Origin: a virus
Lineage: Duplodnaviria > Caudoviricetes
IMG/VR virus record: IMGVR_UViG_3300025121_000056
Location: 1-63,479 of that record
Length of the DNA stretch: 63,479 nucleotides
Direction: 5' to 3' (one strand)
The notes under the pieces are model-generated. The model saw only the letters and a list, made by a program, of their open reading frames with translations. It did no database searches and was not told the origin of the DNA. The position numbers and the translations under genes were made by a program. Numbering within the stretch: position 1 is the first letter of the stretch; each line of letters opens with the position of its first letter. Below, in pieces: positions 1-63,479 of the stretch.

Positions 1-132
1 AACCGGAGTGATCATAGAACAAGGTAAAGTTGTAGAGAGAATTCTAAACGATGTAACGATTGGAGAATATGATATTGTGATCTCTAATGCACCGTACGGA
101 CCAACAGAAAGAGAAATGGAATTTGTCAAACT
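1..132. repeat. End overlap with 63347-63479 (circular assembly overlap)
   Basis: 7-132 is identical to 63354-63479 (126 nt); the first bases differ by one A (AACCGGAGTG vs AACCGGAAGTG). Confidence 0.95.
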
Positions 133-568
133 GGTGGATTTAATGAAGTTTGCTATTACAATCAATCCACAATTTGCAACTAAGATGTTCCCGGTGATGG
201 TGAAGGCAAGCGATAGTTCATATCGGACCGAAGTATTAGAAGCACTTGATATGATGGATGATCAGAAAGGGGATAAAGAAGCTCAGGCACAAACAGCTAT
301 GTTGGCTCTTCAACAGGCATTCCAGAAACTAGAACTTGATAAAGGGAGCGCTGAATTACAAAATCAAATGATACAGAACCAACAAGATCAGGTAGAAACC
401 GAAGGCAAGGTATTGGATAACACACAAAAGAAAATCAATCTTCAGTTAGAAGCACACGGAAAAATGCTTGATAATGAGAAGAAAAATTACGATTTTCAAG
501 TAGCACAAAAATCCCAACAAGACGCACTCAATGGAATGATAGTTCACAGCAGGGCAGCTAATGGATAA
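8..568 (+). CDS. Portal protein, C-terminal part (continues from 61729 across the circular junction)
   Basis: In frame with the 61729 ORF through the overlap; 'GEYDIVIS..P..PT.R' motif and Gln-rich coiled-coil tail resemble P22-like portals. Confidence 0.85.
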   Translation: MIIEQGKVVERILNDVTIGEYDIVISNAPYGPTEREMEFVKLVDLMKFAITINPQFATKMFPVMVKASDSSYRTEVLEALDMMDDQKGDKEAQAQTAMLALQQAFQKLELDKGSAELQNQMIQNQQDQVETEGKVLDNTQKKINLQLEAHGKMLDNEKKNYDFQVAQKSQQDALNGMIVHSRAANG

Positions 569-741
569 AGTGGATTGGGAAAAACTTAAACAAGCACAAA
601 GAGATCATAATAACATGATTGGTTTTATGCTTCATTGTCAGACTTGGGATCTCATACATCTGCGAGATCGAAAAATTCCTACTTATACTGTCAAAAGCAA
701 AATAATTCTATCACACATTGAATATATAATGAATTAAATAT

Positions 742-815
742 AGCGGGTTGCATGTAATTGGTAACAGGCTTGGCTCATAACCAAGTAATTGTGGGTTCAA
801 TTCCCTCACCCGCCA
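742..815 (+). tRNA. tRNA-Met(CAT), initiator-like
   Basis: Acceptor GCGGGT/ACCCGC with A1:C72 mismatch, D loop TGGTA, anticodon arm CTTGG-CTCATAA-CCAAG, T arm GTGGG-TTCAATT-CCCTC; no encoded CCA. Confidence 0.88.
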
Positions 816-1048
816 CAAACTATAGAAGGGCAATTTGAAATTTACAATACCAGAATTGAATAAGAATCTCGATCAGTTCTACAAAGACAGTCCACCCTAT
901 AAGTGTCCGTTCCAAATTATGCCCGAAGTTGCAGAAATATTTATGGAGTTAGATTTCTTCCTTATCAGCAACCCATATCCTTTTTATCAGCACGATATAA
1001 TATACTATAAAACAACAGTTGGATTTGTGCAACTATTTCTAAACTAAT

Positions 1049-1669
1049 ATGACAAAATACGATCAATTTAAGTGCTGGATAAAGTACAGACTGTTTCACA
1101 AGAAACGTACGTTAAAGCAGACGCAAGAGTTTTGGAATAAAGCCGAGGGTGATAATTGGAATAAGTATAAAGAAGGGATAGGAAAAAGTAAGTTCTTCCA
1201 TAATTTAATTGCGTTTATTCCTCTGTCAAAACACACAAGGATTTTAGAACTTGGATGTAATGTTGGTAGAAATCTTAATTATTTAAGGTCTAAGGGATTC
1301 ACAAATTTGACTGGGATAGAATTAAACTCGGAAGCCGTTAAGAACTCTTTGAAAGGATTCAAGATATTCAATAGTTCGATAGAGGACTACCTTAGAAATT
1401 TTGAAAACAAATATGATTTGATTTTTACAATGGCCGCATTAGAACACTTACCACAAGAAAGCGAATGGATATTTGCAGAGATGGTCAAGAGAGCAAAACA
1501 CATTATCACGATTGAGGACGAGCACTCATTAAATAAAATATGTTTCCCGCGAAACTATAAAAAGATTTTTGAAAGTTTAGGGATGAAGCAGATATATGAA
1601 TGTGATTGTGAGGGTGTTCATCCAACACTAACCAAAAATTTTAGAGCAAGAGTATTCCAACATAAATAA
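1049..1669 (+). CDS. Class I SAM-dependent methyltransferase
   Basis: Motif I ILELGCNVG, LTGIE, YDLIFTMAALEHL. Confidence 0.85.
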   Translation: MTKYDQFKCWIKYRLFHKKRTLKQTQEFWNKAEGDNWNKYKEGIGKSKFFHNLIAFIPLSKHTRILELGCNVGRNLNYLRSKGFTNLTGIELNSEAVKNSLKGFKIFNSSIEDYLRNFENKYDLIFTMAALEHLPQESEWIFAEMVKRAKHIITIEDEHSLNKICFPRNYKKIFESLGMKQIYECDCEGVHPTLTKNFRARVFQHK

Positions 1670-1854
1670 AGGGTGGTTATGACAATCTATGAATTTTTCT
1701 TTCAGAGTTTTTGGCATTGGTTAGGTGCAACAATCTGGCTCTTGGTTATTATAGGATTCATTCAAAAGAGAATCTTCCCAAGAGTAGTAACCGGATGGGA
1801 CAGATTTAGAGAGTTATTCAAACGGAATTTACAAAAAGAATTAAAGGTAAAACC

Positions 1855-2295
1855 ATGAACCAATCCCAAGTAAGAGAAATAAAGAAAGCGAACCGAGAAG
1901 AAGCACTTGAAATGGCGCAAGATACTAAGACTAAATTATTAAAATTAATTTTCAGTATTGATGATCAGACCTTAGAAGCAAACGAATTCAACGTAATGTA
2001 TCAGAGCGAATTTAACGCAACACTCACAAAGGTACAGATATGGCTCAATCGTTACATTGATAGCTACAACAGAGAAGCTGCCATTGATACAAGTAAGTTG
2101 CCAACAGTAACAGATGTTAAAACAATTCACGACGATAACCTAAAGATAGATTACCGGATAAACTACTTATCAAGCATTGCAGCGAGACTAATAAGTTATG
2201 GAGAAAAAGCAACTGACGGCGAACAAACACACTCAATTCTTAAAGCGCTTGACTACATCTACGAGTGCATTGGCTATTTGGAGTTAATGAAATAA
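1855..2295 (+). CDS. Hypothetical protein
   Basis: 146-aa ORF with ATGA overlap to the upstream ORF. Confidence 0.6.
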   Translation: MNQSQVREIKKANREEALEMAQDTKTKLLKLIFSIDDQTLEANEFNVMYQSEFNATLTKVQIWLNRYIDSYNREAAIDTSKLPTVTDVKTIHDDNLKIDYRINYLSSIAARLISYGEKATDGEQTHSILKALDYIYECIGYLELMK

Positions 2296-2307
2296 ACAGA
2301 GGAGAAA

Positions 2308-2598
2308 ATGAGAAGTTATAGTAAAACAATAATATTGTTGTTTATAATGCTTGCGTTGTTGGTGGTACTTTTGTTCGTGCAGAGAAAAACAGACACAAGC
2401 ATTTTTATTGTAACCGAGATAAAACCAGGTAATATGATGGCACTAAATTCTGAATACGACACATTATCTGTCAGTTGGACTATGCAAGGGAGTAAGGATT
2501 CGGTGAATTGGGTTTCAATAAATCCGTTTTCTAAAATGCAATATTACAAGATAAGAGTAGTAGGGGAACAACAGGTGTATAGGTTTAGCGAGAAATGA
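2308..2598 (+). CDS. Membrane-anchored hypothetical protein
   Basis: GAGGAG RBS, N-terminal hydrophobic helix, 'MQGSKDSVNW' beta-sandwich-like motif. Confidence 0.55.
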   Translation: MRSYSKTIILLFIMLALLVVLLFVQRKTDTSIFIVTEIKPGNMMALNSEYDTLSVSWTMQGSKDSVNWVSINPFSKMQYYKIRVVGEQQVYRFSEK

Positions 2599-2753
2599 TG
2601 AAATGAAGAAAGCAAAACTAATTGCTAGAATAAAGGATTTAGAAACTCAGATAAAGATGCTGATCGAGAAACCGGAATCTTTGGAAGCAAGAGTAATAAA
2701 ATACCGCTATAATTTGACAAAAGAATTAGCAAAAATACTTTGGAGATAGCGAA

Positions 2754-3167
2754 ATGAAAAAATTTTATGAAGATGAAGTTTATATCAAGATGTGTGAAGC
2801 TGCAAAAGAAATACAGAGAAAACGAAGTAATTGGGAAAAAGGAGAATTGATTTTAATTGCAGGGGATTATCTTCTATCCATAAGCGCAAATAAAGAAAAA
2901 AGATTATTGCAGTTGGTCGGACTAGAGTATGAGGGTAGAATACAACACCCTTTATCGGGTGTTGTTGTTCGGCTACCCCGCCAAGACCAACTACAAGAGA
3001 TGTCTAATATGGATTGGATAGAGTATAATAAAAAATGCGTTGATTTTCCATTTGACATGAGAGAAATACATAGTGGCGATAAGATGCCATCAAAAGAAGA
3101 AACCGGATTGAGAGTAATTATGAAAGAGAAATTTAATAAAACTTGGGATGGTGAGGATTGGGTATGA
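2754..3167 (+). CDS. Hypothetical phage protein
   Basis: GGAG RBS; 'YIKMCEAAKEIQ...LPRQDQLQEM...KTWDGEDW' pattern. Confidence 0.6.
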   Translation: MKKFYEDEVYIKMCEAAKEIQRKRSNWEKGELILIAGDYLLSISANKEKRLLQLVGLEYEGRIQHPLSGVVVRLPRQDQLQEMSNMDWIEYNKKCVDFPFDMREIHSGDKMPSKEETGLRVIMKEKFNKTWDGEDWV

Positions 3168-3918
3168 CAGAAACTCGATATTGGATTATTGCAGTTGTAA
3201 CTTCACTTATGTTTTCCGGCTTGGGATATTTATTTGAGAAGGAGCCGGGATTAATTATCGGCTTATTTCCTTTCGTACTTGGTCTTTTTATGGGTATCAT
3301 TGATAGAGGGCATACATGAACTATGTAGTAATGACGAAAGGGCAAATAAAGAAACTCGAAAAAGACAAAAGATTCAGAAAGATGCGGAAACCGAAAATCG
3401 AACACACTTTTACGGTTGAGAGAATCCATCATTTCTTTGAATGTCTCGCTGGTAAAAAAGGCAACATAGAAACAACCAAGAAAATTTTAGGAGTAAAATA
3501 AAGATGAAAGTATCAAAAGACTTTCTGCTGGTAGTCCTGGGTGTAATCACTTCCATATTCTTTGCTATATGGGTGGGAGATGTCTTCGCTGGTATGTTTA
3601 TGCTACACATAATCTTAGTGGTTGATGTAATCCATGACAGACCTTAAAGAACTCACATCTTGGATAGAGAGTTTACCGAATACTCAGAAGCATAAAGTTC
3701 TTGAGTTCTTAGACTTGTTGAGAATATCTCATCAGTCAAGTTTAGTTGTAGGATTTTATGTAAGTGTAACACCACAGAGAGAAATAGTTTTTGACACACA
3801 GAAGTTAAGTTACGATTCCTTAAAAAAAATGGTTCTATAATTTTTCATAGTAGATATTTATAAATTTATTTTTATATTATGCACAAATAATTAAGTAGTA
3901 ATCGGATAAGTTTAATAG

Positions 3919-3962
3919 ACCCCGATCAGTTCCAGAAAAAGGAATTGGCTGGGGTTTTTTAT
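3919..3962 (+). terminator. Intrinsic terminator-like hairpin before the structural block
   Basis: ACCCCGATCAGTTCC-loop-GGAATTGGCTGGGGT followed by a T run. Confidence 0.6.
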
Positions 3963-3998
3963 TTTATGAAAACAACAAAACTACATAGGAGTTGACAG

Positions 3999-4478
3999 AT
4001 GAAAAAGCTCAAATTATTCTCCCTCGTATTTCTTTTAATGATAATCCCACTTACCCTAAACGCCCAATGGACGAACAACGCACGTACACAAGTAAAAGGT
4101 GTTAGCGGTTTGGAATTGTCCTTCACTGGGACAATGGATACAACTGCGGGCACTTATGCGACACTCACTTCAAATTTGTTTGCACTGTCGGATTATGATG
4201 GTGTAACCGATCTTGAGTATTCGTATTATGTTGTTTGTGCTGCTGGTGCGCCAAAAGTTAAGATAACATTATTGCATAGTAACGAAACCACAACAGCATC
4301 TTCAATGATTGCGACAGTATTACAAGACAGTATAGAAACTGAAACCGAAACATTCACCTATAAAGCACTCCAAGGCATACGATCAAAATATTATAGACTA
4401 AAATTAGAATCAATCGCCGGCGGACGTGATGCGGCAGTATTTTCGCTCTATTTTACTCTTCCTAAGCGAGATTATTAA
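3999..4478 (+). CDS. Signal-peptide-bearing beta-rich protein (possible virion decoration)
   Basis: MKKLKLFSLVFLLMIIPLTLNA-Q leader; C-terminal 'SKYYRLKLE' jelly-roll-like motif. Confidence 0.6.
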   Translation: MKKLKLFSLVFLLMIIPLTLNAQWTNNARTQVKGVSGLELSFTGTMDTTAGTYATLTSNLFALSDYDGVTDLEYSYYVVCAAGAPKVKITLLHSNETTTASSMIATVLQDSIETETETFTYKALQGIRSKYYRLKLESIAGGRDAAVFSLYFTLPKRDY

Positions 4479-4518
4479 AAGTGAAATATTTTAATAATAT
4501 CTAAAAGCGGAGAATAAA

Positions 4519-4812
4519 ATGGCTACTAAAGAATTAAAAGAAAAGATGAAAAACGTCTTGACTGATGCTGTAAAAGCTGAGATCAAGAAAGATAAAGTCA
4601 GCAAAACCATAGATTCCGTAAGAATTGAAGATGGAATAATCACCGCGAATTTCTCGGTCCGGATGCCAAAAGAAGAAGGGAAAGAAGAGGAAAAACACGA
4701 TATGGTAACGGTTGAATCATCTTATCAAAATTTTACAAAGAACTTCAAATCACCGGAAGAATTTAATTCTTTTGTTTGGGATGAGTTCTTCAATGACTTT
4801 AAGAAAGAATAA
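4519..4812 (+). CDS. Hypothetical protein
   Basis: GGAG RBS, 97-aa ORF in the structural block. Confidence 0.6.
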   Translation: MATKELKEKMKNVLTDAVKAEIKKDKVSKTIDSVRIEDGIITANFSVRMPKEEGKEEEKHDMVTVESSYQNFTKNFKSPEEFNSFVWDEFFNDFKKE

Positions 4813-4867
4813 CAATTACGAAAGTCTAAGAGACGAATGAAATCAAATTTACATAGGAGAGAAGGCA

Positions 4868-5827
4868 ATGCTTACAAGAATTAGAAGAGGAGCAACAAAC
4901 CGAAGGGGTGTATTGGTTGATGGTGAAATTTACGCCGACAAAACCAAAAAATGTTTTGTATTAATGATGGAGGGTGTAGCATACGAATTTACGCCGGACG
5001 TTTCTTTGTCCAATGTTTATTATGCTATACAAGACACTGAAACATACTATGACGACTTTTATGAGTTGAATTATAGAGAATATGCAGACGGGACTGTTAG
5101 TATTTATAATACCATTCAAGCTGCTATTGACGCTACAATGGCGAATAGAGGCGATCAGGTTATTGTTGTTGGTGAGTGGGCTATTACAACACCAATTCTA
5201 TTAAATAAATGGGGAACAACTTTAAGAGGCGCAACCGATTGGAATAACGAAATGGGCGGAGGCAACTCAAACATTACCTGTACGGGTGACGCTGTTTCGG
5301 TAATCAATGTAACAAAAGCTAAAACTCATATTGAAAATTTAGTCCTTTATATGAACGGAACTGGAACTACAAAAGGGATCGAATACAGTTCAGCCGCACC
5401 TTCACAATCTTTAGTAAGAAATGTAGCCATTATAAAGAATGATGGGGATGATGCAGAAGGTCAGGGCATTAAGTTTACAACCGTTCCGACAAGATCAACT
5501 TTTTCAAATATCTTTATTTCCGGCAATACTACGGGAACAAAAAAATTAAACCAAGGAATCTTAGGCGCTTCTTATTCTTGTTTATTTAAGGACATCACAA
5601 TAGGACGTACAGCTTACCAAGCGATTTATAATGTAGGAAGTTCAAACGATAAATATGAAAAAATAACTGTTCTGCCATCGTGTTCAGTAGGAACAGAGAT
5701 AGGCGGAGTAGATGCAGCAAGTTCGGCAATGATAGACAGCCGTATTATGGCTGCAACACCCGGCGTAAGTTCATTAGCAATTTCACAATGTTTCACAACA
5801 GGGACAACAGCATATACAGGCACATAA
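4868..5827 (+). CDS. Right-handed beta-helix (pectin-lyase-like) protein, probable head fibre or spike
   Basis: 'YNTIQAAIDA...GDQVIV' beta-helix cap followed by 'IENL/VRNV/FSNI/FKDI' rungs. Confidence 0.65.
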   Translation: MLTRIRRGATNRRGVLVDGEIYADKTKKCFVLMMEGVAYEFTPDVSLSNVYYAIQDTETYYDDFYELNYREYADGTVSIYNTIQAAIDATMANRGDQVIVVGEWAITTPILLNKWGTTLRGATDWNNEMGGGNSNITCTGDAVSVINVTKAKTHIENLVLYMNGTGTTKGIEYSSAAPSQSLVRNVAIIKNDGDDAEGQGIKFTTVPTRSTFSNIFISGNTTGTKKLNQGILGASYSCLFKDITIGRTAYQAIYNVGSSNDKYEKITVLPSCSVGTEIGGVDAASSAMIDSRIMAATPGVSSLAISQCFTTGTTAYTGT

Positions 5828-5885
5828 TTAAATAATCATTAACCGCGGAGAATATCGCTTAAAAGCGGTACTGCAAGGAGTAAAA

Positions 5886-7121
5886 ATGCCAGAACGAGAT
5901 TTTAACCAAATAATGGACGATCTGAAAGTTAGTGAAGACGAAAACATTGATAAAATCAGTGAAGTAGCGGATAACGCATCACCCGAAGAAGTAGAGGCAC
6001 TCAAAGAGTTATTTGAAGAAGGCGACAAAGCAGATTCATCAAGCACCGACGAAAAGGATAATGCTGATGATAAAACCGATTTAGAGCCGGAAAAGAAAAT
6101 AACCGATGAGGAAAAACCCAAAGATCAAGCGGAAGACGATAAGGAATTAGAGAAAGAGACAAAGGAAGAACCGGGAGAAGTTATTCCTCTCGATACTAAA
6201 CCTATCACAATCTCCGATGATTATATTTCCAAGGCAGATGAGAAAGACCGTAATATTTTGCAAGCTATTAAGGGAGAAATGTTCTCACCTAAAGGATTGC
6301 AGAATTACATTAATGCACAACGTAAAATTGGAGAACTCGGTACAAAACTTGGTGAGCAATCCAAACAAACAGAAAAAGAAATTCCGGCTAAAATTGTACC
6401 GGAGACATTTCCTAAACAACAATTCACAGAAGAAGTTGAAAAACTTAAAGAAGTTGAGATCCTCAACAGACTAAGAAAATCTTTTCCCGATTTACCCGAA
6501 GATTTACAAGAAGCCAAAGAATACATTAATTCATTACCACAGAGTGACTTTTATAGGTATATGAAAAAAGAAGATTCTATGCGCGATGAAGTAGAACAAG
6601 ACTTTAATAAAGCCGTTTATTATCAAGAGCATCAACCGGAAATCAATACTACTATTATCAAAAATGACATTGATAAAATTATAGCGGAATTAAAAGAAGA
6701 TGGTATTGAAGATCCCGCAAAGTTCGGTTTGGATTTAACCATTATAAAAGACGCTAATGGTAAAAGTAATAATGCTTTATTACAAGAGTTGATTACTACT
6801 GATGGTAAAACTATGGATAAAAGCCTTGTAACATTTGTCGGTAATGTGCCAATATTTAACGAAGGAGCAATCTATAATAAATTCTTTGCTATTAAGCGCG
6901 GAGTTATTAGAGACATCATTCGTAAAAAAACTTCCATAGATTCCAGGAAAGAAGCATTTAATGAATTAAAGAAACATGGCGAAGACGCGAATAATACTGC
7001 TTCAGTGGAAAAAAGTGGTGGAGTTACCGGCAACAAATACAAAGGGAAAGATTTAGATAAAGTTGATGATTTGAACCCTTCTGAAGTAGAAGAGTTGAAG
7101 AGGGAGATGGAAAAAGAATAA
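5886..7121 (+). CDS. Probable capsid scaffolding protein
   Basis: Very acidic N-terminus and coiled coils; 'YINAQRKIGE'; directly upstream of the major capsid gene. Confidence 0.7.
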   Translation: MPERDFNQIMDDLKVSEDENIDKISEVADNASPEEVEALKELFEEGDKADSSSTDEKDNADDKTDLEPEKKITDEEKPKDQAEDDKELEKETKEEPGEVIPLDTKPITISDDYISKADEKDRNILQAIKGEMFSPKGLQNYINAQRKIGELGTKLGEQSKQTEKEIPAKIVPETFPKQQFTEEVEKLKEVEILNRLRKSFPDLPEDLQEAKEYINSLPQSDFYRYMKKEDSMRDEVEQDFNKAVYYQEHQPEINTTIIKNDIDKIIAELKEDGIEDPAKFGLDLTIIKDANGKSNNALLQELITTDGKTMDKSLVTFVGNVPIFNEGAIYNKFFAIKRGVIRDIIRKKTSIDSRKEAFNELKKHGEDANNTASVEKSGGVTGNKYKGKDLDKVDDLNPSEVEELKREMEKE

Positions 7122-7151
7122 ATTTTATAACCCTCTACAGGAGAAATTTCA

Positions 7152-8432
7152 ATGAATATGTTCGATAGCAATATCCGGGCGTATCGCAAGATTCTAGCTG
7201 CTGATCTAAAGTTCGCACCGTTTTATGGTGATTCTTTTTGGACGAGATATATGGGATTTGTTGGTTCAAAAGGGAACTATCCTCAATCAGTAGCATTAGG
7301 TTCAAGCGAAACCAAAAATTTAACACCCACCGGCAAACCTATTGAAGTCTTAACGAACTTCATGGACGAACCGGGTGATACAATGGAAATTCCATTGTTG
7401 AATCCACTTACTGATCAACCGTTGTATGATGTTCAGTTGCTCAGTAATGAAGAAGAACCAAAACTTACCTATATGTCAGTACATACTCACATCTTCAGGA
7501 AAGGTGTAGTTTTGAGAGATTCCAAAGTTAGTGAACAAGTATTAAAGAAAATCGCTAAGAAGTTGATGAGTAAATCACAGTCACAATTAAAAGATTATTT
7601 CCGAAGATTGATAGGGTATCAACCTTATCTTGCTCTTTTAGAGAAATATTCTCACAACATGACTACTGCAAAAGCTGTCTATGGCGGGTTAGGATTAACG
7701 GCTGTATTGCATCCTAATTTCTATGTTGCTGGTACAACCAAACCAACGTGGAGTGAAACAGCAGCTACTTATGCAACAAACGTAGCCAACGCTCTTACTA
7801 CTCTTACTGATACTACCGATAAAAGAATGTCTGCTGAAATGGTGAAGAAGATGGTTCGCGAAGCATCAATTTCTTTGATCAGACCAGCAACAAATATTAA
7901 CGGGACTTTGCTTTATGATATAGTTATGTCGGAAGCTGCTGCTTATGACTTATCAAAAGATGAAGAATTCAGAACAGCTTTTAATTACGCATATATGGGC
8001 GCACAAGAGAAATCTAAACTTCAATATGGTCAAATTGATGGTACTGTATTCTTCAATGCACTCATTCATGTTGATCAGAATATCCCAGATGCAAAGATTT
8101 CCGGTGATACAGGTTTTGATAGTTCCAAGACAGTTAGTTTTGGTAACTATAATACCTATATGGCAAATCCTTGCTCTTCAGGTAACAGAAAACTTGCCAT
8201 TCTTTTTGGTGCAAGTGCTATTGGTTGCGGTTATGCTGCACCACTTTCATTTGAACAAGAAGATTGGGATTACAAATACAAATTAACCGAAGGTGCAGAT
8301 ATGTACATCGGTTTTGAACGACCGGACATTATTGATTATGATGGTAAATACGGGACAGCCGGTTATCTGCATAGAAATGCAAGTTCATTAGTCGTTGCTC
8401 ATTGGGGCGATGATAACACAATAGCTTTTTAA
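7152..8432 (+). CDS. Major capsid protein
   Basis: 426 aa after the scaffold; 'PGDTMEIPLLNPL...EEE', 'AILFGASAIG..YA...EQEDWDY' pattern of N4-gp56/DUF4043-like capsids; followed by a terminator. Confidence 0.8.
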   Translation: MNMFDSNIRAYRKILAADLKFAPFYGDSFWTRYMGFVGSKGNYPQSVALGSSETKNLTPTGKPIEVLTNFMDEPGDTMEIPLLNPLTDQPLYDVQLLSNEEEPKLTYMSVHTHIFRKGVVLRDSKVSEQVLKKIAKKLMSKSQSQLKDYFRRLIGYQPYLALLEKYSHNMTTAKAVYGGLGLTAVLHPNFYVAGTTKPTWSETAATYATNVANALTTLTDTTDKRMSAEMVKKMVREASISLIRPATNINGTLLYDIVMSEAAAYDLSKDEEFRTAFNYAYMGAQEKSKLQYGQIDGTVFFNALIHVDQNIPDAKISGDTGFDSSKTVSFGNYNTYMANPCSSGNRKLAILFGASAIGCGYAAPLSFEQEDWDYKYKLTEGADMYIGFERPDIIDYDGKYGTAGYLHRNASSLVVAHWGDDNTIAF

Positions 8433-8445
8433 TTTCGTTAAATAA

Positions 8446-8482
8446 ATTAGAGAGGTAAGAAATTATCTCTCTAAGTTTTTTT
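8446..8482 (+). terminator. Intrinsic terminator after the capsid gene
   Basis: TTAGAGAGGTAA-GAAA-TTATCTCTCTAA then a T run. Confidence 0.75.
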
Positions 8483-8506
8483 TACCTTGACAAAGGAGTT
8501 TCTACA

Positions 8507-8809
8507 ATGGGACAAGGAACAAGATATAATAATAAACAAGTCCATGATGGCGAAGCTTGGCACGATAAATATGCAATCACCAATACTACTACTCTTGCTG
8601 GTTTAGATATTTTAATCTTAGCTGGTAATAACTCAGAAAAAGTTATTGGTTGGTGGGATAGTGCTACGGCTTTTTCAAGTGCAGCAAAAGGCCATTGCAT
8701 TTATATGCAAAAAGGCGCAGTGATCTTTGACATCCAGGCTAAAGTTATCTGGATTAAAACCGCAGCTTCAGGTACTGATACTTGGGCTTATTCAGCAACA
8801 ATGACATAA
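8507..8809 (+). CDS. Small virion protein (capsid decoration-like)
   Basis: AGGAG RBS; follows the capsid gene; followed by hairpin 8814-8836. Confidence 0.55.
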   Translation: MGQGTRYNNKQVHDGEAWHDKYAITNTTTLAGLDILILAGNNSEKVIGWWDSATAFSSAAKGHCIYMQKGAVIFDIQAKVIWIKTAASGTDTWAYSATMT

Positions 8810-8867
8810 TAATTAAGCGGGAGAAAATCCCGCTTATATTTCATAACATATTAATTTAGAGGATATT

Positions 8868-9368
8868 ATGAGAATAGTATTAACTCAACCCGGTATCACA
8901 AAGTTTTTAGCTCGTAAAGGTGAACATGGAATAACAGAGGGAATAGACATTAATCTTATTGTTGGTGTTCCTTTCGAAGTCCCGGATGCACTTGCTAAAG
9001 AAAGAATAAAAGCAAGCCCAAATCTTTTCAGAGAAGCTACTTCCAAAGATGAAGAATTTGCTAAAAATTACCAGGCACAAAGAATTCAAGAATTAAAAGA
9101 TCAAATCAAGTTGAAAGAAGAAGAAGTTGCTATTGCTCAGAAAGAAATTCAGTCATTAACTAAAAAAGTAGAAACCGGCAAAGTTGATGAAGATGAATTC
9201 AACGTAGCTAAATATCTCGATGAGAACGAACAACTTGATGCAGAGAAATTAGGTAAGCTCGAAAGACCTCAACTAATCGAAGTTGGCAAAGCATTAGAAC
9301 TCGATTTCCCGAATAATGCACCAACGGTAAAATTAATTCAGTTGATTCTTGATGAAACTAAAGCATAA
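8868..9368 (+). CDS. Hypothetical head-region protein with C-terminal HeH/Rho-N-like motif
   Basis: Coiled coil plus 'LERPQLIEVGKALELDFPNNAPTVKLIQLI'. Confidence 0.55.
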   Translation: MRIVLTQPGITKFLARKGEHGITEGIDINLIVGVPFEVPDALAKERIKASPNLFREATSKDEEFAKNYQAQRIQELKDQIKLKEEEVAIAQKEIQSLTKKVETGKVDEDEFNVAKYLDENEQLDAEKLGKLERPQLIEVGKALELDFPNNAPTVKLIQLILDETKA

Positions 9369-9380
9369 AAGAGGTATGAC

Positions 9381-10010
9381 ATCGCTACTGGAGATCGCAC
9401 CAAAAAAATATACGGTAGAGTTTATCGTACCCTCACGAAACCAAAGGAATTAGACGTAAATAAGTTTCAGAGAGAAGAAATATACGACGAACTAAATGAA
9501 GCCGTAAAACAAGTAATGTTGCGTGTACCAATCGAAGCAGTAAAAACTATTGCTATGATTGCAAGCACAACAGACTATACGCTCATATCTTCTAATAGAG
9601 AAATATATGGCTCTATTCTTAGGTTCATTAGACCTTCGACTTGGGACTACGAGATCAAATTTGTTTATCCAAATCTATGGGATGAAATAGTCAATAGTGG
9701 TGAATTTGATGATTATACTAATCCTGTAAGAGCTACAATATTTGCTAACACATTAAAATTATATCCAGCCCCAACAGCAGTAGTAAATCTGATTATTCAC
9801 GCTCAAATGAAAATGCCTTCAACCGATGCTTCGAATTCAGCAGATCCGGAAACGCCAGAAGATTTTGATTCGGCATTGGGAGATTGGATATTGTGGAAAT
9901 TGTTGGGTGATGCAAGTTATTTCAATTCATTTTTAGAACAGATAAAAACAGTTGGTAATATTCATGGCTACAAGGGTTATCAAATCCAAAAGGGCAAGGT
10001 GATCTGGTAA
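9381..10010 (+). CDS. Head-tail adaptor-like protein (first canonical ATG at 9516; probable ATC start at 9381)
   Basis: 'IYDELNEAVKQV' and 'LKLYPAPT...PETPEDFDSAL' adaptor-like motifs; frame is open from 9369. Confidence 0.6.
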   Translation: MATGDRTKKIYGRVYRTLTKPKELDVNKFQREEIYDELNEAVKQVMLRVPIEAVKTIAMIASTTDYTLISSNREIYGSILRFIRPSTWDYEIKFVYPNLWDEIVNSGEFDDYTNPVRATIFANTLKLYPAPTAVVNLIIHAQMKMPSTDASNSADPETPEDFDSALGDWILWKLLGDASYFNSFLEQIKTVGNIHGYKGYQIQKGKVIW

Positions 10011-10669
10011 TGGCGAACAATCCTAAACTTGAAAGAATATCAGTTGAATTAGCAAAGATAATGAATGATGCCGTAACATCCGCGGATGTTGCAATCACAA
10101 CCGGAGATCAGAATGGAGTAGTTTATTCTGCTCTTGCAAGAATGATGGCAATTAATAAAGCTATGTTCAAACTATTTAATGATGTTTGGTCAAAGTCTGG
10201 TGGCAATAAACAAATGTTCGCTGGTGTGTTCCCGGAGTTGGTAGTTTTGAGAGCAATTACTACAACAGCAAGTTCAACTTATGTTATTGCTACACCGAAC
10301 TTAGATTATTTCCAATTACTTGATGCAGTTGTAAATAGCATTCAAGCCGAACCGATGCCTTCTCATCTTTATCTTACAGTAAAAAGTGGTAGGACTATAC
10401 AAGCTAAAGGAAGTGCTACAATTCCAATGGTAGTTGAAATAGGCGGAACTATTTATATCTTACCGGATAATGCTGCATTCCAGAGTAAAGCGAGTGAGAT
10501 TACTTTTATCAGACAACCATTAGATAAAACACAAGGATGTTTCTTATCAATGACGAATGGCAGTACAGGTGGGAATACTGAAGATTCACCATTTCTTGAT
10601 CAATGGAACAGTACCATAGCAAAATATGCTGAAAATATTTTAAGGTATGAAGCAAAAGAGACGGAGTAA
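10010..10669 (+). CDS. Head-tail adaptor or tail ring protein paralog
   Basis: Gene position; 'GGTIYILP...ITFIRQP' matches the neighbouring paralogs. Confidence 0.55.
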   Translation: MANNPKLERISVELAKIMNDAVTSADVAITTGDQNGVVYSALARMMAINKAMFKLFNDVWSKSGGNKQMFAGVFPELVVLRAITTTASSTYVIATPNLDYFQLLDAVVNSIQAEPMPSHLYLTVKSGRTIQAKGSATIPMVVEIGGTIYILPDNAAFQSKASEITFIRQPLDKTQGCFLSMTNGSTGGNTEDSPFLDQWNSTIAKYAENILRYEAKETE

Positions 10670-10672
10670 ACG

Positions 10673-11314
10673 ATGAACTCAAAAGATTGGACGTTAGCCG
10701 ATGCTCTCGGTTTTTTGAGAGTATTAACTAATCAAATAGATGTTAGTAAAGTAGGAAGTAATTTTATTATAGATGCTTTACATTCTTCTTTATCAGAAGT
10801 TATGCAATATTTAAGCGTTGCTAAGATATTTGACTATGGGATAAAGACTACATTATCGGCATCTGTTTCGGGTGATTATGCAACTGCAAGTCTTACCGGA
10901 TTTACAACTAACCCTGTGAACAAAATTGTTAAGATTGTTGATTCTGCTCAAGCGGTAGGTAAAAGACTTTGTGTTGAAGTTACTCAAGAACAATTTGATA
11001 ATTTGAAAAATATTATTCAGAATACGACAGGCACAATTTTTTGGGCGAGAAATGGAAATGATATTAACCTTTATAGCGGTGATTTAACTATAAGTGCATC
11101 TTTAGAGTTTTGGTATATCGGTTACCCGAAGAAGATCACCACTACAACAGATTACTTTGAGATTAAAGATCCATACATGGGTTTGGTGCTTGCAAAAACA
11201 AAATTAAAAATTTATGAAATTCTACAATCTTCACCACCAGATTCAATCAATCAAGGTGTAAATAGTAAAATCGCCTTATTGAGAAACGCTAGTATTCAAG
11301 AACAAGCAAATTAA
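10673..11314 (+). CDS. Head-tail adaptor or tail ring protein paralog
   Basis: Clearly paralogous to 11324 (SKDWTLADALGFLRVLTNQI vs SKQWTVERAIGFLRILVNQI). Confidence 0.6.
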   Translation: MNSKDWTLADALGFLRVLTNQIDVSKVGSNFIIDALHSSLSEVMQYLSVAKIFDYGIKTTLSASVSGDYATASLTGFTTNPVNKIVKIVDSAQAVGKRLCVEVTQEQFDNLKNIIQNTTGTIFWARNGNDINLYSGDLTISASLEFWYIGYPKKITTTTDYFEIKDPYMGLVLAKTKLKIYEILQSSPPDSINQGVNSKIALLRNASIQEQAN

Positions 11315-11323
11315 GGTGATATT

Positions 11324-12091
11324 ATGTCAACAGTTTATACTTCAAAACAATGGACGGTAGAAAGAGCAATAGGATTTTTACGCATACTTGTGAATCAAAT
11401 TGCACCCAATAAACTACAAACACTTCCTTTGATTGATTATGTAAATGTTGCAACACAAGATTTAGTAGCGATGCTAGATGAACAGACAAAGAAAGAAGAT
11501 TATGGGAAAAGTCTTACGATTAAAGATAGTGCGAGTGGTGCGGATCAAGTAGAGTTATTGGTTGATGGTTCTCCTTTCTTAACTGCTTCAGCAGATATAT
11601 CCGTAGATGCTTCGGCTGCAAAATTAAGAATAGATCAGATCACAAGTCTTTCATATACACCAAAGGCCGGGGGTTCATTTCCACAACCGGCAATATTCAC
11701 AAGTCCGTTAGAATTTGATAATCTTTTGGCCGTTCCCCAAAAGAATTCAGAAATGTATTGGTTCCAATTCGGGGAAAAACTTTATTTTCTTAATAGATAC
11801 GAGACAGTAGTTTTAGTAACGGATTGGGGAACTTTCAAGGTTTATTATAATCGTTTCCCGGTAAAATTAGCCGTTGATACTGCCGATCATTTAGGAGATA
11901 CTTTGGACGTAAGGGATGCTTTTGTAGATCAAATGTTGGCTATGGCAAAAATGAACATCTATGAAGAACTAAGAATGACACCACCAGAATCATTGACTAA
12001 TTCTATCCAGGCCGGAATACAAAGTATAAAAGACAGTCTGATGGTTGAAACGCAAATATTAAATGAAAAATCAAAAAAAGATAAATCTTAA
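11324..12091 (+). CDS. Head-tail adaptor or tail ring protein paralog
   Basis: Paralog of 10673; shared 'K..IYE.L...PP.S' C-terminus. Confidence 0.6.
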   Translation: MSTVYTSKQWTVERAIGFLRILVNQIAPNKLQTLPLIDYVNVATQDLVAMLDEQTKKEDYGKSLTIKDSASGADQVELLVDGSPFLTASADISVDASAAKLRIDQITSLSYTPKAGGSFPQPAIFTSPLEFDNLLAVPQKNSEMYWFQFGEKLYFLNRYETVVLVTDWGTFKVYYNRFPVKLAVDTADHLGDTLDVRDAFVDQMLAMAKMNIYEELRMTPPESLTNSIQAGIQSIKDSLMVETQILNEKSKKDKS

Positions 12092-14592
12092 TGTGGAAAG
12101 AGCGCGAAATAAATGGGTTCTTGGGTATCTCAACAAAACGGAAACCTCAGATAAACGAGTGTGCCGATTGTTCTAATATTGAACTTAGAGACACAAACGG
12201 AGATATGCTTAGTGCCGTTACGCCGGTTTCTTTTCTTATACAACCAGATTTTACCTCAGAAGGTTTTACCTTAGTAGCCAATCTTGGTTTTACAACTCAT
12301 GTATTTTCGCAATTAGGTGGAGTTACAAAAGAAGTTACTTTCTATTTCCAGAGAGGGACCGTTGGTGGCTATCCACATATAGCAATAGGAATGTACCCTT
12401 GGTATTATCCGGCTGGTGGCAGTTGGTCTAACGATTGGCGATGGTTGAATAAGATTGTAGTCACAACAGTTGCATCATTAAGTGGCACTTATGGATTGCA
12501 TTTAACAAACGACATATCATTAGAAGACTATTCTTTTGGTGCTATCTATAATGTTACACAGGGCATTTGGGCTGCTATAACAAGCACAGTTTCGGGCACG
12601 CCGGGGACGGTAAATACAACAAATAATGTCACAAGTTCATCTTGGGTCGGGAATACTGTGATTATAATGCGCAACTATGAACCTTTCGGCGTTGCGGGTG
12701 CATATTATACCGCCAAAAGTTCAATAGCATTAGCAGATTTGGCTTTTCATAGAGTATTAAATGAGTTAAGAATAGGGTTTGGATCTGTTCTCGATCGGTT
12801 GGCTGTTGGTATAGGTCACAAGAAAAAATATTTCCAAATAGACACTTTAACAAGTGGAGACACTCTTACAAATGTGAATAATCTTGATAATATTATTCTC
12901 GATCCATATAATATTATTTCAGATAGTGGGACGTTCAGCTTGGCTACATCTTCTGATGTCGAGGTTGCAAGCACCACTGCGTTAGGTTTCCCTCCCGCTT
13001 ATTATTGTCATTTAACTATGACTGCAATCTTAGATGATTTTAATGAATTTGTAGTTTATCAATCAGCATCGGGAATATCTGCTCATGCTGTTACCGGGCA
13101 TCTTGCTATCAAACCTACGATCCGTTTTGCTACGATGAATAAAAGAGTTACTAAGATTAGAATTTGGTTAGCTTTAAGTCCCACGTCAACAAGAACAGAA
13201 GATTATAAACTTATTAAAGAAATAGATGTTTCAAAATCAACAGCTATTGGCAGCGGGGTTCTTTGGACTTTGGGCTCAGATGGACTTTTGATTTTGACAA
13301 ATGTATTAACACTATATGCAAGCGGATACTTCCAAGCTGATTACGCTGCTTACAAAGGTAACACAGAAACACAAGGATTACTTTTAAGTGCAACTTTAGG
13401 ATATACTCCAACACTTCAATATGCTTCCTCTTGGGATCAGGCATTGGTTAGTGAGGGTGCAACCTATTTACTCAATCCATATATAGACAAGATTTGGAAA
13501 AATTTTATAATGAATTCTCCTATTTCCGGTGCGGGTGCGCCACAATACGATGTTATTTCTGCGGAGAATTATAAAAGTTTAGATACAAAAGATGGTAATG
13601 ATATAGTAGGGATGGAATTAAATTCTAACCAAAACTTTTCCATAATAAGAAATAATGGTTATCATCAATACGATCCGGTTAATCAAATCCCTTCTCAAGT
13701 TATAAATGGAATAGGAGGTACTTCAAGATTAGGAATAGTAAATCAAAATGGTGCGATATTTTTCCCTTCGCAATTTGATTATTATATAATTCAAGGTAAT
13801 CAAAATAAAAACATTTCTGAAGACACAATAAGAGATGCGTATAGATCATTTACTAAATCAAATATCCTCGGTGCAAAAGAGAATTTTGGTAATTCAATAA
13901 TAATGTATGCACCCACAGAAAATAAATGGTACACATTTATACCGGGCAAGGGGTGGATAATTCTTTCTTATACAACACCTTCCTATTTTGGCAATTCGTA
14001 TGATGGCACTCTTCTATTTATGAATAATGCTGGTAATATTTGGAAATATGATCCGCTTAAAAAAGTTCATGCTGTAGCGAATACATCTACTTGGACTTCT
14101 ATTCCAATAGATATTGCTCTATTAGGTGAAGGAATAACTTCAGATGATAGGTTTATAGTTGGTAGTATTTGGATGAAATATTCCAGTTCAAGAGCAATTA
14201 CTATGCAGATAAGTTATGATGGTGGATTATTTGGAAGTGATCGTACATTCCCTTTGACACAAACAGCTTTAACAAGCGGGAGTTTAGTAGTAGGGCAAAA
14301 ATACATAATAAGCAAATTTGTTGCGGGAGATAGTTTTACAAATGTTGGTGCTTCTTCAAATGCAACCGGAATAGAGTTTACTGCAACTGGAACGACACCT
14401 ACAACTTGGACTAATGCAAGCGAACTTACACCAGTTACTTTTGCGACACCCACAAAAAGATTCACGTCGGGGAGGAATTGCAAATCTTTCCAATTAAAAC
14501 TTAGTTGTATCCCATCGGGAGATGATGTTAGAACAAGAATTTGCGCCATTGGAATTAATTGGCAAACATTTAAGACTGGATTGTTCAGATGA
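12091..14592 (+). CDS. Tail nozzle / stabilization protein (podovirus tail tubular B-like)
   Basis: 833 aa; N-terminal 'FLGIS...NE..DCSNIEL', beta-propeller-like C-terminal half, 'GRNCKSFQLKLS' ending. Confidence 0.65.
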   Translation: MWKEREINGFLGISTKRKPQINECADCSNIELRDTNGDMLSAVTPVSFLIQPDFTSEGFTLVANLGFTTHVFSQLGGVTKEVTFYFQRGTVGGYPHIAIGMYPWYYPAGGSWSNDWRWLNKIVVTTVASLSGTYGLHLTNDISLEDYSFGAIYNVTQGIWAAITSTVSGTPGTVNTTNNVTSSSWVGNTVIIMRNYEPFGVAGAYYTAKSSIALADLAFHRVLNELRIGFGSVLDRLAVGIGHKKKYFQIDTLTSGDTLTNVNNLDNIILDPYNIISDSGTFSLATSSDVEVASTTALGFPPAYYCHLTMTAILDDFNEFVVYQSASGISAHAVTGHLAIKPTIRFATMNKRVTKIRIWLALSPTSTRTEDYKLIKEIDVSKSTAIGSGVLWTLGSDGLLILTNVLTLYASGYFQADYAAYKGNTETQGLLLSATLGYTPTLQYASSWDQALVSEGATYLLNPYIDKIWKNFIMNSPISGAGAPQYDVISAENYKSLDTKDGNDIVGMELNSNQNFSIIRNNGYHQYDPVNQIPSQVINGIGGTSRLGIVNQNGAIFFPSQFDYYIIQGNQNKNISEDTIRDAYRSFTKSNILGAKENFGNSIIMYAPTENKWYTFIPGKGWIILSYTTPSYFGNSYDGTLLFMNNAGNIWKYDPLKKVHAVANTSTWTSIPIDIALLGEGITSDDRFIVGSIWMKYSSSRAITMQISYDGGLFGSDRTFPLTQTALTSGSLVVGQKYIISKFVAGDSFTNVGASSNATGIEFTATGTTPTTWTNASELTPVTFATPTKRFTSGRNCKSFQLKLSCIPSGDDVRTRICAIGINWQTFKTGLFR

Positions 14593-15170
14593 TAGGAACT
14601 TATATAAAACGTGATAAAGGAAGTTTATTCCGTTCGGAGAATCTTGATGATTTGAAAAATTCATTAGAGGAGGATTTTGATAATATTGTTACAATGACTA
14701 ACCGCGCATTGAGAACAAAAGAAGATCAAACAGGAAAGGTAGCTACACAAGTTACGGAAATAGGACAGACGGCATCTTTGGTATCAAAGGAAAGCAACTT
14801 AGAGAGGTTAATTTATGGCGGAGAGAACAGAACAATTATCAGACCGATTATAGCGACAGACACGGTTTTATTTTTGACGAAGATAGAGCCGGGTGATATA
14901 ATTAAAGGAATAACAGTAATTACAAAAACTATTGATAATGGAATAACAGATTTTAAGGTTAATGACGGTGCAAATGATTTATGCGATTTAAGAGATATTG
15001 ATACTTCAATTACCTCGGCACAAACTCCGGCAAGAGCTATGTGGATTGAATATACAGATTATAAAAGTTTAACACTTTACTTGGCGGGTGCAACTACTTT
15101 TGTAGGGTTAATAGTAATTGAGATTTTAAGAAAACCAATACAGTATTTTAATACAAAATCCGGAAGATGA
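14589..15170 (+). CDS. Tail-associated protein
   Basis: ATGA-coupled between the nozzle and fibre genes. Confidence 0.5.
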   Translation: MIGTYIKRDKGSLFRSENLDDLKNSLEEDFDNIVTMTNRALRTKEDQTGKVATQVTEIGQTASLVSKESNLERLIYGGENRTIIRPIIATDTVLFLTKIEPGDIIKGITVITKTIDNGITDFKVNDGANDLCDLRDIDTSITSAQTPARAMWIEYTDYKSLTLYLAGATTFVGLIVIEILRKPIQYFNTKSGR

Positions 15171-17878
15171 TGAAGAAGATGTTTTTAATATTGTTTTTTG
15201 TCAGTTCGCTTTTATTCGCGACTATTCCGAGTACGCCAACTCTTGTGTTGCCGTCTGCAAATGCAACGGAAATAGCAATTAGTTCTTACACCTTTAAGTG
15301 GAATACAAGTACGGGGACACCTACAAGTTATCATATTCAAATTTCTATGGTATCTAACTTTTCTTATTACACTCTTAGAGATTCGGCGTTAACAGATACA
15401 CTCAAAGCGGTAACAACTCTTTCAGCAAACACAAAATACTTCTGGAGAGTAAGAGCAAAGAATGGCGATGGGATTAGTGCTTGGTCAACAGTAAGAAGTT
15501 TTACAACAATAATAACTTTACCAATTAGACCGGCATTAACTGCTGGTAATGGAACGAATGAAAAGTTTTTCAGAATGGGAAAACTTGCACCTTATGTCGC
15601 GTGGGATTCAACAACAGCAACGAGGGGATATTATTTTATTGATTCAACAGTAACACCGCACGATACTCTTTATTGGGGCAAGATAAATCTTAACGATGAT
15701 TACACTTGGTATGGTAAGCATACTTTTAAGAATATAGTAACATTTGACAGCACAATGGTGCTTGATTCTGCTCAGTATTTTGGTTCAAATAATTTCACTA
15801 GTGGATTTGGTGGTTTGGGATGGAAATTAGATTATGGATTATCTGAAGTTGCAAAGTCAAATTTAGAGTTTGATAATCTTATAGTTAGAGGCAGACTTTC
15901 TGTTTATGAATTATTGGTCAGACAGATAAGAGCAACAAACGGAGCGATATTTGTTACTGCTTCGGCAAAGGTATCTAATGTAGTCGGGACTACTGTTACA
16001 TTCTACGACCCAAGTTATACAGGCACAACTTATATGTGCCCTTTTGCTGCGGGTGATTTACTTCAGGTCCAGAGATTTCGGCCTGATGGTACTACTGTAA
16101 TAAAATTATCGAAAGCAACTGTTTCAAGTGTATCTGGTGCGGATGCTATTGTAGTTTGGAATACAGGCACTTTCGCAATCGGTGATGAAGTTGTAAGAAT
16201 TGGTAATACAACAGATGCTTCAAGACAAAATTCAATTTATCTCACTTCAGATGATAGTAATTCTCCATTTATGGATATGACATCGGGGGTTAATAGTTGG
16301 ACAGCTTGGGGTTCTTCTGATAAAACAAAATTAAGATTAGGAAATTTGAACGGCACTTATGGTTACGCTTCGGCTCATTATGGATTAGCAATCGGTAAAT
16401 ATAGTAGTAATTTTACGAATGTTACGGTAGATACTGTAAATGGTTTTAGAATAAGGAATTATACAACAACTTTAGGGCAGTGGGCTAATGATGGCAGTAT
16501 AACAGTTGGAGAGGTTGGGGCTTCAAAATCCAATGTAATTATTTCCAGTAATGCAGTTAAGTTAAGAACTAATACAACTGATAAATTGGTTTTGAATACA
16601 GACGGCTCGATAACTTTGGGCGAAGTTGCTTCTGGTAAAAATAATATTTTAATTAATGCTGATTCACTTTCTTTAAGAACAAACACAACTTCTAATATTA
16701 CTTTGGCAAGCGGTGGTACTGGATATTTTAGAGGTAATATTACTTCAACTGCTACTATCACTGGTGGGACGATACAAACGGCTACGAGTGGTGCAAGAGT
16801 AGTAATTAATTCGACTGGTTCGAGTAATGATATTAAAATTTACGATGCATCGGCTTTAGCTGGGACAATATCGGCTGCAAGTGGAGTTGTAAATATTGAT
16901 GGACATGTTTCTGTTTTTGGGAACACTATCCGTTCCTATGTAACTGGCGGAGACGTTCTTTTAAGCGGGACACTCAACAGATGTGCAATCAATTTTGAAG
17001 ACATGCATCAAGGATATGATTCTGATGCTAATTATTATTTTGCAAAACTTGGCGGAACGGCAATAGACAGTAAAGTGGGATTGTATCTTGGTTCAAGCGC
17101 AACCGCTACTCCGACTTATGATGTTAATTTATATAGAAGTGGCGCAAATGTATTAACCACCGATGACACTTTTGATGCTTTAGCATTACAGATTGGTGTT
17201 TCAAAGTTTCTTGTTAATCCTACTGGTCAAATCACTAAAGTAAATAACATATTAGCTTCTTCTGTAACTGGACAATATCTTAAAAGTGATGGAACAAGTT
17301 TTACTCCGACTGCATTTGCTGGTGTAACTGGTTCTGGTACAATAAATGAACTCGCCTATTGGACTTCTTCAAGCGCAATAGGAACATTAGCGGTCGCTAC
17401 CTATCCGTCTTTGACAGAATTATCTTACGTGAAGGGATTAACGAGTTCTGCACAAACACAGATCGGCACAAAGCAACCACAACTAAATGGAACTGGATTT
17501 GTAAAAGCAAGTGGGACTACTATCTCCTACGATAATTCGACTTATACAACCTTAGCCACAGTTGTAGCAGCAACAAATACTTGGACCGCGGAAAACTCGT
17601 TTGATAAATTTAAGTTAAATGCAGAAGTATCTCATTCGGTAACTGGAACTGGCAATTATAGTTGCACGGATAAGAATGTGATTATACTTACACCTACAGC
17701 TTCGGGATATACCGCAAGTTTAACTGGACTATCAATCAACAGACCGATATTAGTTTTGAACGGAAGCGGGACTTATACAGTAACAGTAAATTCCACTACT
17801 GGCGGAAAGTTGTTAGCAGTTTACGGAACAGCTTGGATTATGTATAACGGAACGACAGGAGTAACTTATGTATTATAA
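15167..17878 (+). CDS. Tail fibre-like protein with N-terminal signal peptide and Fn3 domain
   Basis: Hydrophobic leader; Fn3 'W....GTPTSYHIQ...TKYFWRVRAKN..G.SAWS'; 'FTSGFGGLGWKLD...EFDNLIVRGRLSVYELL' tail motif; Thr/Ser/Gly-rich. Confidence 0.75.
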   Translation: MMKKMFLILFFVSSLLFATIPSTPTLVLPSANATEIAISSYTFKWNTSTGTPTSYHIQISMVSNFSYYTLRDSALTDTLKAVTTLSANTKYFWRVRAKNGDGISAWSTVRSFTTIITLPIRPALTAGNGTNEKFFRMGKLAPYVAWDSTTATRGYYFIDSTVTPHDTLYWGKINLNDDYTWYGKHTFKNIVTFDSTMVLDSAQYFGSNNFTSGFGGLGWKLDYGLSEVAKSNLEFDNLIVRGRLSVYELLVRQIRATNGAIFVTASAKVSNVVGTTVTFYDPSYTGTTYMCPFAAGDLLQVQRFRPDGTTVIKLSKATVSSVSGADAIVVWNTGTFAIGDEVVRIGNTTDASRQNSIYLTSDDSNSPFMDMTSGVNSWTAWGSSDKTKLRLGNLNGTYGYASAHYGLAIGKYSSNFTNVTVDTVNGFRIRNYTTTLGQWANDGSITVGEVGASKSNVIISSNAVKLRTNTTDKLVLNTDGSITLGEVASGKNNILINADSLSLRTNTTSNITLASGGTGYFRGNITSTATITGGTIQTATSGARVVINSTGSSNDIKIYDASALAGTISAASGVVNIDGHVSVFGNTIRSYVTGGDVLLSGTLNRCAINFEDMHQGYDSDANYYFAKLGGTAIDSKVGLYLGSSATATPTYDVNLYRSGANVLTTDDTFDALALQIGVSKFLVNPTGQITKVNNILASSVTGQYLKSDGTSFTPTAFAGVTGSGTINELAYWTSSSAIGTLAVATYPSLTELSYVKGLTSSAQTQIGTKQPQLNGTGFVKASGTTISYDNSTYTTLATVVAATNTWTAENSFDKFKLNAEVSHSVTGTGNYSCTDKNVIILTPTASGYTASLTGLSINRPILVLNGSGTYTVTVNSTTGGKLLAVYGTAWIMYNGTTGVTYVL

Positions 17879-17887
17879 GGGATTAAT

Positions 17888-18475
17888 ATGACTGGAATAT
17901 GTTTACCAAACGAGAAGATGTACTTAGACAAAAGAGTGCAAGAATATATCTTGGATAACTTTGAAGGAATTTCTTTTGCTGGAATACAAGAGGGATATAG
18001 TTTTTACTTAGAGAATAAAAAGATTTTGAATAAAAGTTTGAGCTTAAACGGTTCAATAATGGATAAAAGTTTACGATGCTATTTAGACGAACCCGTGAGT
18101 AACCCTAATAACGACAATAAAGATTTAGACGGGATATTAAAAAAGTTTCCGCATGCAATTATAGGCGAGCTTGAAAAAGACATTATGCTTGATCTCAAAA
18201 AGAAATATCCGCGTGCTTCATTGACTTACACAGCGTATAGAGAATGGTGGTTTAAGATATTTGGATGTAGAATTTATAAATGGTGGAAAGATCAATCGGG
18301 AGTTTGGAGTTGGATGTTCGGGAACATGAAGACAGAAATACTTTGGGTGAATTTAACCCTTAATAATAACATAAAAGATTTATCAAAGACTGCTAAAAGC
18401 TATAACAAAGAATTGTGGCTTTATGTAGAGTATAGTTTAACAGTAGAAGAATTTCTAAAAAAGATTTCAAACTAA
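17888..18475 (+). CDS. Hypothetical protein
   Basis: 195-aa ORF with RBS. Confidence 0.55.
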   Translation: MTGICLPNEKMYLDKRVQEYILDNFEGISFAGIQEGYSFYLENKKILNKSLSLNGSIMDKSLRCYLDEPVSNPNNDNKDLDGILKKFPHAIIGELEKDIMLDLKKKYPRASLTYTAYREWWFKIFGCRIYKWWKDQSGVWSWMFGNMKTEILWVNLTLNNNIKDLSKTAKSYNKELWLYVEYSLTVEEFLKKISN

Positions 18476-18511
18476 TGAAGAATAAAAATTCAAATACAGT
18501 CGAGGTAAATT

Positions 18512-19201
18512 ATGGGAAGCGGAGATTATAAGTTACTTTATAATGATCTATTTAGTAAAGATCCAACAATAACTAATAGATTTAATAACTATAAGATGCC
18601 GTTTAGTTATTCAGATATGTCCGGTGTATTGGACAATCTTTTCAACCAACAAAGCGGGATGCTTACAAGAAACGCTGCTAATTCAGTTCAGAGAGGACAA
18701 AAAGATGCTGCCTCAAGGATGGCTGCTGAAGGCATTACTGGAGGGAGTGTTTACAACAATCAGATAAACAAAGTTACAGACAGCACAAACCAAAGTTTTG
18801 CCGATGCTTTAGAGCAACTTGGACTTGGCAGACTTGGGATGGATGCCGGATTGATGCAACAAGAAAACCAAAATCAATTTGGTATAACAAATGCAGCAAG
18901 CGGAATAGACCGCGGGAATGCGAACGCTTGGATGAATAGGGCTTCTGGATTAAATAGTATTCTTGGTGGTATGCAACAGGCTCAAGAATATGAAGATCAA
19001 AAACCAACTTGGTTAGATGATGTGATGAGTGGATTAGGTGATATAGGTTCGTTAGCTGCTGATTTTGCCCCATATTTATTAGCACCTGCAACTGGCGGAG
19101 CGTCTTTGTTGGCTAGTCCAATAATGGGCTCTCTAAAAAATAAAACAACTAATTCTAATCCTCAATTCAAAAACGGGGGATTAGGCAACTTTGGTTATTA
19201 A
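18512..19201 (+). CDS. Probable DNA ejection / pilot protein
   Basis: Gly/Ala/Gln/Asn-rich; 'MAAEGITGGSV', 'LAPATGGASL'; sits before the large internal proteins. Confidence 0.6.
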   Translation: MGSGDYKLLYNDLFSKDPTITNRFNNYKMPFSYSDMSGVLDNLFNQQSGMLTRNAANSVQRGQKDAASRMAAEGITGGSVYNNQINKVTDSTNQSFADALEQLGLGRLGMDAGLMQQENQNQFGITNAASGIDRGNANAWMNRASGLNSILGGMQQAQEYEDQKPTWLDDVMSGLGDIGSLAADFAPYLLAPATGGASLLASPIMGSLKNKTTNSNPQFKNGGLGNFGY

Positions 19202-19216
19202 GGACAAGAGGTTTTT

Positions 19217-20317
19217 ATGAGCGGACAATATTATCGAGCCAAGGCTAGGACTGGCGGACTTGCTGCTGCGTTAGAGCCGGTGGCTAATTTATTCAAAGCT
19301 ATCCAAGACCAGAAACGAAAAGAACAATGGATAAAAGATGTTCAAAATGTTAAAGGACAATTAGACAAAGGTTATGGTGATATAGACAACGCTACTCAAG
19401 AGCAGAATTTTACAACTGCTAATCCAGCATATACTCCATATTCAGAACCGGATTCAAATATTCCCATAAATATTTTCAGTAATAAACCAATAGATTTTGC
19501 TAGACCACAAAACAATGAAATGGTAACGGCTCCAACCTTTAACGAGAAGAGAAATGTTCCTTTATCAGATGTGCAGAAATATAATAAAGCCCAAGAATTA
19601 GGCAACAAAACTGCATGGGATATACTTATGAACCACGGCACAAAGGACTACGGGGATAATAATATACTTAGGCAGTTGATGGGAGAAGTTAACCAACGCA
19701 CGGAACAATTCAGACCAAAACCAACTGAGTGGAGAACATTAGCCCCGGGAGCTACAAGCGAAGAATACGATTATCTTGGTAATCCGACTGGACGTAAAAG
19801 AACTAATCCCAAAGAAGAAGCTGCTAAGAACCCATATACCAAAGTGAGCAGAGATGGCTATTATATGATTTGGGATGATAAAACTAAGGGATTTGTGAAG
19901 ACAAAAGAAAAAGCACCGGCGAAAGAATATTTAACTGATAAACAAATAAACGGCGATAGTTCTTCAGAAAAGGATAAATCCCCAATAGATATTTCAAAAG
20001 AATTAATAGATTTAGAATCGAATTGGAATAATTTGCAAGTTATAAGAAAAATGCCCGATGACCAGGAAGATAGCGATGGATATACCACCAAAGATAAGAG
20101 AGAAATATTATATGGTAACATAAAAGCACAAACCGATGGATTAGCGAATAAGATTAATAGCAAGTATCCAGGATTTGAAGAAATATATAATTTGCTTTTC
20201 CAGAACCCAAAGATGAAAGCGGGTAAGGTTGATGAAGTAGTCGAAGAAACGATGAAAGGCGCACCCTCAGAAACTAAAAATTGGATGAAGAAGATACTGA
20301 ACAAAAGAGTTTTCTAA
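19217..20317 (+). CDS. Probable internal virion / ejection protein
   Basis: Position between the pilot-like and giant proteins. Confidence 0.5.
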   Translation: MSGQYYRAKARTGGLAAALEPVANLFKAIQDQKRKEQWIKDVQNVKGQLDKGYGDIDNATQEQNFTTANPAYTPYSEPDSNIPINIFSNKPIDFARPQNNEMVTAPTFNEKRNVPLSDVQKYNKAQELGNKTAWDILMNHGTKDYGDNNILRQLMGEVNQRTEQFRPKPTEWRTLAPGATSEEYDYLGNPTGRKRTNPKEEAAKNPYTKVSRDGYYMIWDDKTKGFVKTKEKAPAKEYLTDKQINGDSSSEKDKSPIDISKELIDLESNWNNLQVIRKMPDDQEDSDGYTTKDKREILYGNIKAQTDGLANKINSKYPGFEEIYNLLFQNPKMKAGKVDEVVEETMKGAPSETKNWMKKILNKRVF

Positions 20318-20339
20318 TATTCTTTTCTGGAAATTATAA

Positions 20340-23300
20340 ATGGCAAAAGAAAAAATCATCTTTGATCTTGGACAGATAGCAGACAGAATCCGAGAGAAAT
20401 ATAATACCGAATGGAAGACAAAAGAGGAAGAAGTAAAACCCTCCAACGGAAATGATTTAAGCGGAATAGCCCAAAGATTAAGAGAGAAACAAAATCCTTC
20501 AGTATTGAACCAAGAGAATATTGTAAAAGGAAATATACCGACTAATGGTAACGGATTTGATCCCGAAGGTAGCGGATATGATTATAAGACAGCCGAGAAG
20601 TACGGAATAACGCCAGATTCAAGTGATCATTATCCATCAAGAGAACCGAATACTGGGTTAATCTTAAAGGGTAAAAATCATCCTACGTTTAATAAAACAT
20701 TAGAGGGTGAAGAAAAAGCCGGATATGTTGTTTATAAAGGTAGTGATGGAAGATACTACTCCAAACCGAAAGAACAACCGAAAGAAGATATACTGAGTAA
20801 AGTTCAGAGTGCTTACAAGCCATCAATTCAAGAGCGAAATTTGAATGTTGAAGGAATTGGTGAAACTTTCCCCGAACAAACAGTAACAGCAAAACCGAGC
20901 AAGGAATCTTTAGCTGATTATCAGTTATCAAAAGTAAGTCAAAGTGATTTGTTGCCAGAATTAGAAATCAAGAAAAAAGAATTAGAATCAACACCAAAAA
21001 CTTCACCAAACTATAATAAAAAAGTTAATGAATTTAATTCTTTGCTTGCAACCTTTAACGATCCGAAGGTTAGAGAAAGAGAACTTTTAGACATAGCAAA
21101 TAGTAAGATACCACAACCTGAACATTTAGCACCACAAGAATACGATGAGAGTGGAAATTTTAAGGGTTATTACAAATGGGTTGAACCTTTTATAAAAGCA
21201 AAGAACAATGCTTTAAGCATGAAAGATCATCCATTAGTGAAAGCCGTTAATGAATTAAGTGATTATTTCACAAAGAAAAGATTCGGTCAAGAAACAAAAT
21301 CTAGCGACTTGGTTCGCGGGATCACTGATGCGGCTTCTGCTGCATTAAGCACTTCTTTGGGGATTTACCCTGCGGTTGCGGGATTTGAACTTGCTAGTAG
21401 TTTTTTAAGAGAACCATTAATAAATGCTTCTGTAAAAAGATTAGGATTAGATCGCAAGAAATCTGAATTTTTGATAGATACTATCTCTCCGTTTGTTTTT
21501 GGTGCGAAAGTAGGGCTAGCCTCGTTAGCAGGTAAAGATTTAGAATTTCTTGTTGACAAAACAATTCCTGAAGATTGGAGCGAAGAAGATAAACAACGAG
21601 CAAAATCATTAGCTAACCAAGTTGGATTTTGGGGAACTATTTATGGCTCACATAGATTCCAACAAAATGTTGACATCTATAATCGTTTAGGTGCATTGCC
21701 GACAAAAGGTCAATGGGGTGCAATAAATAAATATCGTAATGAACCAGAGACATTAAATCGTTTAATTAAAGGATGGACGGGTGGTAGTTATAAAGTTGAG
21801 AATCCTGAACTTAAAAAAGAAAAACAACCAATTATTCAAGGATTGATTGAAGATATAAAGCCACAAGACTTGAATAAAACCGTTCGTGGCACAGAAACCT
21901 TTGCAGAACAAACAGCAGAACCTATTAAATCTTCAGAGATACCAAAAGAAGAACTTGCTGATAGAGATGAACTATTTAACATAGTTAGAGGAAGTAATGA
22001 TGAAGCTACAGCGCGAAAGATTGCGGTAGGGCTAACCAACAAGCAAGCGAAGTTCATCATCACCAGCGGTAGAGAAGGTGAAGAAGTAAATCAAGAAGTA
22101 ATAGACGGTATCTTAAAACCAAAAGTAAGCGAGGCACAAGATGTACAAATCGGAAGCACAGAGAAAATACTTCAACGCCAACCGGAAGAAACTGGAATCA
22201 GCCGGGGTGAACGTGGAGGAATGGAACGAGGCGAGCAAGGGAGCGAAATTACCGGAACACAGCAAGAAATCCCTCAAGGAACGAATGAGACAAAGATTAC
22301 AAAAGGCGATGAAGAAGTAAGTGAGTTTGAGAATATCTTTGACATAAGACTATCTGAAACAACTGGTGAAAAGATAAAATTTATTTATGACATGAACAAA
22401 GAGATTGTAGATAATCCTCAAGAGAACGAACCAGACGAAGTAGAATCTGCACAAAAGATAGTGAAGGAAATAGATGATTATGCTAATAAGACACCCGAAG
22501 AAAAACTAACAGAACCGTTACCAAGCGAGCAGAAACCTACAGAGAAACTTCCTCAACAACCCCAGAAATCGGAGGTCGCCCAACTTCCGGTTTCTACTAA
22601 AAAAGTATATCCAGCAGTAAGAGACAATCAAGGAAAAATATATACTGGAGTAACACATCCAAAAGCTATTGAGAAGATGTTGGGAAAATCAGAAGATGAA
22701 ATTACCGAGAAGGAATATTTCAATACCTCTGATAATGTAGATTTTGGATTTGTCAATGAAAAGGGAAAGTTTTTAACCCAAGATGAAACGAGAAAATATC
22801 TTGGACGAAATGAAATTGAGACTATGGATGCCAAAGACTTGGCTGATGAGAACTTAATCAAAGAACCGAACCCAGTTCCCGAAGTTAAGGCGGTTGAACC
22901 ACAGAAAATTACCGATAGAATTGATAAACTTAATGGAGTTGAAAAAACTTATTGGGACGGAAAAAATCTAAAATTAACAGTTTATTACGATGAAAAAATT
23001 CCAAAAGATGTAATACAGGTAAGAGTTGCAAAAGAATTGTCTGATAATGCGTTAACTGATGCTGTACCAAAAATAACTTTTTTGTCAACAGAGAAAGGAA
23101 CTTTTGCAGAAGAACCCACGAAATCAGAAGCCCCTACACCAGTAGTTAGTGAGAAGGTAGTAGAGACTAAGGTAGAGAAACAACCGTATGAACTTAGTAA
23201 AGAAGAATTTGTTGATAAAACGGCACAAGAATATTATGAAAAGGATAAGGGAGAAAAGACAAAATATATAAAACGTGGGCTAACAGAAAAATCCGCACAA

Positions 23301-26300
23301 ATAGAAAAAAGTAAAGCGGACAAAGATTACTTTATAGAGCCCGATGAATTACAAAAAGGCAGATTCAAAGTAGGGCACAAAGTTAGTGGTGACGCTGAAG
23401 GATTAACTCTCGATCAATATAAAGATAAATACCAGAAAGACTTTGAGACACTTCACAAGAACAATGTTGATTTTGCCGTTTCTGAAGGGAAGAAGGTTTC
23501 CCCAAAGATATTGAAGGATTATCCAGACCTTGCCGAGAAGCCGACTTCACTTATAAGTGAACCAGAGAAAGAAACACCAGTAAATTATGCTGGGATTAAA
23601 AATTTTGAGAAAGAAGCAGTTACTAAACTTCAAGAGAACAGAAAAATACTCGACAAATTATTTGAGGAAAGAGATCAGAGAAGAAACCAAGAACTTTCTC
23701 CCAATGACAAACGAAGTGCTTTAAGGAATATAAATAGCTCTGTTTCTGAATTAAGAGCGAAGGGGATAAATGCAAGATACGAGAATGATAATCTATACAT
23801 TGATGATAAAAAGATTTATCCAATAACCACGAAGAAAGCCGAAAACTTAAACCAAGTTGTAATTGATAACAAAGAAGCAGAAACACCTTTTGAAAAACTA
23901 ACTCCAGAAGAACAAGACCGTCAAACATTTTTATCTGATGTAATTAGTCAAAAGAAATTCTTACCCGAAGAACTCAAGCGAATGTTGCCGGTTGGATTTG
24001 GACAAGAGAAAATTGATAACGCCGTTAAGGACATAAAAGAAGATGGCGGGAAAGAACAAAACCGAGACGCAAAGATTTATAGAGATTTTATAAAATCGGT
24101 AGATGACATTTTCACCAGAGATGGTTATATTACATTCACAGATGGAAGCAAGTTTACAAAAGAACAGTATGATAATGAGTTAGAAGATTATGTTTATCAG
24201 AGAGCAAAACAACAAACAGATTTTGAAGATGACACATTTGATTTTAGTTTACAAGACGCAATTAAGAACGAGGAAATAGATGAAACCACAGCAAGGGAAC
24301 TCTCCCTCGAACAGAATCCGGCAGAACGTGAAGAACTTGTTAAGAGTATTGAGAGCGAAGCGACAAGCGACAACGAAGTTAAACTCAATGAAGCAGTCCG
24401 AAAAGCAGACGAAGTAGTAAAACCGAAAAAACCTTCATTTCTAAAACCACCCAAAGGAAGTAACGCCGTAATAGTAAAGTTTAAGGACGGCAAACAATCC
24501 AAACTACCGATCAACGACTTATCTTTAATAGGAAATGATTACTCGAAAGTTGATAACATTTCTTTTGGTAGTGTAGATTTTAATAAATCCGGTGGATTGA
24601 AATGGGATTCGTTCAAAGAGATTAAGAATGTAAATCCGAACGACCAAATACTCAAACAAGATTTAGATCGCACCGAACTTCAGAGTTTACAAGACAGAAA
24701 GAGACACCTTGAATTAGTCCTTAGTGAAACGAAAGACAATGAAGTCATTAAAAAGGGACAAGTAGAATTAAAAGATATAAACAATAAACTTTCTAAGATT
24801 AGAACAAAAGAAAATCAGTTTGATATGTTTGGTGATAAGCAAGATCAAATGTCATTATTCCAGAAAGAACACACCCGCACCAGAAACGTATTTGAGAAGA
24901 TGAACGATGTTGAACAACAGAAGTTTTTACGCATAGTTGCTAATGGATTTTTAAGTGAGAACCCGGACATTAAGTTTGGCAACGTACCAAAGACTTCCGG
25001 CAGATTAGCTTCAGCAATAGCCAACATTACGCGGCAATCAATTTTATTTGATTCTCGAACTTCCGATATGTTGACTGCGATAGAAGAAATAAATCATATT
25101 GTTTTATCAAATCCCGACATGGTATCAGAGTGGAGAGCAAAAGCAATACTAAGAGAAAACGGATGGGATGGTAGAGGAGATTATAGAGAACCGAACAACA
25201 ACAAAACGCTTGAAGATGCTTATGAGAACTTCGCTGACAAAAATAAAGAATGGTATTCCAAGAACAAAGAAGCGACACCAAAAACACTAACAGAGAAATT
25301 TATTGTTTGGCTAAAGAACCTTTGGGCTAAACTTGCGGGATACTTACACAGCAAAGGATTTTACACACAAGCTGGATTCTTTGAGAACCTTTACACTGGT
25401 AAGCTAAAACAGATGGGGCTAAAGGAACAGACCGAGAGAATAAACGAGATAAGAGTTGAGAATGCACTTGCACAAAAAGTAGAACAAACAAGTTCACCAG
25501 AGTTTAAGGAATTTTTCGGGAAGTCTGAAGTGGTAGATGCAAAGAAAAATCCATTAATAGTTTATCATGGCACAACTGGAGATTTTAATACTTTTGAGAA
25601 AGGTGATGTAGGATTCCATTTTGGATCTTCTGATCAAGCAAATCAAAGAACAATGCCGATAGTTAAGAGTGGTAGAAAACCATTAGTGAGACACGAAGTA
25701 ATGAATGGTGTAAAGACTATTGCTCAAGTTACTTCTGAAGGTGCTAATATTATTGCTGCTTATATTCGTTTAGAAAATCCTTTACGAATAAGAGATAATG
25801 CTTTGACTTCACCGAAGGATTACGCGGGTGCAATTATTGAAGAAGCAAATAGAGGAAATTTTGACAATAAGGTAGCAAATTATATTTATGCTAATGTTGA
25901 GAGGATGCTTGGCTCGAATTATAGTTTGGGTTCTGTAAAGACTAAAGAAGCATTTGATTTTATCAGAGATACTTTGAAAGGAAAAGGCTATGATGGACTT
26001 ATTTACCAAAATGAATATGAGGATAAAGAAGTAAAAAGTGATAGTTATGTAGTGTTTGATGCAAACCAAATAAAGAGTGCAATAGGTAACTCCGGGGAAT
26101 TCAGCAAGAGTGATAATATCTTAAAACAGAAACTTGAAAAGATAAATCCGGAACTCACACAAACACTTATGCAATCTTTACCAGACGAAACAAATCCAAT
26201 GCTTCAGAAAGGATTAGAGATATTCAACTTAGGTAAAACAAAATTCACTGATTGGCAGAAAGCCATGAAAGAAGACTTTGGTAAACAGAACTACCAGAGA

Positions 26301-29252
26301 CTTTATTTAGACGTATTGAAAGCAAAACGATCTGACAAAGAATTATTATCAAGCGAAGTTAAGGAAGAAGAATCCAGACTTGAAAAAGGGACTGAAAGAT
26401 TAGAGAGTAAAATAGAAGACCCCGGATATTTAGAATACAAACGACAACGGACAAACATAAAAAATCAGATAAAAGAATTTAAGAGAGGTTGGGAAGCCGG
26501 CAAAAGAGATACCGAGCAAGAACTAACATTTTTGAAGAAACTCATTAGAGATTATGCACAGGAATATCTACCTAAGAATTTAATTAAATCTGAGATTACG
26601 CCTTTAATGACAAAATTAGCAGAAGCTAAGAAATTGGAAGATGTTGAGGAAGGATTTAACAGAATAGATAAAATAGTTCTTCACAACAATAAGAATTACT
26701 TACTTAAAAATATTTATGGTGCATTACAAACTTTCAGACCGGAGAAAGTAAAGGGTGTATTAAAGGGAAAACATTTAACGGCTCCGGAATATGACCAACT
26801 TTCAGACATCAGAAAAATAGTTTCTCTTAAACCAGACCAAGTAAATGAACTAACTACAAAATTATTTGAGAGGATAGAAACAGCCGGAGATGATTTTGAT
26901 GAAGCTGCTGAAGAATACCTTTACAGAATACAAACATTCTCAAACTTAAAAGAAAAATCAGTTGAAGAACTTTCTAAAGTGTTGGATGATTTAACTGAAA
27001 TAATTGCTACCGGGAAAACAAAACATCAACTAATACTTGAAGCTAAAAGAGAAAAACGAAAAGTATTGATAGATGAATTTGAAAAACTTATAACCGGCGG
27101 TAAAGGACTACTCAGCGAGGAAGAAGCAAGAGCCAAGGGATTAGATTTACAAAAGCACGAAAGTTTTATTAAAAAATTTGACCTTAATAACCAAAGTTTA
27201 GAGTGGTTATTTGATAATCTCAGTAAGTTTGATAAGGATTCTAAACCATTGGAGGGTGCATTAAATAAATATTTCATCCCTAAAGTACAGGAAAGTAGAA
27301 ATAATGAAAATGAAGGAACAACGAATTACTTTAAGGAAATCCACGATAAAGCCGAAGATGTCTTCGGAGTAAAGGGGCGCAAATTAGTGAGTCTCTTAAA
27401 CAAAAATACCGAGAGAGAAAAGACCGGAATATTTGTTAAAAAGGGCGAGAACAAGATCGAACTTGAATTAAGTCAAAACGAAGCATATAAAAAGTGGATG
27501 GAATGGCAAGATCCTTCACTAAAGCCAACATTAGAAAAGATGGGTTGGAATGAAGGAGTAATAAAACAAATTGAGAAGTGGCTCAAACCAGAAGTAAAGA
27601 AATGGGCTGAGTGGCAGATAAAAGAATTTTATCCAAAATATTATAAAACAGTAAATGATGTGTTTAGTAAGATGTTCTATGTGAATCTTCCCTTTAACGA
27701 ATATTATTCTCCGGTACAGAGAAGCGCGGAGGGTAAAGATAATTACGATGATCAACTATTGAGAAATAAAACTCAATATGCAAGTGTGATGAATGGGCAT
27801 TTAATGTCAAGAGTAAAAAACACCAGAGACTTAAAAATAATTGATGGTGATATTACATTAGCTAATCATTTGATAGTAATGGAACATTTTAAGAATTGGG
27901 CTGAGACAGTAAAAGAAATGCGTTCAGTTCTTCAAAGTGAAAAGATACAAAAAGCAATACTTCAATATCACGGCAAAACAGCACAGAGTATATTAAATGG
28001 ATTTATTAATGATTTAGCTAGAGGTGGAGAAGACAGGGCATTAGTTGTCAATTTCTTGGATAAGTTAAGAGGCGGATTTTCTAAAGCCGTATTAGGTGCA
28101 AATCCAGTAATTATGTTAAAACAATTTTCAAGTATGCCTGCCTTTGTTGGAGAAATACCAATTAGAGATTTTGCAAAAGGATTAACTTACTTTTTCTTAA
28201 ATCCAGGAAAAGCACTTGGGGAATTATCAGAAAGCAAAATGATGAAACACCGTTATCATCGAGGATGGGAAAGAGATGTTATTCAGGCATTAAAAAGATC
28301 AGTATCCAAGCAAATGGCGAACACAAAAAATTTCACAGATAATCTAATGATCTTCATTGAACTTGGAGATAAAGCAGCAAGTCATGTTGGCGGATATGGA
28401 GTTTACAGATACTATAAAGATAAATATTTAAGAGAAGGAAAATCACCAGAAGAAGCAAAAAGACAAGCCTTATTACAATTTGAATTGAGTGTAGGAAGGA
28501 CCCAACAAAAAGGGGATACTGAGGACTTATCGGCAATCCAGAGACTTGGTTCTTTCGGTAAATTATTCACAATGTTCCAAACACAACCAAATGCTTATTA
28601 CAGACAAATGAGTAATAATGTTAGGAATTTTTACCGCGGTAGAGGAAGAACAAACGCAGCCAAAAGGATATTTGTTTATCATTTTTTACTACCTTTTATT
28701 TTCCAATGGGTAGCGAGTGGACTCCCCGGACTACTAAGTAATTGGGATGATAAAGATAAAAAGCGGCAATTAAGAGCCTTGGCATTAGGTTCTTTTAATG
28801 GAATGTTGGCAATTGGAAATCTTATAGAAGATGGTATTGATTTTATAATAGGCGATATGAAGCAATATAATCCGCAAATGACACCAATTTTACAACCAAT
28901 AATTCAATTTGGTTATATGGCAAAAAATATTGCGAAGCTAATTGATGGCACAACCACCTTGAGCACAAATGAAGTGTTAAAGATCGTAGATGAAATAGTC
29001 TCAGTAGTAGGTAAAGCGAAGGGGATTCCTTATGATCCTATAAAGAGAACAATAAAAGGTGCAAAAAATATTTATGAGCAGGGTGGTGTAAAGTCTAGTG
29101 AAGATATATTAAAAACAATCGGATATAGCGATTATGCACTTGGCAACGATAAAGAAAAGGGTATAAAAAAATCAAATATTAACCAAAAACAATTATTCAA
29201 ACTCCCGAATTTTAGTAAAGAATTACAGGATAAATTAAAGATCAAGTTCTAA
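20340..29252 (+). CDS. Giant (2970 aa) ejection / polyvalent protein with ART-PolyVal-like domain
   Basis: ~25490-26110 encodes 'FKEFFGKSEVVD..NPLIVYHGT...GFHFG...YIRLENPL...GYDGLIY.N...YVVFDANQIKSA.GN.GEF'; helical C-terminus with 'LFTMFQTQPNAY'. Confidence 0.75.
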   Translation: MAKEKIIFDLGQIADRIREKYNTEWKTKEEEVKPSNGNDLSGIAQRLREKQNPSVLNQENIVKGNIPTNGNGFDPEGSGYDYKTAEKYGITPDSSDHYPSREPNTGLILKGKNHPTFNKTLEGEEKAGYVVYKGSDGRYYSKPKEQPKEDILSKVQSAYKPSIQERNLNVEGIGETFPEQTVTAKPSKESLADYQLSKVSQSDLLPELEIKKKELESTPKTSPNYNKKVNEFNSLLATFNDPKVRERELLDIANSKIPQPEHLAPQEYDESGNFKGYYKWVEPFIKAKNNALSMKDHPLVKAVNELSDYFTKKRFGQETKSSDLVRGITDAASAALSTSLGIYPAVAGFELASSFLREPLINASVKRLGLDRKKSEFLIDTISPFVFGAKVGLASLAGKDLEFLVDKTIPEDWSEEDKQRAKSLANQVGFWGTIYGSHRFQQNVDIYNRLGALPTKGQWGAINKYRNEPETLNRLIKGWTGGSYKVENPELKKEKQPIIQGLIEDIKPQDLNKTVRGTETFAEQTAEPIKSSEIPKEELADRDELFNIVRGSNDEATARKIAVGLTNKQAKFIITSGREGEEVNQEVIDGILKPKVSEAQDVQIGSTEKILQRQPEETGISRGERGGMERGEQGSEITGTQQEIPQGTNETKITKGDEEVSEFENIFDIRLSETTGEKIKFIYDMNKEIVDNPQENEPDEVESAQKIVKEIDDYANKTPEEKLTEPLPSEQKPTEKLPQQPQKSEVAQLPVSTKKVYPAVRDNQGKIYTGVTHPKAIEKMLGKSEDEITEKEYFNTSDNVDFGFVNEKGKFLTQDETRKYLGRNEIETMDAKDLADENLIKEPNPVPEVKAVEPQKITDRIDKLNGVEKTYWDGKNLKLTVYYDEKIPKDVIQVRVAKELSDNALTDAVPKITFLSTEKGTFAEEPTKSEAPTPVVSEKVVETKVEKQPYELSKEEFVDKTAQEYYEKDKGEKTKYIKRGLTEKSAQIEKSKADKDYFIEPDELQKGRFKVGHKVSGDAEGLTLDQYKDKYQKDFETLHKNNVDFAVSEGKKVSPKILKDYPDLAEKPTSLISEPEKETPVNYAGIKNFEKEAVTKLQENRKILDKLFEERDQRRNQELSPNDKRSALRNINSSVSELRAKGINARYENDNLYIDDKKIYPITTKKAENLNQVVIDNKEAETPFEKLTPEEQDRQTFLSDVISQKKFLPEELKRMLPVGFGQEKIDNAVKDIKEDGGKEQNRDAKIYRDFIKSVDDIFTRDGYITFTDGSKFTKEQYDNELEDYVYQRAKQQTDFEDDTFDFSLQDAIKNEEIDETTARELSLEQNPAEREELVKSIESEATSDNEVKLNEAVRKADEVVKPKKPSFLKPPKGSNAVIVKFKDGKQSKLPINDLSLIGNDYSKVDNISFGSVDFNKSGGLKWDSFKEIKNVNPNDQILKQDLDRTELQSLQDRKRHLELVLSETKDNEVIKKGQVELKDINNKLSKIRTKENQFDMFGDKQDQMSLFQKEHTRTRNVFEKMNDVEQQKFLRIVANGFLSENPDIKFGNVPKTSGRLASAIANITRQSILFDSRTSDMLTAIEEINHIVLSNPDMVSEWRAKAILRENGWDGRGDYREPNNNKTLEDAYENFADKNKEWYSKNKEATPKTLTEKFIVWLKNLWAKLAGYLHSKGFYTQAGFFENLYTGKLKQMGLKEQTERINEIRVENALAQKVEQTSSPEFKEFFGKSEVVDAKKNPLIVYHGTTGDFNTFEKGDVGFHFGSSDQANQRTMPIVKSGRKPLVRHEVMNGVKTIAQVTSEGANIIAAYIRLENPLRIRDNALTSPKDYAGAIIEEANRGNFDNKVANYIYANVERMLGSNYSLGSVKTKEAFDFIRDTLKGKGYDGLIYQNEYEDKEVKSDSYVVFDANQIKSAIGNSGEFSKSDNILKQKLEKINPELTQTLMQSLPDETNPMLQKGLEIFNLGKTKFTDWQKAMKEDFGKQNYQRLYLDVLKAKRSDKELLSSEVKEEESRLEKGTERLESKIEDPGYLEYKRQRTNIKNQIKEFKRGWEAGKRDTEQELTFLKKLIRDYAQEYLPKNLIKSEITPLMTKLAEAKKLEDVEEGFNRIDKIVLHNNKNYLLKNIYGALQTFRPEKVKGVLKGKHLTAPEYDQLSDIRKIVSLKPDQVNELTTKLFERIETAGDDFDEAAEEYLYRIQTFSNLKEKSVEELSKVLDDLTEIIATGKTKHQLILEAKREKRKVLIDEFEKLITGGKGLLSEEEARAKGLDLQKHESFIKKFDLNNQSLEWLFDNLSKFDKDSKPLEGALNKYFIPKVQESRNNENEGTTNYFKEIHDKAEDVFGVKGRKLVSLLNKNTEREKTGIFVKKGENKIELELSQNEAYKKWMEWQDPSLKPTLEKMGWNEGVIKQIEKWLKPEVKKWAEWQIKEFYPKYYKTVNDVFSKMFYVNLPFNEYYSPVQRSAEGKDNYDDQLLRNKTQYASVMNGHLMSRVKNTRDLKIIDGDITLANHLIVMEHFKNWAETVKEMRSVLQSEKIQKAILQYHGKTAQSILNGFINDLARGGEDRALVVNFLDKLRGGFSKAVLGANPVIMLKQFSSMPAFVGEIPIRDFAKGLTYFFLNPGKALGELSESKMMKHRYHRGWERDVIQALKRSVSKQMANTKNFTDNLMIFIELGDKAASHVGGYGVYRYYKDKYLREGKSPEEAKRQALLQFELSVGRTQQKGDTEDLSAIQRLGSFGKLFTMFQTQPNAYYRQMSNNVRNFYRGRGRTNAAKRIFVYHFLLPFIFQWVASGLPGLLSNWDDKDKKRQLRALALGSFNGMLAIGNLIEDGIDFIIGDMKQYNPQMTPILQPIIQFGYMAKNIAKLIDGTTTLSTNEVLKIVDEIVSVVGKAKGIPYDPIKRTIKGAKNIYEQGGVKSSEDILKTIGYSDYALGNDKEKGIKKSNINQKQLFKLPNFSKELQDKLKIKF

Positions 29253-29312
29253 TTTTTAAGTATAAAAAGAAAGAATATTTTATTAAATTGATCAAGCAAC
29301 AGTGAGGAAAAA

Positions 29313-30815
29313 ATGAAAAAGATAATCTTATTATTATTTTTAATAACCACATCTCTTTACGCCCAAATTTATCAATCAAAGGTAAATTCAACAACCACGC
29401 CTTTAGATAGTGCTGCTACATTCACTGGCACAAAGGAAAGGGTGATGAGTAATGTTGAGGGTTATAATTATGTGGTGGTAGTGACAAAAAGTAACGTAGG
29501 TGGTACAGGAAAGATACAGTTTAGTCTTGATGGGACTACTTGGCTTTCTCATGTCCCATTTACTTATACCGCGAATGATACTTTAACCAATAGATATATT
29601 GCGCCTATTGTTTTGCCGTACATTAGAGTAACTTATACAAACGATACCACGGCACAAACTACATTCAGTTTAACTACTACATTTATCAATAGTAGTTTCT
29701 CTATAAATGCAATTAGCGATATAACAATAGGAAATATTGGGAGTATAACAGGTCCAGTAGCTTTGCCAACTGGGGCTGCGACTTTTGCGAATCAAACCAC
29801 ACAGATAGCCAAAGAAGATTCAGTTGTGGATATGACAACTTCTATGAATGAGTCTTTGAATAATATTGAAGCCGATGCAGATTCAACAGTAGATATGGTA
29901 ACAGCAATTCACAGTGATGTTGATGCAGTTGAGGCAAAACTTGATTCTTTGGATGCCTCAAGCACAAGGATAGAGACTAAACTTAATGATGCGAATGCGG
30001 GGATAGATTCTTTGGACGCTTCCTCTACGCGCATTGAGGGTTATGTTGATAACGTAGAAGCCAAGATTGATTCAGTTGAAGCGTCTATCAATGCTACCAA
30101 TTTGGCTTTGATAGAAGTTAATACTGCTTTGGATTCCGTAGATGCTTCCACGACACGAATTGAAGGACTTGTAACTAATTCTAACACGAAGTTAGATTCA
30201 CTTGATGCTTCTGGAACTCGGAGAGAGGGACAGCTAACGGACCTAAAGACTAAATTAGATTCTATTGATGCAAGCTCTACGAGGATTGAAGAGTATGTAG
30301 ATAATCTTGAACCAAAACTGGATTCATTGGAAGTAACCGAAAATTTAATCCAGACCAACACATTAAATTCAAAATCATTACTTGATTCAGTAAGAGTTGA
30401 CTTTACAAGAAATCATAACGACCTATTGAATATAGGGATAAAGGTTGATTCAGTAGATGCGACCGCTTCAAGAAGTGAGACTAAATTAATAAATCTTGAT
30501 GCTAACCAAACCGTTTTGCTCGGCTATCAACATCCATCTGCAATTAATTGGGGTTCAGATAGTGTAAGTGTGACCACCTCTGTTGATTCACTTACTTTTA
30601 GTGGCGCAACAGTTAAGTGGAAGTTAAGAATTTTTTCGCTTGATGGAACAATCATAGTCTCAACTGATCCAACTTTTGCAACCAACAAACGAATAGCTTA
30701 TGCGTGGACTGAAATATTCCCTTATGAGAATATGTCTGTTGTAACTTATCCGAAAATTTATTTCAAGGCATCCTCCGGTACAGTTAAAATAAATTACAGT
30801 GGGGAGGGTTATTAA
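29313..30815 (+). CDS. Signal-peptide-bearing fibre-like protein with ~21-aa coiled-coil repeats
   Basis: MKKIILLLFLITTSLYA-Q; 'IQFSLDGTTW...PYIRVTYTN' head domain; repeated 'KLDSLDASSTRIE'. Confidence 0.65.
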   Translation: MKKIILLLFLITTSLYAQIYQSKVNSTTTPLDSAATFTGTKERVMSNVEGYNYVVVVTKSNVGGTGKIQFSLDGTTWLSHVPFTYTANDTLTNRYIAPIVLPYIRVTYTNDTTAQTTFSLTTTFINSSFSINAISDITIGNIGSITGPVALPTGAATFANQTTQIAKEDSVVDMTTSMNESLNNIEADADSTVDMVTAIHSDVDAVEAKLDSLDASSTRIETKLNDANAGIDSLDASSTRIEGYVDNVEAKIDSVEASINATNLALIEVNTALDSVDASTTRIEGLVTNSNTKLDSLDASGTRREGQLTDLKTKLDSIDASSTRIEEYVDNLEPKLDSLEVTENLIQTNTLNSKSLLDSVRVDFTRNHNDLLNIGIKVDSVDATASRSETKLINLDANQTVLLGYQHPSAINWGSDSVSVTTSVDSLTFSGATVKWKLRIFSLDGTIIVSTDPTFATNKRIAYAWTEIFPYENMSVVTYPKIYFKASSGTVKINYSGEGY

Positions 30816-30816
30816 T

Positions 30817-32259
30817 ATGAAACGATTAATTTTATTATTCTTTTTTATAGCATCTATTCTCTCGGCTCAGGTAATTAAAGAAGCGTGGAGATTAGATAAT
30901 ACTACTGCAACAAATTTAAGTCCAATAAAACAGTGGGACATCCTTCCCTTCGGCAATCAGTTAGGCAACTTAGGTGCAACTGGTACGAGATGGAATTTCC
31001 TTTATGCTGATACTACAATAACTAACCATCTTTCAAATACAACATGGACTTTGAATAGTGTTGGTGTTACTACAACTGGCACACAGATCAACTATCTTAA
31101 CGGAGCTACTGGCACAACTGGAACGACTACAACTAATCTTGTGTTTTCTACAAGTCCAGTATTGGTTACACCTACTTTGGGAGTAGCTTCTGGGACTTCC
31201 CTTGCTCTCGGTGGGGCAACATTGGGAAGTAATGTATTTTCTGCAAGAGGAACGTGGCAATTCGGAACTGGTACTGGTTCGTCTGCAACTGATTCAAGTA
31301 TTGTCTGGAGTTCTAATTCTGGTTCTCCTTTGCAAACATTTTACGGAACTGATGGAGATGCTTTTTCAATAGGTATTAACACAAGCGATGAAGCATTATT
31401 CACTGGTGCGAGTGGAGGATATAGTTTTGATGGATATAATAAAATAGTAGGTCAACTTGACGTTTGGCAAGGCAGCGGAGTATCCTTACTCTTAGGTGCA
31501 GATAATAGCGCAACGACAAGGACAAATGCAACCCCTAAAATCGGGAGAATTGCCGTCCCCCACTACACTAATTCCGAAGAGCCAGTTACAATATTTCACT
31601 CTAATATTCAATCAGGAAATAATGAAATCAACTTTGGTGGCGGTTCATCATTAATGAATGCGGCAAACTATTTAAGGTTCATGACTGGGGCTGCTTCTAC
31701 AACACTTATAGGGACAATAAGAATAGAAATTGATAACAATGGTAAAACAGCATTTTATACTGGAAGTGGAAGTAGTACTACTGATTCTTCGTTAATTTTT
31801 GATTCTAATTCCGGTTCCCCTCGTTTAAGTTGGTATGGAACTGATGGAGATGCTTTTTCAATAGGTATTAACACAAGCGATGAAGCATTATTCACTGGTG
31901 CGAGTGGAGGATATAGTTTTGATGGTGCTATAACTTCTACTTCTAACACATCTACTTGGGATTCACTAACAGTAAGAAAAGAAGCGTCAACTTTAGCAGA
32001 TAGTTTAGGTGTAATAACCTTAGCAACTGGCGTTGCTGGATGGGGTGAAGTTATGGCTGGTGATAATCAAGAATGGGCACACTTTAGATTCACTTCTGCG
32101 GGTGTAGTTACTCTGATAAACAATTCTGCTAATGTAGGAACAACCGAAAACGATGTTGACAAATTAAATATTTATGATGCTGGAGCTGGAGTAGTTATTC
32201 AGAATAATTTAGGTGCAAGTATAAAGGTGGCTATTAACATTAATTATTTTGTACCATAA
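30817..32259 (+). CDS. Signal-peptide-bearing tail fibre-like protein
   Basis: MKRLILLFFFIASILSA-Q; 'TGTTTTNLVFSTSPVLVTPTLGVA' fibre motif; internal duplication. Confidence 0.65.
   Translation: MKRLILLFFFIASILSAQVIKEAWRLDNTTATNLSPIKQWDILPFGNQLGNLGATGTRWNFLYADTTITNHLSNTTWTLNSVGVTTTGTQINYLNGATGTTGTTTTNLVFSTSPVLVTPTLGVASGTSLALGGATLGSNVFSARGTWQFGTGTGSSATDSSIVWSSNSGSPLQTFYGTDGDAFSIGINTSDEALFTGASGGYSFDGYNKIVGQLDVWQGSGVSLLLGADNSATTRTNATPKIGRIAVPHYTNSEEPVTIFHSNIQSGNNEINFGGGSSLMNAANYLRFMTGAASTTLIGTIRIEIDNNGKTAFYTGSGSSTTDSSLIFDSNSGSPRLSWYGTDGDAFSIGINTSDEALFTGASGGYSFDGAITSTSNTSTWDSLTVRKEASTLADSLGVITLATGVAGWGEVMAGDNQEWAHFRFTSAGVVTLINNSANVGTTENDVDKLNIYDAGAGVVIQNNLGASIKVAININYFVP
31345..31925 (+). repeat. 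Exact 89-bp direct repeat (31345-31433 and 31837-31925)
   Basis: Both copies encode GTDGDAFSIGINTSDEALFTGASGGYSFDG; offset 492 bp, in frame. Confidence 0.9.
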
Positions 32260-32708
32260 TGAAAACTCCAAATAAAATATCAATGAAAGAAGTTAAGTAT
32301 TTGCTTACACTATTTTTTACATCAATTTTTGTGTGGATAATGTTAAGTCTTTTATTCGGCTGTAAAGGTGAAATAGTAGAACCAACGTCATTAGATATTA
32401 GCGGGAGATATGATGACGGCGATTCTATGATACTAATGATTTCACAGAATAGAACTATGATACTTGCAGACTTAGAGTGGGGCGGATATACCACGAGACT
32501 TGAGGGAACATTCGACTACAAGAACAATCAAGTAATTATGAGCGGTAATTACTTTGGCAATCAGAATATCTCATTCAATCTATTCTATGCTAATCAATCT
32601 TTGGCTGGTGGGTATAATTACAATGGACAAGGAACTAAGGCAATACATTTTTATTTTAGGAATAAGTTAGAGAAAAGTCTATTTCATTCACAAGGCATGA
32701 TTCAATGA
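32259..32708 (+). CDS. Putative lipoprotein
   Basis: Hydrophobic leader ending LLFG-C (lipobox-like). Confidence 0.55.
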   Translation: MKTPNKISMKEVKYLLTLFFTSIFVWIMLSLLFGCKGEIVEPTSLDISGRYDDGDSMILMISQNRTMILADLEWGGYTTRLEGTFDYKNNQVIMSGNYFGNQNISFNLFYANQSLAGGYNYNGQGTKAIHFYFRNKLEKSLFHSQGMIQ

Positions 32709-33076
32709 AAAAGATATTACTTATAGCTTTATTGTTTTTGTCAACTTCCTATGCACAATATTCTGTCCTTAACTATGACCCCAGTTATGATAACGATTGG
32801 CGTAGTGAGTGGAAGATCGACAAAATATTAAACGTGGGTGACGAAAAGTGTTTACACCAATGGGTAAAAGAAAGTGTTAAAATTTATTCTATGACTTCGT
32901 GTGCTGTTTTTCACGATAACAGAGGATGTCCTAATAACTGGGGGAAAGAAGAATGGATTTGTAAATTATGCTTGAGAGATATATTTACGTCAGAGGACAG
33001 AATTATTATTCCACAAAAAGAAAAGCCCCAAAGCGAATTTGAACTATTAAAAGAAAAATTAAAGAAAATACGATGA
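32705..33076 (+). CDS. Secreted Cys-rich protein, paralog of 52840
   Basis: SYA-Q leader; 'LNVGDEKC.H.W...C...H....C.......ICK.CLR' shared with 52840. Confidence 0.65.
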   Translation: MKKILLIALLFLSTSYAQYSVLNYDPSYDNDWRSEWKIDKILNVGDEKCLHQWVKESVKIYSMTSCAVFHDNRGCPNNWGKEEWICKLCLRDIFTSEDRIIIPQKEKPQSEFELLKEKLKKIR

Positions 33077-33342
33077 ACTTTTTAGACTGGATAAAGAAAC
33101 ACATAACTGTATTCACATTCTTAGTAACAGTGATAAGCGCTACATTAGGATTCATTAGCGGATTAGTGATTTCCTATTACAAAGTGCAGTCTAGATTTGA
33201 GGTAATAGATAATGGTTTTGACAAAATAAATTTTAAGTTAGACACAGTTCAAAAAACAATGGATAGAGAATTTGAGAATGTTTATGACGTACTACATTTT
33301 CAAAAAGAGTCTATCAAAAAAATAAAGAATACTGGGAACTAA
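33073..33342 (+). CDS. Membrane protein (holin/antiholin-like)
   Basis: One TM helix plus coiled coil, in the lysis region. Confidence 0.45.
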   Translation: MNFLDWIKKHITVFTFLVTVISATLGFISGLVISYYKVQSRFEVIDNGFDKINFKLDTVQKTMDREFENVYDVLHFQKESIKKIKNTGN

Positions 33343-33380
33343 ATTATTTACTTAACCAATAGCAAGAAAGAAGTACTAAA

Positions 33381-33566
33381 ATGGGAAAGTTTATGGAACA
33401 CATCAAAGAGGGATTCAAAAGTGTCTGGGGAATGTTGGGTGTTAATACCGCAACTTTAGCCACAGTTCAATTAGCAGATATAGAAATTGTCTTGAAGATT
33501 ATCTTGTTATTAATAACAATCATATCAACTATTTTAATTACGGTTCACAAATTGAAGAAAAAATAA
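33381..33566 (+). CDS. Holin-like protein
   Basis: 61 aa, hydrophobic segments, basic C-terminus. Confidence 0.5.
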   Translation: MGKFMEHIKEGFKSVWGMLGVNTATLATVQLADIEIVLKIILLLITIISTILITVHKLKKK

Positions 33567-34024
33567 TCACAAATCAAAGGAGCAAAAAGTGATAATTAAT
33601 AAAGTTGATAGTACTGTTTTATTAACGAAAGAAGAAGCAATTATATTTTTCAAGATTTTAGAACATACTTGCGGAGACTATTTGAGAGGAAGATGTCTTC
33701 TGACAGAGGAAGAACTAAAATTAACTTATGATATTGATATACAATTTTTAGAACTTTATCTTTCAACAAAGAATCCCATTTTAGAAGTAAATAGATAATC
33801 ATTTTCAACAAACAAAGGAAGAAGTTATGCCAAAGATAAATGTTGAGTTAAATAATTTTTCAGAAGTTATGGCAAAAATATACCAAGTAACCGACATTGA
33901 CGAAGCCGCAAAACAAAAAATTAATTTAATGTTAGGCGGATTATTATGGTGGTTAATAATAACGCATTTTAATATCAAAGTGGATATTTTATAAAATCAT
34001 TCATTAACAAAAGGAGTAAATATT

Positions 34025-34216
34025 ATGCAAAAAAATTGGAGAACTACAGCAGTAGGTATCTTAGGTGGAATTACATTAATAATTAAAAATGTGATTGCAG
34101 TATTGGATACCGACACAGCAACAAATTTCTCTTACGAAGAAATTACAGTTGCATTAGGACTACTTGGTCTTGGTTGGTTTGCTAAAGATGCTGGAGTAAG
34201 TGGGACAGAAAAGTAA
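34025..34216 (+). CDS. Holin
   Basis: 'KNWRTT..G...2 TM...GLGWFAKD' small-holin pattern upstream of the endolysin. Confidence 0.7.
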   Translation: MQKNWRTTAVGILGGITLIIKNVIAVLDTDTATNFSYEEITVALGLLGLGWFAKDAGVSGTEK

Positions 34217-34803
34217 TGAACAAGAATTTGTTATTGTGGGCGATTATTATAGTTATGATAATCGCCGTTCTTCTTGGGATGTTTTATTTAGGGAGAATCA
34301 CAAAAGAATGTGATACAATTGGCATAACACCAATCGAAATTAAAGACAATCCTAAAGCCCCGGAGATAAAATTTATTTACAAAAAAAGCGTTGTTGGCCC
34401 AACAATAGCACAATTAGATTCTATCACAGAAGTTGCTAAAAACTGGTGGTTAGACCGTTTGCAAAAAGATAGTACGGCAAAAACAGATACCGCGAAACCA
34501 ACACAACAAATAATGGGTTTATTCACTGCGACCAAAGACACAACCTATGTAGATACAACTGGCGGGAAAAAAGATACTCTTTTAATTGCACATACCGAAG
34601 TAGAAAGTAGGATTCCGTTAGATCCATTGCTTCAGTTTTATATGAAATATACTCTCAAGAAAACTACGATTACGCATGAAGTAGAGAAACCGGAAACATT
34701 CTTTGATCGGTTTGGTGCTTCTTTTAATTCGGGTATGGGCTATGGATGGTTTAATAAAAAGATTGATTTCTTCACTGGATTTGGGTTCCATTTTAAGTTA
34801 TGA
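34216..34803 (+). CDS. Membrane-anchored lysis accessory (spanin-like)
   Basis: N-terminal TM helix and C-terminal amphipathic beta hairpin ending 'GFGFHFKL'; between holin and endolysin. Confidence 0.5.
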   Translation: MNKNLLLWAIIIVMIIAVLLGMFYLGRITKECDTIGITPIEIKDNPKAPEIKFIYKKSVVGPTIAQLDSITEVAKNWWLDRLQKDSTAKTDTAKPTQQIMGLFTATKDTTYVDTTGGKKDTLLIAHTEVESRIPLDPLLQFYMKYTLKKTTITHEVEKPETFFDRFGASFNSGMGYGWFNKKIDFFTGFGFHFKL

Positions 34804-34881
34804 AATTCTCGACAAAGTTTTATCTTGTTGTAGTTTCAATTGTACTTTTCTTTCTTATATATAGCATAGGGAAATTCTATC

Positions 34882-35442
34882 ATGTTATTTAATAAAAGTG
34901 ATGTTTTCGAGATGTGCGAAAAGATCGCACCAAAATATAAGTTTGAGCCCTCACTTATTAAAGCATTGTGTCAACAAGAATGTGAGCATCGAGTTGTTGG
35001 TAAAGATGGGAAATTACATTTTAACCCAGATATTTTTCGAGCCGATAAAGTTAGACTTGAACAAAATTATTACGATAAATATGTTGAAAGACAAAATGAA
35101 TTTGCTTCTACAACTGAAGGATTGTTTGCGTTGTCTTGGGGTATTATGCAAATTATGGGGTTATCTCTTAAGGAATTAAAATTCTTTGAGTGGTTTTTTG
35201 ACCAACAATCTGAAGCAACAAAAATCTTTTTAGGAAATCCTTATAGTGAACTTACTGTCCCGAAGGCACTTAATTGGCTTGTTGTAAATCTTGATGCAAT
35301 GGTCGAATGGGGTTGCAAGTGGTTAGACCGGAAAAGGACTTTGGCTAAGGGAGATATAAACAAAATGTTAGATTTTTGGAATGGATGTTCAGACGGTTCA
35401 TATCATAAAGAAGTGTTAGAGAAGCAGAAAAATCTAATGTAA
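34882..35442 (+). CDS. Endolysin, lysozyme-like / SLT-type fold
   Basis: 'LIKALCQQE', 'SWGIMQIMG', 'FWNG...YHKEVL'. Confidence 0.8.
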   Translation: MLFNKSDVFEMCEKIAPKYKFEPSLIKALCQQECEHRVVGKDGKLHFNPDIFRADKVRLEQNYYDKYVERQNEFASTTEGLFALSWGIMQIMGLSLKELKFFEWFFDQQSEATKIFLGNPYSELTVPKALNWLVVNLDAMVEWGCKWLDRKRTLAKGDINKMLDFWNGCSDGSYHKEVLEKQKNLM

Positions 35443-35725
35443 AAATCTATTCTATTATAAAGGAGATTTTAAGATGCTTAATATTCATCTCGAAACCCCG
35501 AAACATTTAACGATGCCTCAAAGAATTGGACTACAAAAAAAGTTGGTACAGATACTGTCTAAGAAGTATAAAGAAAATCCCACAGAGCAAAACGCCAAGG
35601 ATCTAGACAATGAAATACGCATAATGAAAACCTATGACCCTATAATTGATATTGATTGCTTAACAAAGTAATTATTATCTATTATATACCTTTCTCAGGG
35701 AAGAACATTTTCTTAAAAATAGTTC

Positions 35726-35754
35726 TTGCTTCTTAATTTAATTTAACATAATAT
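35726..35754 (+). promoter_or_regulatory. Sigma70-like promoter at the start of the early operon
   Basis: TTGCTT-17 nt-TAATAT upstream of 35783. Confidence 0.5.
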
Positions 35755-35782
35755 CACACCAACATTATTAGGGAATTTAATC

Positions 35783-36031
35783 ATGGGACTAAAATTAACC
35801 CTGCTACCTAAAATTGACCGCAAAAAAGTTTATCGCTTAGTGCAATTTTATAATATCTCACAAACAAAAATTGCGAACGTACATCGCACTTCTCCTCAAA
35901 TGATCCATAATATTCTCACAAGAGAAGGATATAATAGTCAATTAGAGAAAACCACTATGACGGTCCTAAGAATGGTAAACAAAAAACACAAAACAAATTT
36001 CTTAATTGAACAGATGTATAAGGATAAATAA
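35783..36031 (+). CDS. HTH DNA-binding protein (Cro/XRE-like)
   Basis: 'NISQTKIANVHRTSPQMIHNIL'. Confidence 0.6.
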   Translation: MGLKLTLLPKIDRKKVYRLVQFYNISQTKIANVHRTSPQMIHNILTREGYNSQLEKTTMTVLRMVNKKHKTNFLIEQMYKDK

Positions 36032-36437
36032 TGAGCTGGATAGTGTTAGGTGGTATGTTATTGTTTTTATTAATCGGTGTTGAGAAAGTAATAGGCATAA
36101 TAATATTTGCAGTGAGGGATGCGGTAGAGATTGAAGTATTAGAACAAAATAAAAACACAGAAGAAAAGGGGAATTAATTTTTTATAAACAAAGATACATG
36201 AGTGTGTCAAATGTCAAATTCATTCAAACCAACAATCGGGGATAGGAAGTTCAGCGTGATTTACAGTGTCATCCCTCCGAGATACAAAGCAAACAAAGTT
36301 GATGAAGCAAGCGACCCCAAAATCGAGATCGAACAAATTGAGGAAGGCGGGGACATCGTGGACGCTACGATTGATCTTATGACCCGGACGGCAATAGAAT
36401 CTTTAGCCCTTGCTCATTATTACGGTGGAGGTAACTA

Positions 36438-36770
36438 ATGGCTTTCAGAATAAAGATAGACACACCAGACATTGATATTCAAGGCAAAGAATCAATAACA
36501 GACCACAAAGATTTTGATTTAACTCCGTCTGAGTTTATGGTAGATTTTGACATAACCATCGAATACCGAGAATGGGGGATAAGGGATATTTCTATCTATG
36601 CGACAAAAGTTAGTGGGAGTGTTTTTCTAACCGATATGGACACTAACGAAGAGAAGGAAATTGTTTGTAATGATTTTAAGATAGAGAACGATTTTGAAAC
36701 TAGCAAACTTCCAGTGAAGATAGAAAATCTAAACATTGATTTGAAAGATAAAATAATTTTTGTGAGTTAA
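36438..36770 (+). CDS. Hypothetical phage protein
   Basis: Strong GGAGG RBS; 'IEYREWGIRDISI'. Confidence 0.55.
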   Translation: MAFRIKIDTPDIDIQGKESITDHKDFDLTPSEFMVDFDITIEYREWGIRDISIYATKVSGSVFLTDMDTNEEKEIVCNDFKIENDFETSKLPVKIENLNIDLKDKIIFVS

Positions 36771-37249
36771 TTATGGATTTTTCAAATACACCCTTAAAGG
36801 GAAAGGATTTATTGAATAAAGACGCTATTAAAGTTGGTGAGAGATTCAAAGTAAATTATTTACTCGATCACATGAGGGAATTGAAGTTGATTGACAGCGG
36901 AAAGAAGCATGAAAAATTTGTTAAGGATATGGACTTGTTGTTAGAGAGAGGATTTGTATTGAAGGAAAGACAAGTAACCTATCTTGATGGATTATTTAAT
37001 AAAATATTTGATGGAGAAGTAAAATGACAAAGCTCGAACTTGCTTTGATTACATCGTTAATAATTTCCATTGTGTTAATATTTGTGCTTTCCTATTTGTT
37101 AAAACAGGCACATAAACTTGCCAATGAATATTATGCCAAGTACCGAACAGAACAAAATAATTGTAGCTTGTTAGAGCAAGAGAAGAAGATTGTACTTGAC
37201 AAAATAAAAAGTGTAAATGCTTTAATAAAATCAGCATAAGGAGAATAAT

Positions 37250-38110
37250 ATGATAAAAATAAAGGCACAATTTACTGGAGTTATTTCTACTGGAGAATAT
37301 GAAAATGAAAGACCTTTTTTTGAAATAGAAGAAGAAGTTGAAAAATCAACCGATGAGGTTTTAGTTCAAAGGCATAATGAACTCTATAAAATGTGTAGAG
37401 ATATGTTTGATATGGTACAAAAACAATCTTATGTCAAACGTATTGCGAAACAAAGAGAAGGAATAAGATTCTATCCGCCAGAGAATTATCCTTCTGTAAC
37501 CTCTATTATTGGTTGGGATGAAGATTTCTTTATGTCGCCAGAAGAATTAGCACAACACGGAGCGAGAGGAACTATCTTACATAAACTTTCAGAGGTGTTT
37601 GATAATACCAAAGAGTGGAAAGATCCAAAAGATTTCCCCGAACTTTACCCTGATCTTGTAATCCTTAAAAAAGGCAGTTTACATCTTCCATTGGACGATC
37701 AAAACTATCCTGGTTTCATAGAAGAATATCCAATTAAATTTTTATCTCACGAAACAATAGTAAAGAATCACGAACATAAATACGCTGGACGACAAGATGC
37801 TGTTGGGATTCCTATTGTAATCGAAGAGAACAAAATTAAAGCGAATAGTTGGGCTAAAATGGGAGTTAAACCAGTCCTTACTTTGTTTGATAAAAAGTTC
37901 GGTGCTATGGACGAACACAAATATATGCAACAACTAACAGCTTATTGGAATTGTCCAGAGAACATTGACGTTAAACAAATCATTCTTATTCACTTGAATA
38001 AAAGAACTGAACAAGGATTTTCAAAACCGAAAGTCTGTACAGAAAAAGACAAATATTTTTCGTTATTCTTGAACAATAGAGAAAATTTCAAAAAACGATT
38101 TCAAATATAA
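37250..38110 (+). CDS. PD-(D/E)XK exonuclease-like recombination protein
   Basis: 'YPSVTSII', 'RGTILH', 'YAGRQD', 'LFDKK', 'QQLTAY'. Confidence 0.75.
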   Translation: MIKIKAQFTGVISTGEYENERPFFEIEEEVEKSTDEVLVQRHNELYKMCRDMFDMVQKQSYVKRIAKQREGIRFYPPENYPSVTSIIGWDEDFFMSPEELAQHGARGTILHKLSEVFDNTKEWKDPKDFPELYPDLVILKKGSLHLPLDDQNYPGFIEEYPIKFLSHETIVKNHEHKYAGRQDAVGIPIVIEENKIKANSWAKMGVKPVLTLFDKKFGAMDEHKYMQQLTAYWNCPENIDVKQIILIHLNKRTEQGFSKPKVCTEKDKYFSLFLNNRENFKKRFQI

Positions 38111-38122
38111 AAGGAGAACATC

Positions 38123-38515
38123 ATGGCTTTTCAAGAAGTAAAAGTAGAAAATGCAATCACACTAACAAAATTCCCGAATCACCCACTTACGGGTTATTAC
38201 TTGGGACACAGAACAATTACCTCAAGTTTCAAAGAACAAATAATCCACGATTTGAAAATTGTAGGTGGCGAAAAAGACGGGAAGAAAGTTTCTATTTATG
38301 GGTTTACAAGTCTTAACAGAAGTCTCGAATCGGTCGAAGCTGGGACACTTGTACGAGTTACTTATTTAGGTAAGTCAACAGAGAAAAATAAATACGGCAA
38401 TACTTCTCATATCTGTAGAGTTGAATTTGATTCTGAAAAAGTTGACGAAACTCTAAAAACACAACAGCACGAAGAAGGCGCGCAAGATGGCACTGACGAT
38501 GATCTTCCCTTCTAA
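38123..38515 (+). CDS. Probable single-stranded DNA-binding protein
   Basis: OB-like 'GTLVRVTYLG' and acidic tail DDDLPF. Confidence 0.7.
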   Translation: MAFQEVKVENAITLTKFPNHPLTGYYLGHRTITSSFKEQIIHDLKIVGGEKDGKKVSIYGFTSLNRSLESVEAGTLVRVTYLGKSTEKNKYGNTSHICRVEFDSEKVDETLKTQQHEEGAQDGTDDDLPF

Positions 38516-38518
38516 ATT

Positions 38519-38938
38519 ATGAAACTTTTTTGCTCAAATACTAAACTCGGATTAATTCCATTATATCCAGACGATCTTGATGAGAAGAAAAAACTCAAGA
38601 TGGGCGAAATCTATTCATGTGAAATTAAATTGGCAAGGAATTATGAGTTTCACAAGAAGTTTTTCGCATTATGTAAAATGGGCTTTGAGAACTCAAAAGA
38701 GAAATTCATTAAAGCTCCGAATCTTGACATATACAGAAAATATGTAATTATCCGTTCTGGATTTGTTGATTTAGTACAAACCCCAAGTGGGATTATTCCT
38801 TTTCCTCAATCTATTTCATTCGAGAATATGGACGAAACAAAATTTCAAGAAGTTTATGGGGGAGCTTTAGATTTTATTATGGAAGATATCGAGGCGAGTA
38901 AAGAAGATATAGAAAACGAGTTGGGAGATTTCTTTTAA
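38519..38938 (+). CDS. DUF1367 / NinB-like protein
   Basis: 'RNYEFHKKFFAL', 'PQSISFENMDETKFQEVY'. Confidence 0.75.
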   Translation: MKLFCSNTKLGLIPLYPDDLDEKKKLKMGEIYSCEIKLARNYEFHKKFFALCKMGFENSKEKFIKAPNLDIYRKYVIIRSGFVDLVQTPSGIIPFPQSISFENMDETKFQEVYGGALDFIMEDIEASKEDIENELGDFF

Positions 38939-38979
38939 TTGACAGTGTAATGGATACAACCTTAGAGAAACTAAGTAAA

Positions 38980-39110
38980 AAATAACATATATGCAACTTA
39001 CCCGATTATGGTAGTTGCTTAGAAACTAAAATTAGAGGATAAATTTTAATGGATGAAAAAATAAAATTGAACGACCAAGATAATAATTCGGGTAGAGTTG
39101 CGAGTTATTA
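38980..39110 (-). repeat. attC-like site (most distal)
   Basis: + strand ATAAC(38982) ATATAT GCAACT TACCCGA ... TCGGGTA [G] AGTTGC GA GTTAT(39104). Confidence 0.8.
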
Positions 39111-39264
39111 TACGAGCCCGCTCGCTCTAAGAAATGAGTACAAAGCCGAAAGTGGATACGATATTCAACACGTTATTGACAACGAAGATGAATCTTGTAT
39201 TGGTGTACTTATTCACTATATCAAAAATCTCGAAGGCAAACTGGTAAGAAAAGCGGGTAAGTAA
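39049..39264 (+). CDS. Cassette ORF, hypothetical; starts inside the attC loop
   Basis: GAGG RBS and ATG lie within 38980-39110. Confidence 0.55.
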   Translation: MDEKIKLNDQDNNSGRVASYYTSPLALRNEYKAESGYDIQHVIDNEDESCIGVLIHYIKNLEGKLVRKAGK

Positions 39265-39313
39265 CTCACAATTCCTTGCCGGAGCCTGTTATTATAGCTC
39301 GCTCCGCTCGCTA

Positions 39314-39442
39314 TAATAACAATTTGGCAGTTGTGCCGCAAAAAACGAGAGAGAAAATTTAGTATGAAGAAAATATTTAATAACATAAAAAACCCAAACT
39401 TCTTAACCGATATTTTTTGTCGGTACGAAGTGCAAGTTATAT
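39314..39442 (-). repeat. attC-like site
   Basis: ATAAC AATTTG GCAGTT GTGCCG CAAAAAA ... TTTTTTG [T] CGGTAC [G] AAGTGC AA GTTAT. Confidence 0.8.
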
Positions 39443-39458
39443 TTTTTTTACGGTAATT

Positions 39459-39938
39459 ATGGGACTATCATCTCATCAAAACACCGTAGGGAAAAACCAA
39501 GAATGGCTAACGCCCAGATATATATTAGAACCGCTTGGAAAGTTTGATTTAGATCCGTGCGCACCAAAACGCAGACCGTGGGGAATAGCTAATAAGCATT
39601 TTACTGTGGATGGATTAGAACGTAAATGGTTTGGAAGGGTTTGGTTAAATCCACCGTTTGATAGATACACAATCGGTTTATGGTTAAAAAAAATGGCTGA
39701 ACATAATAACGGTATTGCATTGATCGCAGCACGAACCGAAACAGAAAACTTTTACAACTATGTGTGGGATGTAGCAACAGGAGTTTTGTTCATTAAGAAC
39801 AGACCCCACTTTTGTTATGTAAATGGGACGATGGCAAAATTTAATTCTGGAGCGCCAATATGCTTAGTAGCTTATGGTGAGATAAACTTAAAGATCTTAA
39901 TTGAAAGTGGCTTAGGAGTGACAGTAAAAAAAATATAA
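39459..39938 (+). CDS. Cassette-borne phage DNA N6-adenine methyltransferase
   Basis: 'EWLTP', 'FDLDPCA', 'VWLNPPF', 'ARTET..F'; stop TAA lies in the next TAAC box. Confidence 0.85.
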   Translation: MGLSSHQNTVGKNQEWLTPRYILEPLGKFDLDPCAPKRRPWGIANKHFTVDGLERKWFGRVWLNPPFDRYTIGLWLKKMAEHNNGIALIAARTETENFYNYVWDVATGVLFIKNRPHFCYVNGTMAKFNSGAPICLVAYGEINLKILIESGLGVTVKKI

Positions 39939-40195
39939 CGTAGTGGCAACTTACACGTTTGCGGCTCAATAAAATAAACTGGAGAATAGACCAATGATAC
40001 AAAAACTATTAGAAGAATTTGCAAAACCATTTTACCGATTGAACATTGGCGGTATAGAAATAATACCCGATTCTAAGAAGGAATTCACTGGAGTAAGCCA
40101 TCGAGAATTATTCAGTTTCATTAATGACCTTTTGAATGTGCGTGCATGTAAAATAAAAAAGAAGCAAGCAAATCGTATACAGTTGCAAGTTATGC
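39933..40195 (-). repeat. attC-like site with long coding loop
   Basis: ATAAC GTAGTG GCAACT TACACG TTTGC ... GCAAA [T] CGTATA [C] AGTTGC AA GTTAT. Confidence 0.75.
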
Positions 40196-40374
40196 AGAAA
40201 ATTGCGGAGTTGATAGAATACCACAAACAAGAAGCATCAGAACCATATTTAACATTAAAGAGCATATCAAAATTAAAGAAGTTTGAGTTAAAGGTATTGA
40301 ATAACTACAAAAGGAAAATGAAGAAGAAACATCAAGACTGGATTAAAATATTAGAGAGCAATTTTACGGCATAA
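39994..40374 (+). CDS. Cassette ORF, hypothetical; about half is encoded within the attC
   Basis: GGAG RBS in the loop; reads through the arm as ANRIQLQV; TAA in TAAC. Confidence 0.6.
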   Translation: MIQKLLEEFAKPFYRLNIGGIEIIPDSKKEFTGVSHRELFSFINDLLNVRACKIKKKQANRIQLQVMQKIAELIEYHKQEASEPYLTLKSISKLKKFELKVLNNYKRKMKKKHQDWIKILESNFTA

Positions 40375-40469
40375 CGCCGAAGCTAAATGGCGCGAGTGAT
40401 AAAATAGAAATAACTAACTAAACCAAAAACTGCCACGTAACGAGCGTCCATTTGAGCGACTTGTTATGT
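40369..40469 (-). repeat. attC site with canonical geometry
   Basis: Minus strand: R'' ACATAAC, spacer AAGTC, L'' GCT[C]AAAT, GG[A]CGC ... GCGCC, L' ATTTAGC, spacer TTCGGC, R' GTTATGC. Confidence 0.9.
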
Positions 40470-40490
40470 GGCAAAACAGAGCGAGGATTT

Positions 40491-40877
40491 ATGAAAACGG
40501 ATTTGAAGGTAAGCGCGGATATAAACGCAGGGATGGATCAACTCGGAAAATTTTTGAACGATTTATCGGTAAAACTTGGAATAGCCGGAAAAGAATTGTT
40601 GCCATACTACGCAAAGAGAGTATTCTTGCGCGGACTACAAAGAATAATTTTCGGGGCATTGGTAATGATATTGCCATATCTATTATTTTTTGTAAATCCA
40701 TTTCCAGAAACGTATAAAGATTATTGGATGTTGGCAAGAATACTGTTTTGCATAACGACAACGTGGAAAGGGCTTGATTGGATTACTGATTGGATTGAAG
40801 AAATTGGCGCACCGGAATCGGTTGCGATACAATGGTTACTGGATGAGTTCAGAAATTTTATTAAAGCGGTAAGATAA
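40491..40877 (+). CDS. Cassette ORF, membrane protein
   Basis: GAGG RBS, two hydrophobic helices. Confidence 0.65.
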   Translation: MKTDLKVSADINAGMDQLGKFLNDLSVKLGIAGKELLPYYAKRVFLRGLQRIIFGALVMILPYLLFFVNPFPETYKDYWMLARILFCITTTWKGLDWITDWIEEIGAPESVAIQWLLDEFRNFIKAVR

Positions 40878-40899
40878 AAAGCGCGGTGGCGTTTTGTCC

Positions 40900-41029
40900 A
40901 CATAACGGAGTTGCAATTGTGCCGATTGCGGACACTGTAAATAAAATTTTATGAACGAAATAACTAACATATTAAACAACAAAAAATGCCGATCAAGAAA
41001 GCAATTCGGACACGAATTGCGAGTTATAT
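40900..41029 (-). repeat. attC-like site
   Basis: ATAAC GGAGTT GCAATT GTG CCG ATTGC ... GCAAT [T] CGG [A] CAC [G] AATTGC GA GTTAT. Confidence 0.8.
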
Positions 41030-41054
41030 TTTTTGGCGGCGGGAGATTGTAAAA

Positions 41055-41273
41055 ATGACAAACAAAGAAATTAAAGAAAACATTTTAGAACAAGCAGAAG
41101 AGCTTGAAAAACTTTTAACCGACAGAATTAGTGAGCTATATAATTTAAGCGGAGCTGCACAAGGACAGTTCTTTCAAGGTGCAAGACACACTTTTTGTTA
41201 TTACAGAGATTATACTTGGAAAATACGGGACTTGGCGAGACAGATTGCAGAAGTAAAGCCAGCCGCCAAATAA
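41055..41273 (+). CDS. Cassette ORF, hypothetical
   Basis: GGGAG RBS before ATG 41055; ends AAK-stop in the cassette end repeat. Confidence 0.6.
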   Translation: MTNKEIKENILEQAEELEKLLTDRISELYNLSGAAQGQFFQGARHTFCYYRDYTWKIRDLARQIAEVKPAAK

Positions 41274-41406
41274 ATATAACGGTTCTTTGCCTAAACCGAT
41301 TGCGGACTTAGAAAAACAATGATAAATAATTTATTAACTAAAAATAGCCGACCAAACTCAAATCAAGAATTGCGAAAGCAATTCGGATTTGAGGCAATAG
41401 TTATAT
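41274..41406 (-). repeat. attC-like site
   Basis: ATAAC GGTTCT TTGCCT AAA CCG ATTGC ... GCAAT [T] CGG [A] TTT [G] AGGCAA TA GTTAT. Confidence 0.8.
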
Positions 41407-41438
41407 TTTTTGGCGGCGGACATTAAAGGAGAAACAGA

Positions 41439-41582
41439 ATGGAAACATTAGCAGTCCTTAACGGAATATTTTTTATAGTAAATATTACAATAAACGCTAT
41501 GCAAGGAAATTGGGCGGCAACAGCAGGATGGTTTTGTGCATTGTGTTGGGTATTTAATTGGTATATAAAAGCCGCCAAATAA
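41439..41582 (+). CDS. Cassette ORF, 47-aa membrane peptide (not in the ORF track)
   Basis: AAGGAG RBS; METLAVLNGIFFIVNITINAMQGNWAATAGWFCALCWVFNWYIKAAK. Confidence 0.65.
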   Translation: METLAVLNGIFFIVNITINAMQGNWAATAGWFCALCWVFNWYIKAAK

Positions 41583-41776
41583 ATATAACGGAGTGGCGGC
41601 TAAACTGCTGCGGAAATAAAAGAAAGGAAATAATAAGATGGACGTTGAGAAAATTAAAAAGTGGATTGCGAACATAGAGCATTTTGAACCCGATTTAAGT
41701 TTAGGGACGTGTAGGACATTAGGTGACATTAAAAAAGAACTTGACAAGAGCAGTCAGTTTGAGCCGCAAGTTAAGG
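41583..41776 (-). repeat. attC-like site with coding loop
   Basis: ATAAC GGAGTG GCGGCT AAACTG CTGC ... GCAG [T] CAGTTT [G] AGCCGC AA GTTAA. Confidence 0.8.
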
Positions 41777-41946
41777 TGCAAATTGCGGAAATTACAGAGG
41801 ATTATATAGAAATTGCTTTTAATAAAATTGTTACAGTAACAGATAGTAAGGATTTTTTTGAAAGAGATGGCTTCGCAGAATGCAACAAAGTTCAATTACA
41901 CGCAATTATTATGCAAATATGGTTACATAGCAATTTGTCAACATAA
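41638..41946 (+). CDS. Cassette ORF, hypothetical; starts inside the attC
   Basis: AAGGA RBS in the loop; reads the arm as SSQFEPQV; TAA in TAAC. Confidence 0.6.
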   Translation: MDVEKIKKWIANIEHFEPDLSLGTCRTLGDIKKELDKSSQFEPQVKVQIAEITEDYIEIAFNKIVTVTDSKDFFERDGFAECNKVQLHAIIMQIWLHSNLST

Positions 41947-42068
41947 CAGATCAGCGATAAGACGCAAAAGAGTAAGAAGGAAAATTTAATTAATGAACAA
42001 ATTTAATAACATAATAACTACAAAAATTGGAACGAATACTTTTGTCGTTCTTGATTGCGTAGTTAGTT
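41941..42068 (-). repeat. attC-like site
   Basis: ATAAC AGATCA GCGAT AAGA CG CAAAAG ... CTTTTG [T] CG [T] TCTT [G] ATTGC GTA GTTAG. Confidence 0.8.
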
Positions 42069-42098
42069 TGCTTTGTGGCGGACACAGGAGATAATAAA

Positions 42099-42497
42099 TT
42101 GGAAGAGAAAATAATATTAAAAGGGATAGTAGCAACGGGTTATATGATGGACAACTTTAGCGGAATAGACTTAATACAAGAGGACGGCTATAAAGTTGAC
42201 TTGATAACCAGATTGAAAGAGTTTGTATATAATTATGGTAAAAAAATAACTGTTAGATATTGGGTTGCAGAGAAAAGAGAAGAAGATGAGAATGTAAAAA
42301 AGAATACGTTAAAGAAAATTATGGGAGTATTAGAGGCGGAATACGAAACAAGTTATTATGAGTATAGCGAATATACAAGTGTAACTGATTACGATACAGT
42401 ATTTAACATTGACAAACACAACCTATATGCGGAATTGATGGGAGTGCAAGGGAAATATTTGATATTAGAAGTGGAGAAAGCCACAAAGTCAAACTAA
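42099..42497 (+). CDS. Cassette ORF, hypothetical phage protein
   Basis: AGGAG RBS before TTG 42099; 'YSEYT...HNLYAEL...GKYLILEV'; TAA in TAAC. Confidence 0.65.
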   Translation: MEEKIILKGIVATGYMMDNFSGIDLIQEDGYKVDLITRLKEFVYNYGKKITVRYWVAEKREEDENVKKNTLKKIMGVLEAEYETSYYEYSEYTSVTDYDTVFNIDKHNLYAELMGVQGKYLILEVEKATKSN

Positions 42498-42617
42498 CGG
42501 CGTGGTTTTTCACTTGCCGCATCGGAAGATAAATGAATGAAAATATTAAACAAAATACTAAACATTAAATTAACAATCGCCTCGCTATTCGCGGTCAAGT
42601 GCAAAAACTTGTTATGC
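42492..42617 (-). repeat. attC-like site (attI-proximal)
   Basis: CTAAC GGCGTG GTTTTT CACTTG CCGC ... GCGG [T] CAAGTG [C] AAAAAC TT GTTAT. Confidence 0.8.
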
Positions 42618-42644
42618 TTTTGCGGGCGGAGAAGGAGAAGATAA

Positions 42645-42866
42645 ATGGAAGTCATAACAGGAAAAATTTATAAGTGTTCTTTTTGTGGACATCGAACCCT
42701 AACAAAAAAAGGTATGGAATTACACGAGGGAACATATTGCAAAAAAAACAAGAATTCAATAGCATTAATGGATATAGAAGATTATGGAGAATCACAAGAA
42801 ATCAGACGTGGTGATTATTCCTCAGACGAACTAGCGAGAAATAATGCTTGGCAAATGGGTATTTAG
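42645..42866 (+). CDS. Cassette ORF, small zinc-finger protein
   Basis: 'YKCSFCG...MELHE..YCKKN'; AAGGAG RBS. Confidence 0.7.
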   Translation: MEVITGKIYKCSFCGHRTLTKKGMELHEGTYCKKNKNSIALMDIEDYGESQEIRRGDYSSDELARNNAWQMGI

Positions 42867-42884
42867 AACGCAAGCCCGCAATAA

Positions 42885-42950
42885 GCATAACTATCTCTTA
42901 TATAGAATTTATTCTTGATAATATTTATGAACAAACATAAACGGGAATTA
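42885..42950 (-). other. attI-like site (crossover G/TT at 42891 on the minus strand)
   Basis: The last TAAC box has no attC hairpin partner and lies 60 bp before the intI-like start. Confidence 0.6.
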
Positions 42951-42951
42951 T

Positions 42952-43098
42952 ATGTTAGAAGATGATTTCAGATCGGTTTGCAGATTAAACCACTTTGCTA
43001 CAAAGACAGAAAATACTTACTGGAGTTTTTGTTTGCAATTTATTCTATTCCATAATAAGAAACATCCGGCGGAACTTGGTAAAAAAATTGGTTATTAA
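42952..43098 (+). pseudogene. intI: Integron integrase N-terminal fragment (48 aa)
   Basis: MLEDDFRSVCRLNHFATKTENTYWSFCLQFILFHNKKHPAELGKKIGY* matches the IntI N-terminal pattern (LDQ.R..IR..HYS.RTE..Y..W...FI.FH..RHP..LG). Confidence 0.85.
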
Positions 43099-43242
43099 TC
43101 ACAATATTCTTATTTTTAGTTAGCTTATGAAACGTATCTTAACAATATTTTTATTATTTGCCCCAAAAGATAAGGAATCTTGCCCTAAAGGTACGATTCA
43201 TAAGCACTTATTTTGCGGGGCATTTTTTATTGGAATGTTATA

Positions 43243-44145
43243 ATGAAAATATGTCGAATTTGTTTAATCGAGAAAAAAGAAGACGAGTTTTATCCGAGGA
43301 TGGGAGTTTGTAAAATTTGCCACAATAAAAGATGCAGAGATTGGGCAATCAAAAATCCCAAAAGAATATTGAGCATTAATCTAAGAGCAAAAAATAAGGC
43401 TAATAAATTACGGTATGATTGGTTATCAAAACATAAACGAAGACATCGGGGTATATACGTAACAAATGGGAAATTCCAAGCAACTTATCAACATAAAAGG
43501 AAACGATATTATTGTGGTCTTTTTGATACTATGGAACAAGCAATAAGGGCATATAGAAAAAAAGAGAAAGAAATTACCGGCAAAAATAGAATTCCTCTAA
43601 AACCAACTTTTAATTACAAAAATAAAACCGTGAAAATTCCGTTGTGCAATTATGGAAGAGCAAATTCTAAACATTATGGTAAATTCACAACGATTATTGA
43701 TTTAGGCGATTATAAAAAAATTAAAGATTATTCTCTATCAATTAATGGTGGTTATGTTGTCTTATCTATAAACGGATCGTTGGTCAGATTGCATAACTTT
43801 TTATTTGATAGCGAAAATACAGATCATAGGAATGGGAATAAACTAGACAACAGAAAATCTAATTTTAGAAAAGCAACTCATACCCAGAACGCAAGAAACA
43901 GTAAAAAACCTGTCCATAATGGACTTTATCATAAGAACACAAGTCCATATAAAGGTGTAACAAAAAGAAACGATTATATGTATAAGTATAGAACAAGAAT
44001 AAGGGTTGATGGAAGATTAATAAGTTTGGGCACTTATGATAACGAAATAGTCGCAGCAAAAATTTACGATGCAGCGGCAAGAAAATATTTCGGTGAATTT
44101 GCTTGTTTGAATTTTCCTCAGAGACAAGAAAGGGGGGCAATTTAA
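43243..44145 (+). CDS. HNH endonuclease with AP2 DNA-binding domain(s)
   Basis: 'DHRNGNKLDNRKSNFRKAT..QN', 'SPYKGV...LGTYDNEIVAAKIYDAAARKYFGEFACLNF'; N-terminal CxxC pairs. Confidence 0.9.
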   Translation: MKICRICLIEKKEDEFYPRMGVCKICHNKRCRDWAIKNPKRILSINLRAKNKANKLRYDWLSKHKRRHRGIYVTNGKFQATYQHKRKRYYCGLFDTMEQAIRAYRKKEKEITGKNRIPLKPTFNYKNKTVKIPLCNYGRANSKHYGKFTTIIDLGDYKKIKDYSLSINGGYVVLSINGSLVRLHNFLFDSENTDHRNGNKLDNRKSNFRKATHTQNARNSKKPVHNGLYHKNTSPYKGVTKRNDYMYKYRTRIRVDGRLISLGTYDNEIVAAKIYDAAARKYFGEFACLNFPQRQERGAI

Positions 44146-44147
44146 TA

Positions 44148-44255
44148 TTGTACACTCACATTTCTCAAAAGCAGATTAAGAATTACAAGAGTCCATTGGA
44201 TTTAATGAATAGTAATAGAAATTCTGAAACACTAAAAATTTATAAAATAGCATGA
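44148..44255 (+). pseudogene. intI: Integrase C-terminal fragment with catalytic Tyr
   Basis: LYTHISQKQIKNYKSPLDLMN... matches the tyrosine-recombinase/IntI tail IYTH(V/I)....SPLD. Confidence 0.8.
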
Positions 44256-44357
44256 CCGAACACGACAAAGTACAAAATGATATTTCCGGTTCATTAAAAT
44301 CCGAACTAAAGGCAGCAGAGTTATTTGGCGAATTCGCTAATCTAAATAATATTATAA

Positions 44358-44873
44358 ATGAATAATGAAGAAACACATATTGCCGTCCAAAACGATATTC
44401 TTTTATCGAGAGAATCGGAGTTGAAAGCCGCCGAGATCTTCACTGCTTCCGGATATTTGGTTTATGTCCAATTTATAAAACCTCAAGCAAAAACATTAGA
44501 AGATATAGAAAGCAATTCGGACTTTGGAGATATTATTATTTTTAAGCCCGGTGGTTCTAATGCAGTTGTGGAAGTAAAAAGATTATCGAGTGCAAACGCC
44601 TTCGCATATTTTTGTGAGGCAAAGGATTTTCGGAACGGGATCATTGTTGATCGGAAACAAACGTATGACAAGAAGTTCATCAAGCCGGTGTTATATCTAA
44701 CATTCAATCATCCTATGAGTTATTTCTTTCTGATAGAGTGTAAGAACAAAGAAGACTGGACCGTAAGAAAAGAGTATTGTGTTACCACAAAGAAAATGGA
44801 AGATTATTATGTGAGCAAAGCTATTGATTGTCAGTTCTATGAGACTGAAGATAAATTAAAAACAAGTCCTTAG
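44358..44873 (+). CDS. PD-(D/E)XK nuclease-like protein
   Basis: 'DFGDIII...VVEVKR'. Confidence 0.55.
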   Translation: MNNEETHIAVQNDILLSRESELKAAEIFTASGYLVYVQFIKPQAKTLEDIESNSDFGDIIIFKPGGSNAVVEVKRLSSANAFAYFCEAKDFRNGIIVDRKQTYDKKFIKPVLYLTFNHPMSYFFLIECKNKEDWTVRKEYCVTTKKMEDYYVSKAIDCQFYETEDKLKTSP

Positions 44874-44937
44874 TTGGACACACTCCAAGCGAGAGATGAG
44901 ATCGCATCAAGTCTCTTGCTCTTATTAAGGGAAGAAT

Positions 44938-46707
44938 ATGAAACTTAATATTTCAAAAGATTTTAGTTTACCGATTGATGCAGTTACACAAACCTTTTCA
45001 ATATTAGCTAAACGAAGGGTGGGGAAAACATATACCGCTTCAGTTATGGCCGAGGAAATGGTAAAAGCGAAACTTCCATTTGTTGTTTTAGATCCTACTG
45101 GTGCATGGTGGGGATTACGTTCCGGTAAAGATGGTCGGTCCGAAGGTGGTTTGCCTGTTTATGTCATTGGTGGCGAACATGGTATTCCTTTGGAACCGAC
45201 TGCCGGGAAAGTAATAGCCGAACAAGTAGCAACTTATCCTTCTTTTTATGTAATAGATATATCTCAATTTGAAAGTAATGCAGCACAAGATAGATTTGCA
45301 ACAGATTTTGCTGAAAGACTTTATCGAATAAAAGAAAAAAATCGTGAAGTAATGCACCTTTTTATTGACGAAGCTGATGCTTTTGCACCACAAAGACCTA
45401 TGCCCGGGCAACAAAGAATGTTGGGTGCGTTTGAAGTGTTGGTAAGAAGGGGTGGAATACGTGGTATCGGTATTACATTAATTACTCAACGTCCAGCAGT
45501 TATAAATAAAAACGTACTTACTCAAACAGAGTGTTTAATCGTTCTACAAACTACTTCTCCGCAAGATCAAGATGCTATTGAAGAATGGGTAAAACGGAAT
45601 GGTAGTGATGAGGAAAGAAAAACTTTAATGTCTTCTCTCGCTTCATTAAAAAGAAGTGAGGCGTGGATTTATTCACCTGCTTGGTTAGAAGTATTCAAAC
45701 GAATCAACATTAGAGAACGTGATACATTTAATTCTTCCGCAACTCCGAAAGCCGGGGAAAAACAAATTAATAATCCGTCCCTTAAACAAGTTGATATAGA
45801 AAAATTAAGTCAGCAGATCAAAGCAACTATTGAGAAAACAAAAGAGAACGATCCAGAGATACTGAAAAGGAAAATCCGGGAACTTGAAAGGAATCAGAGT
45901 ATTAAAAATGTTGTTAGTCCTGATATGCTCTTAGTCAATAATCTGAAGGAAACAATAAAAGGACAGGATAAAGAGATCATCCAATTACGGAAACAGTTGT
46001 TACAAACGAATGAAACTATTAAACTCACATTCCAAAAGACTTTGAAAACAGTAAAATCTTATGTGGATAAAATAGATTTTTCAGAAATAGATATTCCTAT
46101 AATTGTAGTAAACACACAAAATGAATTTTTCAAAATGGCTACAACTCCAAACACTGATAATTCTGTTATAGGGAAGATAATAATTAAGGAAAAATTTAAT
46201 CAATCTCCTTGTAAAACAACAATCCGTGATGGAGAAATAAAACTTAAAGACGGGGCTAAAAGAATGTTGGCTGCTGCTGTAAAGTGGAATCCTCTTGGAA
46301 TAACTGGTTCTCAAATGAAAACACAAGCCGGGATAAAGCACGTTAATACTTTTAGCACTTATAAAACTCAATTAATTAGCGTGGGGTTGTTGTTTCTAAA
46401 TAGTGGTAGCGGTTTATTCTACCCTACTGAAGAAGGGATAAAATATTCTGGCGATACTCCGAGTGCAGAAACAACAGAAGAAGTATTGGCGTTATGGTTG
46501 CCTCACTTCAAAGATGGTGCAAGAAGAATGTTGAGGTTTTTAGTAACTCTAGACGGTAAGGCAATCACACACGAATCTTTGATGCAAGAAGCGCGCATCG
46601 AACATCCGAATACCTATAGTACATATAAGACACAATTAAAGTCTGCTCATCTTGTGGTAGAAAATGACGGTATGATTTCAGCAAATAAGGAAACATTATT
46701 CTTATGA
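44938..46707 (+). CDS. HerA/DUF87-like P-loop ATPase with duplicated C-terminal wHTH-like module
   Basis: Walker A AKRRVGKT, 'VLDPTG', Walker B LFIDEAD, 'ITQRP'; twice 'KDGA.RML...T(F/Y)STYKTQL'. Confidence 0.85.
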   Translation: MKLNISKDFSLPIDAVTQTFSILAKRRVGKTYTASVMAEEMVKAKLPFVVLDPTGAWWGLRSGKDGRSEGGLPVYVIGGEHGIPLEPTAGKVIAEQVATYPSFYVIDISQFESNAAQDRFATDFAERLYRIKEKNREVMHLFIDEADAFAPQRPMPGQQRMLGAFEVLVRRGGIRGIGITLITQRPAVINKNVLTQTECLIVLQTTSPQDQDAIEEWVKRNGSDEERKTLMSSLASLKRSEAWIYSPAWLEVFKRINIRERDTFNSSATPKAGEKQINNPSLKQVDIEKLSQQIKATIEKTKENDPEILKRKIRELERNQSIKNVVSPDMLLVNNLKETIKGQDKEIIQLRKQLLQTNETIKLTFQKTLKTVKSYVDKIDFSEIDIPIIVVNTQNEFFKMATTPNTDNSVIGKIIIKEKFNQSPCKTTIRDGEIKLKDGAKRMLAAAVKWNPLGITGSQMKTQAGIKHVNTFSTYKTQLISVGLLFLNSGSGLFYPTEEGIKYSGDTPSAETTEEVLALWLPHFKDGARRMLRFLVTLDGKAITHESLMQEARIEHPNTYSTYKTQLKSAHLVVENDGMISANKETLFL

Positions 46708-46933
46708 CAGAAGAAACAAACAAAATAGTAGATTCAATAGAGAAAGATAATAATGAATTAGAGTACAGAATAAACATTAGCATTGATTTGTTCTGGAAAA
46801 TCGCACCAGAGAGCACCCTTGAAAAAATGAGACAAGAAAAATTAAAATTCATCTTGAATTATAATGCAGAAGCATTTTTTAGAGATAAACAAAATTGTGC
46901 AAAATTTATGAACATGATAGCAAACATAAAAAC

Positions 46934-47395
46934 ATGAATAACAAAAAAGCAAAACTAATCCGGAGAACCACAAAAGAAGAAATAAAAACAAATTATGATT
47001 CTCTTTATGAAGCGGTTGCGGATAACGGAATAATAGTACGGTTTATTTTTGATGGTAAAGTATTAATCAAAGCAAAAGAGCAAAAGTTTACAATATTTAA
47101 TAATTACGTTAATGATCTCACTGGTGCAGCAAGAACTAGTCCGGACGTAAAGGTTCAGAAAGCAATTCACAAGTTTAGCAGAAAAGTAGGTAAAAGCATC
47201 AACAAAGAAATGAAGAATGATTTACAGTTGCTTTATAAAACAATCTGTGATCAGGTTTGGTATATAAGATTTGCCTTTGCAATAAAGGTATTGGCAAAAA
47301 TAAGTTCATTCAAGTTTGTTCTGACTAATAAATACGTTACTGAAGGACAAGAAAAAATAATTGATGAAGTAAGAAGTCTGGTAAAAGAAGTATAG
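46934..47395 (+). CDS. Hypothetical protein
   Basis: ORF with ATGA coupling to 46704. Confidence 0.5.
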   Translation: MNNKKAKLIRRTTKEEIKTNYDSLYEAVADNGIIVRFIFDGKVLIKAKEQKFTIFNNYVNDLTGAARTSPDVKVQKAIHKFSRKVGKSINKEMKNDLQLLYKTICDQVWYIRFAFAIKVLAKISSFKFVLTNKYVTEGQEKIIDEVRSLVKEV

Positions 47396-47589
47396 CGGAT
47401 GAAAAATAGTTGTTGATTGTTAAGTTTCTTTTTTGTAGAATGTAGTATCGCTAAATAAGTTTAGGTAACATCAATGATAAAAACGAACATACTTTCCCAT
47501 GCCTTTGTAAAAGCAATTCCATTCTATGGTTGCCGACAACTATTTAGCGATAGTCGTAGAGGCATGGGTTTATTTTATACAGGCACACC

Positions 47590-48660
47590 ATGATTGATAA
47601 TAAAACATTGCAGGAATATCTGGACAACAAATTAATTACGAAACAAAAACATCCTTCTTTAGACCTATTTATTTACAACTATACACCAGAATGTGTTTTC
47701 TCTAAGAAGTGGGATAAGGTCACAAAAACTTGTAGGGGCTTAATTTTAGATATTAACAATGAAATTGTTGCACGACCATTTGAAAAGTTTTTTAACTATG
47801 GAGAGATTGAAGAATCTTTGCCTAATAGAACGCCTAAGATTTATAAAAAACTTGATGGTAGTTTAATTATTGTAACTTGGTATAATAACGATTTGATTGT
47901 TTCAACAAGAGGAAGTTTTGTTTCGGAACAATCACAAATTGCAAGAAAAATTTTATTAGCAAATTACCCGCTAATAGAAAAAATTAAATCTGATGAAGGA
48001 TTCACTTATTTATTTGAATATACAAGTCCATCCAATAGAATTGTAATTTTATATCCCGAAGAAAGATTAACACTTTTAGCCGTTATTATAAATTGGGATG
48101 GTAGAGAATGTAATCTCGATTATTGGAGATCGTTTGATTTTATCAAAGTAGTTGACGAATATAAAGCGGAATGGAGTGAGGACACAATCCAACAGTTGCT
48201 TGATCTTAACCTGAATAACGAAGAAGGATTTGTTCTGAGATGGGACAATAATTTTAGGGTTAAAGTGAAGTTTGCTGAGTATTTTAGATTGCACAAATTG
48301 ATAACAGGACTTAACGAAAAAACTATTTGGGAATTTCTAAGAGACGGCAAAGATGAAGATGAATTAATAAAACAAGTACCGGAAGAATTTGAAAAATGGG
48401 TTCAGGGAATTGCAGATAATTTATATGGCAATTATAATAAGATTTTTGATGAATGCTTAAATATTCTTAATGAAAATATGTTAAGAGAATTATCACGGAA
48501 AGACGCTGCCATAATAATTATCGAGAAAGCAAAACAATATCAATCTATTTTATTCCCCATGTTAGACGGTAAAGAACGACTTATAACTGAAAATATTTGG
48601 AAACTCATAAAACCAAAATCAAACAAATATTTCAAAGAAATAATCGTAGAGGATATATGA
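47590..48660 (+). CDS. T4 Rnl1-like RNA ligase
   Basis: 'CRGLILD', 'RPFEKFFN', motif I KLDGS, 'TRGSF', 'TYLFE', motif IV EEGFV, motif V RVKVK. Confidence 0.9.
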   Translation: MIDNKTLQEYLDNKLITKQKHPSLDLFIYNYTPECVFSKKWDKVTKTCRGLILDINNEIVARPFEKFFNYGEIEESLPNRTPKIYKKLDGSLIIVTWYNNDLIVSTRGSFVSEQSQIARKILLANYPLIEKIKSDEGFTYLFEYTSPSNRIVILYPEERLTLLAVIINWDGRECNLDYWRSFDFIKVVDEYKAEWSEDTIQQLLDLNLNNEEGFVLRWDNNFRVKVKFAEYFRLHKLITGLNEKTIWEFLRDGKDEDELIKQVPEEFEKWVQGIADNLYGNYNKIFDECLNILNENMLRELSRKDAAIIIIEKAKQYQSILFPMLDGKERLITENIWKLIKPKSNKYFKEIIVEDI

Positions 48661-49286
48661 AAGTTTTATTTCTTAAAGGGTTGCCCGGAAGTGGTAAAAC
48701 AACATGGGCAAGAGAATTCTGCTCACAAAACAAAGATTGGGTTCGTGTGAATAGATTTGATTGTGATTTGGATGAGTGTATCAAAAGAGATTTGAGACGT
48801 TCCAATTCTGTTGGCAAAGATGTTATTCTGAAAATGTATAATGATTATCTAAAACCGAAAGTAGAGCAATATTGTCCTAAACTGGAACTGCAAAATTGTA
48901 TTATCTGTGATCTTGACGGGACGCTTGCCTTGTTCGGGGATAAAAATCCTTATGAAAGAGATTTTGAAAACGATATTCTTAATAAAACGGTCGCTTTGAT
49001 TTTACAGAATTTAACCGACAATCTAATTATTTTATCTGGTCGGTCTGATAAATTCCAAATTGTTACAGAAGAATGGTTGGCGAAAAATGATGTTTTTTAT
49101 AGAAAGTTGTATATGAGAAAAGAAGGTGATGTTAGGAGAGATTGTGTTGTTAAGAAAGAAATGTTTGATTTTTTTATTAAAAATAGATATAGCCCTATCC
49201 TAATTTTAGACGACAGAAATCAAGTTGTGGAACTTTGGCGATCAATGGGATTAACGTGTTTTCAGGTTGCAGATGGGAACTTTTAG
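48657..49286 (+). CDS. pseT: T4 PseT-like polynucleotide kinase/3'-phosphatase with internal deletion in the kinase domain
   Basis: P-loop GLPGSGKTT; 'VRVNR' joins directly to 'FDCDLDECIKRD'; intact HAD motifs DLDGT, SGR, DDRNQVV. Confidence 0.85.
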   Translation: MKVLFLKGLPGSGKTTWAREFCSQNKDWVRVNRFDCDLDECIKRDLRRSNSVGKDVILKMYNDYLKPKVEQYCPKLELQNCIICDLDGTLALFGDKNPYERDFENDILNKTVALILQNLTDNLIILSGRSDKFQIVTEEWLAKNDVFYRKLYMRKEGDVRRDCVVKKEMFDFFIKNRYSPILILDDRNQVVELWRSMGLTCFQVADGNF

Positions 49287-49322
49287 AATGCCATTAAAAG
49301 AAAAGCTTATAGGCACAAACTA

Positions 49323-50093
49323 ATGGCAAGAAAACAAAAAATGGTAGTAGATTACTTCCCTCATTATGTCAATGACGGTAAAACTATTTTCATTCTTGAA
49401 TCGAAATTTGGCAACGATGGATATTCTTTTTGGTTTAAGTTATTAGAAATACTTGGTAAATCTCCCAAACATTTTTTTGATTGTAGAGACACTTACAACT
49501 TTAATTTCTTGTTAGCTAAGACCAGAGTTATAGAAGAAAAAGCAATAGAAATTTTAGATTTATTGGCGGGGTTAAATGCGATTGATCCTGATTTATGGAA
49601 AGAGAAAATCTTATATAGTGAAAATTTTATTGGTAATTTAGACACTGTTTATAACCGTAGAGACACCCAACCAGCGACCAAAAAAGAGATTAATGATAAC
49701 ATAAATGACTTGTCAAAGATATTAATGTCAACAGAAATACCACAAAACGAAGATAATGTTAGCAAAAGTACACAAAGGAAAGGAAAGGAAAGTAGAGTAA
49801 AGGAAATTATTATACCGGAAACATTAAAAAGTATTTCTAATTTTATCCAGACATGGAATGAGTGGACAGAATACAGAAAAGAGAAAAGAAAAACACTAAC
49901 CCCTAAGAGCATAAAATTACAATTTAAGTTTTTACAAAAACAAACAGATCCAATCGCAACCATTAATCAATCAATCCAAAATGGTTGGGAGGGATTATTC
50001 GAGGTAAAAAATGGAAAACAAAAATCTCCCGGTGCAACAGACGACTACCTTGCAAAACAATCAGCAGAACGATTACTTAGAAAAGGTTTCTAA
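49323..50093 (+). CDS. Phage replication initiator (DUF4373-like N-terminus)
   Basis: 'DYFPH...LESKFGNDGY...KLLE', 'STQRKGKESRVKE', 'WNEWTEYRKEK...INQSIQNGWEGLF'. Confidence 0.8.
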   Translation: MARKQKMVVDYFPHYVNDGKTIFILESKFGNDGYSFWFKLLEILGKSPKHFFDCRDTYNFNFLLAKTRVIEEKAIEILDLLAGLNAIDPDLWKEKILYSENFIGNLDTVYNRRDTQPATKKEINDNINDLSKILMSTEIPQNEDNVSKSTQRKGKESRVKEIIIPETLKSISNFIQTWNEWTEYRKEKRKTLTPKSIKLQFKFLQKQTDPIATINQSIQNGWEGLFEVKNGKQKSPGATDDYLAKQSAERLLRKGF

Positions 50094-50724
50094 TAAACTA
50101 AGTATTTACGGCAAGGGTGAAGTTACAACCGAGTGTTTAGCGAAAGGTAAGAAAATAATAAAAGCATCCAAACCCGAACTGCCTAATGGATGGTATGATG
50201 TTCTTGATTATATGATTGAGGAAAATGGATTTACTGATCAAAGATTTATAGATGCTGTTGAAGTAATGATAACAACTTGCGTATATCCTAAACCCTCTCA
50301 TGCGGATATTTTGAGTTACGATAAATTCATTGATGCTTATACTTGGGAAGAACTGCTTGACAACGTAAGGAATGCCTCGCCGGAATATCGCGGAAAATAT
50401 TTACAGAGCTTTGTAAGAATAATTCATTATGGTGAAGAACGATGGTGTAAGAGGGAAGATGCAACCAAGTATAAATTAGAACTTTGGAAACCGCCAATAA
50501 GACTTGCAACAAAAGAAGAACTAAACCCATCGGAAGAAATAGAGAGTGGAGAGACAGAAAATTTATCATTATCTGATTTGGTAAAGTCTATGAAACAACC
50601 CCCAGATTTTAATAATCTCGGAGTTAATAAAAAACTTATCAAGAAATTATCCCTACAAGAAAGAGAAAAACGCAGAAAGAAGTTTGAGGCAATTTTAGAA
50701 ACAAAAAAAGGAGAAATAAAATGA
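50011..50724 (+). CDS. Replication-associated protein (possible helicase loader or inhibitor)
   Basis: Overlaps the initiator 3' end; 'FTDQRFIDAV...YPKPSHADIL'. Confidence 0.5.
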   Translation: MENKNLPVQQTTTLQNNQQNDYLEKVSNKLSIYGKGEVTTECLAKGKKIIKASKPELPNGWYDVLDYMIEENGFTDQRFIDAVEVMITTCVYPKPSHADILSYDKFIDAYTWEELLDNVRNASPEYRGKYLQSFVRIIHYGEERWCKREDATKYKLELWKPPIRLATKEELNPSEEIESGETENLSLSDLVKSMKQPPDFNNLGVNKKLIKKLSLQEREKRRKKFEAILETKKGEIK

Positions 50725-50824
50725 TACTTAGCAAAGAAAAAGGAACGAGAGAGAAAGATGAAGGAATATTACAGAAAAAGTATTTACAGTTGACTGGTAT
50801 GATAAAGCTAATTGAGGGAATAGT

Positions 50825-51124
50825 ATGACCGAAGAACTGAAATGGCAAAAAGAAAAACCGGATTATGCTTGTGTGTTTTTGACAAGGCATAACGGTAATT
50901 ATGAACTATGGCGGTTTAGTTGGGAACAAGGCGAACCGCCGGAAGATGCAACGGTGGAGGAAGAAGAAACTCGTTTTTATTATTTATCGTGGCAAACCGA
51001 AGACGGAGACGAATGGGACGAAATTAGCGAATGTGATTTTGACGAATATCTTGTCTTGGAAAAATTATCCACAATGACCGAAGTACATCAACAATGGATT
51101 AAATCAATGACGGGTGGGGAATGA
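50825..51124 (+). CDS. Hypothetical protein
   Basis: 99-aa acidic ORF. Confidence 0.5.
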   Translation: MTEELKWQKEKPDYACVFLTRHNGNYELWRFSWEQGEPPEDATVEEEETRFYYLSWQTEDGDEWDEISECDFDEYLVLEKLSTMTEVHQQWIKSMTGGE

Positions 51125-51606
51125 GAAAGAAGAAAACAATATTTTAAGCCAAAGGAGAACAAGAAACGAAAAACAATCGAACTTCACTATACAAAAGAGT
51201 AGGGATAAACTTCCGAAAGTATATTCAACTAAGAGACGTTATAAAGTCTGCCTCCGGTGAACTTATTGCAAAGTGTATTGCTTGTGGTAAGCTGTGGATA
51301 TTAAATACAAGCACAGACTGGAAAAACTTTGTAGCATCTCATTATTGGCTTGCAAATTTATATCAATCAGTAGAGCTCGATGAACAAAATGTAAATGGTG
51401 GATGTGCTCACTGCAACAGAAGACTACACGGAAATTTAGCCAATTATCAAATTCATCTGGTAGAAAAAATAAGTCAAGAGAATTTTGATGAACTCAACAT
51501 AAGAAGAAATCAAACTAAGAAATACAGTTATGACGAACTAGAGGAACTTAACGAAAAATACCTCACAAAGATTCAAGAAGAAAAACAAAGATTAGGGATA
51601 AAGTAA
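51121..51606 (+). pseudogene. ninG: NinG/Rap-like recombination endonuclease with early in-frame stop
   Basis: 'FRKYIQLRD...CIACG...SHYW...DEQNVNGGCAHCNR..HGN'; TAA at 51145-51147 (codon 9). Confidence 0.75.
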
Positions 51607-51735
51607 ATGAAGTTGAAACAATTAGAGGTAGATAAATGAAAAAGATACTATTCGCAATAGCTCTAGCTTATTTAGTAGTACGGTATTATAAAATGCTGAA
51701 TGAGTTGGACAGTTTATTCGATGAAGGGGAAATTT

Positions 51736-52476
51736 ATGAATAAGACAAACATAAATTGGTGTGATTTTTCTTGGAACCCAATAACTGGATGTACTAAGAT
51801 TGCTCAAGGATGCAAGTTTTGTTATGCGGAGAGGATCGCTAATAGATTTTGGAAAGACCGGAAATTCGCAGATGTTCAGTTCCACCCCGAAAGATTAAAC
51901 GATAAAAAATTAAACTCTAAAAAACCAATGCGGATATTTGTTAATTCTATGAGTGATCTATTCCACGAATCATTATCATTTGAAATTATAGAACAAGTCT
52001 ATGATGTGATATTTAATCAACTTATAAATTATCCACAGCACGTTTTTATGATATTAACCAAGAGGACAAAAAGGGCAAAAGAATTTTACGAATGGATGCA
52101 CAAAAAACATAGATCAACTGATTGGGGTAACGTCTGGTTTGGTTTTTCTGCTTCAACACAAAAAGATTTAGATGCTGGAATTGATAATCTGTTAGAAATT
52201 GATGCGATGATAAAGTGGTTAAGCATCGAGCCGATGTTAGAAGAAATTAATTCCAATCCAATAGTAAACTGGATAGTCATAGGATGTGAAGGCGGACATA
52301 ATCGCAGATTTTTTAATAATGAATGGGCAGTTGGTTTAGCTGGCATTTATAGGGCGATGAATATACCCGTTTGGATAAAACAAATCCGAGACGAAAAGAA
52401 CAATGTGATTGAGGATGTAAATTTATTTCCAGAAAGACTTAGAATACGTCAATTACCAACGATAAAAGGATTATAA
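51736..52476 (+). CDS. Phage Gp37/Gp68 (DUF5131) protein
   Basis: 'TNINWCDFSWNPITGCTKIAQGCKFCYA', 'IFVNSMSDLFH', 'LTKR', 'SIEPML'. Confidence 0.9.
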   Translation: MNKTNINWCDFSWNPITGCTKIAQGCKFCYAERIANRFWKDRKFADVQFHPERLNDKKLNSKKPMRIFVNSMSDLFHESLSFEIIEQVYDVIFNQLINYPQHVFMILTKRTKRAKEFYEWMHKKHRSTDWGNVWFGFSASTQKDLDAGIDNLLEIDAMIKWLSIEPMLEEINSNPIVNWIVIGCEGGHNRRFFNNEWAVGLAGIYRAMNIPVWIKQIRDEKNNVIEDVNLFPERLRIRQLPTIKGL

Positions 52477-52477
52477 A

Positions 52478-52843
52478 ATGAGTTGGTCAATAGGATACGA
52501 CAATAATTGGAATAGAGACATAGGTTACGGAGTACCAGCGATTTGTGATTATCCAGGATGTGACAAGAAAATAGATAGAGGGTTATCATACGTTTGCGGG
52601 GGCGATGCTTATGGTGGAGAATGGGGTTGTGGATTATTCTTTTGCAGTGAACATCAGGAATATAGTTCTAAGGGAATAATGTTATGCGAAAAGTGTAATA
52701 AAAACAAAGGACCATTTGAGCCCAAGCCGGATATTGCTGAATGGATTAAACATAAGCTCACCGATGAAAGCTGGAGAGAGTGGCGACTTGAGCATTCAGA
52801 CTGGGTGATAGAAAATCAAAAAATATTTGAGGAATTAAAATGA
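52478..52843 (+). CDS. Cys-rich hypothetical phage protein
   Basis: 'RDIGYGVPAICDYPGC...IDRGLSYVCG...GCGLFFC'. Confidence 0.7.
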   Translation: MSWSIGYDNNWNRDIGYGVPAICDYPGCDKKIDRGLSYVCGGDAYGGEWGCGLFFCSEHQEYSSKGIMLCEKCNKNKGPFEPKPDIAEWIKHKLTDESWREWRLEHSDWVIENQKIFEELK

Positions 52844-53571
52844 AAACACTAATATTTTTATTCTTATTTATAAGTATTGGTTATGCACAAGAATATAATT
52901 TCGGACAGAGACAAGATGGATACTATGTGAAGGACTCTACTAAATGGATTATTACAGACACTCTAAATGTTGGCGACGAAAAATGTAATCACGATTGGGA
53001 AGAGGGAGAATTTTCAACGGCTGGTGCTGGGCGTGGTTGTTTAGTATATCACAATGGGGGTCATTGTAGCTATGATGATAAAGTCAAGAGTAGAATTTGT
53101 AAAAAATGTTTACGAAAAGAAAAACTGAGAGAAGAATATTATGAACACTTTCAAACAAATCCAGAAACAGAGTTTGAGAGGTTAGAGAAAAAAATAAATC
53201 CACCCAAACAAATAGAAGCAGTTATTAACCCGGTTACTTATAAAGCTATAGGCACAGCTAATCTTTTCCCAATATGGGAAGGTAAACCCGTAACGAATAT
53301 TCTTAAGATGAATAAGACTTGGCAACAAGAATTTATTGATCTCTGGAAAGAATATAAGAGAGAGTGCTATGCGGATTCAACTTTAGATAAATATAAAACA
53401 GCCCTTACACGAGAAGTTGACACAGCAAAAACAAATAAATACATCAGAGAAAATCCAAACGAAAAATTCTATGGATTCTTTATGAAAGAAGAAAAGATTT
53501 ATTCACACAAAGAAGCTAAACTTGACAACGACTTTATGGAATGGCTTGAAAAAAGATTAGGAGATAAATAA
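52840..53571 (+). CDS. Secreted Cys-rich protein, paralog of 32705
   Basis: GYA-Q leader and shared LNVGDEKC.H.W domain. Confidence 0.65.
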   Translation: MKTLIFLFLFISIGYAQEYNFGQRQDGYYVKDSTKWIITDTLNVGDEKCNHDWEEGEFSTAGAGRGCLVYHNGGHCSYDDKVKSRICKKCLRKEKLREEYYEHFQTNPETEFERLEKKINPPKQIEAVINPVTYKAIGTANLFPIWEGKPVTNILKMNKTWQQEFIDLWKEYKRECYADSTLDKYKTALTREVDTAKTNKYIRENPNEKFYGFFMKEEKIYSHKEAKLDNDFMEWLEKRLGDK

Positions 53572-53572
53572 G

Positions 53573-54259
53573 ATGAAATTAAAAGATTTAATCCAATTGG
53601 GAAATTGTCCTGCTTGGATAAAAGCGGATAACATTAGAGTATCAGGCGAAGATATTGAATTAATAAACGGCAGCGTGACTTGGAAGGATGGAACTTGGGA
53701 GAATGGAATTTGGGAGAATGGAACTTGGAAGTATGGAATTTGGGAGAATGGAACTTGGAAGTATGGAACTTGGAAGGATGGAATTTGGGAGAATGGAATT
53801 TGGGAGAATGGAACTTGGGAGAATGGAACTTGGAAGGATGGAACTTGGAAGGATGGAATTTGGGAGAATGGAACTTGGAAGTATGGAACTTGGAAGTATG
53901 GAACTTGGAAGTATGGAACTTGGAAGTATGGAACTTGGAAGTATGGAACTTGGGAGAATGGAATTTGGGAGAATGGAATTTGGGAGAATGGAATTTGGGA
54001 GAATGGAACTTGGAAGGATGGAACTTGGGAGAATGGAACTTGTGTCACTGGTAAATGTAAGTGGAGAGTTTTTTATAATCCAACTACAAAAATAATCAAT
54101 ATTGGATGTAAATCTTTGTTAGTGGATGAATGGGACAACTGGTTTTCTGGAACTGGAGAATTTCAAACAAAAAGAGGGACAAAAGAATTTGAGAATATTT
54201 ATAAATCGTTTCTTATGGCTAAATATGCCATCAAAATTCATAATGAAGAAATAAAATGA
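53573..54259 (+). CDS. W-x-x-G-(T/I) pentapeptide-repeat protein
   Basis: Unique N- and C-termini flank about 24 repeats. Confidence 0.8.
   Translation: MKLKDLIQLGNCPAWIKADNIRVSGEDIELINGSVTWKDGTWENGIWENGTWKYGIWENGTWKYGTWKDGIWENGIWENGTWENGTWKDGTWKDGIWENGTWKYGTWKYGTWKYGTWKYGTWKYGTWENGIWENGIWENGIWENGTWKDGTWENGTCVTGKCKWRVFYNPTTKIINIGCKSLLVDEWDNWFSGTGEFQTKRGTKEFENIYKSFLMAKYAIKIHNEEIK
53681..54040 (+). repeat. 15-bp tandem repeat, ~24 units
   Basis: TGG(AAG/GAG)(GAT/AAT/TAT)GGAA(C/T)T units. Confidence 0.95.
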
Positions 54260-54656
54260 AAAAATATGTTGTTTATGATTATCCGGCATTACATAATACA
54301 GATGATGGGCATGTAATGTCTGTCGAAGATACCTTAGATGCAGCGATTAAGGAAGCTGAGGACAGTTTTGGAGGCGTAATATACAGTTATGATGTTGATG
54401 GAGAAAATCTAATTAATGAAAAGTTTGAAAAATCAGTATTAGTAAAAGACATATAGAGGAGAAATAAGATGAGCCGACCAGATTTTCCTAAACCATACAC
54501 AATATTAACGCCTTCTATGATTTCGAGAATTAGAAGTGGACAAGACGCTTACGATAAAAACCCTAAAGAGTATGAACGCAAACAGCGAGAATATGAGGAA
54601 GGAAGACAGCAAGAACAACAGAGAGAACGTGAAGAATATCAGAAAGGAGAACATCA

Positions 54657-54980
54657 ATGAAAGAGATAGAAGAAATGATTGAGAAGAAAAAAACAGAATT
54701 TGAAATGCTTCTCGAAAATCTTGAATATGTAGTTTTTGAAGACAAAGTATTTTTAAGCGCATCATCTAAAAGAAGTCTTGGTCTAACATTTTCTTCCTCC
54801 ATTCAAGAAGTATACAAGAAAGGGATTAACGATGCGATTAGTATATGTGATAAACGCACCGAAGAAATAAATGTGTTTTTGAAAACTGTTAGATATGATG
54901 AAACCTATCCGAAAATAAGACTTGATGAATTAGACTTTACTAAGCAACAGTTAAAACAACTAACAACAGAGGCGAAGTGA
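54657..54980 (+). CDS. Hypothetical protein
   Basis: AGGAG RBS; lies in a run of small coupled ORFs (54256-56715). Confidence 0.5.
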   Translation: MKEIEEMIEKKKTEFEMLLENLEYVVFEDKVFLSASSKRSLGLTFSSSIQEVYKKGINDAISICDKRTEEINVFLKTVRYDETYPKIRLDELDFTKQQLKQLTTEAK

Positions 54981-55247
54981 TATTGATTTTTATGAAGCAC
55001 AGATATACAGGGCAAAACAAGAACACTTGAATGGTTTTGATGAAGAAAAATTTAATATTAAGCGAGGTAAGTAATGAACATTAGTGATTGGATTATATTA
55101 GGTTGTATGTGGTTATTAATACCTATAACTTTGTTTATAAAATACAAACAAAACGAAAGATTCAAAAGATACCGAGCAGAAGACCAAAAACTATTTGCAG
55201 AATTTGTCAAAGGATTACTGGCTAAGAAACCAGAGGAGAAATAGAAT

Positions 55248-55541
55248 ATGAATATAGACGGCTATCCGGCAGAGGAAGAATTAACAGAAATAAGAAATTA
55301 TGATTGCGTTACAGACGTTAAAGGATTTATTGAGTTATTAGAATCAGTGTGGAATAATGATTACGGAACATTTGAGCTAAAAGGTAAAACATTAAAATTA
55401 GTTACTGGTGGATGGAGTGGTAACGAAGATATATTAAGTGCCATCCCACAGATTTTCGATATGGCATATTGGTATTCATCAAAAAGGGGCGGGCTACATA
55501 TTTATAAATTTGGCAATATTAAATTAAAGAGTAAACCATGA
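55248..55541 (+). CDS. Hypothetical phage protein
   Basis: 'DGYP.EEEL...TGGWSGNEDIL...SKRGGLHIY'. Confidence 0.7.
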   Translation: MNIDGYPAEEELTEIRNYDCVTDVKGFIELLESVWNNDYGTFELKGKTLKLVTGGWSGNEDILSAIPQIFDMAYWYSSKRGGLHIYKFGNIKLKSKP

Positions 55542-56066
55542 ACAACACAGAAGAAAAGTTAAAAGAGAAAAGTTATGTGGCAGTCCAACTACTTGATGAA
55601 GATGATATAGAGGTTATCAATTTACCTGATGCTCTTGAAATATTAAAAGACCTATACACCAAAGAGGAAGTGAGAGAACTGTTAAAAATACAACGGCAAA
55701 GTTGTGCAACCGAATATTTTTATAATCCCAAAAGTTATCCAGCTAAAACCTTTGAAGACGCAATGAATATAATTACTTCTGCACCACAACCAATATTAAA
55801 AGGAGAGAGTAAATGAAAGCGATAAAAGATTGTAAGTGCGAAGTGAGAATTGATGATAAGAGTAAATATGGAGCGAACAAACCTTTTTCTTGGGTTGTAT
55901 ATGTTTCTAAGAACAAAAACCAAAACCAATTATATTTTCAATCCTTCGATGATTTTAAGACTTTGAAAGGAGTCAAGAAAAACTGGGAAACCTTCGCAAA
56001 ACTAAATGGGATTAAAAACTGGAAGTATGTATGAAACATCTCTTAATCTTATAAGGAAAGAAGCTA

Positions 56067-56324
56067 ATGCACAAATGCACACAGAACGATTTAATAATCG
56101 CCAAAGAAATGCTTTCTGGTAAAACAACAATGGAGGATATTGGCGAAAAATATGGGAGGAAGTCACCATCCGCGATAAGTCAGATCGCCAAGAGAGTCTA
56201 CTCTATTTTGTTGCCTGGGGAAGAAAGGCTGAAATGGTTAAGTACAAAAGCCATTGCCATTGAGTTCAAAGAAGTGCTGCTTGTGAAGATAGAAGAAAGG
56301 TTAGGACAGAATAAAAATATCTGA
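56067..56324 (+). CDS. HTH DNA-binding protein
   Basis: 'TMEDIGEKYGRKSPSAISQIAKR'. Confidence 0.6.
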   Translation: MHKCTQNDLIIAKEMLSGKTTMEDIGEKYGRKSPSAISQIAKRVYSILLPGEERLKWLSTKAIAIEFKEVLLVKIEERLGQNKNI

Positions 56325-56846
56325 TTACTTTATTAAAAAAGCAGAGGAAGATTTAGAGAACCGCAAAAGAGAAAGAATCAATGGAAGACAAAAGTAATTT
56401 ATTCTACAAAATAACATTTGCCGGATTATTTATAGCGGTTATTGTTATTCTCTCTTTTGGGGAAAAACTAAAGGAGAAGTTATGAACAATCAAGTAGCGA
56501 AGCCGTTTAGAATGGTACTAAACACACAAACGATTAAAGAATTAGTGAGTGAATTAGCTTCTGAGGGTGTACGTCCGGCACATTTTAAGGTTGAGACAAA
56601 AGAAATCATTGATGAAAATAACGCTGTGGTAGAAAGAATGAAAGATCACAACAAGCGAACATTAGACAAAATCAAATCTGTTGATCTTAATGAAGAGCGA
56701 TATGATGCCGGATAAATTTAAGCGGGCAAATAAGAAATAGGCACTCTTAGATTAGTACCCGCTAAAACTAAATAACTAAATAAAAAACAAACTGAGGAAA
56801 ATCTTATTGAGAAAAACAAAAGAGTAGTTTTATCATTAAACACTAT

Positions 56847-56885
56847 AAGAGGGAGAGTTTGTTGAAGGGCTCTTCCTCTTTTTTA
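56847..56885 (+). terminator. Intrinsic terminator
   Basis: AAGAGGGAGAGTTT...GGGCTCTTCCTCTT then a T run. Confidence 0.7.
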
Positions 56886-56897
56886 TTGTTAATGGAC

Positions 56898-56926
56898 TTG
56901 CGTCTTTATATTATTATAATTATTAT
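56898..56926 (+). promoter_or_regulatory. Sigma70-like promoter for the Y RNA / Ro60 unit
   Basis: TTGCGT-17 nt-TATTAT. Confidence 0.55.
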
Positions 56927-56952
56927 TACAACAGTTATTTGATAGAATGTTT

Positions 56953-57063
56953 TTCGAGTGGCTTTGTGTCGTTGGTTCAAGTCCAACCTTTATACGAAAG
57001 TATATAGTAGCTCAGTTGGTAGAGCAAAAGTCAAAAAAGAGTCTTTTCGTTTGTTCCCTCGAA
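56953..57063 (+). ncRNA. YrlA-like Y RNA with permuted tRNA-like domain
   Basis: Terminal stem TTCGAG/CTCGAA; T arm GTTGG-TTCAAGT-CCAAC, then a GAAA-capped acceptor-like stem, then D arm GCTC-AGTTGGTA-GAGC; upstream of Ro60. Confidence 0.85.
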
Positions 57064-57071
57064 TATAAATT

Positions 57072-57138
57072 TGGAGATGGCGAAGTTTACAGATACTCCA
57101 ATCGGTGAAAATAATCTGTTGACGTTTATTCCTCTCCA
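57072..57138 (+). ncRNA. Short Y-RNA-like hairpin 2
   Basis: TGGAGA/TCTCCA stem, TGGCGAAG...CGTTTATTCC, inner ACAGAT/ATCTGT, GGTGAAAATA. Confidence 0.7.
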
Positions 57139-57151
57139 TTAAAATTTAATT

Positions 57152-57212
57152 TGGGCTGGTGAAGATTAGAGTTACTTCTTGGTGAAAATACTCTTATCGC
57201 TTGTTCCGCCCA
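57152..57212 (+). ncRNA. Short Y-RNA-like hairpin 3
   Basis: TGGGC/GCCCA stem, TGGTGAAG...CGCTTGTTCC, inner AGAGT/ACTCT, GGTGAAAATA. Confidence 0.7.
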
Positions 57213-57243
57213 TTATTTTATAACTAATCCTAAGGAGAATCTT

Positions 57244-58569
57244 ATGGCGACAATTAACACTAAACAAAAATCCAATCTTAAAACACACGAGGGCGCACCA
57301 GCCAAAATCATTAATGCAGAACAAAGATTAAGACGTTCTGTTATGGCTTGTATGCTTTGGGAAAATTCATTTTACGAAGACGGTCAATCAATAGCACAAA
57401 GAATTAAGGAAGCCGTAACACAAGTCAAACCAGAAATAGTTGCTAATATTGCAATAGAAGCAAGAGAACAGTTCAAATTAAGACACGTTCCGCTTTTACT
57501 TGTGAGAACATTGGCAAAATTAAAATATCCAGTTGCTGATGTTTTAGAAAAGGTAATCCAAAGACCGGACGAAATAACAGAATTCCTTGCAATCTATTGG
57601 GAAGAAAAAAGACAACCACTTTCCGCACAGGTGAAAAAAGGTTTAGCAAAAGCATTTAATAAGTTCAATGAATATCAGTTTGCTAAATATGATAGAGATG
57701 GTTCGGTTAGATTAAGAGATGCTTTGTTTTTGTCTCACGCCAAACCTAACGATAGGAATTCCTTAACTCCAAAAGATATATTAACACCAAAGGAAGTCTT
57801 GTTCAAAAAAATTGTTGATCAAACCTTGGAAATACCGGATACTTGGGAAGTCCAACTTTCTGCGGGTAAAGATAAAAAAGAAGTTTGGGAACGATTACTC
57901 AAAGAGAACAAACTTGGGGCGTTGGCTCTATTAAGAAATCTTAGAAATATGGAGTCAGCAAATGTTTCAAAATCCTTGATTAAAGAATCTGTTTCTAAAA
58001 TGAAAACAGAAAGAGTTTTGCCGTTCAGATTTATTTCTGCCGCTCGATATGCTTCTCAACTTGAGCCGGAATTAGAAGTAGCAATGTTCAAGTGCTTGGA
58101 CGGATTTGGGAAGATGTTAGGCAAGACAATCCTTTTAGTTGATGTTTCTGGTTCGATGGGGGGCCCAATTTCTGCTAAGTCTGATTTGAAAAGATTGGAC
58201 GCGGCTTGTGGATTGGGAATGCTGTTAAGGGAAATTTGCGAGGAAGTAGAAATACTAACATTCTCAAATCAAGTTATACAAGTCCCGCCAAGACGTGGAT
58301 TTGCATTAAGAGATGCTATTGTCGGATCGCAACAACATTCAGGGACATATTTAGGGCAAGCAATTAAAACCGTTGACGATAACCGGACTTATGACCGAAT
58401 GATTGTAATAACTGATGAACAGTCTCACGACAAAGTTTCCGATTCTAAAGGCAGGGGATATATGATAAACGTTGCCTCTAACCAGAACGGAGTTGGTTAT
58501 GGAAAATGGTTGCACGTTGATGGATTTTCAGAATCTATTATAAATTACATCCAAGAATATGAAAGATAA
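57244..58569 (+). CDS. rsr: Ro60 / TROVE-domain RNA-binding protein with vWA domain
   Basis: 'THEGAPA', 'FNEYQFAKY', 'TWEVQLS', 'ALLRNLRN', 'LPFRFISA', MIDAS DVSGSM, 'VITDEQ'. Confidence 0.92.
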   Translation: MATINTKQKSNLKTHEGAPAKIINAEQRLRRSVMACMLWENSFYEDGQSIAQRIKEAVTQVKPEIVANIAIEAREQFKLRHVPLLLVRTLAKLKYPVADVLEKVIQRPDEITEFLAIYWEEKRQPLSAQVKKGLAKAFNKFNEYQFAKYDRDGSVRLRDALFLSHAKPNDRNSLTPKDILTPKEVLFKKIVDQTLEIPDTWEVQLSAGKDKKEVWERLLKENKLGALALLRNLRNMESANVSKSLIKESVSKMKTERVLPFRFISAARYASQLEPELEVAMFKCLDGFGKMLGKTILLVDVSGSMGGPISAKSDLKRLDAACGLGMLLREICEEVEILTFSNQVIQVPPRRGFALRDAIVGSQQHSGTYLGQAIKTVDDNRTYDRMIVITDEQSHDKVSDSKGRGYMINVASNQNGVGYGKWLHVDGFSESIINYIQEYER

Positions 58570-58690
58570 AATAATACAATTCGTTTGCCAAAAATGCGGT
58601 TGGAAGTGGAAACCAAAAAGTCCAAACATAAAACCGCGTGCTTGTCCTTATTGTAAAAGCTACCATTGGGAGAAACTCAGACAAAATTGA
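58559..58690 (+). CDS. 43-aa zinc-ribbon protein (not in the ORF track)
   Basis: MKDKIIQFVCQKCGWKWKPKSPNIKPRACPYCKSYHWEKLRQN; overlaps the Ro60 stop. Confidence 0.65.
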   Translation: MKDKIIQFVCQKCGWKWKPKSPNIKPRACPYCKSYHWEKLRQN

Positions 58691-58711
58691 TTAACTCCAA
58701 GAGAGGTTTGT

Positions 58712-59538
58712 TTGACTCTCCTTTTTTTTAAGGAGAAAAGATTGATAGAGAAATACATAAACACCATACAGAATGAAAATTGTTTTGAGTTCATAGATAA
58801 GTTACCTGATAATTCTATTGATGCGATTATTACAAGTCCTCCTTACTGGAATTTAAGATCGTATTCAACAAAGCCAATAATCTTTGATGGGTCTAAAGAC
58901 TGTGAACATGAATGGGGCATGGAAAAACGTACTGATAAAAGAGGAATTACAGGCAGCAAATTAAATGGTAGAAACCCCTATATTGGCGGGGAAGCAAGAA
59001 TTAACACCGTACATGGATTTTGCTCAAAGTGTAATGCTTGGATGGGTGAGTTTGGTGGAGAACCGGACTTCAGATTATATGTGAAGCACTTAGTATTTCT
59101 TTTTGACAAGATAAAGAGAGTATTAAAATCTACCGGGACTTGTTGGGTAAACTTAGGAGATTCTTACGGCGGTAGTGGAAATAGAAGCGGGCACACACCA
59201 GAGACAACAAACCTAAACACGATTACACAAGAATATGGTGCAACTGATGGTAATGCAAAGTTCACCAAAGGATATGAAAAGAGTCTACTTGGAATACCAG
59301 ACAGATTCAAAATTGCTATGATTGATTCTTCGTGGAAGTTACGCAATCAGTTTGGGATATAGTCCCGGTATGACACCAATACAAGATAGTCCTTGATGTT
59401 TTTATGGGAAGCGGTACAACGGCAGAAGTTTGTTTGAGACTTGGCAGAAAATATATTGGTTGCGAATTAAATAAAAGTTACATTGAGATTGCAGAGAGAA
59501 GAATCAAAGACCTAAAAGATCAGACCACATTATTTTAA
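58712..59538 (+). pseudogene. N4/N6 DNA methyltransferase, fragmented
   Basis: 'IITSPPY', 'WVNLGDSY' in one frame; 'SVWDI' then stop then 'IVLDVFMGSGTT...YIGCELN' in another frame. Confidence 0.85.
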
Positions 59539-59621
59539 CCCACCTAAATAATTTTTCATAGTAGTTTATTTCAGAGAATTTATTATTTTCAGTTAAATTA
59601 AATAGCAGAGAGTTTATTATC

Positions 59622-60215
59622 ATGGCAACAGAAGAGAAAAAAGAAAAAAATAAATCTGCTGAAGGGAAAGAACAAACCGAAATAGAGAAAGTCCTAGCTG
59701 GGCTTAAACTTAACCCCAAACAATTAGCTTTCTGCGAAGAATACATTTTAACAATAAACGCAACAAAATCTTATCAAAAGATATATGACTGTGATTATGA
59801 GACGGCAAAAGCATCCGGTCCAAGACTGTTAGCAAATGTTAGAAAATACATCAATTTGAGAATGTCGGATATTTATGAGAATCTTGGAATAACACCAGAG
59901 AGAATCCTAAAAGAATATGCAAGGATTGCTTATTTCGATCCGCAGAAATTATTGAACGAAGACGGTACGCTAAAACAGATGAGTGAAATAGATGAAGATA
60001 CGAGAGCTGCGATAGCCGGGGTTGAAGTTGAGAACTTGTTTGAAGGCAGGGGCAAAGACAGAGAATGCATTGGCACAGTCCATAAATTAAAAATTGTAGA
60101 TAAGAAAGGCGCTCTTGATAGTGTCGGTAAACACAGACAGATGTTTATTGAGAAAGTAGAAGTTGAACATAAGGGCGAAGTAAATCTTATTGTCAACGGA
60201 TTGAAGAGAATTTGA
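59622..60215 (+). CDS. terS: Terminase small subunit
   Basis: 'LNPKQLAFCEEY...NATKSY', 'ILKEYARIAYFD', 'DKKGALDSVGKHRQMF'. Confidence 0.9.
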   Translation: MATEEKKEKNKSAEGKEQTEIEKVLAGLKLNPKQLAFCEEYILTINATKSYQKIYDCDYETAKASGPRLLANVRKYINLRMSDIYENLGITPERILKEYARIAYFDPQKLLNEDGTLKQMSEIDEDTRAAIAGVEVENLFEGRGKDRECIGTVHKLKIVDKKGALDSVGKHRQMFIEKVEVEHKGEVNLIVNGLKRI

Positions 60216-61720
60216 AAAAGGAAGAACATGCGTTAAATATCAAGATAGACTTCCAGCCGGTACAAGCCGAACTTTATGATGTTTATGAATTTGGTACGGC
60301 AACGAGGATCGGATTGGGAGGAAGCCGCGGAGGCACCAAAAGTCATACAGCAGACAGCGTAATGTTAATGAGACGTTATAAGTATCCAGGCACTAGCGGA
60401 TTATTTATTATGAAAGTTTATCAAGATATGTTTGATATTCACATCAACCCGATGTTTGAACAATATCCGGGTTTAGAACAACATTTTAACAAACAATTTA
60501 TGATTTTGAAATTGCCTAATTCTGGTGGTTCTTTCGTAAGGTTTCTCTCAGGTGATACATTAATGGAATTTAGAAAAAGAAAAGGAAGAGGGTTCGCGGA
60601 TGTTATGGTAGATCAATCAGAACTTTTCACACAAGACGAGATAGAGTTTCTCTATACAATCAACCGTTCAGTTCACAAAGACATTACACCTAAAACATTG
60701 CTTTGCTTTAATCCGGGGAACATTGGGCATACATATAACAAAAGAGTTTTCTACGATAAAATTTACCAAGAGAATGAAGATCCAAAAGATTTCGGATTTG
60801 TACAAACATTTGGTTGGGATAATGCTTATTGGTGCCAAAAATCTCTTAATGCCGAGGGCAAATCTCTAGATGATTTTCACAAAATGAGTGGCGAAGATAG
60901 ATTCCAATACTTTATAACGAAGAGCGAATACGGAAAGAATTTGAATCAATTACCGGACAGCAAAAGGAAAGCAGAGTTATTGGGGGATATGGATATATTT
61001 GAGGGAATGTTTTTCTCCGATTTCAGACGCAAACATCATGTGATAGAGAACTATGAACGCAAAAAAGAATTTAATTCTGTAGCTGGTCTAGATTATGGGA
61101 ACACCACGGTATTAGAAGTCCTCCAATGTGATTATGAAGGGACGGTAGTAACTTGTGGGGAGGTCTATCTCGCCGACTTTGAAACTCCAGCCGAAAGAGC
61201 CAACGCAATAGCCGACTATCTCCTTTCAAACGAATTATATAAACTTGAAATAATTTATGACACTGATATGGAAATCTCGCAAATCTCAAATGTGGGCTAT
61301 GATAAAACTCCGATAGCGATTTTTAGAGAAGTCTTCAAACAAAGGATGGGCGATAAAGCCCCTTCGATGGTGCTTGTCAATAAAACAAGTCTTGACAAAA
61401 AGAAAGGTTATAGAGCGGTTGTTAATGAAGCCGTAAAAGAATATCTGCATATTAACCAAGATAAAAGCAAAATATATTTTTCAAGTGAATGTAAGTTTTT
61501 GATAAGAGAGCTCACAGAAATGATTTATGACCCGTTAAACCCAGATGGGATGGACTTTCTGAACACTGGCCCGAACAAACCACACGCCTACGATGCTTTC
61601 AAGTATGCGCTTATGAGTATTTACCAACCGAGAAAACCTAAAGAAGATACCCGCCCAATCTGGCGCAAGAAATTAGATAAAAAACGAGAACTCAAAAAGA
61701 AAAGTATTATGGCTAAATGA
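60212..61720 (+). CDS. terL: Terminase large subunit
   Basis: Walker A GGSRGGTKS, Walker B-like VMVDQS, 'FNPG', nuclease 'GLDYG' and 'HAYDAFKYA'. Confidence 0.9.
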   Translation: MKKEEHALNIKIDFQPVQAELYDVYEFGTATRIGLGGSRGGTKSHTADSVMLMRRYKYPGTSGLFIMKVYQDMFDIHINPMFEQYPGLEQHFNKQFMILKLPNSGGSFVRFLSGDTLMEFRKRKGRGFADVMVDQSELFTQDEIEFLYTINRSVHKDITPKTLLCFNPGNIGHTYNKRVFYDKIYQENEDPKDFGFVQTFGWDNAYWCQKSLNAEGKSLDDFHKMSGEDRFQYFITKSEYGKNLNQLPDSKRKAELLGDMDIFEGMFFSDFRRKHHVIENYERKKEFNSVAGLDYGNTTVLEVLQCDYEGTVVTCGEVYLADFETPAERANAIADYLLSNELYKLEIIYDTDMEISQISNVGYDKTPIAIFREVFKQRMGDKAPSMVLVNKTSLDKKKGYRAVVNEAVKEYLHINQDKSKIYFSSECKFLIRELTEMIYDPLNPDGMDFLNTGPNKPHAYDAFKYALMSIYQPRKPKEDTRPIWRKKLDKKRELKKKSIMAK

Positions 61721-61728
61721 GGTAAATT

Positions 61729-63479
61729 ATGGCACTTAAATTTGACATATTCGACACAAGCAAAGTTGCTGAAGTAATACAAGTTTACAACCAAGTACAA
61801 CCAACCTATAAACCGATCTTTGATGAAATGAATAAGAACTACAATATGATAGTTAGTTCTGCTCAATGGGATGCTGATATAAAGACCGAACTTGAAGAGA
61901 ATGGAAGAACTGCCTTTGCTTATAATTTACTTTCAAATGTGATAAAACACATGAGTAGTTTAGAAGCTGGCAATCGAAAGAAAATAACTGCTTTGGGCAG
62001 AACGCTGGGTGATGTCAAAATGGCAGCAACAATATCCAAACTGTTGGATTGTTTGCTTTACAATCAAAAATTCGACTATCATCGGACAAGAGCTTTCATA
62101 GATGCTATTATTGCAAGAATCGGTTGGTTAAGAACTTGTTGGAGTTTTGAAGATGATTCTTTGGGTATGTTGGACCTCCAAAGTATTAACCCGATGCAAA
62201 TAATGTTTGAAATGGGTTATTCTGATATTACACTAAGGAAAAGTAGTTTTGTACTATTTACGCCCGACTTATCATTAGATCAAATTATCAATCAGTACGG
62301 GCAGAAAGACAAGAAGCTATTACAAGAAATTCTCCGACAAGGCGACAACTATTTTGCTGCACAAACTCCAGAAGAAAAAAAGAAGTTTTTATCAACTACT
62401 TTAAGAACGCTATTAAACACTGCACAACAATTTTTTAATGTAGGTACTGCTGATCAGTCAAGCGACATTCTTAGAAACGAAATGTGGTATGACCCCTTCA
62501 CTGGGAAATTCAAAACATTAGAACTACACGAAAGAAGAACCACACGGAGAATGATGTTATACGATCCCGCAGAAAATAAGAATATTGATATTACGGATAA
62601 TGTTCTTTCAGAAGATAAACACACCGAAGATAATGAACTTATTCAACAGCAAATGACAAAGCACCCAGAAGCAAGTGAGCCAAGTTGGAAACCAAAGAAA
62701 CAAATATGGATAACCACAGTAATACCAGCGTTGAATATTAAGGTTGCTGATGAACCCTATGCAATAAGAAGTAAGAATTTTATGTTTACTCCGGTATTTT
62801 GCTATGATTTCCATGCTGATATGAGACAAACTCAAAGTGTAATTGATGAACTTAGAGATCCGCAAAGCGACTACAATAAAACCCGCAGCACTCTTTTAGA
62901 AATGCTTGTAAGGTTTTCTTCTGTTGGTTATTTGGTTGAAGAGGGGGCTATTGATGGATTTGAGAACGATTATACCAACAAAGAAATAGGCACTTACAAA
63001 AGAGTTAAAACCGGATTTTTGGAAAAAGTTAAACCAGAAGAATACCCGCGAATACCACCAGAACTTTTCAGAAATGCTGAAGAGAGCAAGTATTTATTGG
63101 AATACATTTCCGGTACACCCAAAGCAGTAAGAGGATTGAGCGAAGGTAGTAATGAACCGGCAAAATTATTCAATGCCAAAAATGACGTAGCAGTACAACT
63201 CATCCAACATATTTACGATAATTTAGATCAGGCCATCCTACAGGTTGGCGAGAACATTATTCCGAATATTCAAAAGTTTATGACAATGCCGAGAGTGTTT
63301 AGAATTATAAATGATTTTGACAAGCCAGAATACTTAGAAGTAAACAAACCGGAAGTGATCATAGAACAAGGTAAAGTTGTAGAGAGAATTCTAAACGATG
63401 TAACGATTGGAGAATATGATATTGTGATCTCTAATGCACCGTACGGACCAACAGAAAGAGAAATGGAATTTGTCAAACT
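61729..63479 (+). CDS. Portal protein, N-terminal part (P22-like; ~728 aa when joined to 8-568)
   Basis: Frame open to the window end; 'QWD...ELEENGR...YNL', 'IDELRDPQ..YNK'; follows terL. Confidence 0.85.
   Translation, partial: MALKFDIFDTSKVAEVIQVYNQVQPTYKPIFDEMNKNYNMIVSSAQWDADIKTELEENGRTAFAYNLLSNVIKHMSSLEAGNRKKITALGRTLGDVKMAATISKLLDCLLYNQKFDYHRTRAFIDAIIARIGWLRTCWSFEDDSLGMLDLQSINPMQIMFEMGYSDITLRKSSFVLFTPDLSLDQIINQYGQKDKKLLQEILRQGDNYFAAQTPEEKKKFLSTTLRTLLNTAQQFFNVGTADQSSDILRNEMWYDPFTGKFKTLELHERRTTRRMMLYDPAENKNIDITDNVLSEDKHTEDNELIQQQMTKHPEASEPSWKPKKQIWITTVIPALNIKVADEPYAIRSKNFMFTPVFCYDFHADMRQTQSVIDELRDPQSDYNKTRSTLLEMLVRFSSVGYLVEEGAIDGFENDYTNKEIGTYKRVKTGFLEKVKPEEYPRIPPELFRNAEESKYLLEYISGTPKAVRGLSEGSNEPAKLFNAKNDVAVQLIQHIYDNLDQAILQVGENIIPNIQKFMTMPRVFRIINDFDKPEYLEVNKPEVIIEQGKVVERILNDVTIGEYDIVISNAPYGPTEREMEFVK

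Follow-up and report, generated by a model that had tools for sequence, protein, structure and literature searches.

The DNA analyzed here most probably carries a phage-borne integron that is real but dead, having lost its integrase: nine single-gene attC-type cassettes, a candidate attI, and the two ends of an integrase gene whose core has given way to an HNH endonuclease gene. The window is the whole record IMGVR_UViG_3300025121_000056 (63,479 nt, Caudoviricetes), from an uncultured groundwater phage. Head, tail fiber, terminase, and portal genes are present on the array-bearing contig, which mark it as a real phage; the GC content is 0.354 in the array and 0.351 in the whole genome, and three of the nine cassette proteins match phage families. 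The region is an integron-type platform inside a real phage genome. The attC array is followed by a candidate attI and then by the intI remnant, and intI and the attC top strand diverge; this is the integron layout that an earlier note on this DNA had recognized.

Geometry of the palindromic sites

Nine imperfect palindromes of the form TAAC...GTTA occupy positions 38980 to 42617, between or overlapping nine short plus-strand ORFs. An additional palindrome lies between cassettes.

38980..39110, minus strand: S1, attC-like, box to box 38983-39107; 12/12 core pairs in the rigid scan, extra C and A; GTTA-side arm in ORF 39049-39264
39262..39335, no strand: further palindrome, located between cassettes; a TAAC is followed by a GTTAT...ATAAC inverted repeat of 12 bp (39287-39321), perfect (100% complementary)
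39314..39442, minus strand: S2, attC-like, weakest of the nine, box to box 39317-39439; 10/12 core pairs, 2 mismatches, one extra base on the other arm
39933..40195, minus strand: S3, attC-like, ~260 nt, box to box 39936-40195; 11/12 core pairs, extra G and A
40369..40469, minus strand: S4, attC, canonical R''-5-L''...L'-6-R', box to box 40372-40466; 12/12 core pairs, spacers 5 and 6
40900..41029, minus strand: S5, attC-like, box to box 40903-41026; three extra bases C, T, A; duplex energy -16.5 kcal/mol
41274..41406, minus strand: S6, attC-like, box to box 41277-41403; arm alignment; 21-22-nt flanks common to S5 and S7 (direct repeats)
41583..41776, minus strand: S7, attC-like, 188 nt, box to box 41586-41773; arm alignment; the next gene has its ribosome-binding site and start in the loop
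41941..42068, minus strand: S8, attC-like, box to box 41944-42065; 1 mismatch; extra bases C, A, A
42492..42617, minus strand: S9, attC-like, box to box 42495-42614; end-to-end fold; arm alignment

The earlier note described nine palindromes alternating with short ORFs. The count holds, but S1, S3, and S7 depart from plain alternation because their GTTA-side arms overlap the 5' coding part of the following ORF. Site lengths range from 95 to ~260 nt, and coding sequence falls inside three sites. The gene after S3 has its first ~66 codons in the loop and GTTA-side arm of that site, and relatives of its protein diverge right after the GTTATG box.

When the arms are aligned against each other and read on the minus strand, all nine sites show AAC, 8 nt, and an extra base (C in seven sites, G in two), followed by ~6 nt and an extra A. 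On the other arm, a 6-nt spacer precedes GTT in eight of the nine. The claim that the extrahelical bases all lie on one arm is right for eight sites, in which they are confined to the GTTA-adjoining arm, but not for S2, which has one more on the opposite arm. In most sites, 6 bp rather than 3 are paired ahead of the first extra base. The bulge-free arm of S1 to S3 is 3 nt longer than in reference sites (3' offset of 9 in the rigid scan versus 5 to 7 in 47 of 48), and the arm alignments suggest a longer bulge-free arm for most of the remaining sites, too. These sites are therefore noncanonical. The attC features, namely, inverse core boxes, stems, and one-arm extrahelical bases, are present in all nine window sites, with exact canonical spacing in S4 only. 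S1 to S3 and the other long-arm sites are putative integrase substrates. In minimum-energy folds, S4 and S9 alone are closed from end to end.

Support for the sites from scans and a covariance model

A chance origin of the array palindromes is excluded. The rigid-geometry scan gave three hits in the window, all of them in the array and on the minus strand, and none in any of 20 shuffles; a looser duplex scan placed six of its seven window hits within 38983-42614, with 0 to 3 hits in each shuffled window. The site grammar is also diagnostic: among 80 viral-contig loci with IntI homologues, the rigid scan gave 55 hits, of which 48 are on the strand opposite intI and upstream of it, and the extra bases are C and A in 30 hits and G and A in 12. 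The window hits match these reference hits in position, strand, and extra bases.

As a substitute for IntegronFinder's own model, we used an attC covariance model (R1) built from 25 foreign sites picked by a geometry filter. R1 detected S4, whose textbook geometry the earlier note had pointed out, over its full length on the minus strand (44.1 bits, E of 1e-9); S9 was marginal (12.5 bits, E of 0.41), and the other seven of the nine sites were not detected at an E of ≤10.

We regard it as highly improbable that the palindromes are regulatory hairpins of an early operon (terminators, RNase processing sites, or PeSL-like modules) with a coincidental likeness to attC. The sites do lie in 5' leaders, together with ribosome-binding sites, and some arms form local hairpins that would occur in the mRNA too. 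Regulatory hairpins leave unexplained, however, why the extra bases stand at a fixed distance from AAC and match those of real attC sites in identity, why an integrase remnant and a conserved candidate attI lie exactly at the array end, and why a foreign attC model finds S4 with such an E value. No T-tract terminators were found on the plus strand, where the array has one terminator-like hit, and promoter-like hits are at chance level (37 found versus 35.4 expected).

Cassette genes

Each of the nine cassettes holds one gene.

39049..39264, plus strand: cassette gene, 71 aa; no Pfam, PHROG, or PADLOC match
39459..39938, plus strand: orphan Dam-like DNA methyltransferase; phrog_111 5.6e-31, Pfam Dam 5e-7, PADLOC oMTase 8.3e-9; TAA stop in TAAC box
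39994..40374, plus strand: cassette gene, 126 aa; subthreshold Pfam Cas_Csy4, 18.3 bits (cutoff 25), PADLOC Cas6f E of ~1e-3; stop in TAAC box
40491..40877, plus strand: cassette gene, 128 aa; no Pfam, PHROG, or PADLOC match
41055..41273, plus strand: cassette gene, 72 aa; second in-frame TAA in TAAC box
41439..41582, plus strand: cassette gene, 47 aa, hydrophobic; from the ORF list
41638..41946, plus strand: cassette gene, 102 aa; from the ORF list; stop in TAAC box
42099..42497, plus strand: cassette gene, 132-140 aa, phage family without assigned function; phrog_20281 6e-8; stop in TAAC box
42645..42866, plus strand: cassette gene nearest attI, 73 aa, Cys-rich; phrog_18748 4.2e-5

All of these genes are on the plus strand and the attC top strand is the minus strand, so the genes are antisense to their sites. 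This backward facing of the genes had been overlooked in the earlier note. No cassette gene in the window runs in the sense of the attC top strand for expression from a Pc near attI; because the genes read toward intI, a Pc-type promoter cannot serve them. Of the nine stop codons, four fall exactly within the left box of the site that follows, one more is in an extra TAAC, and another two lie 4 nt before the box.

Metagenome contigs from two runs contain a compact S7 without 133 nt of the loop, and separate loose contig ends diverge at both S7 boxes. Likewise, for the cassette 7 protein, relatives diverge at both the GTTA and the TAAC box. These variants in assembled contigs, which break at or near both site boxes, are no proof of site-specific recombination: breaks at both boxes are not predicted by one IntI crossover at ATAA/C, and homologous exchange between similar sites would explain them equally well.

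Integrase remnant and candidate attI

The array ends as the earlier note described, at an unpaired TAAC (42888-91) 60 bp before an integrase-like ORF that starts at 42952.

42886..42951, no strand: candidate attI; unpaired CATAAC box plus conserved intI leader
42952..43098, plus strand: integron integrase remnant, N terminus, residues 3-46 (42952-43083); Pfam Phage_int_SAM_4 1.2e-8; TIGR02249 positions 4-43
43213..44145, plus strand: HNH endonuclease gene; phrog_99 2.6e-40; in place of integrase residues 47-292
44145..44255, plus strand: integron integrase remnant, C terminus, residues 293-323 (44145-44249), in another frame, with the catalytic-tyrosine motif YTH

The ORF had been assigned to the opposite strand, which proved wrong. 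It is a 48-codon stump on the plus strand, like every gene here, and only the attC top strand runs opposite to it; the middle of the integrase has given way to the HNH gene, which is single copy in the window (insert GC content of 0.308). The N-terminal remnant is 70% identical to the intact IntI of a locus in another phage contig (L091), and the C-terminal remnant matches the same protein at 15 of 35 residues (tblastn E of 0.001). No complete IntI was found in the window, where TIGR02249 scores only 19 to 24 bits against a cutoff of 265, and neither PF00589 nor another tyrosine recombinase domain was found anywhere in the 63.5-kb record. With its integrase destroyed and no further tyrosine recombinase domain in the record, the array is frozen in this genome unless an enzyme acts in trans.

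In a three-way alignment of the window with L091 and another locus, L090, identity is 62 to 71% from AAC to ATG and 29 to 32% to the left of AAC. Conservation of the candidate attI thus begins exactly at AAC in three loci with unrelated cassettes.

A separate integrase clade

The relatives of the stump form a separate clade: all 19 rows fall on the same side of a long branch (length of 1.13, support of 100) that sets them apart from 93 other IntI sequences; the intact relatives are 54 to 100% identical to one another, and their integrase is the last gene of the same codirectional operon. Two clade loci were read in context, the contigs of the other 17 clade proteins being outside the comparison. 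The clade is absent from 50,697 deposited phage records (best match, <38% identity), and a search of one genome per species across 185,579 species, with patterns from one protein only, found no relative above 30% identity.

The L091 integrase is intact (325 aa) and scores 335.3 bits with TIGR02249 (cutoff of 265); it aligns to VchIntIA (2A3V) over residues 12-310, with the integron-specific segment included. Its contig is that of a phage, with primase, helicase, small and large terminase, and portal genes, and intI sits between the replication and packaging genes. IntI is all that L091 and the window have in common. Four L091 sites obey the site grammar of the window, and R1 detects one of them on the expected strand (24.7 bits, E of 7e-5).

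These observations bear on whether the array and stump derive from the chromosomal integron of a host, as a fragment captured through illegitimate recombination or through imprecise excision of a prophage, as published for Vibrio anguillarum phages. We consider this unlikely. Such an origin would be in line with the truncated integrase, common in captured fragments, with the fully canonical S4, and with the host derivation of the complete phage integrons published so far (Qi et al. 2023, PMC9892861). It fits poorly with the nine genes, which share the direction of the phage operon and oppose that of the attC top strand, whereas genes follow the top strand in the bacterial-type arrays examined (L106). 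The array also has the GC content of the phage, with three of nine cassette proteins in phage families; the branch separating the integrase clade from the other IntI sequences is long and fully supported; the one readable intact member lies between the replication and packaging genes of another phage; and the search of one genome per species, with patterns from one protein only, yielded no relative above 30% identity.

It is also quite improbable that the clade integrase mainly serves lysogeny, integrating the phage into host attC or attI, with the attC-like sites of the phage as by-products or decoys. Nine one-gene sites, stop codons in the boxes, and a candidate attI conserved beside unrelated cassettes fit cassette traffic, not a single attP. 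A viral record classed as a provirus (that of L095, 96% complete) points both ways: the IntI homologue is the only tyrosine recombinase domain found there, but its gene lies mid-provirus beside the terminase and not at an end. The window is likewise without another integrase, and Qi et al. (PMC9892861) describe a Vibrio prophage with attC sites on its flanks.

The part of the earlier proposal that gives this phage lineage an integron of its own is favored by the separate clade, the intact member in another phage, and the conserved candidate attI beside differing cassettes, but the integrase has been destroyed here. Our data suggest that some phages have gene-shuffling integrons of their own. 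It is possible, and we propose it tentatively, that an uncultured phage lineage owns a dedicated, inherited integron not borrowed from hosts. It would have a deep integrase clade to itself, a 2/6 central spacer in its attC sites, and flipped cassettes, and would be an engine for swapping accessory genes.

Proposed mechanism

We infer the following scheme for where the integrase cuts, which strand is active, how cassettes move, and how their genes are expressed. The integrase would bind the folded plus strand of each site, that is, the bottom strand with extrahelical T and G, and would cut at ATAA/C in the box adjoining the bulge-free arm. Circular cassettes would be inserted or excised at attI, directly upstream of the integrase's own gene. 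Polarity is flipped relative to that of bacterial integrons, such that an attC precedes its gene, supplying its leader and, for three genes, its first codons, and the TAA stop of the cassette gene lies in or just ahead of the inferred crossover box. With this flipped polarity, the cassette genes would have to be expressed by read-through transcription of the phage operon rather than from a Pc promoter.

If the tentative reading of a dedicated phage integron is true, each attC is the 5' leader of its gene, and the recombinogenic strand is the nontemplate strand of a codirectional phage operon. Such integrons would be a general engine that swaps small accessory genes, probably antidefense, between phages, and homing endonucleases could kill them, as here. 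Some "archaeal" or "bacterial" integrons in metagenome bins would then be phage contigs.

Comparison with known systems

Qi, Rajabal, Ghaly, Tetu, and Gillings (2023, Front Microbiol, PMC9892861) found three complete integrons and one In0 in 10,705 genomes; each was in a temperate phage and could be traced to a host or plasmid integron. Their screen also gave 17 arrays that lack an integrase and have two or more sites apiece. The window resembles those phage integrons and CALINs in its attC array of one-gene cassettes, which occur in phages including virulent ones, in its orphan DNA methyltransferase cassette, and in its truncated integrase; it differs in having nine sites, reversed genes, another site geometry, and an integrase clade missing from the 50,697 phage records. 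A CALIN has at least two attC sites and no functional intI nearby, and here nine sites adjoin an intI pseudogene; in practice, the region is a CALIN with a recognizable candidate attI and a delta-intI. Phage integrons and integrase-less arrays were published in 2023; what is new here is the phage-linked integrase clade and the variant site geometry.

In the window, as in the Vibrio cholerae superintegron (VchIntIA, PDB 2A3V), intI and the attC top strand diverge, extrahelical bases occupy the R''/L'' arm, and a conserved platform goes with variable cassettes; the candidate attI of the window has the place of attI at the 5' end of intI, and the integron-specific segment of VchIntIA is present in the clade integrase (L091). 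Unlike in sedentary chromosomal integrons, the genes are antisense to the attC top strand and codirectional with intI, 6 bp instead of 3 precede the first extra base in most sites, the other arm is 3 nt longer, the sites span 95 to ~260 nt and can include start codons, and the replicon is a phage.

Integrase and cassette genes that run in the same direction also characterize inverted-integrase integrons of the Treponema denticola type, of which one locus in our set (L145) is an example. There, however, the attC top strand follows the direction of intI and the array is downstream (four plus-strand sites after intI in L145), whereas here the classical divergence of sites and intI is kept and only the genes are flipped.

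Stem-loops that flank small early genes also recall the PeSL promoter-stem-loop cassettes of T4-type phages, which Arbiol et al. reportedly described in 2010 as flanking small early genes in a hyperplastic region. PeSLs are said to carry early promoters, may mediate modular shuffling, and are not known to have a dedicated recombinase. The hairpins of the window, in contrast, follow attC grammar and end at an integron integrase gene.

The virus record and its array

The 63,479-bp virus record that makes up the window is linear, with a CheckV completeness estimate of 76%, and every long ORF in it lies on the + strand. Among its products are a major head protein, tail fibre, large terminase, and portal, together with an exonuclease, NinB, RNA ligase, polynucleotide kinase, and replication initiator. 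A single 2,970-codon ORF occupies 20340-29252 in the structural region, and at 47590-49286 a T4 Rnl1-like RNA ligase gene is followed by a polynucleotide kinase-phosphatase gene, the classic tRNA-repair pair that counters host anticodon nucleases. The terminase has no relative of >26% identity among 50,697 deposited phage records, NinB found no relatives among viral contigs, and blastn of the array against deposited phages gave no match. DNA of the window is present in 13 listed runs from six studies, all of them groundwater or soil metagenomes.

Between NinB, which ends at 38938, and position 42866 are nine short genes on the + strand; nine imperfect palindromes bounded by TAAC and GTTA lie between these genes or overlap them. 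The main features are as follows.

38980-42617, top strand minus: nine attC-like sites, S1 to S9
39994-40374, plus: cassette 7 gene
40369-40469, top strand minus: site S4
41583-41776, top strand minus: site S7
42886-42951: candidate attI, just before the integrase stump
42952-43098, plus: integron integrase stump
43213-44145: HNH endonuclease gene
44145-44255: C-terminal integrase remnant

The earlier note had described palindromes alternating with ORFs. The numbers agree, but the GTTA-side arms of S1, S3, and S7 lie within the next gene, so that each of these sites holds that gene's ribosome-binding site and its first 20 to 66 codons. Four cassette genes use the TAA of the next site's TAAC box as their stop codon, a fifth stops in an extra TAAC, and two more stop 4 nt short of the box, which itself holds another in-frame TAA.

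The sites follow an attC grammar

When each GTTA-side arm was aligned with the complement of its own TAAC-side arm, the extra bases were confined to the GTTA-side arm in eight of the nine sites; the claim that all extrahelical bases fall on one arm fails only for S2, which has one extra base on the other arm as well. Read on the minus strand, all nine sites share one order: AAC, 8 nt, an extra base (C in seven sites and G in two), about 6 nt, and an extra A. A third extra base is present in S5, S6, and S8, and on the other arm pairing starts after a 6-nt spacer in eight of the nine. Stem sequences vary between sites, each stem pairing with its own partner. Plain minimum-energy folding closed only S4 and S9 end to end, and we therefore relied on the arm alignments; MAFFT produced no structural register for the phage sites.

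The canonical attC geometry, that of the aadA7 site, is present in a real aadA-type site at an IMG/VR locus (L165:8946-9005). We scanned for it with a rigid pattern (AAC-5-3bp-x-6bp-x-3bp ... 12 nt, 3' offset of 5-10 nt, GTT) that required ≥11 of 12 core pairs and boxes complementary at ≥5 of 7 positions. Among 80 IMG/VR loci with IntI homologues, used for validation with intI on the + strand, 48 of 55 matches were upstream of intI on the minus strand. This is the expected place and strand, which indicates that the grammar detects real attC sites and reads their orientation. The extra bases of the 48 were C,A (30 sites), G,A (12), or other (6), and the 3' offset was 5 in 16, 6 in 29, 7 in 2, and 10 in 1.

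In the window, the rigid scan matched S1, S3, and S4 only, all on the minus strand within the array, compared with no matches in each of 20 shuffles. Relaxation to 10 of 12 pairs added S2 and two + strand matches elsewhere (11325 and 29177); the latter are noise, within the range of 0-4 seen in shuffles at that threshold. A looser duplex-energy scan placed six of its seven window matches in 38983-42614, versus 0-3 per shuffled window, and a first arm-alignment scan with heavy gap costs (3 matches versus 0-2 in shuffles) was too strict. The window sites have the same relation to the integrase remnant, and the same extra bases, as the reference sites. Their 3' offset is 9 in S1 to S3 and 6 in S4 alone, and most phage sites have 6 bp, not 3, paired ahead of the first extra base and a bulge-free arm that is 3 nt longer.

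A covariance model (R1; 16 base pairs) was built from foreign attC sites: 45 of the 48 reference sites were aligned after three near-duplicates were dropped, and the 25 whose arms MAFFT brought into register were used. R1 owes nothing to the phage sequences, but it does depend on the geometry filter that picked its sites. Searched against the whole window with filters off, it found S4 at full length on the minus strand (44.1 bits, E 1e-9). Together with the rigid-scan match and the 3' offset of 6, this confirms S4 as the canonical site that it had been taken for. Model support is uneven across the array: S9 scored 12.5 bits (E 0.41), the other seven sites were undetected at E ≤ 10, and nothing besides the sites fell below E 3 in the 63 kb.

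The array has one terminator-like match on the + strand, and we rejected the sites as intrinsic terminators; promoter-like matches were at chance level (37 found, 35.4 expected). A left half-site motif occurred in 86 stretches of viral contigs, with a single match in each of the 80 listed; by a rough estimate for a 16-base pattern with a variable gap, we judged these to be chance.

The integrase has been destroyed

The IntI-like ORF had been assigned to the strand opposite the array genes; it is on the + strand, as they all are. This stump matches Phage_int_SAM_4 (E 1.2e-8) and positions 4-43 of TIGR02249, the integron-integrase model. Its nearest relative, P0001, is 74% identical, is cut by a contig end, and scores 188.8 bits with TIGR02249 versus 80.8 with XerA. 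A metagenome scan recovered two contigs: L090, of 1.5 kb, from which P0001 itself comes, and L091, of 44 kb, whose 325-aa integrase gene is intact (TIGR02249, 335.3 bits; cut-off, 265). The product of that gene aligns to VchIntIA (2A3V), residues 12-310, integron-specific segment included. P0001 found no relatives among viral contigs and, among genome contigs, only Flavobacteriaceae recombinases of 29-30% identity.

With the L091 protein as the tblastn query, residues 3-46 matched 42952-43083 (31/44 identical), and residues 293-323, which include the YTH tyrosine motif, matched 44145-44249 in another frame (15/35 identical, E 0.001); there was no match between 43083 and 44145. The gap holds the single-copy HNH gene (phrog_99, 2.6e-40). 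Simple interruption of the integrase by this gene is ruled out by the absence of the integrase core, and a recognizable intron was rejected as well, as the region has no Rfam match to an intron or any other RNA family. No other tyrosine-recombinase domain was found in the whole record. The integron in the window is dead.

A phage-linked clade of integron integrases

The L091 protein, used as a query, retrieved 19 full-length or near-full-length proteins that were 54-100% identical to it; the proteins listed next were ≤49% identical, and those with source names were annotated as integron integrases. In a quick maximum-likelihood tree of the 112 of 119 sequences that were 280-360 aa long, a branch of length 1.13 (support, 100) separates the 19 from the rest. 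The longest contigs carrying them are 10-64 kb. Genomic context was read for 2 of the 19. L091 has genes for primase, helicase, small and large terminases, and portal, all on the + strand, and is thus a phage; its intI is between small genes and the packaging genes. Clade member P0014, from a 43-kb contig, has the deposited title "MAG: integron integrase [Thermoplasmata archaeon]"; the contig may be of phage origin and have been binned with an archaeon. The window was the only source of a clade member in IMG/VR, and deposited phage genomes had none (nine records matched, all at <38% identity).

By blastp, IntI is the sole protein that L091 shares with the window, and four sites upstream of the L091 intI obey the window-site grammar; R1 detected one site in L091 (24.7 bits, E 7e-5). 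Aligning the stretch ahead of the start codon from the window, L090, and L091 gave 29-32% identity to the left of the AAC of the box and 62-71% from AAC to ATG. At the sequence level, this is the pattern of a conserved candidate attI joined to unrelated first cassettes. Perfect, bulge-free GTT...AAC palindromes occur between two cassettes in the window (39262-39335, 12-bp arms) and abutting the attI box in L090 (878-910) and L091 (9910-9939); they may be empty cassettes or recombination scars. The proposal that this phage lineage had its own integron is favored by a distinct IntI clade with an intact member in a phage, but the window's own integrase is destroyed.

IMG/VR also has at least 545 stretches with IntI homologues, 36-43% identical among the 80 kept. 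Two of these, L124 and L095, come from records of 43 and 40 kb that are 96% complete; both are true phages, in which primase is followed by methyltransferases or HNH, then intI, large terminase, and portal, and IntI is the only tyrosine recombinase found in the L095 record. Integron integrases look far commoner in uncultured phages than the 2023 isolate screen (Qi et al. 2023, PMC9892861) suggests. In GenBank, the 41-kb metagenome-derived record KX853513.1 (Virus Rctr41k) has an IntI homologue at 4689-5639, annotated "xerD integrase-like" and 37.9% identical to the L091 protein over 96% of its length; Qi et al. 2023 do not name this record in the text or main tables consulted. Another locus, L145:9962-12824, has an inverted-integrase layout with four + strand attC matches downstream of intI; the partition, FtsK-like, topoisomerase, and primase genes beside it suggest a plasmid or integrative element rather than a phage.

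Strain variation at site boundaries

Contigs of four runs from three studies were mapped to 37000-46000, a comparison in which assembled contigs cannot reveal rare circles or excision. Among 22 listed loose ends, 16 fall in the array; 13 more are outside this list. Loose ends mark the two boxes of S7, at 41581 in three runs and 41774 in two, and two runs have a compact S7 that lacks 133 nt of loop. The three relatives found for the cassette 7 protein match it over the first ∼66 residues; divergence starts immediately past the codons of the GTTATG box, and in one of the three the last five residues are again in common. Breakpoints at both boxes show that the sites are module boundaries. They are not what a single integrase crossover at the TAAC box predicts; exchange between sites that look alike, or families of sites that are shared, would account for them equally well.

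One joint, from 41280 to 41596, was rejected as a cassette loss: one of its sides is only 20 letters long, and it leaves out 315 nt, whereas exact loss of a cassette would leave out 309. The cassette 7 protein has a weak, subthreshold likeness to Cas6f/Csy4 (Pfam, 18.3 bits; PADLOC, E about 1e-3), which spans the divergence point of its relatives and is probably spurious. One run has a 66-nt in-frame deletion inside the integrase stump (42972-43039), and at 43148 and 44361, which border the HNH/integrase-remnant region, divergence is seen in the contigs of several runs; this region is therefore also strain variable.

Polarity, significance, and comparison with known integrons

In the bacterial-type array L106, genes and attC top strands are on one strand. 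In the window they are on opposite strands, with every attC top strand minus and every gene plus. Sites and intI/attI are divergent, as in classical integrons and unlike in the inverted-integrase type of L145; only the genes are flipped relative to the classical layout, and each cassette reads attC, gene, TAA|C in + coordinates. The strand with extrahelical T and G, the expected active strand, would then be the coding, nontemplate strand, an assignment based on the published integron mechanism. The attC array, candidate attI, and destroyed integrase are real features of a phage sequence; the mechanism is one that we infer from them, and recombination is putative.

Integrons are seen as bacterial devices, acquired by phages on occasion. 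Most anti-defense genes belong to the class of small early phage genes, whose turnover is, to our knowledge, poorly understood. If phage-linked integrases with a site geometry of their own and backward-facing cassettes are borne out, phages would shuffle such genes of theirs by the single-strand recombination chemistry of integrons. The intact L091 integrase, the candidate attI, and nine sites, one canonical and eight variant, are material on offer: the integrase and sites could show how far IntI tolerates altered attC geometry and whether nontemplate-strand transcription drives site folding. Cassette boundaries also offer a handle for mining phage accessory genes, and integron integrases in metagenome bins may be on phage contigs.

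Full-text searches on phage or viral integrons, in a coverage that excludes most subscription journals, turned up no description of a phage integrase clade or of reversed cassettes, and the phage-term passages of Ghaly et al. 2022 and the IntegronFinder 2 paper hold nothing relevant. In Qi et al. (PMC9892861), a screen of 10,705 phage genomes yielded three complete integrons and one In0, every one of them in a temperate phage and linked to an integron of a host or plasmid, along with 17 integrase-less arrays; IntI1 recombined five of the six phage sites assayed. Methyltransferase cassettes occur both in that phage set (PMC9892861) and in the window.

What the first reader, a model, noticed from the sequence alone, without database searches (positions are those of the whole stretch)
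39104..42891. Cassette ends form extended inverted repeats with a conserved bulge at position 10
Seen: complementarity between the GTT box before each cargo and the AAC box after it runs 14-18 bp, well beyond the usual 7-bp R box. In 8 of 9 cassettes the reverse complement of the right end has one extra base exactly at position 10: GTTATGCTT[A]TTGCGGGC, GTTAGTTTG[A]CTTTGTGGC, GTTATGTTG[A]CAAATTGC, GTTATATTT[A]TTTGGCGGC (twice), GTTATGTGG[A]CAAAAC, GTTATGCCG[T]AAAATTGC, GTTATTATA[G]CGAGC. The ninth (methylase cassette) is a perfect 16-bp pair. Position is conserved while sequence varies, which points to structural selection. Inference: an outer stem with its own extrahelical base could be an extra integrase-binding determinant or a trace of how cassettes are made.
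Basis: seen in the sequence. Interest (0 to 1): 0.85.

Follow-up and report, generated by a model that had tools for sequence, protein, structure and literature searches.

The report
Bulged outer stem on phage integron cassettes
A phage carries nine integron-type gene cassettes whose two ends pair with each other far beyond the textbook 7 bases, nearly always with one spare base at position 10, a site design that looks selected but whose role is untested.

Summary
Observation confirmed and extended. In the window, 8 of 9 cassettes have 9 complementary bases, one extra base on the AAC-side end, then 5-9 more pairs. The ninth is a perfect 16-mer.

The spacers between cargos are genuine attC-type hairpins. 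They match the integron bottom-strand design (G and T extrahelical bases opposite the AAC arm) and the sites found beside integron integrase genes in the likely host phylum.

- Wider sample: across 32 cassettes from this and related viral and metagenome contigs, cognate ends pair far better than non-cognate ends. Every single-base offset lies on the same side and fits position 10.
- Chromosomal comparison: integrase-linked arrays also pair beyond 7 bp (mostly 10-13, up to 18), but continuously. The bulged form appears in only one of them.

Best reading: the outer stem extends the R-box helix and forms only in the excised, circular cassette. Integrase recognition of the bulge is not shown.

The phage cassettes are also back to front: the hairpin lies ahead of the gene and translation starts in its loop. 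This scan has noted that layout before on other DNA.

Verdict: a new variant of a known kind.

The parts
38986..39104 (+). attC-type hairpin IE0 (C of AAC to G of GTT); its loop holds the start of the 71-aa ORF 39049-39264
   Evidence: scanner; fold; consensus fold; ORF
39320..39436 (+). attC-type hairpin IE1; a 30-aa leader ORF starts in the loop
39939..40189 (+). attC-type hairpin IE2 with a long loop (249 nt) that holds the start of the 126-aa ORF 39994-40374
40375..40463 (+). attC-type hairpin IE3 (short, 87 nt between the boxes; lowest score)
40906..41023 (+). attC-type hairpin IE4 (three extrahelical bases); 33-aa leader ORF
41280..41400 (+). attC-type hairpin IE5 (three extrahelical bases); 35-aa leader ORF; near-identical copy in L001
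41589..41770 (+). attC-type hairpin IE6 with a long loop that holds the start of the 102-aa ORF 41638-41946
41947..42062 (+). attC-type hairpin IE7; 33-aa leader ORF
42498..42611 (+). attC-type hairpin IE8; 35-aa leader ORF
39104..39117 (+). cassette A left end (9 + 5 paired positions)
39306..39320 (+). cassette A right end; extra base C at 39311. It also forms a local 11-bp hairpin with 39288-39298
39436..39451 (+). cassette B (Dam-like methylase) left end, perfect 16-mer, no bulge
39924..39939 (+). cassette B right end
40189..40205 (+). cassette C left end
40358..40375 (+). cassette C right end; extra base A at 40366
40463..40477 (+). cassette D left end
40891..40906 (+). cassette D right end; extra base T at 40897
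41023..41040 (+). cassette E left end (identical to F)
41262..41280 (+). cassette E right end; extra base T at 41271 (first base of the stop codon)
41400..41417 (+). cassette F left end
41571..41589 (+). cassette F right end; extra base T at 41580
41770..41786 (+). cassette G left end (2 mismatches in the first helix)
41930..41947 (+). cassette G right end; extra base T at 41938
42062..42079 (+). cassette H left end
42480..42498 (+). cassette H right end; extra base T at 42489
42611..42627 (+). cassette I left end
42874..42891 (+). cassette I right end; extra base T at 42882. This is the last AAC of the array and no hairpin follows it

Best explanation
The region is an integrase-less array (CALIN) of nine integron-type cassettes in a phage genome.

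- Layout: each cassette, read on the + strand, is an attC hairpin, then a GTT box, the cargo, and an AAC box. The + strand has the design of the recombining bottom strand. The crossover is therefore inferred at AA|C on the 5' side of each hairpin.
- The pairing: the two cassette ends are the outward continuation of the attC R-box helix. In the array they lie hundreds of bases apart. They come together only when the cassette is excised and circularised.
- The resulting foot: 9 bp, one extrahelical base (mostly T) on the AAC arm (the arm that is cut), then a second helix of 5-9 bp with a G+C-rich end.
- Inferred function: the first helix is the seat of the integrase subunit that cuts. The second helix clamps the folded site of the free cassette and so favours its capture over excision from the array. 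The bulge interrupts the helix about one turn from the crossover, either as a hinge or as a recognised base.

Shown here: the anatomy, the cognate-only pairing, covariation, the conserved side and position of the bulge, and the predicted stabilisation. Inferred: which enzyme acts (presumably a host IntI), the crossover point, and any role of the bulge.
For: 1. The spacers are attC-type hairpins.
- All 9 have AAC, about 6 unpaired nt, 6 bp, an extra base on the GTT arm (G in 7 of 9, C in 2 of 9), 6-7 bp, an extra T (9 of 9), 4-7 bp and a loop.
- This matches the bottom-strand description in Nivina 2016, PMC5027507, read as passages: extrahelical bases opposite the AAC arm, a G first, a T last, 6 bp between them, sometimes a third base.
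- An independent consensus fold of 33 such sites found the same arms. 12 of its 14 predicted pairs carry compensatory changes.

2. Control on real integrons.
- 90 of 301 genomes in the phylum of a MAG titled Ignavibacterium sp. have an integron integrase above the curated cut-off.
- In 40 regions flanking those genes, the same scanner gave 153 hits on the intI strand and 3 on the other. 9 regions had no hit.
- The sites there show the same offsets and bulges.

3. Ends.
- Cognate ends pair far better than non-cognate ends: 29 of 32 lie above the non-cognate 95th percentile.
- A one-base offset fits 17 of 32 cassettes, always on the AAC-side end. The best position is 10 in 16 and 11 in 1.

4. 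The pairing only makes sense in the circle. In-silico circular cassettes fold with the outer stem in 8 of 9. The energy change against the array context runs from +0.9 to -14.9 kcal/mol.

5. The hairpin travels with the cargo downstream of it.
- The window holds 9 hairpins and 9 cargos, begins with a hairpin and ends with an AAC.
- L001's array and the single cassette of the complete phage G001 end the same way.
- Two hairpin types are always followed by the same left end (2 of 2 and 3 of 3), while their upstream right ends differ.
Against: - No integrase: none is encoded in the window, in the complete relative G001, or in the two partial relatives G002 and G003. No enzyme is therefore tied to these sites.
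- Half lack the design: 15 of 32 cassettes have no second helix. Nine to ten of these pair for 9-13 bp only, two are long perfect helices and three look non-cognate. The bulged helix is therefore not required.
- Rare in chromosomes: integrase-linked chromosomal cassettes have unbroken helices. Only 2 of 59 distinct end pairs show a bulge, both in one array.
- Linkage is not absolute: the commonest hairpin type (IE0) is followed by at least five different left ends. Contigs of two runs show IE6 followed by a different left end, with the break at 41774.
- Cassette D: its circular form does not fold into the outer stem in the minimum-energy structure.
- Crystal substrate: by my own reckoning from the base numbering quoted and from recall of the crystal paper, the solved integrase-attC complex used DNA that ends at the 7-bp R box. 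An outer helix would then not be needed for binding. I did not read that paper.
Confidence: 0.55

Rival explanations
1. The pairing is mainly a historical trace. A conserved chassis (hairpin plus both end sequences) exists first as a cargo-less cassette, and genes are loaded or swapped between the two ends. The ends then match because they descend from one short hairpin, not because the outer stem does anything today.
For: - Identical 18-19-nt ends surround unrelated cargos: E, F, a third cargo in L001 and, in degenerate form, a fourth in L002.
- Three contigs share one hairpin type plus the same left end ahead of two different methylases and a 62-nt cargo-less cassette.
- The window has an 11-bp GTT...AAC mini-hairpin with no cargo at 39288-39320.
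- One contig diverges from the window exactly at the outer edge of E's right end, at 41261.
- Contigs of two runs skip 40209-40352, between the two ends of cassette C. This is weak: 24 letters on the shorter side, and letters may lie between.
Against: A relic without function should decay. Instead the second helices are nearly perfect in at least 12 different sequences that differ from each other by paired changes. The one-base offset has not been lost or shifted. The L072 empty cassette keeps the N- and C-terminal codons of the L067 methylase, so it looks like a deletion product and not a precursor.
Confidence: 0.2
2. The stem acts in RNA. Cargo and hairpin are on the transcribed strand, so each cistron's leader region could pair with its own 3' end. 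That pairing could control translation, or processing and stability of the message.
For: - Open frames lie on the hairpin's bottom-strand-like strand in 24 of 31 cassettes.
- The left-end helix stops just before purine-rich ribosome-binding-like motifs.
- Small leader ORFs start in the hairpin loops, run through the GTT box and the left end, and stop at the cargo's start region.
Against: - The first 9-13 bp of the same cognate pairing occur in chromosomal integron cassettes whose genes are on the other strand.
- The mismatches seen in C and G are A-G, A-A and G-A, not G-U wobbles.
- No Rfam family matches.
- Promoter-like and terminator-like sites are not enriched.
- No RNA data were available: 0 of the 15 listed runs are on record as RNA.
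Confidence: 0.15
3. The sites are used by a recombinase other than a classical integron integrase, for example a host Xer-like enzyme, and the outer bulged helix is part of that enzyme's own site design.
For: - No integrase was found in four viral records.
- The four MAGs that hold the motif have only Xer-like matches below the integron-integrase cut-off.
- Earlier unchecked notes of this scan describe integron-like phage arrays beside Xer-like recombinases.
Against: The inner hairpin matches sites lying beside bona fide integron integrases in offsets, bulge identity and spacing. 30% of the sampled genomes of that phylum carry such an integrase.
Confidence: 0.08
4. Chance, or terminal inverted repeats of small transposons.
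For: Short inverted repeats are common in A+T-rich DNA. The repeat finder lists 166 inverted pairs in the region.
Against: The cognate versus non-cognate contrast and the constant position and side of the offset argue against chance. End sequences differ between cassettes, which a transposase site would not allow. I saw no target duplication, and Pfam and PHROGs named no transposase among the ten ORFs searched between 39049 and 44145.
Confidence: 0.02

Closest known systems
Integron attC sites and gene cassettes (folded bottom-strand hairpin with R box, unpaired central spacer, L box, extrahelical bases and variable terminal structure)
   Same: AAC and GTT boxes. An imperfect hairpin with G and T extrahelical bases on the arm opposite AAC, 6-7 bp apart, and sometimes a third base. 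Sequence varies while structure is kept. One gene per unit, in tandem arrays.
   Different: - The cognate foot helix is 9 bp, a bulge and 5-9 more bp, instead of the 7-bp R box given in PMC5027507 (passages).
- Genes lie on the bottom-strand-like strand, so the hairpin precedes its gene.
- Translation starts inside the hairpin loop.
- The spacer is asymmetric, about 6 nt against 2 nt.
CALINs (clusters of attC sites lacking an integron integrase) in phage genomes: Qi, Rajabal, Ghaly, Tetu and Gillings 2023, PMC9892861 (abstract, section 3.4 and passages read)
   Same: A phage-borne attC array without an integrase. DNA methyltransferases are a frequent cargo. That paper showed five phage attC sites recombining with attI1 under IntI1.
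   Different: Section 3.4 and the passages I read do not mention pairing of cassette ends beyond the R box, an outer bulge, or gene starts inside attC loops. Its supplements were not seen. The MW202573 record it lists holds no site of this family by my scanner.
Sedentary chromosomal integrons in the phylum of the Ignavibacterium MAG (integrase found in 90 of 301 sampled genomes)
   Same: The same hairpin architecture and size (about 110 nt). Cassette ends pair in cognate fashion well beyond 7 bp.
   Different: - The helices are continuous: a perfect run of 10-13 bp in 34 of 59 distinct end pairs, and up to 18 bp.
- Genes lie on the strand opposite the bottom strand in 57 of 68 intervals.
- The 9 bp plus bulge form appears in only one array, L118.
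Synthetic attC sites embedded in protein-coding sequence: Nivina et al. 2020, PMC7439510 (passages read)
   Same: An attC hairpin can be read through as codons.
   Different: Those sites were engineered. Here natural hairpins encode leader peptides or the first roughly 20 residues of methyltransferases.

Membership tests
Integron attC site | Conserved 5'-AAC-3' and 5'-GTT-3' triplets closing an imperfect hairpin (R box) | tested here: met
   All 9 window sites and 49 credible family sites of 50 scanner hits. The boxes are invariant in the 33-site alignment.
Integron attC site | Extrahelical bases on the arm opposite AAC: first usually G, last a conserved T, about 6 bp apart | tested here: met
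   G in 7 of 9 and C in 2 of 9. T in 9 of 9. 6-7 paired positions between them, with a third base in 3 sites. Definition from PMC5027507 passages.
Integron attC site | Unpaired central spacer of 5-6 nt on each arm between the R and L boxes | tested here: inconclusive
   An internal loop is present but asymmetric, about 6 nt on the AAC arm and 2 nt on the GTT arm. The same asymmetry is seen in sites beside intI genes.
Integron attC site | Length 57-141 bp | tested here: met
   7 of 9 have 87-119 nt between the boxes. Two have long loops of 180 and 249 nt.
Integron attC site | Same architecture as sites in arrays next to an integron integrase gene | tested here: met
   153 scanner hits on the intI strand against 3 on the other, in 40 regions. 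Same offsets and bulges.
Integron attC site | Recombined by an integron integrase at AA|C of the bottom strand | not testable with these tools
   Needs a recombination assay. Contig break points at 40376 and 38993 lie at or near AAC boxes, but they are only contig ends.
Integron attC site | Detected by the field's own models (IntegronFinder, HattCI) | not tested
   These programs are not among the tools. Rfam holds no such family and gave no match.
CALIN | Two or more attC sites close together with no integron integrase nearby | tested here: met
   9 sites in 3.6 kb. No PF00589 match in the 63.5-kb record, which is estimated 76% complete.
Canonical integron gene cassette | Gene on the top strand, followed by its attC | tested here: not met
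   The longest open frame is on the bottom-strand-like strand in 24 of 31 phage-type cassettes, on the opposite strand in 5, with 2 ties. In chromosomal arrays it is on that strand in 10 of 68 intervals and on the opposite strand in 57.

The most novel reading that the evidence does not exclude
The outer helix with its extrahelical T is a third recognition element of the cassette site. It exists only in the excised circle and biases the host integrase toward capturing cassettes over losing them.

On this reading it marks a phage-specific pool of reversed cassettes, mostly orphan DNA methyltransferases, whose translation starts inside the hairpin. The pool would be built on a reusable hairpin-plus-ends chassis into which new genes are loaded. 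That would give a concrete, testable model for how cassettes are made.

One geometric hint: the outer bulge lies 9 nt 5' of the C of AAC on one arm, and the inner G lies 9 nt 5' of the G of GTT on the other. This is a two-fold arrangement about the crossover base pair. I counted it from the sequence, and it may be coincidence.
Probability: 0.2. Interest if true: 0.8.

Novelty: new variant of a known kind. Interest (0 to 1): 0.6.

Why it matters
The textbook integron site ends at a 7-bp R box, and how cassettes are assembled is a long-standing open question.

Three points follow from this work:
- **A property visible only in the free cassette.** In a whole phylum, and in phages that probably infect it, the two ends of a cassette are matched over 10-18 bp. 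That property can be seen by selection only in the excised cassette.
- **A defined test structure.** The phage version adds a bulge at a fixed place, which gives a specific structure for recombination and binding assays.
- **A constraint on origin models.** The same hairpin-plus-ends frame surrounds unrelated genes, and cargo-less frames exist. This argues that sequence on both sides of the gene belongs to the mobile frame, which constrains models of cassette origin.

The reversed, methylase-rich cassettes also suggest that phages use a host's integron machinery to shuffle anti-restriction genes.

Tried and rejected
**Searches for relatives that gave nothing useful**
- blastn of 38000-44000 against the phage records: no match.
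- NinB-like protein against viral contigs: no relative.
- The 589-aa protein at 44938-46707, which PHROGs matched to terminase, is annotated as a helicase in its only phage-record hit, MW202482.
- Its viral relative L003, MW202482 and MW202573 hold no site of this family.

**DNA patterns**
- The 15-mer gave 37 loci. Only L002 holds a family site by eye. The scanner found weak hits in five others and none in the rest.
- The two-part pattern gave 18 loci. 16 of them are coding or chance matches, and only L001 and L056 are real.

**Integrases**
- None in the window, G001, G002 or G003. L060 and L064 could not be searched.
- The four MAGs with the motif have only sub-threshold, Xer-like matches to the integron-integrase model.

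**Other negative scans**
- Rfam: no match.
- Promoter-like sites: 13 found against 16.8 expected. Terminator-like sites: 5 against 2.8.

**Ideas rejected**
- *A coding reason for the bulge.* The G of the GTT box sits at codon position 1, 2 or 3 in different leader frames (translations read against the sequence), so no single frame rule explains a fixed offset. The extra T does start a stop or serine codon in many right ends, which I could not interpret.
- *Neighbouring cassettes pair.* Non-cognate ends share only about 5 bases.
- *Transposon ends.* See the rivals.

**Sequencing runs**
A bin without depth is no finding.

**This scan's notebook**
Look-ups by place, by sequence and by the words for this finding returned nothing.

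Full report
**The observation.** The window is a 63.5-kb viral record with all long ORFs on the + strand and about 35% G+C. Between 38986 and 42891, nine small cargos are separated by spacers that begin ...(A/C)TAAC and end GTTA....

I compared each cargo's first 25 bases with the reverse complement of its last 25. Eight cassettes have 9 matching positions, one extra base in the right end, then 5-9 further matches. The methylase cassette matches over 16 positions with no offset. E and F have identical ends. A model search over offsets at positions 4-16 on either side puts the best offset at position 10 of the right end in all eight.

**What the spacers are.** Aligning the arm after AAC with the reverse complement of the arm before GTT gives one architecture in all nine. 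After about 6 unpaired bases (2 on the other arm) come 6 bp, an extra base on the GTT arm (G in 7, C in 2), 6-7 bp (with a third extra base in 3 sites), an extra T (9 of 9), 4-7 bp and a loop.

This is the design of the recombining bottom strand of an integron attC site. Nivina et al. 2016 (PMC5027507, passages) describe extrahelical bases on the arm opposite the AAC triplet, first a G, last a conserved T, 6 bp apart, sometimes a third. RNAalifold on 33 distinct sites of similar length recovered the same arms without my input. 12 of its 14 pairs carry compensatory changes. Rfam has no match.

**Control on real integrons.** One motif from the GTT-side arm of the hairpin, with its GTT box, occurs in four MAG contigs, two of them titled Ignavibacterium or Ignavibacteriota.
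- In the phylum of that MAG, 90 of 301 sampled genomes have an integron integrase above the curated cut-off. Integrons in Ignavibacteriae and Chlorobi are on record (PMC9024848, passage).
- I fetched 40 regions on the array side of such genes. My scanner reports a strand only when the extra bases lie on the GTT arm. It gave 153 hits on the integrase's strand and 3 on the other, with 9 regions empty.
- The sites there have the same 6/2 offsets, bulges and size of about 110 nt.

This both validates the scanner and ties the phage sites to integrase-linked ones.

**Orientation and boundaries.** In the chromosomal arrays the longer open frame is on the strand opposite the bottom strand in 57 of 68 intervals. 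In the phage-type arrays it is on the same strand in 24 of 31. The phage cassettes are therefore reversed: the hairpin lies ahead of its gene.

With the crossover at AA|C of the bottom strand, a cassette is a hairpin plus the cargo downstream of it. Several points fit this boundary:
- The window has 9 hairpins and 9 cargos, starts with a hairpin and ends with a bare AAC.
- L001's array ends the same way, and the complete phage G001 has one hairpin, one cargo and a closing AAC.
- Two hairpin types are always followed by the same left end (2 of 2 and 3 of 3), while their upstream neighbours differ.

Against a strict rule, the IE0 type is followed by at least five different left ends. No integrase is encoded in the window, G001, G002 or G003.

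**A larger set of cassettes.** Pattern scans brought in L001, L002 and L056 from viral contigs, and 18 metagenome contigs of which 14 hold family sites. In all there are 50 scanner hits, 49 of them credible.
- For 32 cassettes, cognate ends score a median of 12 against 5 for 992 non-cognate pairs. 29 of 32 exceed the non-cognate 95th percentile.
- A one-base offset fits 17 of 32, always in the right end. The best position is 10 in 16 cases and 11 in one.
- Outside the window the placement is unambiguous in four (L065 twice, L072, L073), plus L002b seen by eye. It is ambiguous within a homopolymer but compatible with 10 in four more. In L066 it is 10 or 11 with a mismatch.
- Of the other 15, two are long perfect helices (16 and 15 bp), nine to ten pair for 9-13 bp and then stop, and three look non-cognate, probably because a site was missed between them.
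- The base at position 10 of the reversed right end is A (T on the + strand) in 19 of 33 distinct end pairs.

**Comparison with chromosomal cassettes.** Among 69 intervals of 1100 nt or less between neighbouring sites in integrase-linked arrays there are 59 distinct end pairs. The perfect cognate run is 10-13 bp in 34, 14-18 bp in 6 and 8-9 bp in 5. In the remaining 14 it is 6 bp or less, and those probably span more than one cassette.

Pairing beyond the 7-bp R box is thus the rule there, and it is continuous. Only two distinct end pairs have an offset. Both are in the array L118, both at position 10 and on the same side. In my searches I found no paper that describes either the long cognate helix or the bulged form. 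The searches cover open-access text only.

**Folding.** Circularly permuted cassettes built in a script fold, with DNA parameters, into the outer stem in 8 of 9 (not D). They gain between -1.2 and -14.9 kcal/mol over the array context in 8 of 9. F changes by +0.9, because its neighbour E already supplies the same end.

**Variants in public runs.** Eleven runs hold half or more of the region's sampled words. Contigs of four runs that hold 75-92% of those words were laid on the window. They diverge from it at module edges:
- just after the AAC at 40376;
- a few bases after the AAC at 38993;
- just after the GTTAA at 41774;
- at the outer edge of E's right end, at 41261;
- in three runs, exactly at F's bulge, at 41581.

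Three joints skip a cargo, a cassette or a loop, but each has only 20-26 letters on one side. These are contigs, so they show that such forms exist and nothing about rates.

**How it most likely works.** The ends can meet only in the excised circle. There they prolong the R-box helix on which the cutting integrase subunit sits.

I infer that the first 9-11 bp are that subunit's seat. The helix must end or be interrupted about one turn out. Phage cassettes, whose first helix is often A+T-only, add a clamp with a G+C-rich end beyond a one-base hinge. This would make the free cassette fold well while the same site in the array, with only about 5 shared pairs, folds poorly.

Whether the extra T is read by the enzyme is open. 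The rivals (a relic of a loading chassis, an RNA stem, another recombinase) are weighed in their own sections.

**Limits.** The site scanner is my own. The field's programs were not available. Cassettes share ancestry, so counts are not independent events. Host assignment rests on two MAG titles. Supplements of the cited papers were not seen.

Noticed in passing
window 39049, 39365, 39994, 40951, 41320, 41638, 41993, 42537 (ATG codons in hairpin loops); L059-L076: In 8 of the 9 window hairpins an ATG inside the loop opens a frame that runs through the GTT-side arm and the GTT box. It is either a 30-35-aa leader that stops at the cargo's start region (five hairpins), or the true N-terminus of the cargo protein (three hairpins). 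In related contigs, one hairpin-encoded 20-residue N-terminus is fused to several different enzymes. All 10 of the 10 large fusion ORFs tested are DNA methyltransferases: N6_N4_Mtase in 8 and MT-A70 in 2. Earlier notes of this scan report the same layout in other phages.
   Followed up: partly
window 38986-42891; L001, L056, L059-L076: The phage cassettes are reversed relative to canonical integron cassettes. The open frame is on the bottom-strand-like strand in 24 of 31 cassettes, against 10 of 68 intervals in integrase-linked arrays.
   Followed up: yes
L116-L155 (regions beside integron integrase genes): In chromosomal integrons of this phylum, the two ends of a cassette are perfectly complementary over 10-13 bp in 34 of 59 distinct end pairs and over up to 18 bp in one array (L145). 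Position 12 pairs less often than chance in the first batch. I found no description of this in the papers searched.
   Followed up: partly
window 41023-41040 / 41262-41280 and 41400-41417 / 41571-41589; L001; L002: Cassettes E and F have identical 18-19-nt ends but unrelated cargos. The same ends surround a third cargo in L001 and, in degenerate form, a fourth in L002. All four proteins end in the residues encoded by the right end.
   Followed up: partly
window 39288-39320; L072 997-1058: Cargo-less units exist. One is an 11-bp GTT...AAC hairpin with an 11-nt loop at the end of cassette A. The other is a 62-nt cassette in L072 that keeps only the first and last codons of the methylase found in L067.
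   Followed up: partly
window 43213-44145: An HNH endonuclease gene lies 320 nt after the last AAC of the array (phrog_99, E 2.6e-40). An exonuclease gene and a NinB/Orf recombination mediator gene lie directly before the array.
   Followed up: no
window 20340-29252: A single 2970-aa open reading frame. I did not examine it.
   Followed up: no
L002 5650-5800: Three head-to-tail copies of a unit of about 60 nt lie upstream of the partial array in this related viral contig.
   Followed up: no
L118 (G135, beside intI): This is a chromosomal array of at least 21 sites with many near-identical cassettes of about 300 nt and a doubled GTTGTT box. It is the only integrase-linked array with the 9 bp plus bulge ends.
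   Followed up: partly

Follow-up and report, generated by a model that had tools for sequence, protein, structure and literature searches.

In textbook integron cassettes the ORF precedes its attC site, the reverse of the arrangement at the phage locus described here, which raises the question of what its hairpins are and how the genes behind them come to be translated. The locus lies in a 63,479-nucleotide stretch of viral DNA (the window), and all features discussed are on its + strand. We read positions 38980 to 43098, with a probability of about 0.55 for the reading as a whole, as a decayed integron on a groundwater phage, made up of nine cassettes, one isolated core site on the attI side, and an intI stub of 48 codons, in which translation would start in the hairpin loops and, at several genes, pass from a short leader to the cargo.

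Structure and strand of the hairpins

Nine imperfect palindromes are found within 38980 to 42617, each with (A)TAAC at its 5' end and GTTA(T) at its 3' end: S1 (38980 to 39110), S2 (39314 to 39442), S3 (39933 to 40195, with a long loop), S4 (40369 to 40469), S5 (40900 to 41029), S6 (41274 to 41406), S7 (41583 to 41776), S8 (41941 to 42068), and S9 (42492 to 42617). On the bottom strand of attC sites, the arm facing AAC is the one with the extrahelical bases, mostly a G and a conserved T with a 6-bp stem between them (PMC5027507, in excerpt). On the + strand of the window, AAC lies in the 5' arm, and the 3' arm has T and G bulges at a 6-bp distance, as in S7. We compared these hairpins with a family set of 34 sites on 8 contigs, where unpaired bases past the first internal loop number 83 in the 3' arms versus 30 in the 5' arms, the 3' arm being the richer one at 31 of the 34 sites. 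The family 3'-arm consensus, TC...TtGA...gCtaGTTAT, keeps the register of attC_aadA1 from plasmid R100, a control taken in the orientation in which intI1 is directed away from the array and aadA1 is encoded by the opposite strand. The identification of nine attC-type hairpins by an earlier, sequence-only reading is thus supported, bulges and spacing fitting the published description. The strict core consensus is rarer, with RYYYAAC present in 2 and GTTRRRY in 3 of 31 sites; the central spacer of the window hairpins is about 6 x 2 nt, and the usual one is 5 to 6 nt per arm (PMC5027507, in excerpt).

By this register, the coding strand corresponds to the attC bottom strand, so that each hairpin lies 5' of, or overlaps, its own ORF, the cassette boundary would fall in the left box, and the hairpin travels with the gene downstream of it. 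The TAA of the left box is itself the stop codon in five of the nine cassettes.

The integrase stub and the putative attI side

To the right of the array, a lone left box (..GCATAAC, 42872 to 42891), with flanking sequence complementary to the S9 tail, is followed by no convincing hairpin and may mark the point where the first cassette joins attI. The array of contig L005 likewise ends rightward with a lone left box and not a complete hairpin. The integrase stub (42952 to 43098) starts 61 nt past this core site and is directed away from the array, which is the classical integron geometry. It corresponds to IntI1 residues 18 to 57 (40% identity), scores 35.7 bits with Phage_int_SAM_4 (cut-off 27), and has integron integrases as its best NCBIfam models; a relative of 192 aa, 74% identical to the stub, reaches 188.8 bits with TIGR02249. 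A tblastn search of 14 related loci found no intact integrase. Directly after the stub comes an HNH endonuclease gene (43243 to 44145, phrog_99).

Start codons in the hairpin loops

At eight of the nine sites, as the sequence-only reading had described, an ATG in the loop opens a frame that runs through the 3' arm. S4 is the only site without one, and its cargo (40491 to 40877, 128 aa, a weak match to a membrane-protein PHROG) has its own Shine-Dalgarno sequence (SD), GAGG. In three cases the loop frame is the cargo ORF itself: the S1 cargo (39049 to 39264, 71 aa, without a family match), whose codons 1 to 20 are encoded by the hairpin, and the S3 and S7 cargos (39994 to 40374, 126 aa; 41638 to 41946, 102 aa), whose frames cross the respective 3' arms. 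The other five are leaders of 30 to 35 codons, located exactly where they had been placed and ending 0 to 12 nt before the cargo start. The S2 leader (39364 to 39456, 30 codons) stops 2 nt before the ATG of a DNA N6-adenine methyltransferase gene, dam (39459 to 39938, PF05869, phrog_111), whose own stop is the left-box TAA of S3. The S5 leader (40951 to 41052, 33 codons) stops 2 nt before ATG 41055 of a 72-aa cargo (41055 to 41273) whose C-terminal ...PAAK and stop codon lie inside the terminal repeat, and the S6 leader (41319 to 41426, 35 codons) stops 12 nt before ATG 41439 of a 47-aa cargo (41439 to 41582). The S8 leader (41993 to 42094, 33 codons) is separated by 4 nt from a cargo that begins with TTG, not ATG (42099 to 42497, 132 aa, phrog_20281); the TAA of the S9 leader (42537 to 42644, 35 codons) abuts ATG 42645 of the cargo in the same frame (42645 to 42866, 73 aa, phrog_18748). 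The right-box GTT is read as an in-frame codon in six of the eight frames (S2, S3, S5, S6, S7, and S8, but not S1 and S9), again as had been noted.

Leaders thus occur at five of the six sites where the cargo start follows the arm. The comparison with shuffled sequences proposed along with the earlier reading gave a mean of 0.64 of 6 after dinucleotide shuffling of the whole region (n = 5,000), with five leaders reached in 1 of 5,000 trials, and after shuffling of the loops only (n = 5,000) in none, although the trials are not independent because the attC copies are related repeats. The motif RKQFG.E..VIFFGGG, which had been pointed out as common to two leaders, is real but reflects how alike the two 3' arms and tails are at the nucleotide level; the differences between its two copies fall at arm positions.

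Related sites and module reuse

Loop starts are present at 29 of the 34 family sites, and in about 20 of these 29 the ORF is the cargo itself, with an SD. At 12 non-redundant family sites where the cargo starts after the arm, seven leaders were found against a loop-shuffle mean of 1.57, and seven were reached in 0 of 3,000 shuffles; an ATG leader is absent at the remaining 5 of these 12. One homologue, at L023 site c, stops prematurely after 10 codons, and in another TTG replaces ATG. Leaders of differing site types are open through 30 to 37 codons of AT-rich sequence, and their stops adjoin the cargo start across differing junction contexts. GTT is read as a codon in 20 of the 29 family through-frames (binomial P of about 1e-4 at p = 1/3).

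The expectation that a hairpin moves with its cassette is supported by the bottom-strand coding, which puts the boundary in the left box. The same combination of hairpin, leader, and start region also recurs before different genes. The S6 hairpin and leader, with copies on other contigs, precede at least six different genes; the leader stop either overlaps the cargo ATG or lies 1 to 12 nt upstream of it. These copies are nearly identical, with few and mostly non-synonymous differences, and therefore provide no independent test. A copy of the S1 hairpin in L085 is 95.7% identical and fused to a different protein, so that the same 20 N-terminal residues encoded by the hairpin begin both the 71-aa protein of the window and an N6_N4 DNA methylase (domain from residue 45), which are unrelated. 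Between S8 and its 85% identical copy in L023, homology starts right after the left AAC; in the S6 and S1 copies it starts past the 6-nt spacer beside the left AAC, which varies among copies. Because homology also ends at the right box (S1) or past the tail (S6, S8), and because of the variable spacer, these breakpoints alone do not fix the crossover site.

Ribosome-binding signals and predicted folding

Eight of the nine cargo genes in the window have their own SD, the exception being dam, with no SD upstream. Of the five leaders, those of S2, S5, S6, and S9 showed no SD motif, and that of the S8 leader, AAGGA, has a long 11-nt spacing, whereas every in-loop cargo start has an SD. The leaders lie 40 to 100 nt downstream of the preceding stop, with a structured arm between. 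In predicted RNA folds, the cargo start regions have mean unpaired probabilities of 0.52 to 0.82 at five of six sites, so that most cargo starts are predicted to be accessible without any leader. The start region of dam is the most occluded, with a predicted unpaired probability of 0.29 that increases to 0.83 with the arm constrained open, an increase that is partly built in since the constrained stretch overlaps the scored one.

These data bear on the proposal that leaders relay ribosomes across the hairpins. The relay is plausible, especially for dam, but a general need for it finds no support, given that the starts are mostly unpaired, that most cargos have an SD, that most leaders do not, and that nearly half of the family sites with a cargo start after the arm dispense with a leader. 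The earlier interpretation as a whole is thus partly supported.

Alternative readings

The leaders could, with some plausibility but less than our preferred reading, be by-products with no effect on expression: a cargo ORF starting in the loop would be the ancestral state, a new SD-bearing gene would have been joined behind the tail, and the old N-terminal frame would be left as a truncated open frame, retained through recent common descent and structural constraint on the arm. This would fit the commoner state of the family, SD-bearing cargo that starts in the loop, together with missing or broken leaders at 5 of 12 sites, the lack of SD for most leaders, the predicted accessibility of the cargo starts, the likeness of leaders that follows arm nucleotide identity, and the mostly non-synonymous S6 variants. 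It accounts less readily for 7 leaders at 12 sites against a shuffle mean of 1.57 (a number none of the 3,000 shuffles matched), for different leader types open over 30 to 37 AT-rich codons with stops beside the cargo start in differing junctions, for an SD-less dam abutting a leader stop, and for leaders that lack the SD found at all in-loop cargo starts.

An unlikely alternative concerns the strand: were the + strand the attC top strand, each ORF would precede its attC as in ordinary cassettes, and the loop of the upstream cassette would supply the next cassette, which lacks a start of its own and lies downstream of the G/TT crossover, with a start region and N terminus or with a coupling ORF, an arrangement that would resemble ORF-11 of attI1. 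Stop codons in the left box, like those of many ordinary cassettes, are in line with this, as are the S1 homology between window and L085, which stops at the right-box GTTAT while two different proteins go on in frame, the GTT codon in 20 of 29 through-frames, which would fit a standard joining frame, and a contig in runs X9 and X10 that departs from the window beyond 41774, immediately downstream of the S7 right box. Yet the extrahelical bases on the + strand opposite AAC mark the bottom strand in a register that matches the R100 control, the side and + orientation of the stub would be predicted only with the minus strand of the window as top strand, the window and L005 arrays close rightward with a lone left box, most genes would straddle cassette boundaries, and a contig in run X9 retains the end of the 39994 gene and the left box before a different hairpin. 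It is more improbable still that the hairpins are not integron sites at all but phage-specific intergenic stem-loops for recombination or regulation, similar to the PeSLs (promoter and stem-loop cassettes) of T4-type phages, with the stub a coincidence. Module exchange with breakpoints of several kinds (spacer, right box, tail, and borders of arm and loop), the lack of an intact integrase by tblastn on the 14 related loci, and cores mostly departing from RYYYAAC/GTTRRRY could be taken that way, and PeSLs mediate the shuffling of modules in the hyperplastic regions of phages (PMC2839356 and PMC4122927, in excerpt). Against this stand the G and T bulges, 6-bp spacing, and register equal to those of attC_aadA1; a stub in classical position, with a longer relative that TIGR02249 identifies as an integron integrase; promoter-like sites at shuffle level (37 versus 35.4 +/- 6.1), without enrichment; and documented phage attC clusters that are recombined by IntI1 (Qi et al. 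2023, PMC9892861, in excerpt).

Comparison with known systems

With attC sites and integrase-less attC clusters (CALINs), including phage ones as described in the excerpts of PMC9892861, the locus shares the tandem arrangement of short ORFs and imperfect palindromes that have AAC/GTT cores, extrahelical G and T bases at a 6-bp distance, and a variable loop, as well as phage carriage and orphan DNA methyltransferase cassettes; the supplementary tables of Qi et al. may list some arrays of this kind. It differs in that the integrase remnant, although in classical position, has only 48 codons, that all the ORFs are on the attC bottom strand with attC at or overlapping their 5' and not 3' end, and that the core is ATAAC/GTTAT, not RYYYAAC/GTTRRRY, with a central spacer of about 6 x 2 nt. 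In sedentary chromosomal integrons, reverse-oriented cassettes such as those for toxin-antitoxin systems (PMC13108822, in excerpt) also have ORFs not oriented with the integron promoter, but these make up a minority and have promoters of their own; here nine of nine are reversed, co-directional with phage transcription, and have start codons inside attC loops. T4-type PeSL cassettes (PMC2839356 and PMC4122927, in excerpt) similarly place repeated intergenic stem-loops around small variable phage genes, with gene content varying at these elements between close relatives; unlike them, the present hairpins have no promoter enrichment, carry attC-specific bulges, overlap coding sequence, and are accompanied by an integrase stub.

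Short translation-aiding ORFs within attC have already been published: the excerpts of the review PMC8876359 credit Jacquier et al. with proposing that a short attC ORF relieves the stem-loop by termination-reinitiation. Like that ORF and ORF-11, ORF-17, and ORF-18 of attI1, the leaders are short non-functional ORFs in a recombination site with a stop beside the cargo start, for which the same proposal holds, that translation opens the stem-loop and passes ribosomes on. ORF-11 has a canonical SD (GGAG, 8 bp upstream), lacking in four of five leaders; the predicted leaders lie in the same cassette as their gene, and in the family the loop ORF is often the cargo N terminus itself (PMC8876359, in excerpt, for the coupling ORFs).

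Proposed mechanism

In the decayed-integron reading, all cassette ORFs would lie on the attC bottom strand, and a cassette would begin, in + orientation, at the C of the left AAC, pass through its own hairpin and the ORF, and end with TAA, which would serve at once as stop codon and as the last three bases of the cassette. As the hairpin would head its own gene on a polycistronic phage mRNA, translation would start in the unpaired apical loop and ribosomes would read across the 3' arm. For three cassettes the product would be the cargo protein, with an N terminus partly encoded by the arm; for five it would be a short leader ending 0 to 12 nt from the cargo start, where leader ribosomes, having opened the 3' arm and tail, may reinitiate after termination and so raise cargo expression. 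Such a relay appears plausible, and most strongly so for the SD-less dam gene, where reinitiation would count most.

A tandem array of attC-like hairpins

The record is linear, 63,479 bases long, and an estimated 76% complete; all of its long open reading frames (ORFs) lie on the + strand, and phage genes for head, terminase, and tail-fibre proteins are present. It also has a tRNA gene (742-815, Rfam 50.1 bits) and a single 2970-aa ORF at 20340-29252. DNA runs containing this stretch are groundwater and soil metagenomes, mainly groundwater. Between 38980 and 42617 lie nine imperfect palindromes of 101 to 263 nt (S1 to S9), which start with (A)TAAC (left box) and end with GTTA(T) (right box). 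They are arranged in tandem at gene borders and are the window's strongest AAC...GTT pairs in an energy scan. Since the generic scan (120 window matches at a loose threshold) had too much background to define sites by itself, the sites were curated by hand. Rfam searches returned only the tRNA for the whole window at gathering thresholds, leaving the hairpins unmatched, and gave no match in three related loci at E <= 0.01. A blastn search of 38900-43300 against phage records was likewise without a match. Among possible flanking anchors, the ATPase (44938-46707) was dropped after leading to one distant GC-rich contig, L004, that has no array; a search with the DUF1367 protein gave nothing.

Relatives were collected by sequence patterns. 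A 20-base string from the tail (the sequence after the right box) retrieved L005 and L006, both viral contigs, and an arm-motif pattern retrieved the same two plus nine unrelated coding matches (L007 to L015). In species genomes the tail pattern had 65 matches, and blastn showed relatedness for L023 alone; in metagenome contigs it had 50, 20 of them with a blastn match (12 taken as related, one of which, L097, is the L006 contig, and 8 short and tail-only). Arrays of this kind are also present on the coding strand of the related contigs. The curated set comprises 34 sites on 8 contigs, 31 of them nonredundant, and leaves out three hairpins of a distinct terminal type that have no + strand gene behind them. 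These lie at L023 6947-7064 and, in reverse-complement orientation, at L103 612-731 and L087 2590-2638; their loop has no ATG and consists of a short GC stem followed by a T-rich, terminator-like stretch. The one in L023 forms the right end of the array, ahead of a minus-strand gene. L023 also contains a GC-rich element of about 135 nt in two copies inside its AT-rich array (4810-4943 and 6826-6950); each copy includes a GGTTCGA stretch and ends in ..CGTCGAAC, the left box of the next hairpin, and the element had no Rfam match at E <= 0.01. This 7.2-kb, low-coverage contig is binned in a Candidatus Paceibacterota MAG, which hints at a host in the candidate phyla radiation, the binning of phage contigs being weak evidence.

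In the account of site folding by Nivina et al. (2016, PMC5027507), the folded attC bottom strand has AAC in one arm and extrahelical bases in the facing arm, where a 6-bp stem usually separates a G from a conserved T. All nine window sites pair an AAC arm with a GTT arm, and on the + strand AAC is in the 5' arm. TAAC and GTTA each occur in 30 of the 31 nonredundant family sites, counts that are partly circular because the sites were selected by this feature. Extrahelical bases are found where attC has them: past the first internal loop, the 34 family sites have 83 unpaired bases in the 3' arm versus 30 in the 5' arm, with an excess in the 3' arm at 31 sites, in the 5' arm at 1, and equality at 2. 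The 3' arm of S7 reads GCAG-T-CAGTTT-G-AGCCGC, and S1, S9, and many relatives have the same T and G bulges 6 bp apart. The class 1 integron of plasmid R100, in which intI1 occupies the + strand and aadA1, left of it, the minus strand, served as a control. When its attC of aadA1 is folded as the + strand, the 3' arm shows T..6 nt..G bulges, and the family 3'-arm consensus, TC...TtGA...gCtaGTTAT, has the same register relative to GTT.

The departures concern the core. The same authors' account gives an extended consensus of RYYYAAC/GTTRRRY and an unpaired central spacer of about 5 to 6 bases per arm (PMC5027507). Among the 31 nonredundant sites, RYYYAAC occurs in 2 and GTTRRRY in 3, the family consensus being ATAAC/GTTAT. 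The family spacer measures about 6 nt after AAC and about 2 nt before GTT; an automatic parse separated it only imperfectly. Considering the bulge side, the R100 register, and these core departures together, we file the hairpins as a putative divergent attC family. They differ from PeSL elements, the promoter and stem-loop cassettes of T4-type phages, in showing no promoter enrichment. A sigma-70-type scan gave 37 promoter-like sites versus 35.4 +/- 6.1 in shuffles, none of them recurrent in loops. A TGCGG element is conserved at the inner end of the left arm, 18 to 19 nt after TAACG, in S3, S5, S6, S7, and sites of L005 and L023; it is present in many sites that otherwise differ and may be a family-specific binding or structural element.

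Polarity of the array and an integrase remnant

By definition, an integron cassette consists of a promoterless ORF with its attC behind it, and the integrase is thought to be strand selective precisely so that this ORF reads in the same sense as the platform promoter. Should the + strand be the bottom strand here, the crossover would fall at AA|C in each left box, and the cassettes of S1 to S9 would span 38986-39319, 39320-39938, 39939-40374, 40375-40905, 40906-41279, 41280-41588, 41589-41946, 41947-42497, and 42498-42890, respectively. Within each of these the order is own hairpin, then ORF, and in five the final three bases are the stop codon TAA. Genes that start in a loop are whole in one cassette under this polarity, whereas ordinary polarity splits them. 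Directly behind every right box lies sequence complementary to the far end of its own cassette, as in the pairing of GTTATATTTTTTGGCGGC with GCCGCCAAATAAATATAAC, through which three unrelated proteins also end in AAK. A perfect 12-bp inverted repeat at 39287-39321 (TGTTATTATAGC/GCTATAATAACA) overlaps the S2 left box and duplicates S1 tail sequence (direct repeat 39118/39304); its appearance suggests either tail-end complementarity in cassette S1 or what is left of a core pair. Against these limits, homology between copies breaks also at the right box or after the tail, and copies differ in the 6-nt spacer adjoining the left AAC, so that breakpoints alone do not prove the crossover site.

Beyond the array, 42952-43098 (+ strand) encodes a 48-codon remnant of an integron integrase, which matches Phage_int_SAM_4 with 35.7 bits (cut-off, 27) and aligns to IntI1 residues 18-57 with 40% identity. 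Among NCBIfam models it scores best with two for integron integrases, TIGR02249 and PRK15417. An environmental protein of 192 aa, with 74% identity to this stub, reaches 188.8 bits with TIGR02249 over model positions 4-191, far above Xer models. Oriented away from the array, the stub begins 61 nt beyond a lone ..GCATAAC box (42885-42891) that has no convincing hairpin behind it. A complete integron, with an intact intI beside attI and the array, is absent; 48 codons remain, and tblastn found no integrase in 14 related loci. The classical geometry, with intI divergent from the cassette top strand and the array on its 5' side, is present. Thus arranged, intI, array, and bulge side agree with R100, but the window ORFs lie on the integrase strand and those of R100 on the opposite one. 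An HNH homing-type endonuclease gene (43243-44145) follows 145 nt after the stub, and an 18-nt inverted repeat (43123-43140/43188-43205) lies between the two.

Module reuse and population variation

The sequence-only reading had proposed that a ribosome relay travels with each cassette. The S6 hairpin and its leader (an ORF of 30 to 35 codons running from the loop ATG through the 3' arm) recur nearly unchanged in the window, L005, L006/L087, L101, L103, L110, L128, and L129; in six contexts compared, the downstream protein starts were all different. The junction GGCGGCGGGAGATTGTAA(A/G)ATG is common to S5, L005, L101, and L128. The S1 hairpin is 95.7% identical in L085, and both copies have the same in-loop ATG and 20 codons, MDEKIKL(N/T)DQDNNSG(R/T)VASY. 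Past the right box, the frame continues into a 71-aa protein in the window and into an N6_N4 DNA methylase in L085, whose Pfam domain begins at residue 45 with no start of its own nearby. Four different proteins contain the motif S(G/A)(R/T)V(A/V)SY, which the arm encodes. Methylase cargo comprises Dam in the window, N6_N4 in L085, and C5 in L023. At sites whose cargo starts after the arm, the cargo Shine-Dalgarno sequence (SD) belongs to a motif conserved in the tail, (G)GCGG(C)GGGAGA, with ATG 7 to 9 nt further on. This motif is found in several site types on different contigs (in the window, for instance, at 41036-41054 and 42624-42644), so that the hairpin module brings the start region along.

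The array was also compared with contigs from four other runs (X6, X7, X9, and X10), stretches without cover being left out. In X9, the gene at 39994 is matched up to the S4 left box (40376) and is followed by a different hairpin. X7, X9, and X10 have a different gene end up to the S7 left box (41581), and in X9 and X10 the S7 arms enclose another loop, with divergence after the right box (41774). In X6, a contig reaches the S1 arm (38993) from a different left box and spacer. Judged from these variants, the array is a natural mosaic whose breakpoints fall at boxes and arm borders. Another joint in X6, from 41280 to 41596 with unknown letters between, would delete only the S6 hairpin and gene; its short side has only 20 letters, and it is therefore a weak hint of cassette loss.

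Predicted translation starts in attC loops

A loop ATG opening a frame across the 3' arm had been reported for eight of the nine window sites, and our analysis agrees, S4 being the exception. At three sites the cargo ORF itself starts in the loop (39049-39264, 39994-40374, and 41638-41946). The five leaders, of 30 to 35 codons, were recovered as first described, at 39364-39456 (S2), 40951-41052 (S5), 41319-41426 (S6), 41993-42094 (S8), and 42537-42644 (S9), with the cargo starting at 39459, 41055, 41439, 42099 (TTG), and 42645 after gaps of 2, 2, 12, 4, and 0 nt. The right-box GTT is read as a codon in six of the eight frames, also as claimed. The shuffle control that the sequence-only reading had called for likewise came out in its favor: leaders occur at five of the six sites with post-arm cargo, compared with a mean of 0.64 in dinucleotide shuffles of the whole region (1 of 5000 reached five), and none of 5000 loop-only shuffles reached five.

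Across the family, 29 of the 34 sites have a loop ATG with a frame across the 3' arm (window, 8/9; L023, 7/8; L005, 2/2; L085, 6/8; L129, 2/3; L087, 1/1; L117, 2/2; L128, 1/1). About 20 of these 29 ORFs are the cargo itself, with an SD in the loop; the remainder are leaders of 30 to 37 codons. GTT is in frame in 20 of the 29 through-frames (binomial P about 1e-4 at p = 1/3), or in 17 of 26 nonredundant ones, with P of 0.08 at p = 0.5, the alternative value allowing for the frame that is closed where a box contains TAA or TAG. With the leader stop required to lie at most 15 nt before or 8 nt past the cargo start, an ATG leader is found at 7 of 12 nonredundant sites with post-arm cargo (loop-shuffle mean, 1.57; 0 of 3000 reached seven). 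The five leaderless sites are S4, L023 site c, where a homologous leader is stopped after 10 codons, L085 site 3, where TTG replaces ATG, L085 site 5, and L129 site 3.

The amino acid motif common to two leaders is indeed present, but it follows from S5 and S6 being nearly identical in their 3' arms and tails. Leaders as functional micropeptides were dropped from consideration, since the similarity follows the arm nucleotides and there is no sign of amino acid conservation. At S9, leader and cargo (42537-42866) share a frame with one TAA between them; at S6 (41319-41582) they share a frame separated by TAA plus four codons. Read-through of these stops would yield an N-terminally extended cargo protein.

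What the leaders may do

Short ORFs in attI1, as well as a short translation-easing ORF inside attC, are published, and the coverage in PMC8876359 describes ORF-11 as having its own SD at about 8 nt, shown to be needed. The leaders are comparable to ORF-11 in that their stops lie at or near the cargo start, 0 to 12 nt away in the window and 1 to 12 nt away or overlapping in the S6 copies. They differ from it as described there in that those of S2, S5, S6, and S9 have no SD; the S8 leader has AAGGA at 11 nt.

The sequence-only reading took these ORFs as a relay, in which ribosomes are handed over from leader to cargo. That claim stands in part. The layout is that of classical translational coupling, is nonrandom, and is kept across junctions, yet most cargo starts are predicted to be open and most leaders lack an SD. 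The Dam gene fits best: it lacks an SD, lies right at the leader stop, and is predicted to have the least accessible start region, whose mean unpaired probability in a thermodynamic fold rises from 0.29 to 0.83 when the 3' arm is held open. For the remaining cargo genes, strong SDs lie immediately beyond the hairpin, and their start regions should be mostly open unaided (predicted unpaired probability, 0.52 to 0.82 in the same kind of fold). The absence of an SD in four of the five leaders, and of a leader at 5 of the 12 family sites, also argues against a relay. In PMC11511950, upstream-cassette translation is reported to act through mRNA stability. On balance, the chances that the leaders are translated and raise cargo expression appear roughly even. 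An equally plausible benefit would be that translation guards the mRNA of the 120-nt structured spacer from decay or polarity. The more robust statement is that the family appears to place a translation start in the attC loop and to read the 3' arm as codons.

A candidate phage form of the integron cassette

Phage attC clusters have been described before: Qi et al. (PMC9892861), in their survey of 10,705 phage genomes, report 17 CALINs with sites recombined by IntI1 and note methylases in phage cassettes, a cargo that the present family shares with them. Among toxin-antitoxin cassettes, some are known to carry a promoter of their own (PMC13108822). Full-text searches of the literature yielded no description of whole arrays on the attC bottom strand with starts in attC loops. 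What sets the present case apart is that a whole array, and with it the family (at least 34 sites over 8 contigs), has the opposite polarity, with starts in the attC loop.

To our knowledge, translation through an attC arm as a control of the next gene has so far been argued only for class 1 resistance cassettes. We assign a probability of about 0.45 to the reading that groundwater phages share a pool of integron cassettes of inverted polarity, in which the attC hairpin would serve as 5' UTR, start region, and N terminus and the core TAA as stop. If so, the cassettes would be expressed by phage transcription running toward the integrase side, one hairpin module would be reused before many genes, including anti-restriction methylases, and the array would represent a phage-adapted integron form missed by standard cassette definitions. 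It also provides a natural setting in which to learn if translating an attC arm governs how the following gene is expressed. If real, attC sites can belong to coding sequences and start regions, unrelated proteins can have attC-encoded N termini in common, and phages may maintain a cassette pool of their own, including orphan methyltransferases.

Follow-up and report, generated by a model that had tools for sequence, protein, structure and literature searches.

The 63,479 nt of DNA analysed here (henceforth the window) probably carry a phage integron whose integrase gene, intI, was pseudogenised by a homing-endonuclease unit and whose cassette array has become CALIN-like. The intI gene is now a pseudogene, the middle three quarters of which have been replaced by an HNH-AP2 endonuclease gene, and the short genes upstream of it are read as a real attC cassette array of a true integron. 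The window is the IMG/VR virus record IMGVR_UViG_3300025121_000056, which is linear, is estimated to be 76% complete and has a G+C content of 35% (0.351), with almost all long open reading frames (ORFs) on the + strand. It is attributed to an uncultivated tailed phage from groundwater on account of the IMG/VR virus record and of the following proteins, besides which a tail fibre-like protein is also encoded:

7152-8432: major head protein
60212-61720: large terminase
61729 to the end: portal

One tRNA and nothing else was returned by a search of Rfam, and promoter and terminator scans around the locus gave no more than the shuffle expectation. No other tyrosine recombinase was detectable in the 63.5-kb record; since the record is only 76% complete, another one could sit off the contig.

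The locus consists of the following features, given with the sources that support them:

42952-43098, + strand: integron-integrase N-terminal remnant, ORF of 48 aa (Pfam, TIGR02249, PDB, clade profile)
43087-44144, + strand: insert of 1058 nt replacing integrase codons 46-290 (clade alignment, profile)
43159-43222, + strand: structured hairpin (GCCCCA...UGCGGGGC) followed by a U-run (fold z-score -2.58)
43243-44145, + strand: HNH-AP2 endonuclease gene, 300 aa (phrog_99, HNH_3, AP2, PDB)
44145-44255, + strand, frame 3: integron-integrase C-terminal remnant, (I)LYTHISQKQIKNYKSPLD...LKIYKIA and stop (clade alignment, profile)

Homology of the N-terminal ORF to integrases covers 42952-43086 (residues 1-45) and is followed by three foreign codons and a stop. 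The ORF was matched by Pfam Phage_int_SAM_4 (PF13495; E-value 1.2e-8, 35.7 bits, cut-off 27) over profile positions 3-43 of 85, i.e., the first half only, as well as by the integron-integrase models TIGR02249 (positions 4-43) and PRK15417, and the single match in the PDB was Vibrio IntI4 (2a3v, residues 10-48). A truncated integron-integrase relative (P0001) is 74% identical to the piece and continues into a normal integrase; its own relatives (P0002-P0014) form a tight clade of proteins of 322-331 residues. All five clade proteins tested scored above the TIGR02249 cut-off (321-343 versus 265 bits), and the closest full-length relatives carry the IntI-specific additional domain. After the endonuclease gene, the frame-3 stretch (I)LYTHISQKQIKNYKSPLDLMNSNRNSETLKIYKIA-stop aligns with the last 34 residues of the clade. 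The alignment of this piece with the closest integrase clade runs end to end and includes the clade-specific tail ...LKIYKIA, which is missing from more distant integron integrases.

For a more sensitive comparison of both pieces, a profile of 13 full-length clade proteins (integron integrases) was searched without any filters against all stop-to-stop peptides of at least 8 residues in the six frames of the whole window (n = 4004). Just two matches were obtained, namely 42952-43086 (HMM positions 1-45, E-value 3.6e-20) and 44145-44252 (HMM positions 291-324, E-value 4.3e-9); the next-best match had an E-value of 0.29, and HMM positions 46-290 were found nowhere in the window in any of the six frames. 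The two pieces are therefore regarded as the ends of one integron-integrase gene, and no other scars, frameshifts or stops were seen in the 45 + 36 retained codons. The lost codons 46-290 comprise the box I Arg, the Lys, the box II His-x-x-Arg and His, and the integron-specific extra domain, leaving the Tyr of YTHI (44151-44153) as the only surviving catalytic residue, so the remnants do not carry the tyrosine-recombinase catalytic set (Arg, Lys, His-x-x-Arg, His/Trp, Tyr). With these residues gone, the phage would be unable to excise or insert cassettes with its own enzyme. Against TIGR02249, pieces of the window reached 19-24 bits (cut-off 265), the IntI-specific domain being missing, and a search of the whole record with this model at an E-value threshold of 10 had the N-terminal piece as its sole match. 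The gene is classified as a remnant of an integron-integrase family member and not itself as a member, because its pieces score under the cut-off that full-length relatives exceed.

These results can be set against a sequence-only reading of the same DNA, which had an IntI-like N-terminus ending at about 43085, the C-terminus resuming within 3 nt of the HNH-AP2 stop, no R-K-H-x-x-R core, and about 1.06 kb in the place of the core. The N-terminal boundary lies at 43086 according to the clade profile; the C-terminal piece starts at 44145, where the HNH stop codon (44143-44145) ends; the core was absent as described above; and the length agrees with that of the insert. The profile search that it proposed for both fragments gave matches for the N-terminal piece with PF13495 and TIGR02249, whereas the C-terminal piece on its own had no match in Pfam, NCBIfam or the PDB and was recognised by the clade profile.

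The insert has a lower G+C content than the window (0.309 versus 0.351) and begins with an AT-rich stretch. Its leader hairpin, likewise noted by the earlier reading, was recovered at 43159-43222, where only 1 of 200 shuffles folds as well, and ends 20 nt upstream of the start codon of the endonuclease (ATG at 43243; an alternative TTG lies at 43213). A 94% identical copy of the endonuclease unit in metagenome run X12 begins at 43162 and includes the hairpin, which accordingly appears to travel with the endonuclease gene. The HNH-AP2 label given to this gene proved apt: in PHROG it matched phrog_99 (E-value 2.3e-40) and four further HNH families, and in the PDB the AP2/ERF domains of WRI1 (E-value 5.4e-10) and ERF096 (E-value 1.6e-4). 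Sub-stretches searched in Pfam gave HNH_3 (E-value 1e-4) and AP2 (E-value 0.0019), both below the Pfam cut-offs. The HNH motif occupies approximately residues 194-218 and the AP2 domain approximately residues 229-298, i.e., the gene of the insert combines an HNH_3 nuclease motif with an AP2 DNA-binding domain. Relatives in the protein collection carry PF13392 together with PF00847, one of them being named “HNH endonuclease/AP2 domain” by its source, and the nearest protein beyond the endonuclease's own 90% cluster is 42% identical. In IMG/VR, 28 relatives with at most 47% identity were found (excluding one 24-residue match at 71%), and a tyrosine recombinase was near none of these 28 loci, which means that the endonuclease family has no general link to integrases. 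Inside the ORF, 26 of the 37 listed differences to the X12 copy (11 further differences exist) fall on third codon positions, and the 37 cause 10 amino-acid changes in 188 codons; for this reason, the endonuclease gene is judged to be intact and under purifying selection.

Of the 14 metagenome runs listed, which come from groundwater and soil (7 studies in all), 11 had the region 42700-44500 almost complete, presence being measured as at least half of the sampled words. Contigs of four runs (X1, X9, X10, and X12) were aligned to 41500-45500. A 2417-nt contig of X9 (Logan, not flagged as a possible source) corresponds to 42937-45353 with 0 differences and bridges both junctions, the whole locus is contained in a 21.8-kb contig of X1 (a possible source), and a 595-nt contig of X10 bridges the left junction; the pieces from X10 leave 44074-44206 uncovered and are silent on the right one. 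As independent run assemblies bridge both junctions, these are not assembly artefacts; the support at both junctions, for which the earlier reading had looked to reads, comes here from assembled contigs of X9 and X1. The diverged copy of the endonuclease unit in X12 corresponds to 43162-43806 with 39 differences and to 43838-44155 with 13, and the second of these two X12 contigs extends 8 letters past 44155 in the integrase frame, giving Thr-His-Val and the first base of the next codon. Thr-His-Val equals the clade consensus YTHV(T), read from 8 letters of one contig at depth 3. Since these letters continue in the integrase frame, the right junction between endonuclease and integrase appears older than a divergence of 4-6%, which suggests that it is common to a lineage diverged to that extent.

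Upstream of intI, short + strand genes are split by imperfect palindromes bounded by ATAAC ... GTTAT. The array to which the earlier reading had alluded is real and lies beside intI. Its parts are the following:

38982-42890, no strand assigned: attC cassette array with 7 complete attC-like sites and 2 half-sites (hairpin pairs, arm architecture)
38982-39108: attC site A, complete
39316-39440: attC site B, complete
39417-39938, + strand: cassette methyltransferase gene (phrog_111, E-value 5.6e-31)
about 39935-39965: attC half-site C, one arm lost
39994-40374, + strand: cassette ORF
40371-40467: attC site D, complete
40452-40877, + strand: cassette ORF, + strand database support
40902-41027: attC site E, complete
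40986-41273, + strand: cassette ORF
41276-41404: attC site F, complete
41439-41582, + strand: cassette ORF
about 41585-41615: attC half-site G, one arm lost
41638-41946, + strand: cassette ORF
41943-42066: attC site H, complete
42075-42497, + strand: cassette ORF, + strand database support
42494-42615: attC site I, complete
42645-42866, + strand: cassette ORF, + strand database support
42887-42951, - strand: terminal ATAA/C core and 61 nt to the intI start codon, candidate attI/first-cassette junction (minus strand ...G/TTATGC)

The whole window was scanned for pairs of TAAC and GTTA 45-140 nt apart, which were scored by inner-arm complementarity with 20 shuffles as the null. The five best pairs (scores 25-28) all lie within 38982-42890, and 5 pairs scoring at least 24 were present in the window versus 0-3 per shuffle (10 in total in the 20 shuffles). 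The attC call rests on a geometry test of the arms, for which the arm alignments were anchored at the cores; global arm alignment without core anchoring failed for sites B, D, E, H, and I, and minimum-energy folding recovered the full hairpin for some sites only. One and the same arm architecture was found in all 7 complete sites (96-128 nt each) as well as in a related site of another phage (L148, see below). After the AAC core, an asymmetric internal loop is followed by a stem of 3-7 bp (mostly about 6) and an extra base, which lies exactly 8 nt past the AAC core in all 7 window sites and the L148 site; a second extra base follows 6 paired positions beyond the first and is succeeded by further stem, with a third bulged base between the two in 4 of the 8 sites. 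The extra bases are invariably on the minus-strand arm, and the stem sequences vary between sites with pairing kept. As a control, the class 1 integron of AB571791 (intI1, dfrA12, aadA2) was subjected to the same alignment: the aadA2 attC reads, on its top (coding) strand, TAAC + 8 nt + extra C + 6 bp + extra A, and the dfrA12 site shows the 8-nt spacing too when read from the printed sequence. The geometry of the phage sites is accordingly canonical for attC when the minus strand is counted as the “top” strand; the + strand is then the “bottom” strand, which folds and on which G and T are extrahelical. With one such site per cassette, the array shows inverse AAC/GTT cores and paired L boxes, a variable loop, and extrahelical bases confined to one arm.

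Under attC polarity, the array begins at the last core site (ATAA/C, 42887-42891). The intI start codon lies 61 nt beyond this core and the gene is transcribed outward from the array, an arrangement identical to that of the class 1 control; intI is consequently adjacent to the array at its polarity-defined end. By position and polarity only, 42891-42951 is proposed as a putative attI. A second contig of X9 has 42870-42966 in common with the window (7 differences) and differs upstream, which would fit another first cassette at the same attI.

All cassette ORFs with database support lie on the bottom (+) strand (PHROG matches of + strand array ORFs: phrog_111, 20281, 18748, and 1486), so that co-orientation with the attC top strand is lacking. 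The cassette genes are read as inverted relative to attC polarity and as co-oriented with intI and the rest of the phage; since they share their orientation with all other phage genes, it is presumably the transcription of the phage, and not an integron Pc promoter, that expresses them. Pairing reaches about 12 bp outside the 7-bp core (e.g., GCCGCCAAATAAATATAAC / GTTATATTTTTTGGCGGC), and the outer part of this extended core stem encodes the ...AAK-stop end of several cassette proteins; the stop codon of three other ORFs is the TAA within ATAAC. Half-sites C (39935) and G (41585) retain the core-adjacent arm only, by which two cassette pairs became fused, a sign of erosion, and the decay of 2 of the 9 sites fits a disuse of the array.

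Sites of this type were also found in other phages. The 19-mer that ends two of the cassettes occurs in two other IMG/VR contigs. In the first (record G002), a 143-nt stretch consisting of an attC and a short flank (L148) is 95.8% identical to site F; the gene behind it is a different one, which has the same core extension at its end. The head protein of G002 is 49%, its terminase 35%, and other proteins are 22-52% identical to those of the window, so that G002 is considered a related but distant phage. The second (record G003) has no protein in common with the window at an E-value of 1e-5 and carries, at L149, one gene with the same end as the window cassettes and a degraded arm. Both records are fragments, and no trace of an integron integrase was found in either at an E-value of 1. 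Because the attC type is common to different phage backbones, the data argue for an exchange of cassettes between such backbones at some point; the 7 sites of canonical geometry and the one 96% identical in a divergent phage fit a recent exchange.

Regarding the history of the locus, the endonuclease unit (hairpin leader and HNH-AP2 gene) would have entered intI either through illegitimate recombination or through break repair that used flanking homology, the core being lost in the same event or soon after. The resulting allele would be without the sequence that a homing enzyme would cut. Provided that the target was in the lost core, this allele would be immune and could convert intact alleles in mixed infections, for which the retained intI ends would serve as homology arms, and it would since have passed down the phage population by inheritance, possibly helped by drive. 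The array would now be a CALIN-like cluster depending on IntI in trans, and an IntI from the host or a co-infecting phage could still act on its seven attC sites whose structure is intact.

An intact, empty intI allele with the same flanks was found neither in the contigs of the four runs nor in the collections searched. The region 40000-47000 had no blastn match in 50,697 phage records. In IMG/VR, the upstream exonuclease, P0001, and the clade motif WQYLFPAK (as a degenerate pattern) had no match, the downstream ATPase led to one distant high-GC phage without an integrase, and the clade alignment returned at least 580 relatives, all of at most 45% identity among the matches listed. P0001 had 3 matches in species genomes (at most 30% identity), P0013 had 33 in metagenome contigs (at most 46%), and tblastn of P0003 against phages gave 15 records, all below 60% identity, which include the phage integrons of Qi et al. 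Related phages with an intact intI at this locus, to which the earlier reading had looked for confirmation, were thus found in none of the phage records, IMG/VR, the species genomes, or the metagenome contigs. Of its proposal that a homing endonuclease displaced the integrase, the replacement of the core stands; homing as the cause and the order of events are inferred, because no intact allele at the locus was found, and the frozen state that it proposed for the array is likewise an inference.

Most of the weight outside the main reading falls on unrelated, stepwise decay, which is nevertheless held to be unlikely. Here, intI would have died first by deletion or neutral loss before the endonuclease landed, or an insertion would have been followed by a deletion, in either case with no specificity for intI. 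Such a course would accord with the missing empty-site allele, with the 0 of 28 related endonuclease loci near a recombinase, and with the two decayed attC half-sites as marks of an eroding platform, but both breakpoints abut the insert, the right one being the endonuclease stop codon (44145), the retained codons are otherwise unscarred, and a diverged lineage seems to have retained this right junction. Very improbable is a capture of the endonuclease unit by integrase-type recombination at a secondary site in intI, in the manner of a cassette: although the left breakpoint coincides with a GTTAT core (43091-43095) and the leader hairpin sits between TAAC (43140) and GTTA (43237), the score of this pair (18) is below the best pair of each of 20 shuffles (19-32), the hairpin is without the 8-nt and 6-bp bulge spacing of the array sites, the right breakpoint has no core site or attC-like half-site, and an insertion would not delete 735 nt. 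An assembly chimera or chance similarity, to which the metagenomic origin of the record and the invisibility of the C-terminal piece alone to standard libraries might point, is scarcely credible in view of contigs from several runs that cross the junctions without differences, of the 11 of 14 listed runs (7 studies in all) that hold at least half of the sampled words, and of the two clade-profile E-values.

The replacement of the integrase core by the endonuclease gene can be compared with several known systems. Integrons are bacterial gene-capture platforms, and the degraded intI genes that accompany arrays in bacterial chromosomes usually owe their state to point mutations, frameshifts, or insertion sequences. 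The window shares with these the combination of an integrase pseudogene and a surviving array and differs in the cause, here a homing-endonuclease gene replacement. Phages are also known to carry free-standing HNH homing endonuclease genes, e.g., the mob/seg genes of T4. Nuclease genes of ICP1 located at exchange boundaries, as described in PMC10448857, are likewise free-standing phage HNH genes. The window endonuclease resembles the T4 and ICP1 genes in its small size and stand-alone form, in the DNA-binding module and upstream hairpin that accompany the HNH gene, in its place between conserved sequence blocks, and in being under purifying selection; unlike them, it is not intergenic or part of an intron or intein but replaces 245 codons of a recombinase gene. 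With classical integrons (class 1 AB571791, sedentary chromosomal), the locus has in common intI beside attI, attC polarity, AAC/GTT cores, the 8-nt/6-bp extrahelical spacing, and stop codons inside the core site. It differs from them in that all cassette genes with database support are on the bottom strand, in its phage carrier and dead integrase, and in a core stem that is about 12 bp longer and encodes ...AAK-stop.

In a survey of 10,705 phage genomes, Qi et al. 2023 (PMC9892861) reported three complete integrons and one In0 in temperate phages, of host type, together with 17 phage CALINs (attC clusters without an integrase); some of the latter lay in virulent phages, and some contained methyltransferase cassettes. 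Phage attC sites recombined with IntI1. Phage-borne integrons and integrase-less attC clusters are thus already in print, and the phages described there share with the window attC arrays, methyltransferase cassettes, and truncated intI genes beside cassette arrays. The complete integrons reported there are host segments captured by temperate phages, and the CALINs have no integrase trace, whereas the array of the window has kept an attI-like junction and both intI ends, with the cause of inactivation visible. The words “homing” and “HNH” are absent from the text of this paper, and a literature search, which did not cover supplements, found no integron integrase knocked out by a homing endonuclease in print.

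Phage integron cases in print are few and mostly captured host fragments or integrase-less clusters. The present locus adds an integron with canonical site geometry inside an uncultivated tailed phage, in which cassette genes appear inverted to suit phage transcription, and, with a near-identical attC in a divergent phage, a sign of cassettes moving between phages. It also offers a concrete route to integrase-less arrays, in which a homing endonuclease gene takes the place of the integrase core. Should intI be the target of the endonuclease, the locus would be a natural example of a selfish element that disables another such element and would provide testable pairs, namely the clade IntI with the attC sites and the endonuclease with intact intI. 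Possible, if doubtful, is the wider proposal that groundwater phages keep an integron system of their own, with a dedicated IntI clade (...LKIYKIA tail), extended-stem attC sites, cassettes traded between unrelated phages and flipped to make use of the unidirectional transcription of the phage, and HNH-AP2 homing into intI as a gene drive that would carry integrase-null alleles through the population and so freeze arrays; if true, two kinds of mobile elements would be in direct conflict inside a virus.

Some minor observations from the run contigs are recorded here for completeness. Short matches to 43000-43023 (X1) and 43039-43073 (X9) are of too little extent to be interpreted, as are the joints whose sides measure 21-26 letters, and a loose end in run X10 matches the L149 cassette.

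Integron-integrase-like proteins were encoded in at least 580 IMG/VR stretches, and in the 80 loci kept of these (L034–L113) identity to the clade of full-length integron integrases closest to the window's integrase remnant (322–331 residues) was 37–45%. Many of these stretches are internal to viral contigs of 30–50 kb rather than terminal, which suggests that IntI-type integrases are commoner in viral contigs than the four published cases.

Within the attC array, the following elements were located beside individual sites:

39288–39320, near-perfect palindrome GTTATTATAGC...GCTATAATAAC, immediately ahead of site B
41023–41034, 41400–41411, and 39436–39449, + strand, runs of 6–8 T directly 3' of an attC hairpin (n = 3)

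In the palindrome, the order of the two core motifs is reversed, and it could be a recombination scar or a remnant of a cassette that has been emptied. On a transcript, the three attC hairpins with their T-runs would resemble intrinsic terminators separating cassettes. In the attC core stem, the outer part (GCCGCCAAATAA...) is coding (window 41261–41282 and 41570–41591; 13730–13760 in L148, from a distant related phage; 6330–6356 in L149, from an unrelated phage): across three different phages, several cassette proteins that are unrelated to one another terminate in ...AAK-stop, and the stop codon of three other cassette ORFs is the TAA within ATAAC.

Upstream of the lone cassette-like gene of the unrelated phage (record G003), tandem repeats were found:

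L149 5650–5830, about three copies of a unit of about 60 nt, each with a TTGACT...TATAT promoter-like pair

Elsewhere in the window, the following genes were annotated:

742–816, tRNA-Met
20340–29252, structural region, a single 2970-codon ORF
44938–46707, HerA/FtsK-like ATPase (DUF87, AAA; weak terminase-family PHROG match)
47590–48660, RNA ligase (phrog_562, E = 4e-71)
57244–58569, RNA-binding protein family (phrog_850, E = 1.5e-51)

Together in one phage, the RNA ligase, the RNA-binding protein family, and the tRNA gene may constitute an RNA-repair module. The ATPase gene is just downstream of the integrase remnant, and its sole IMG/VR relative (46% identity; L002 10004–11629) is carried by a phage of high GC content that has terminal repeats and lacks an integrase.
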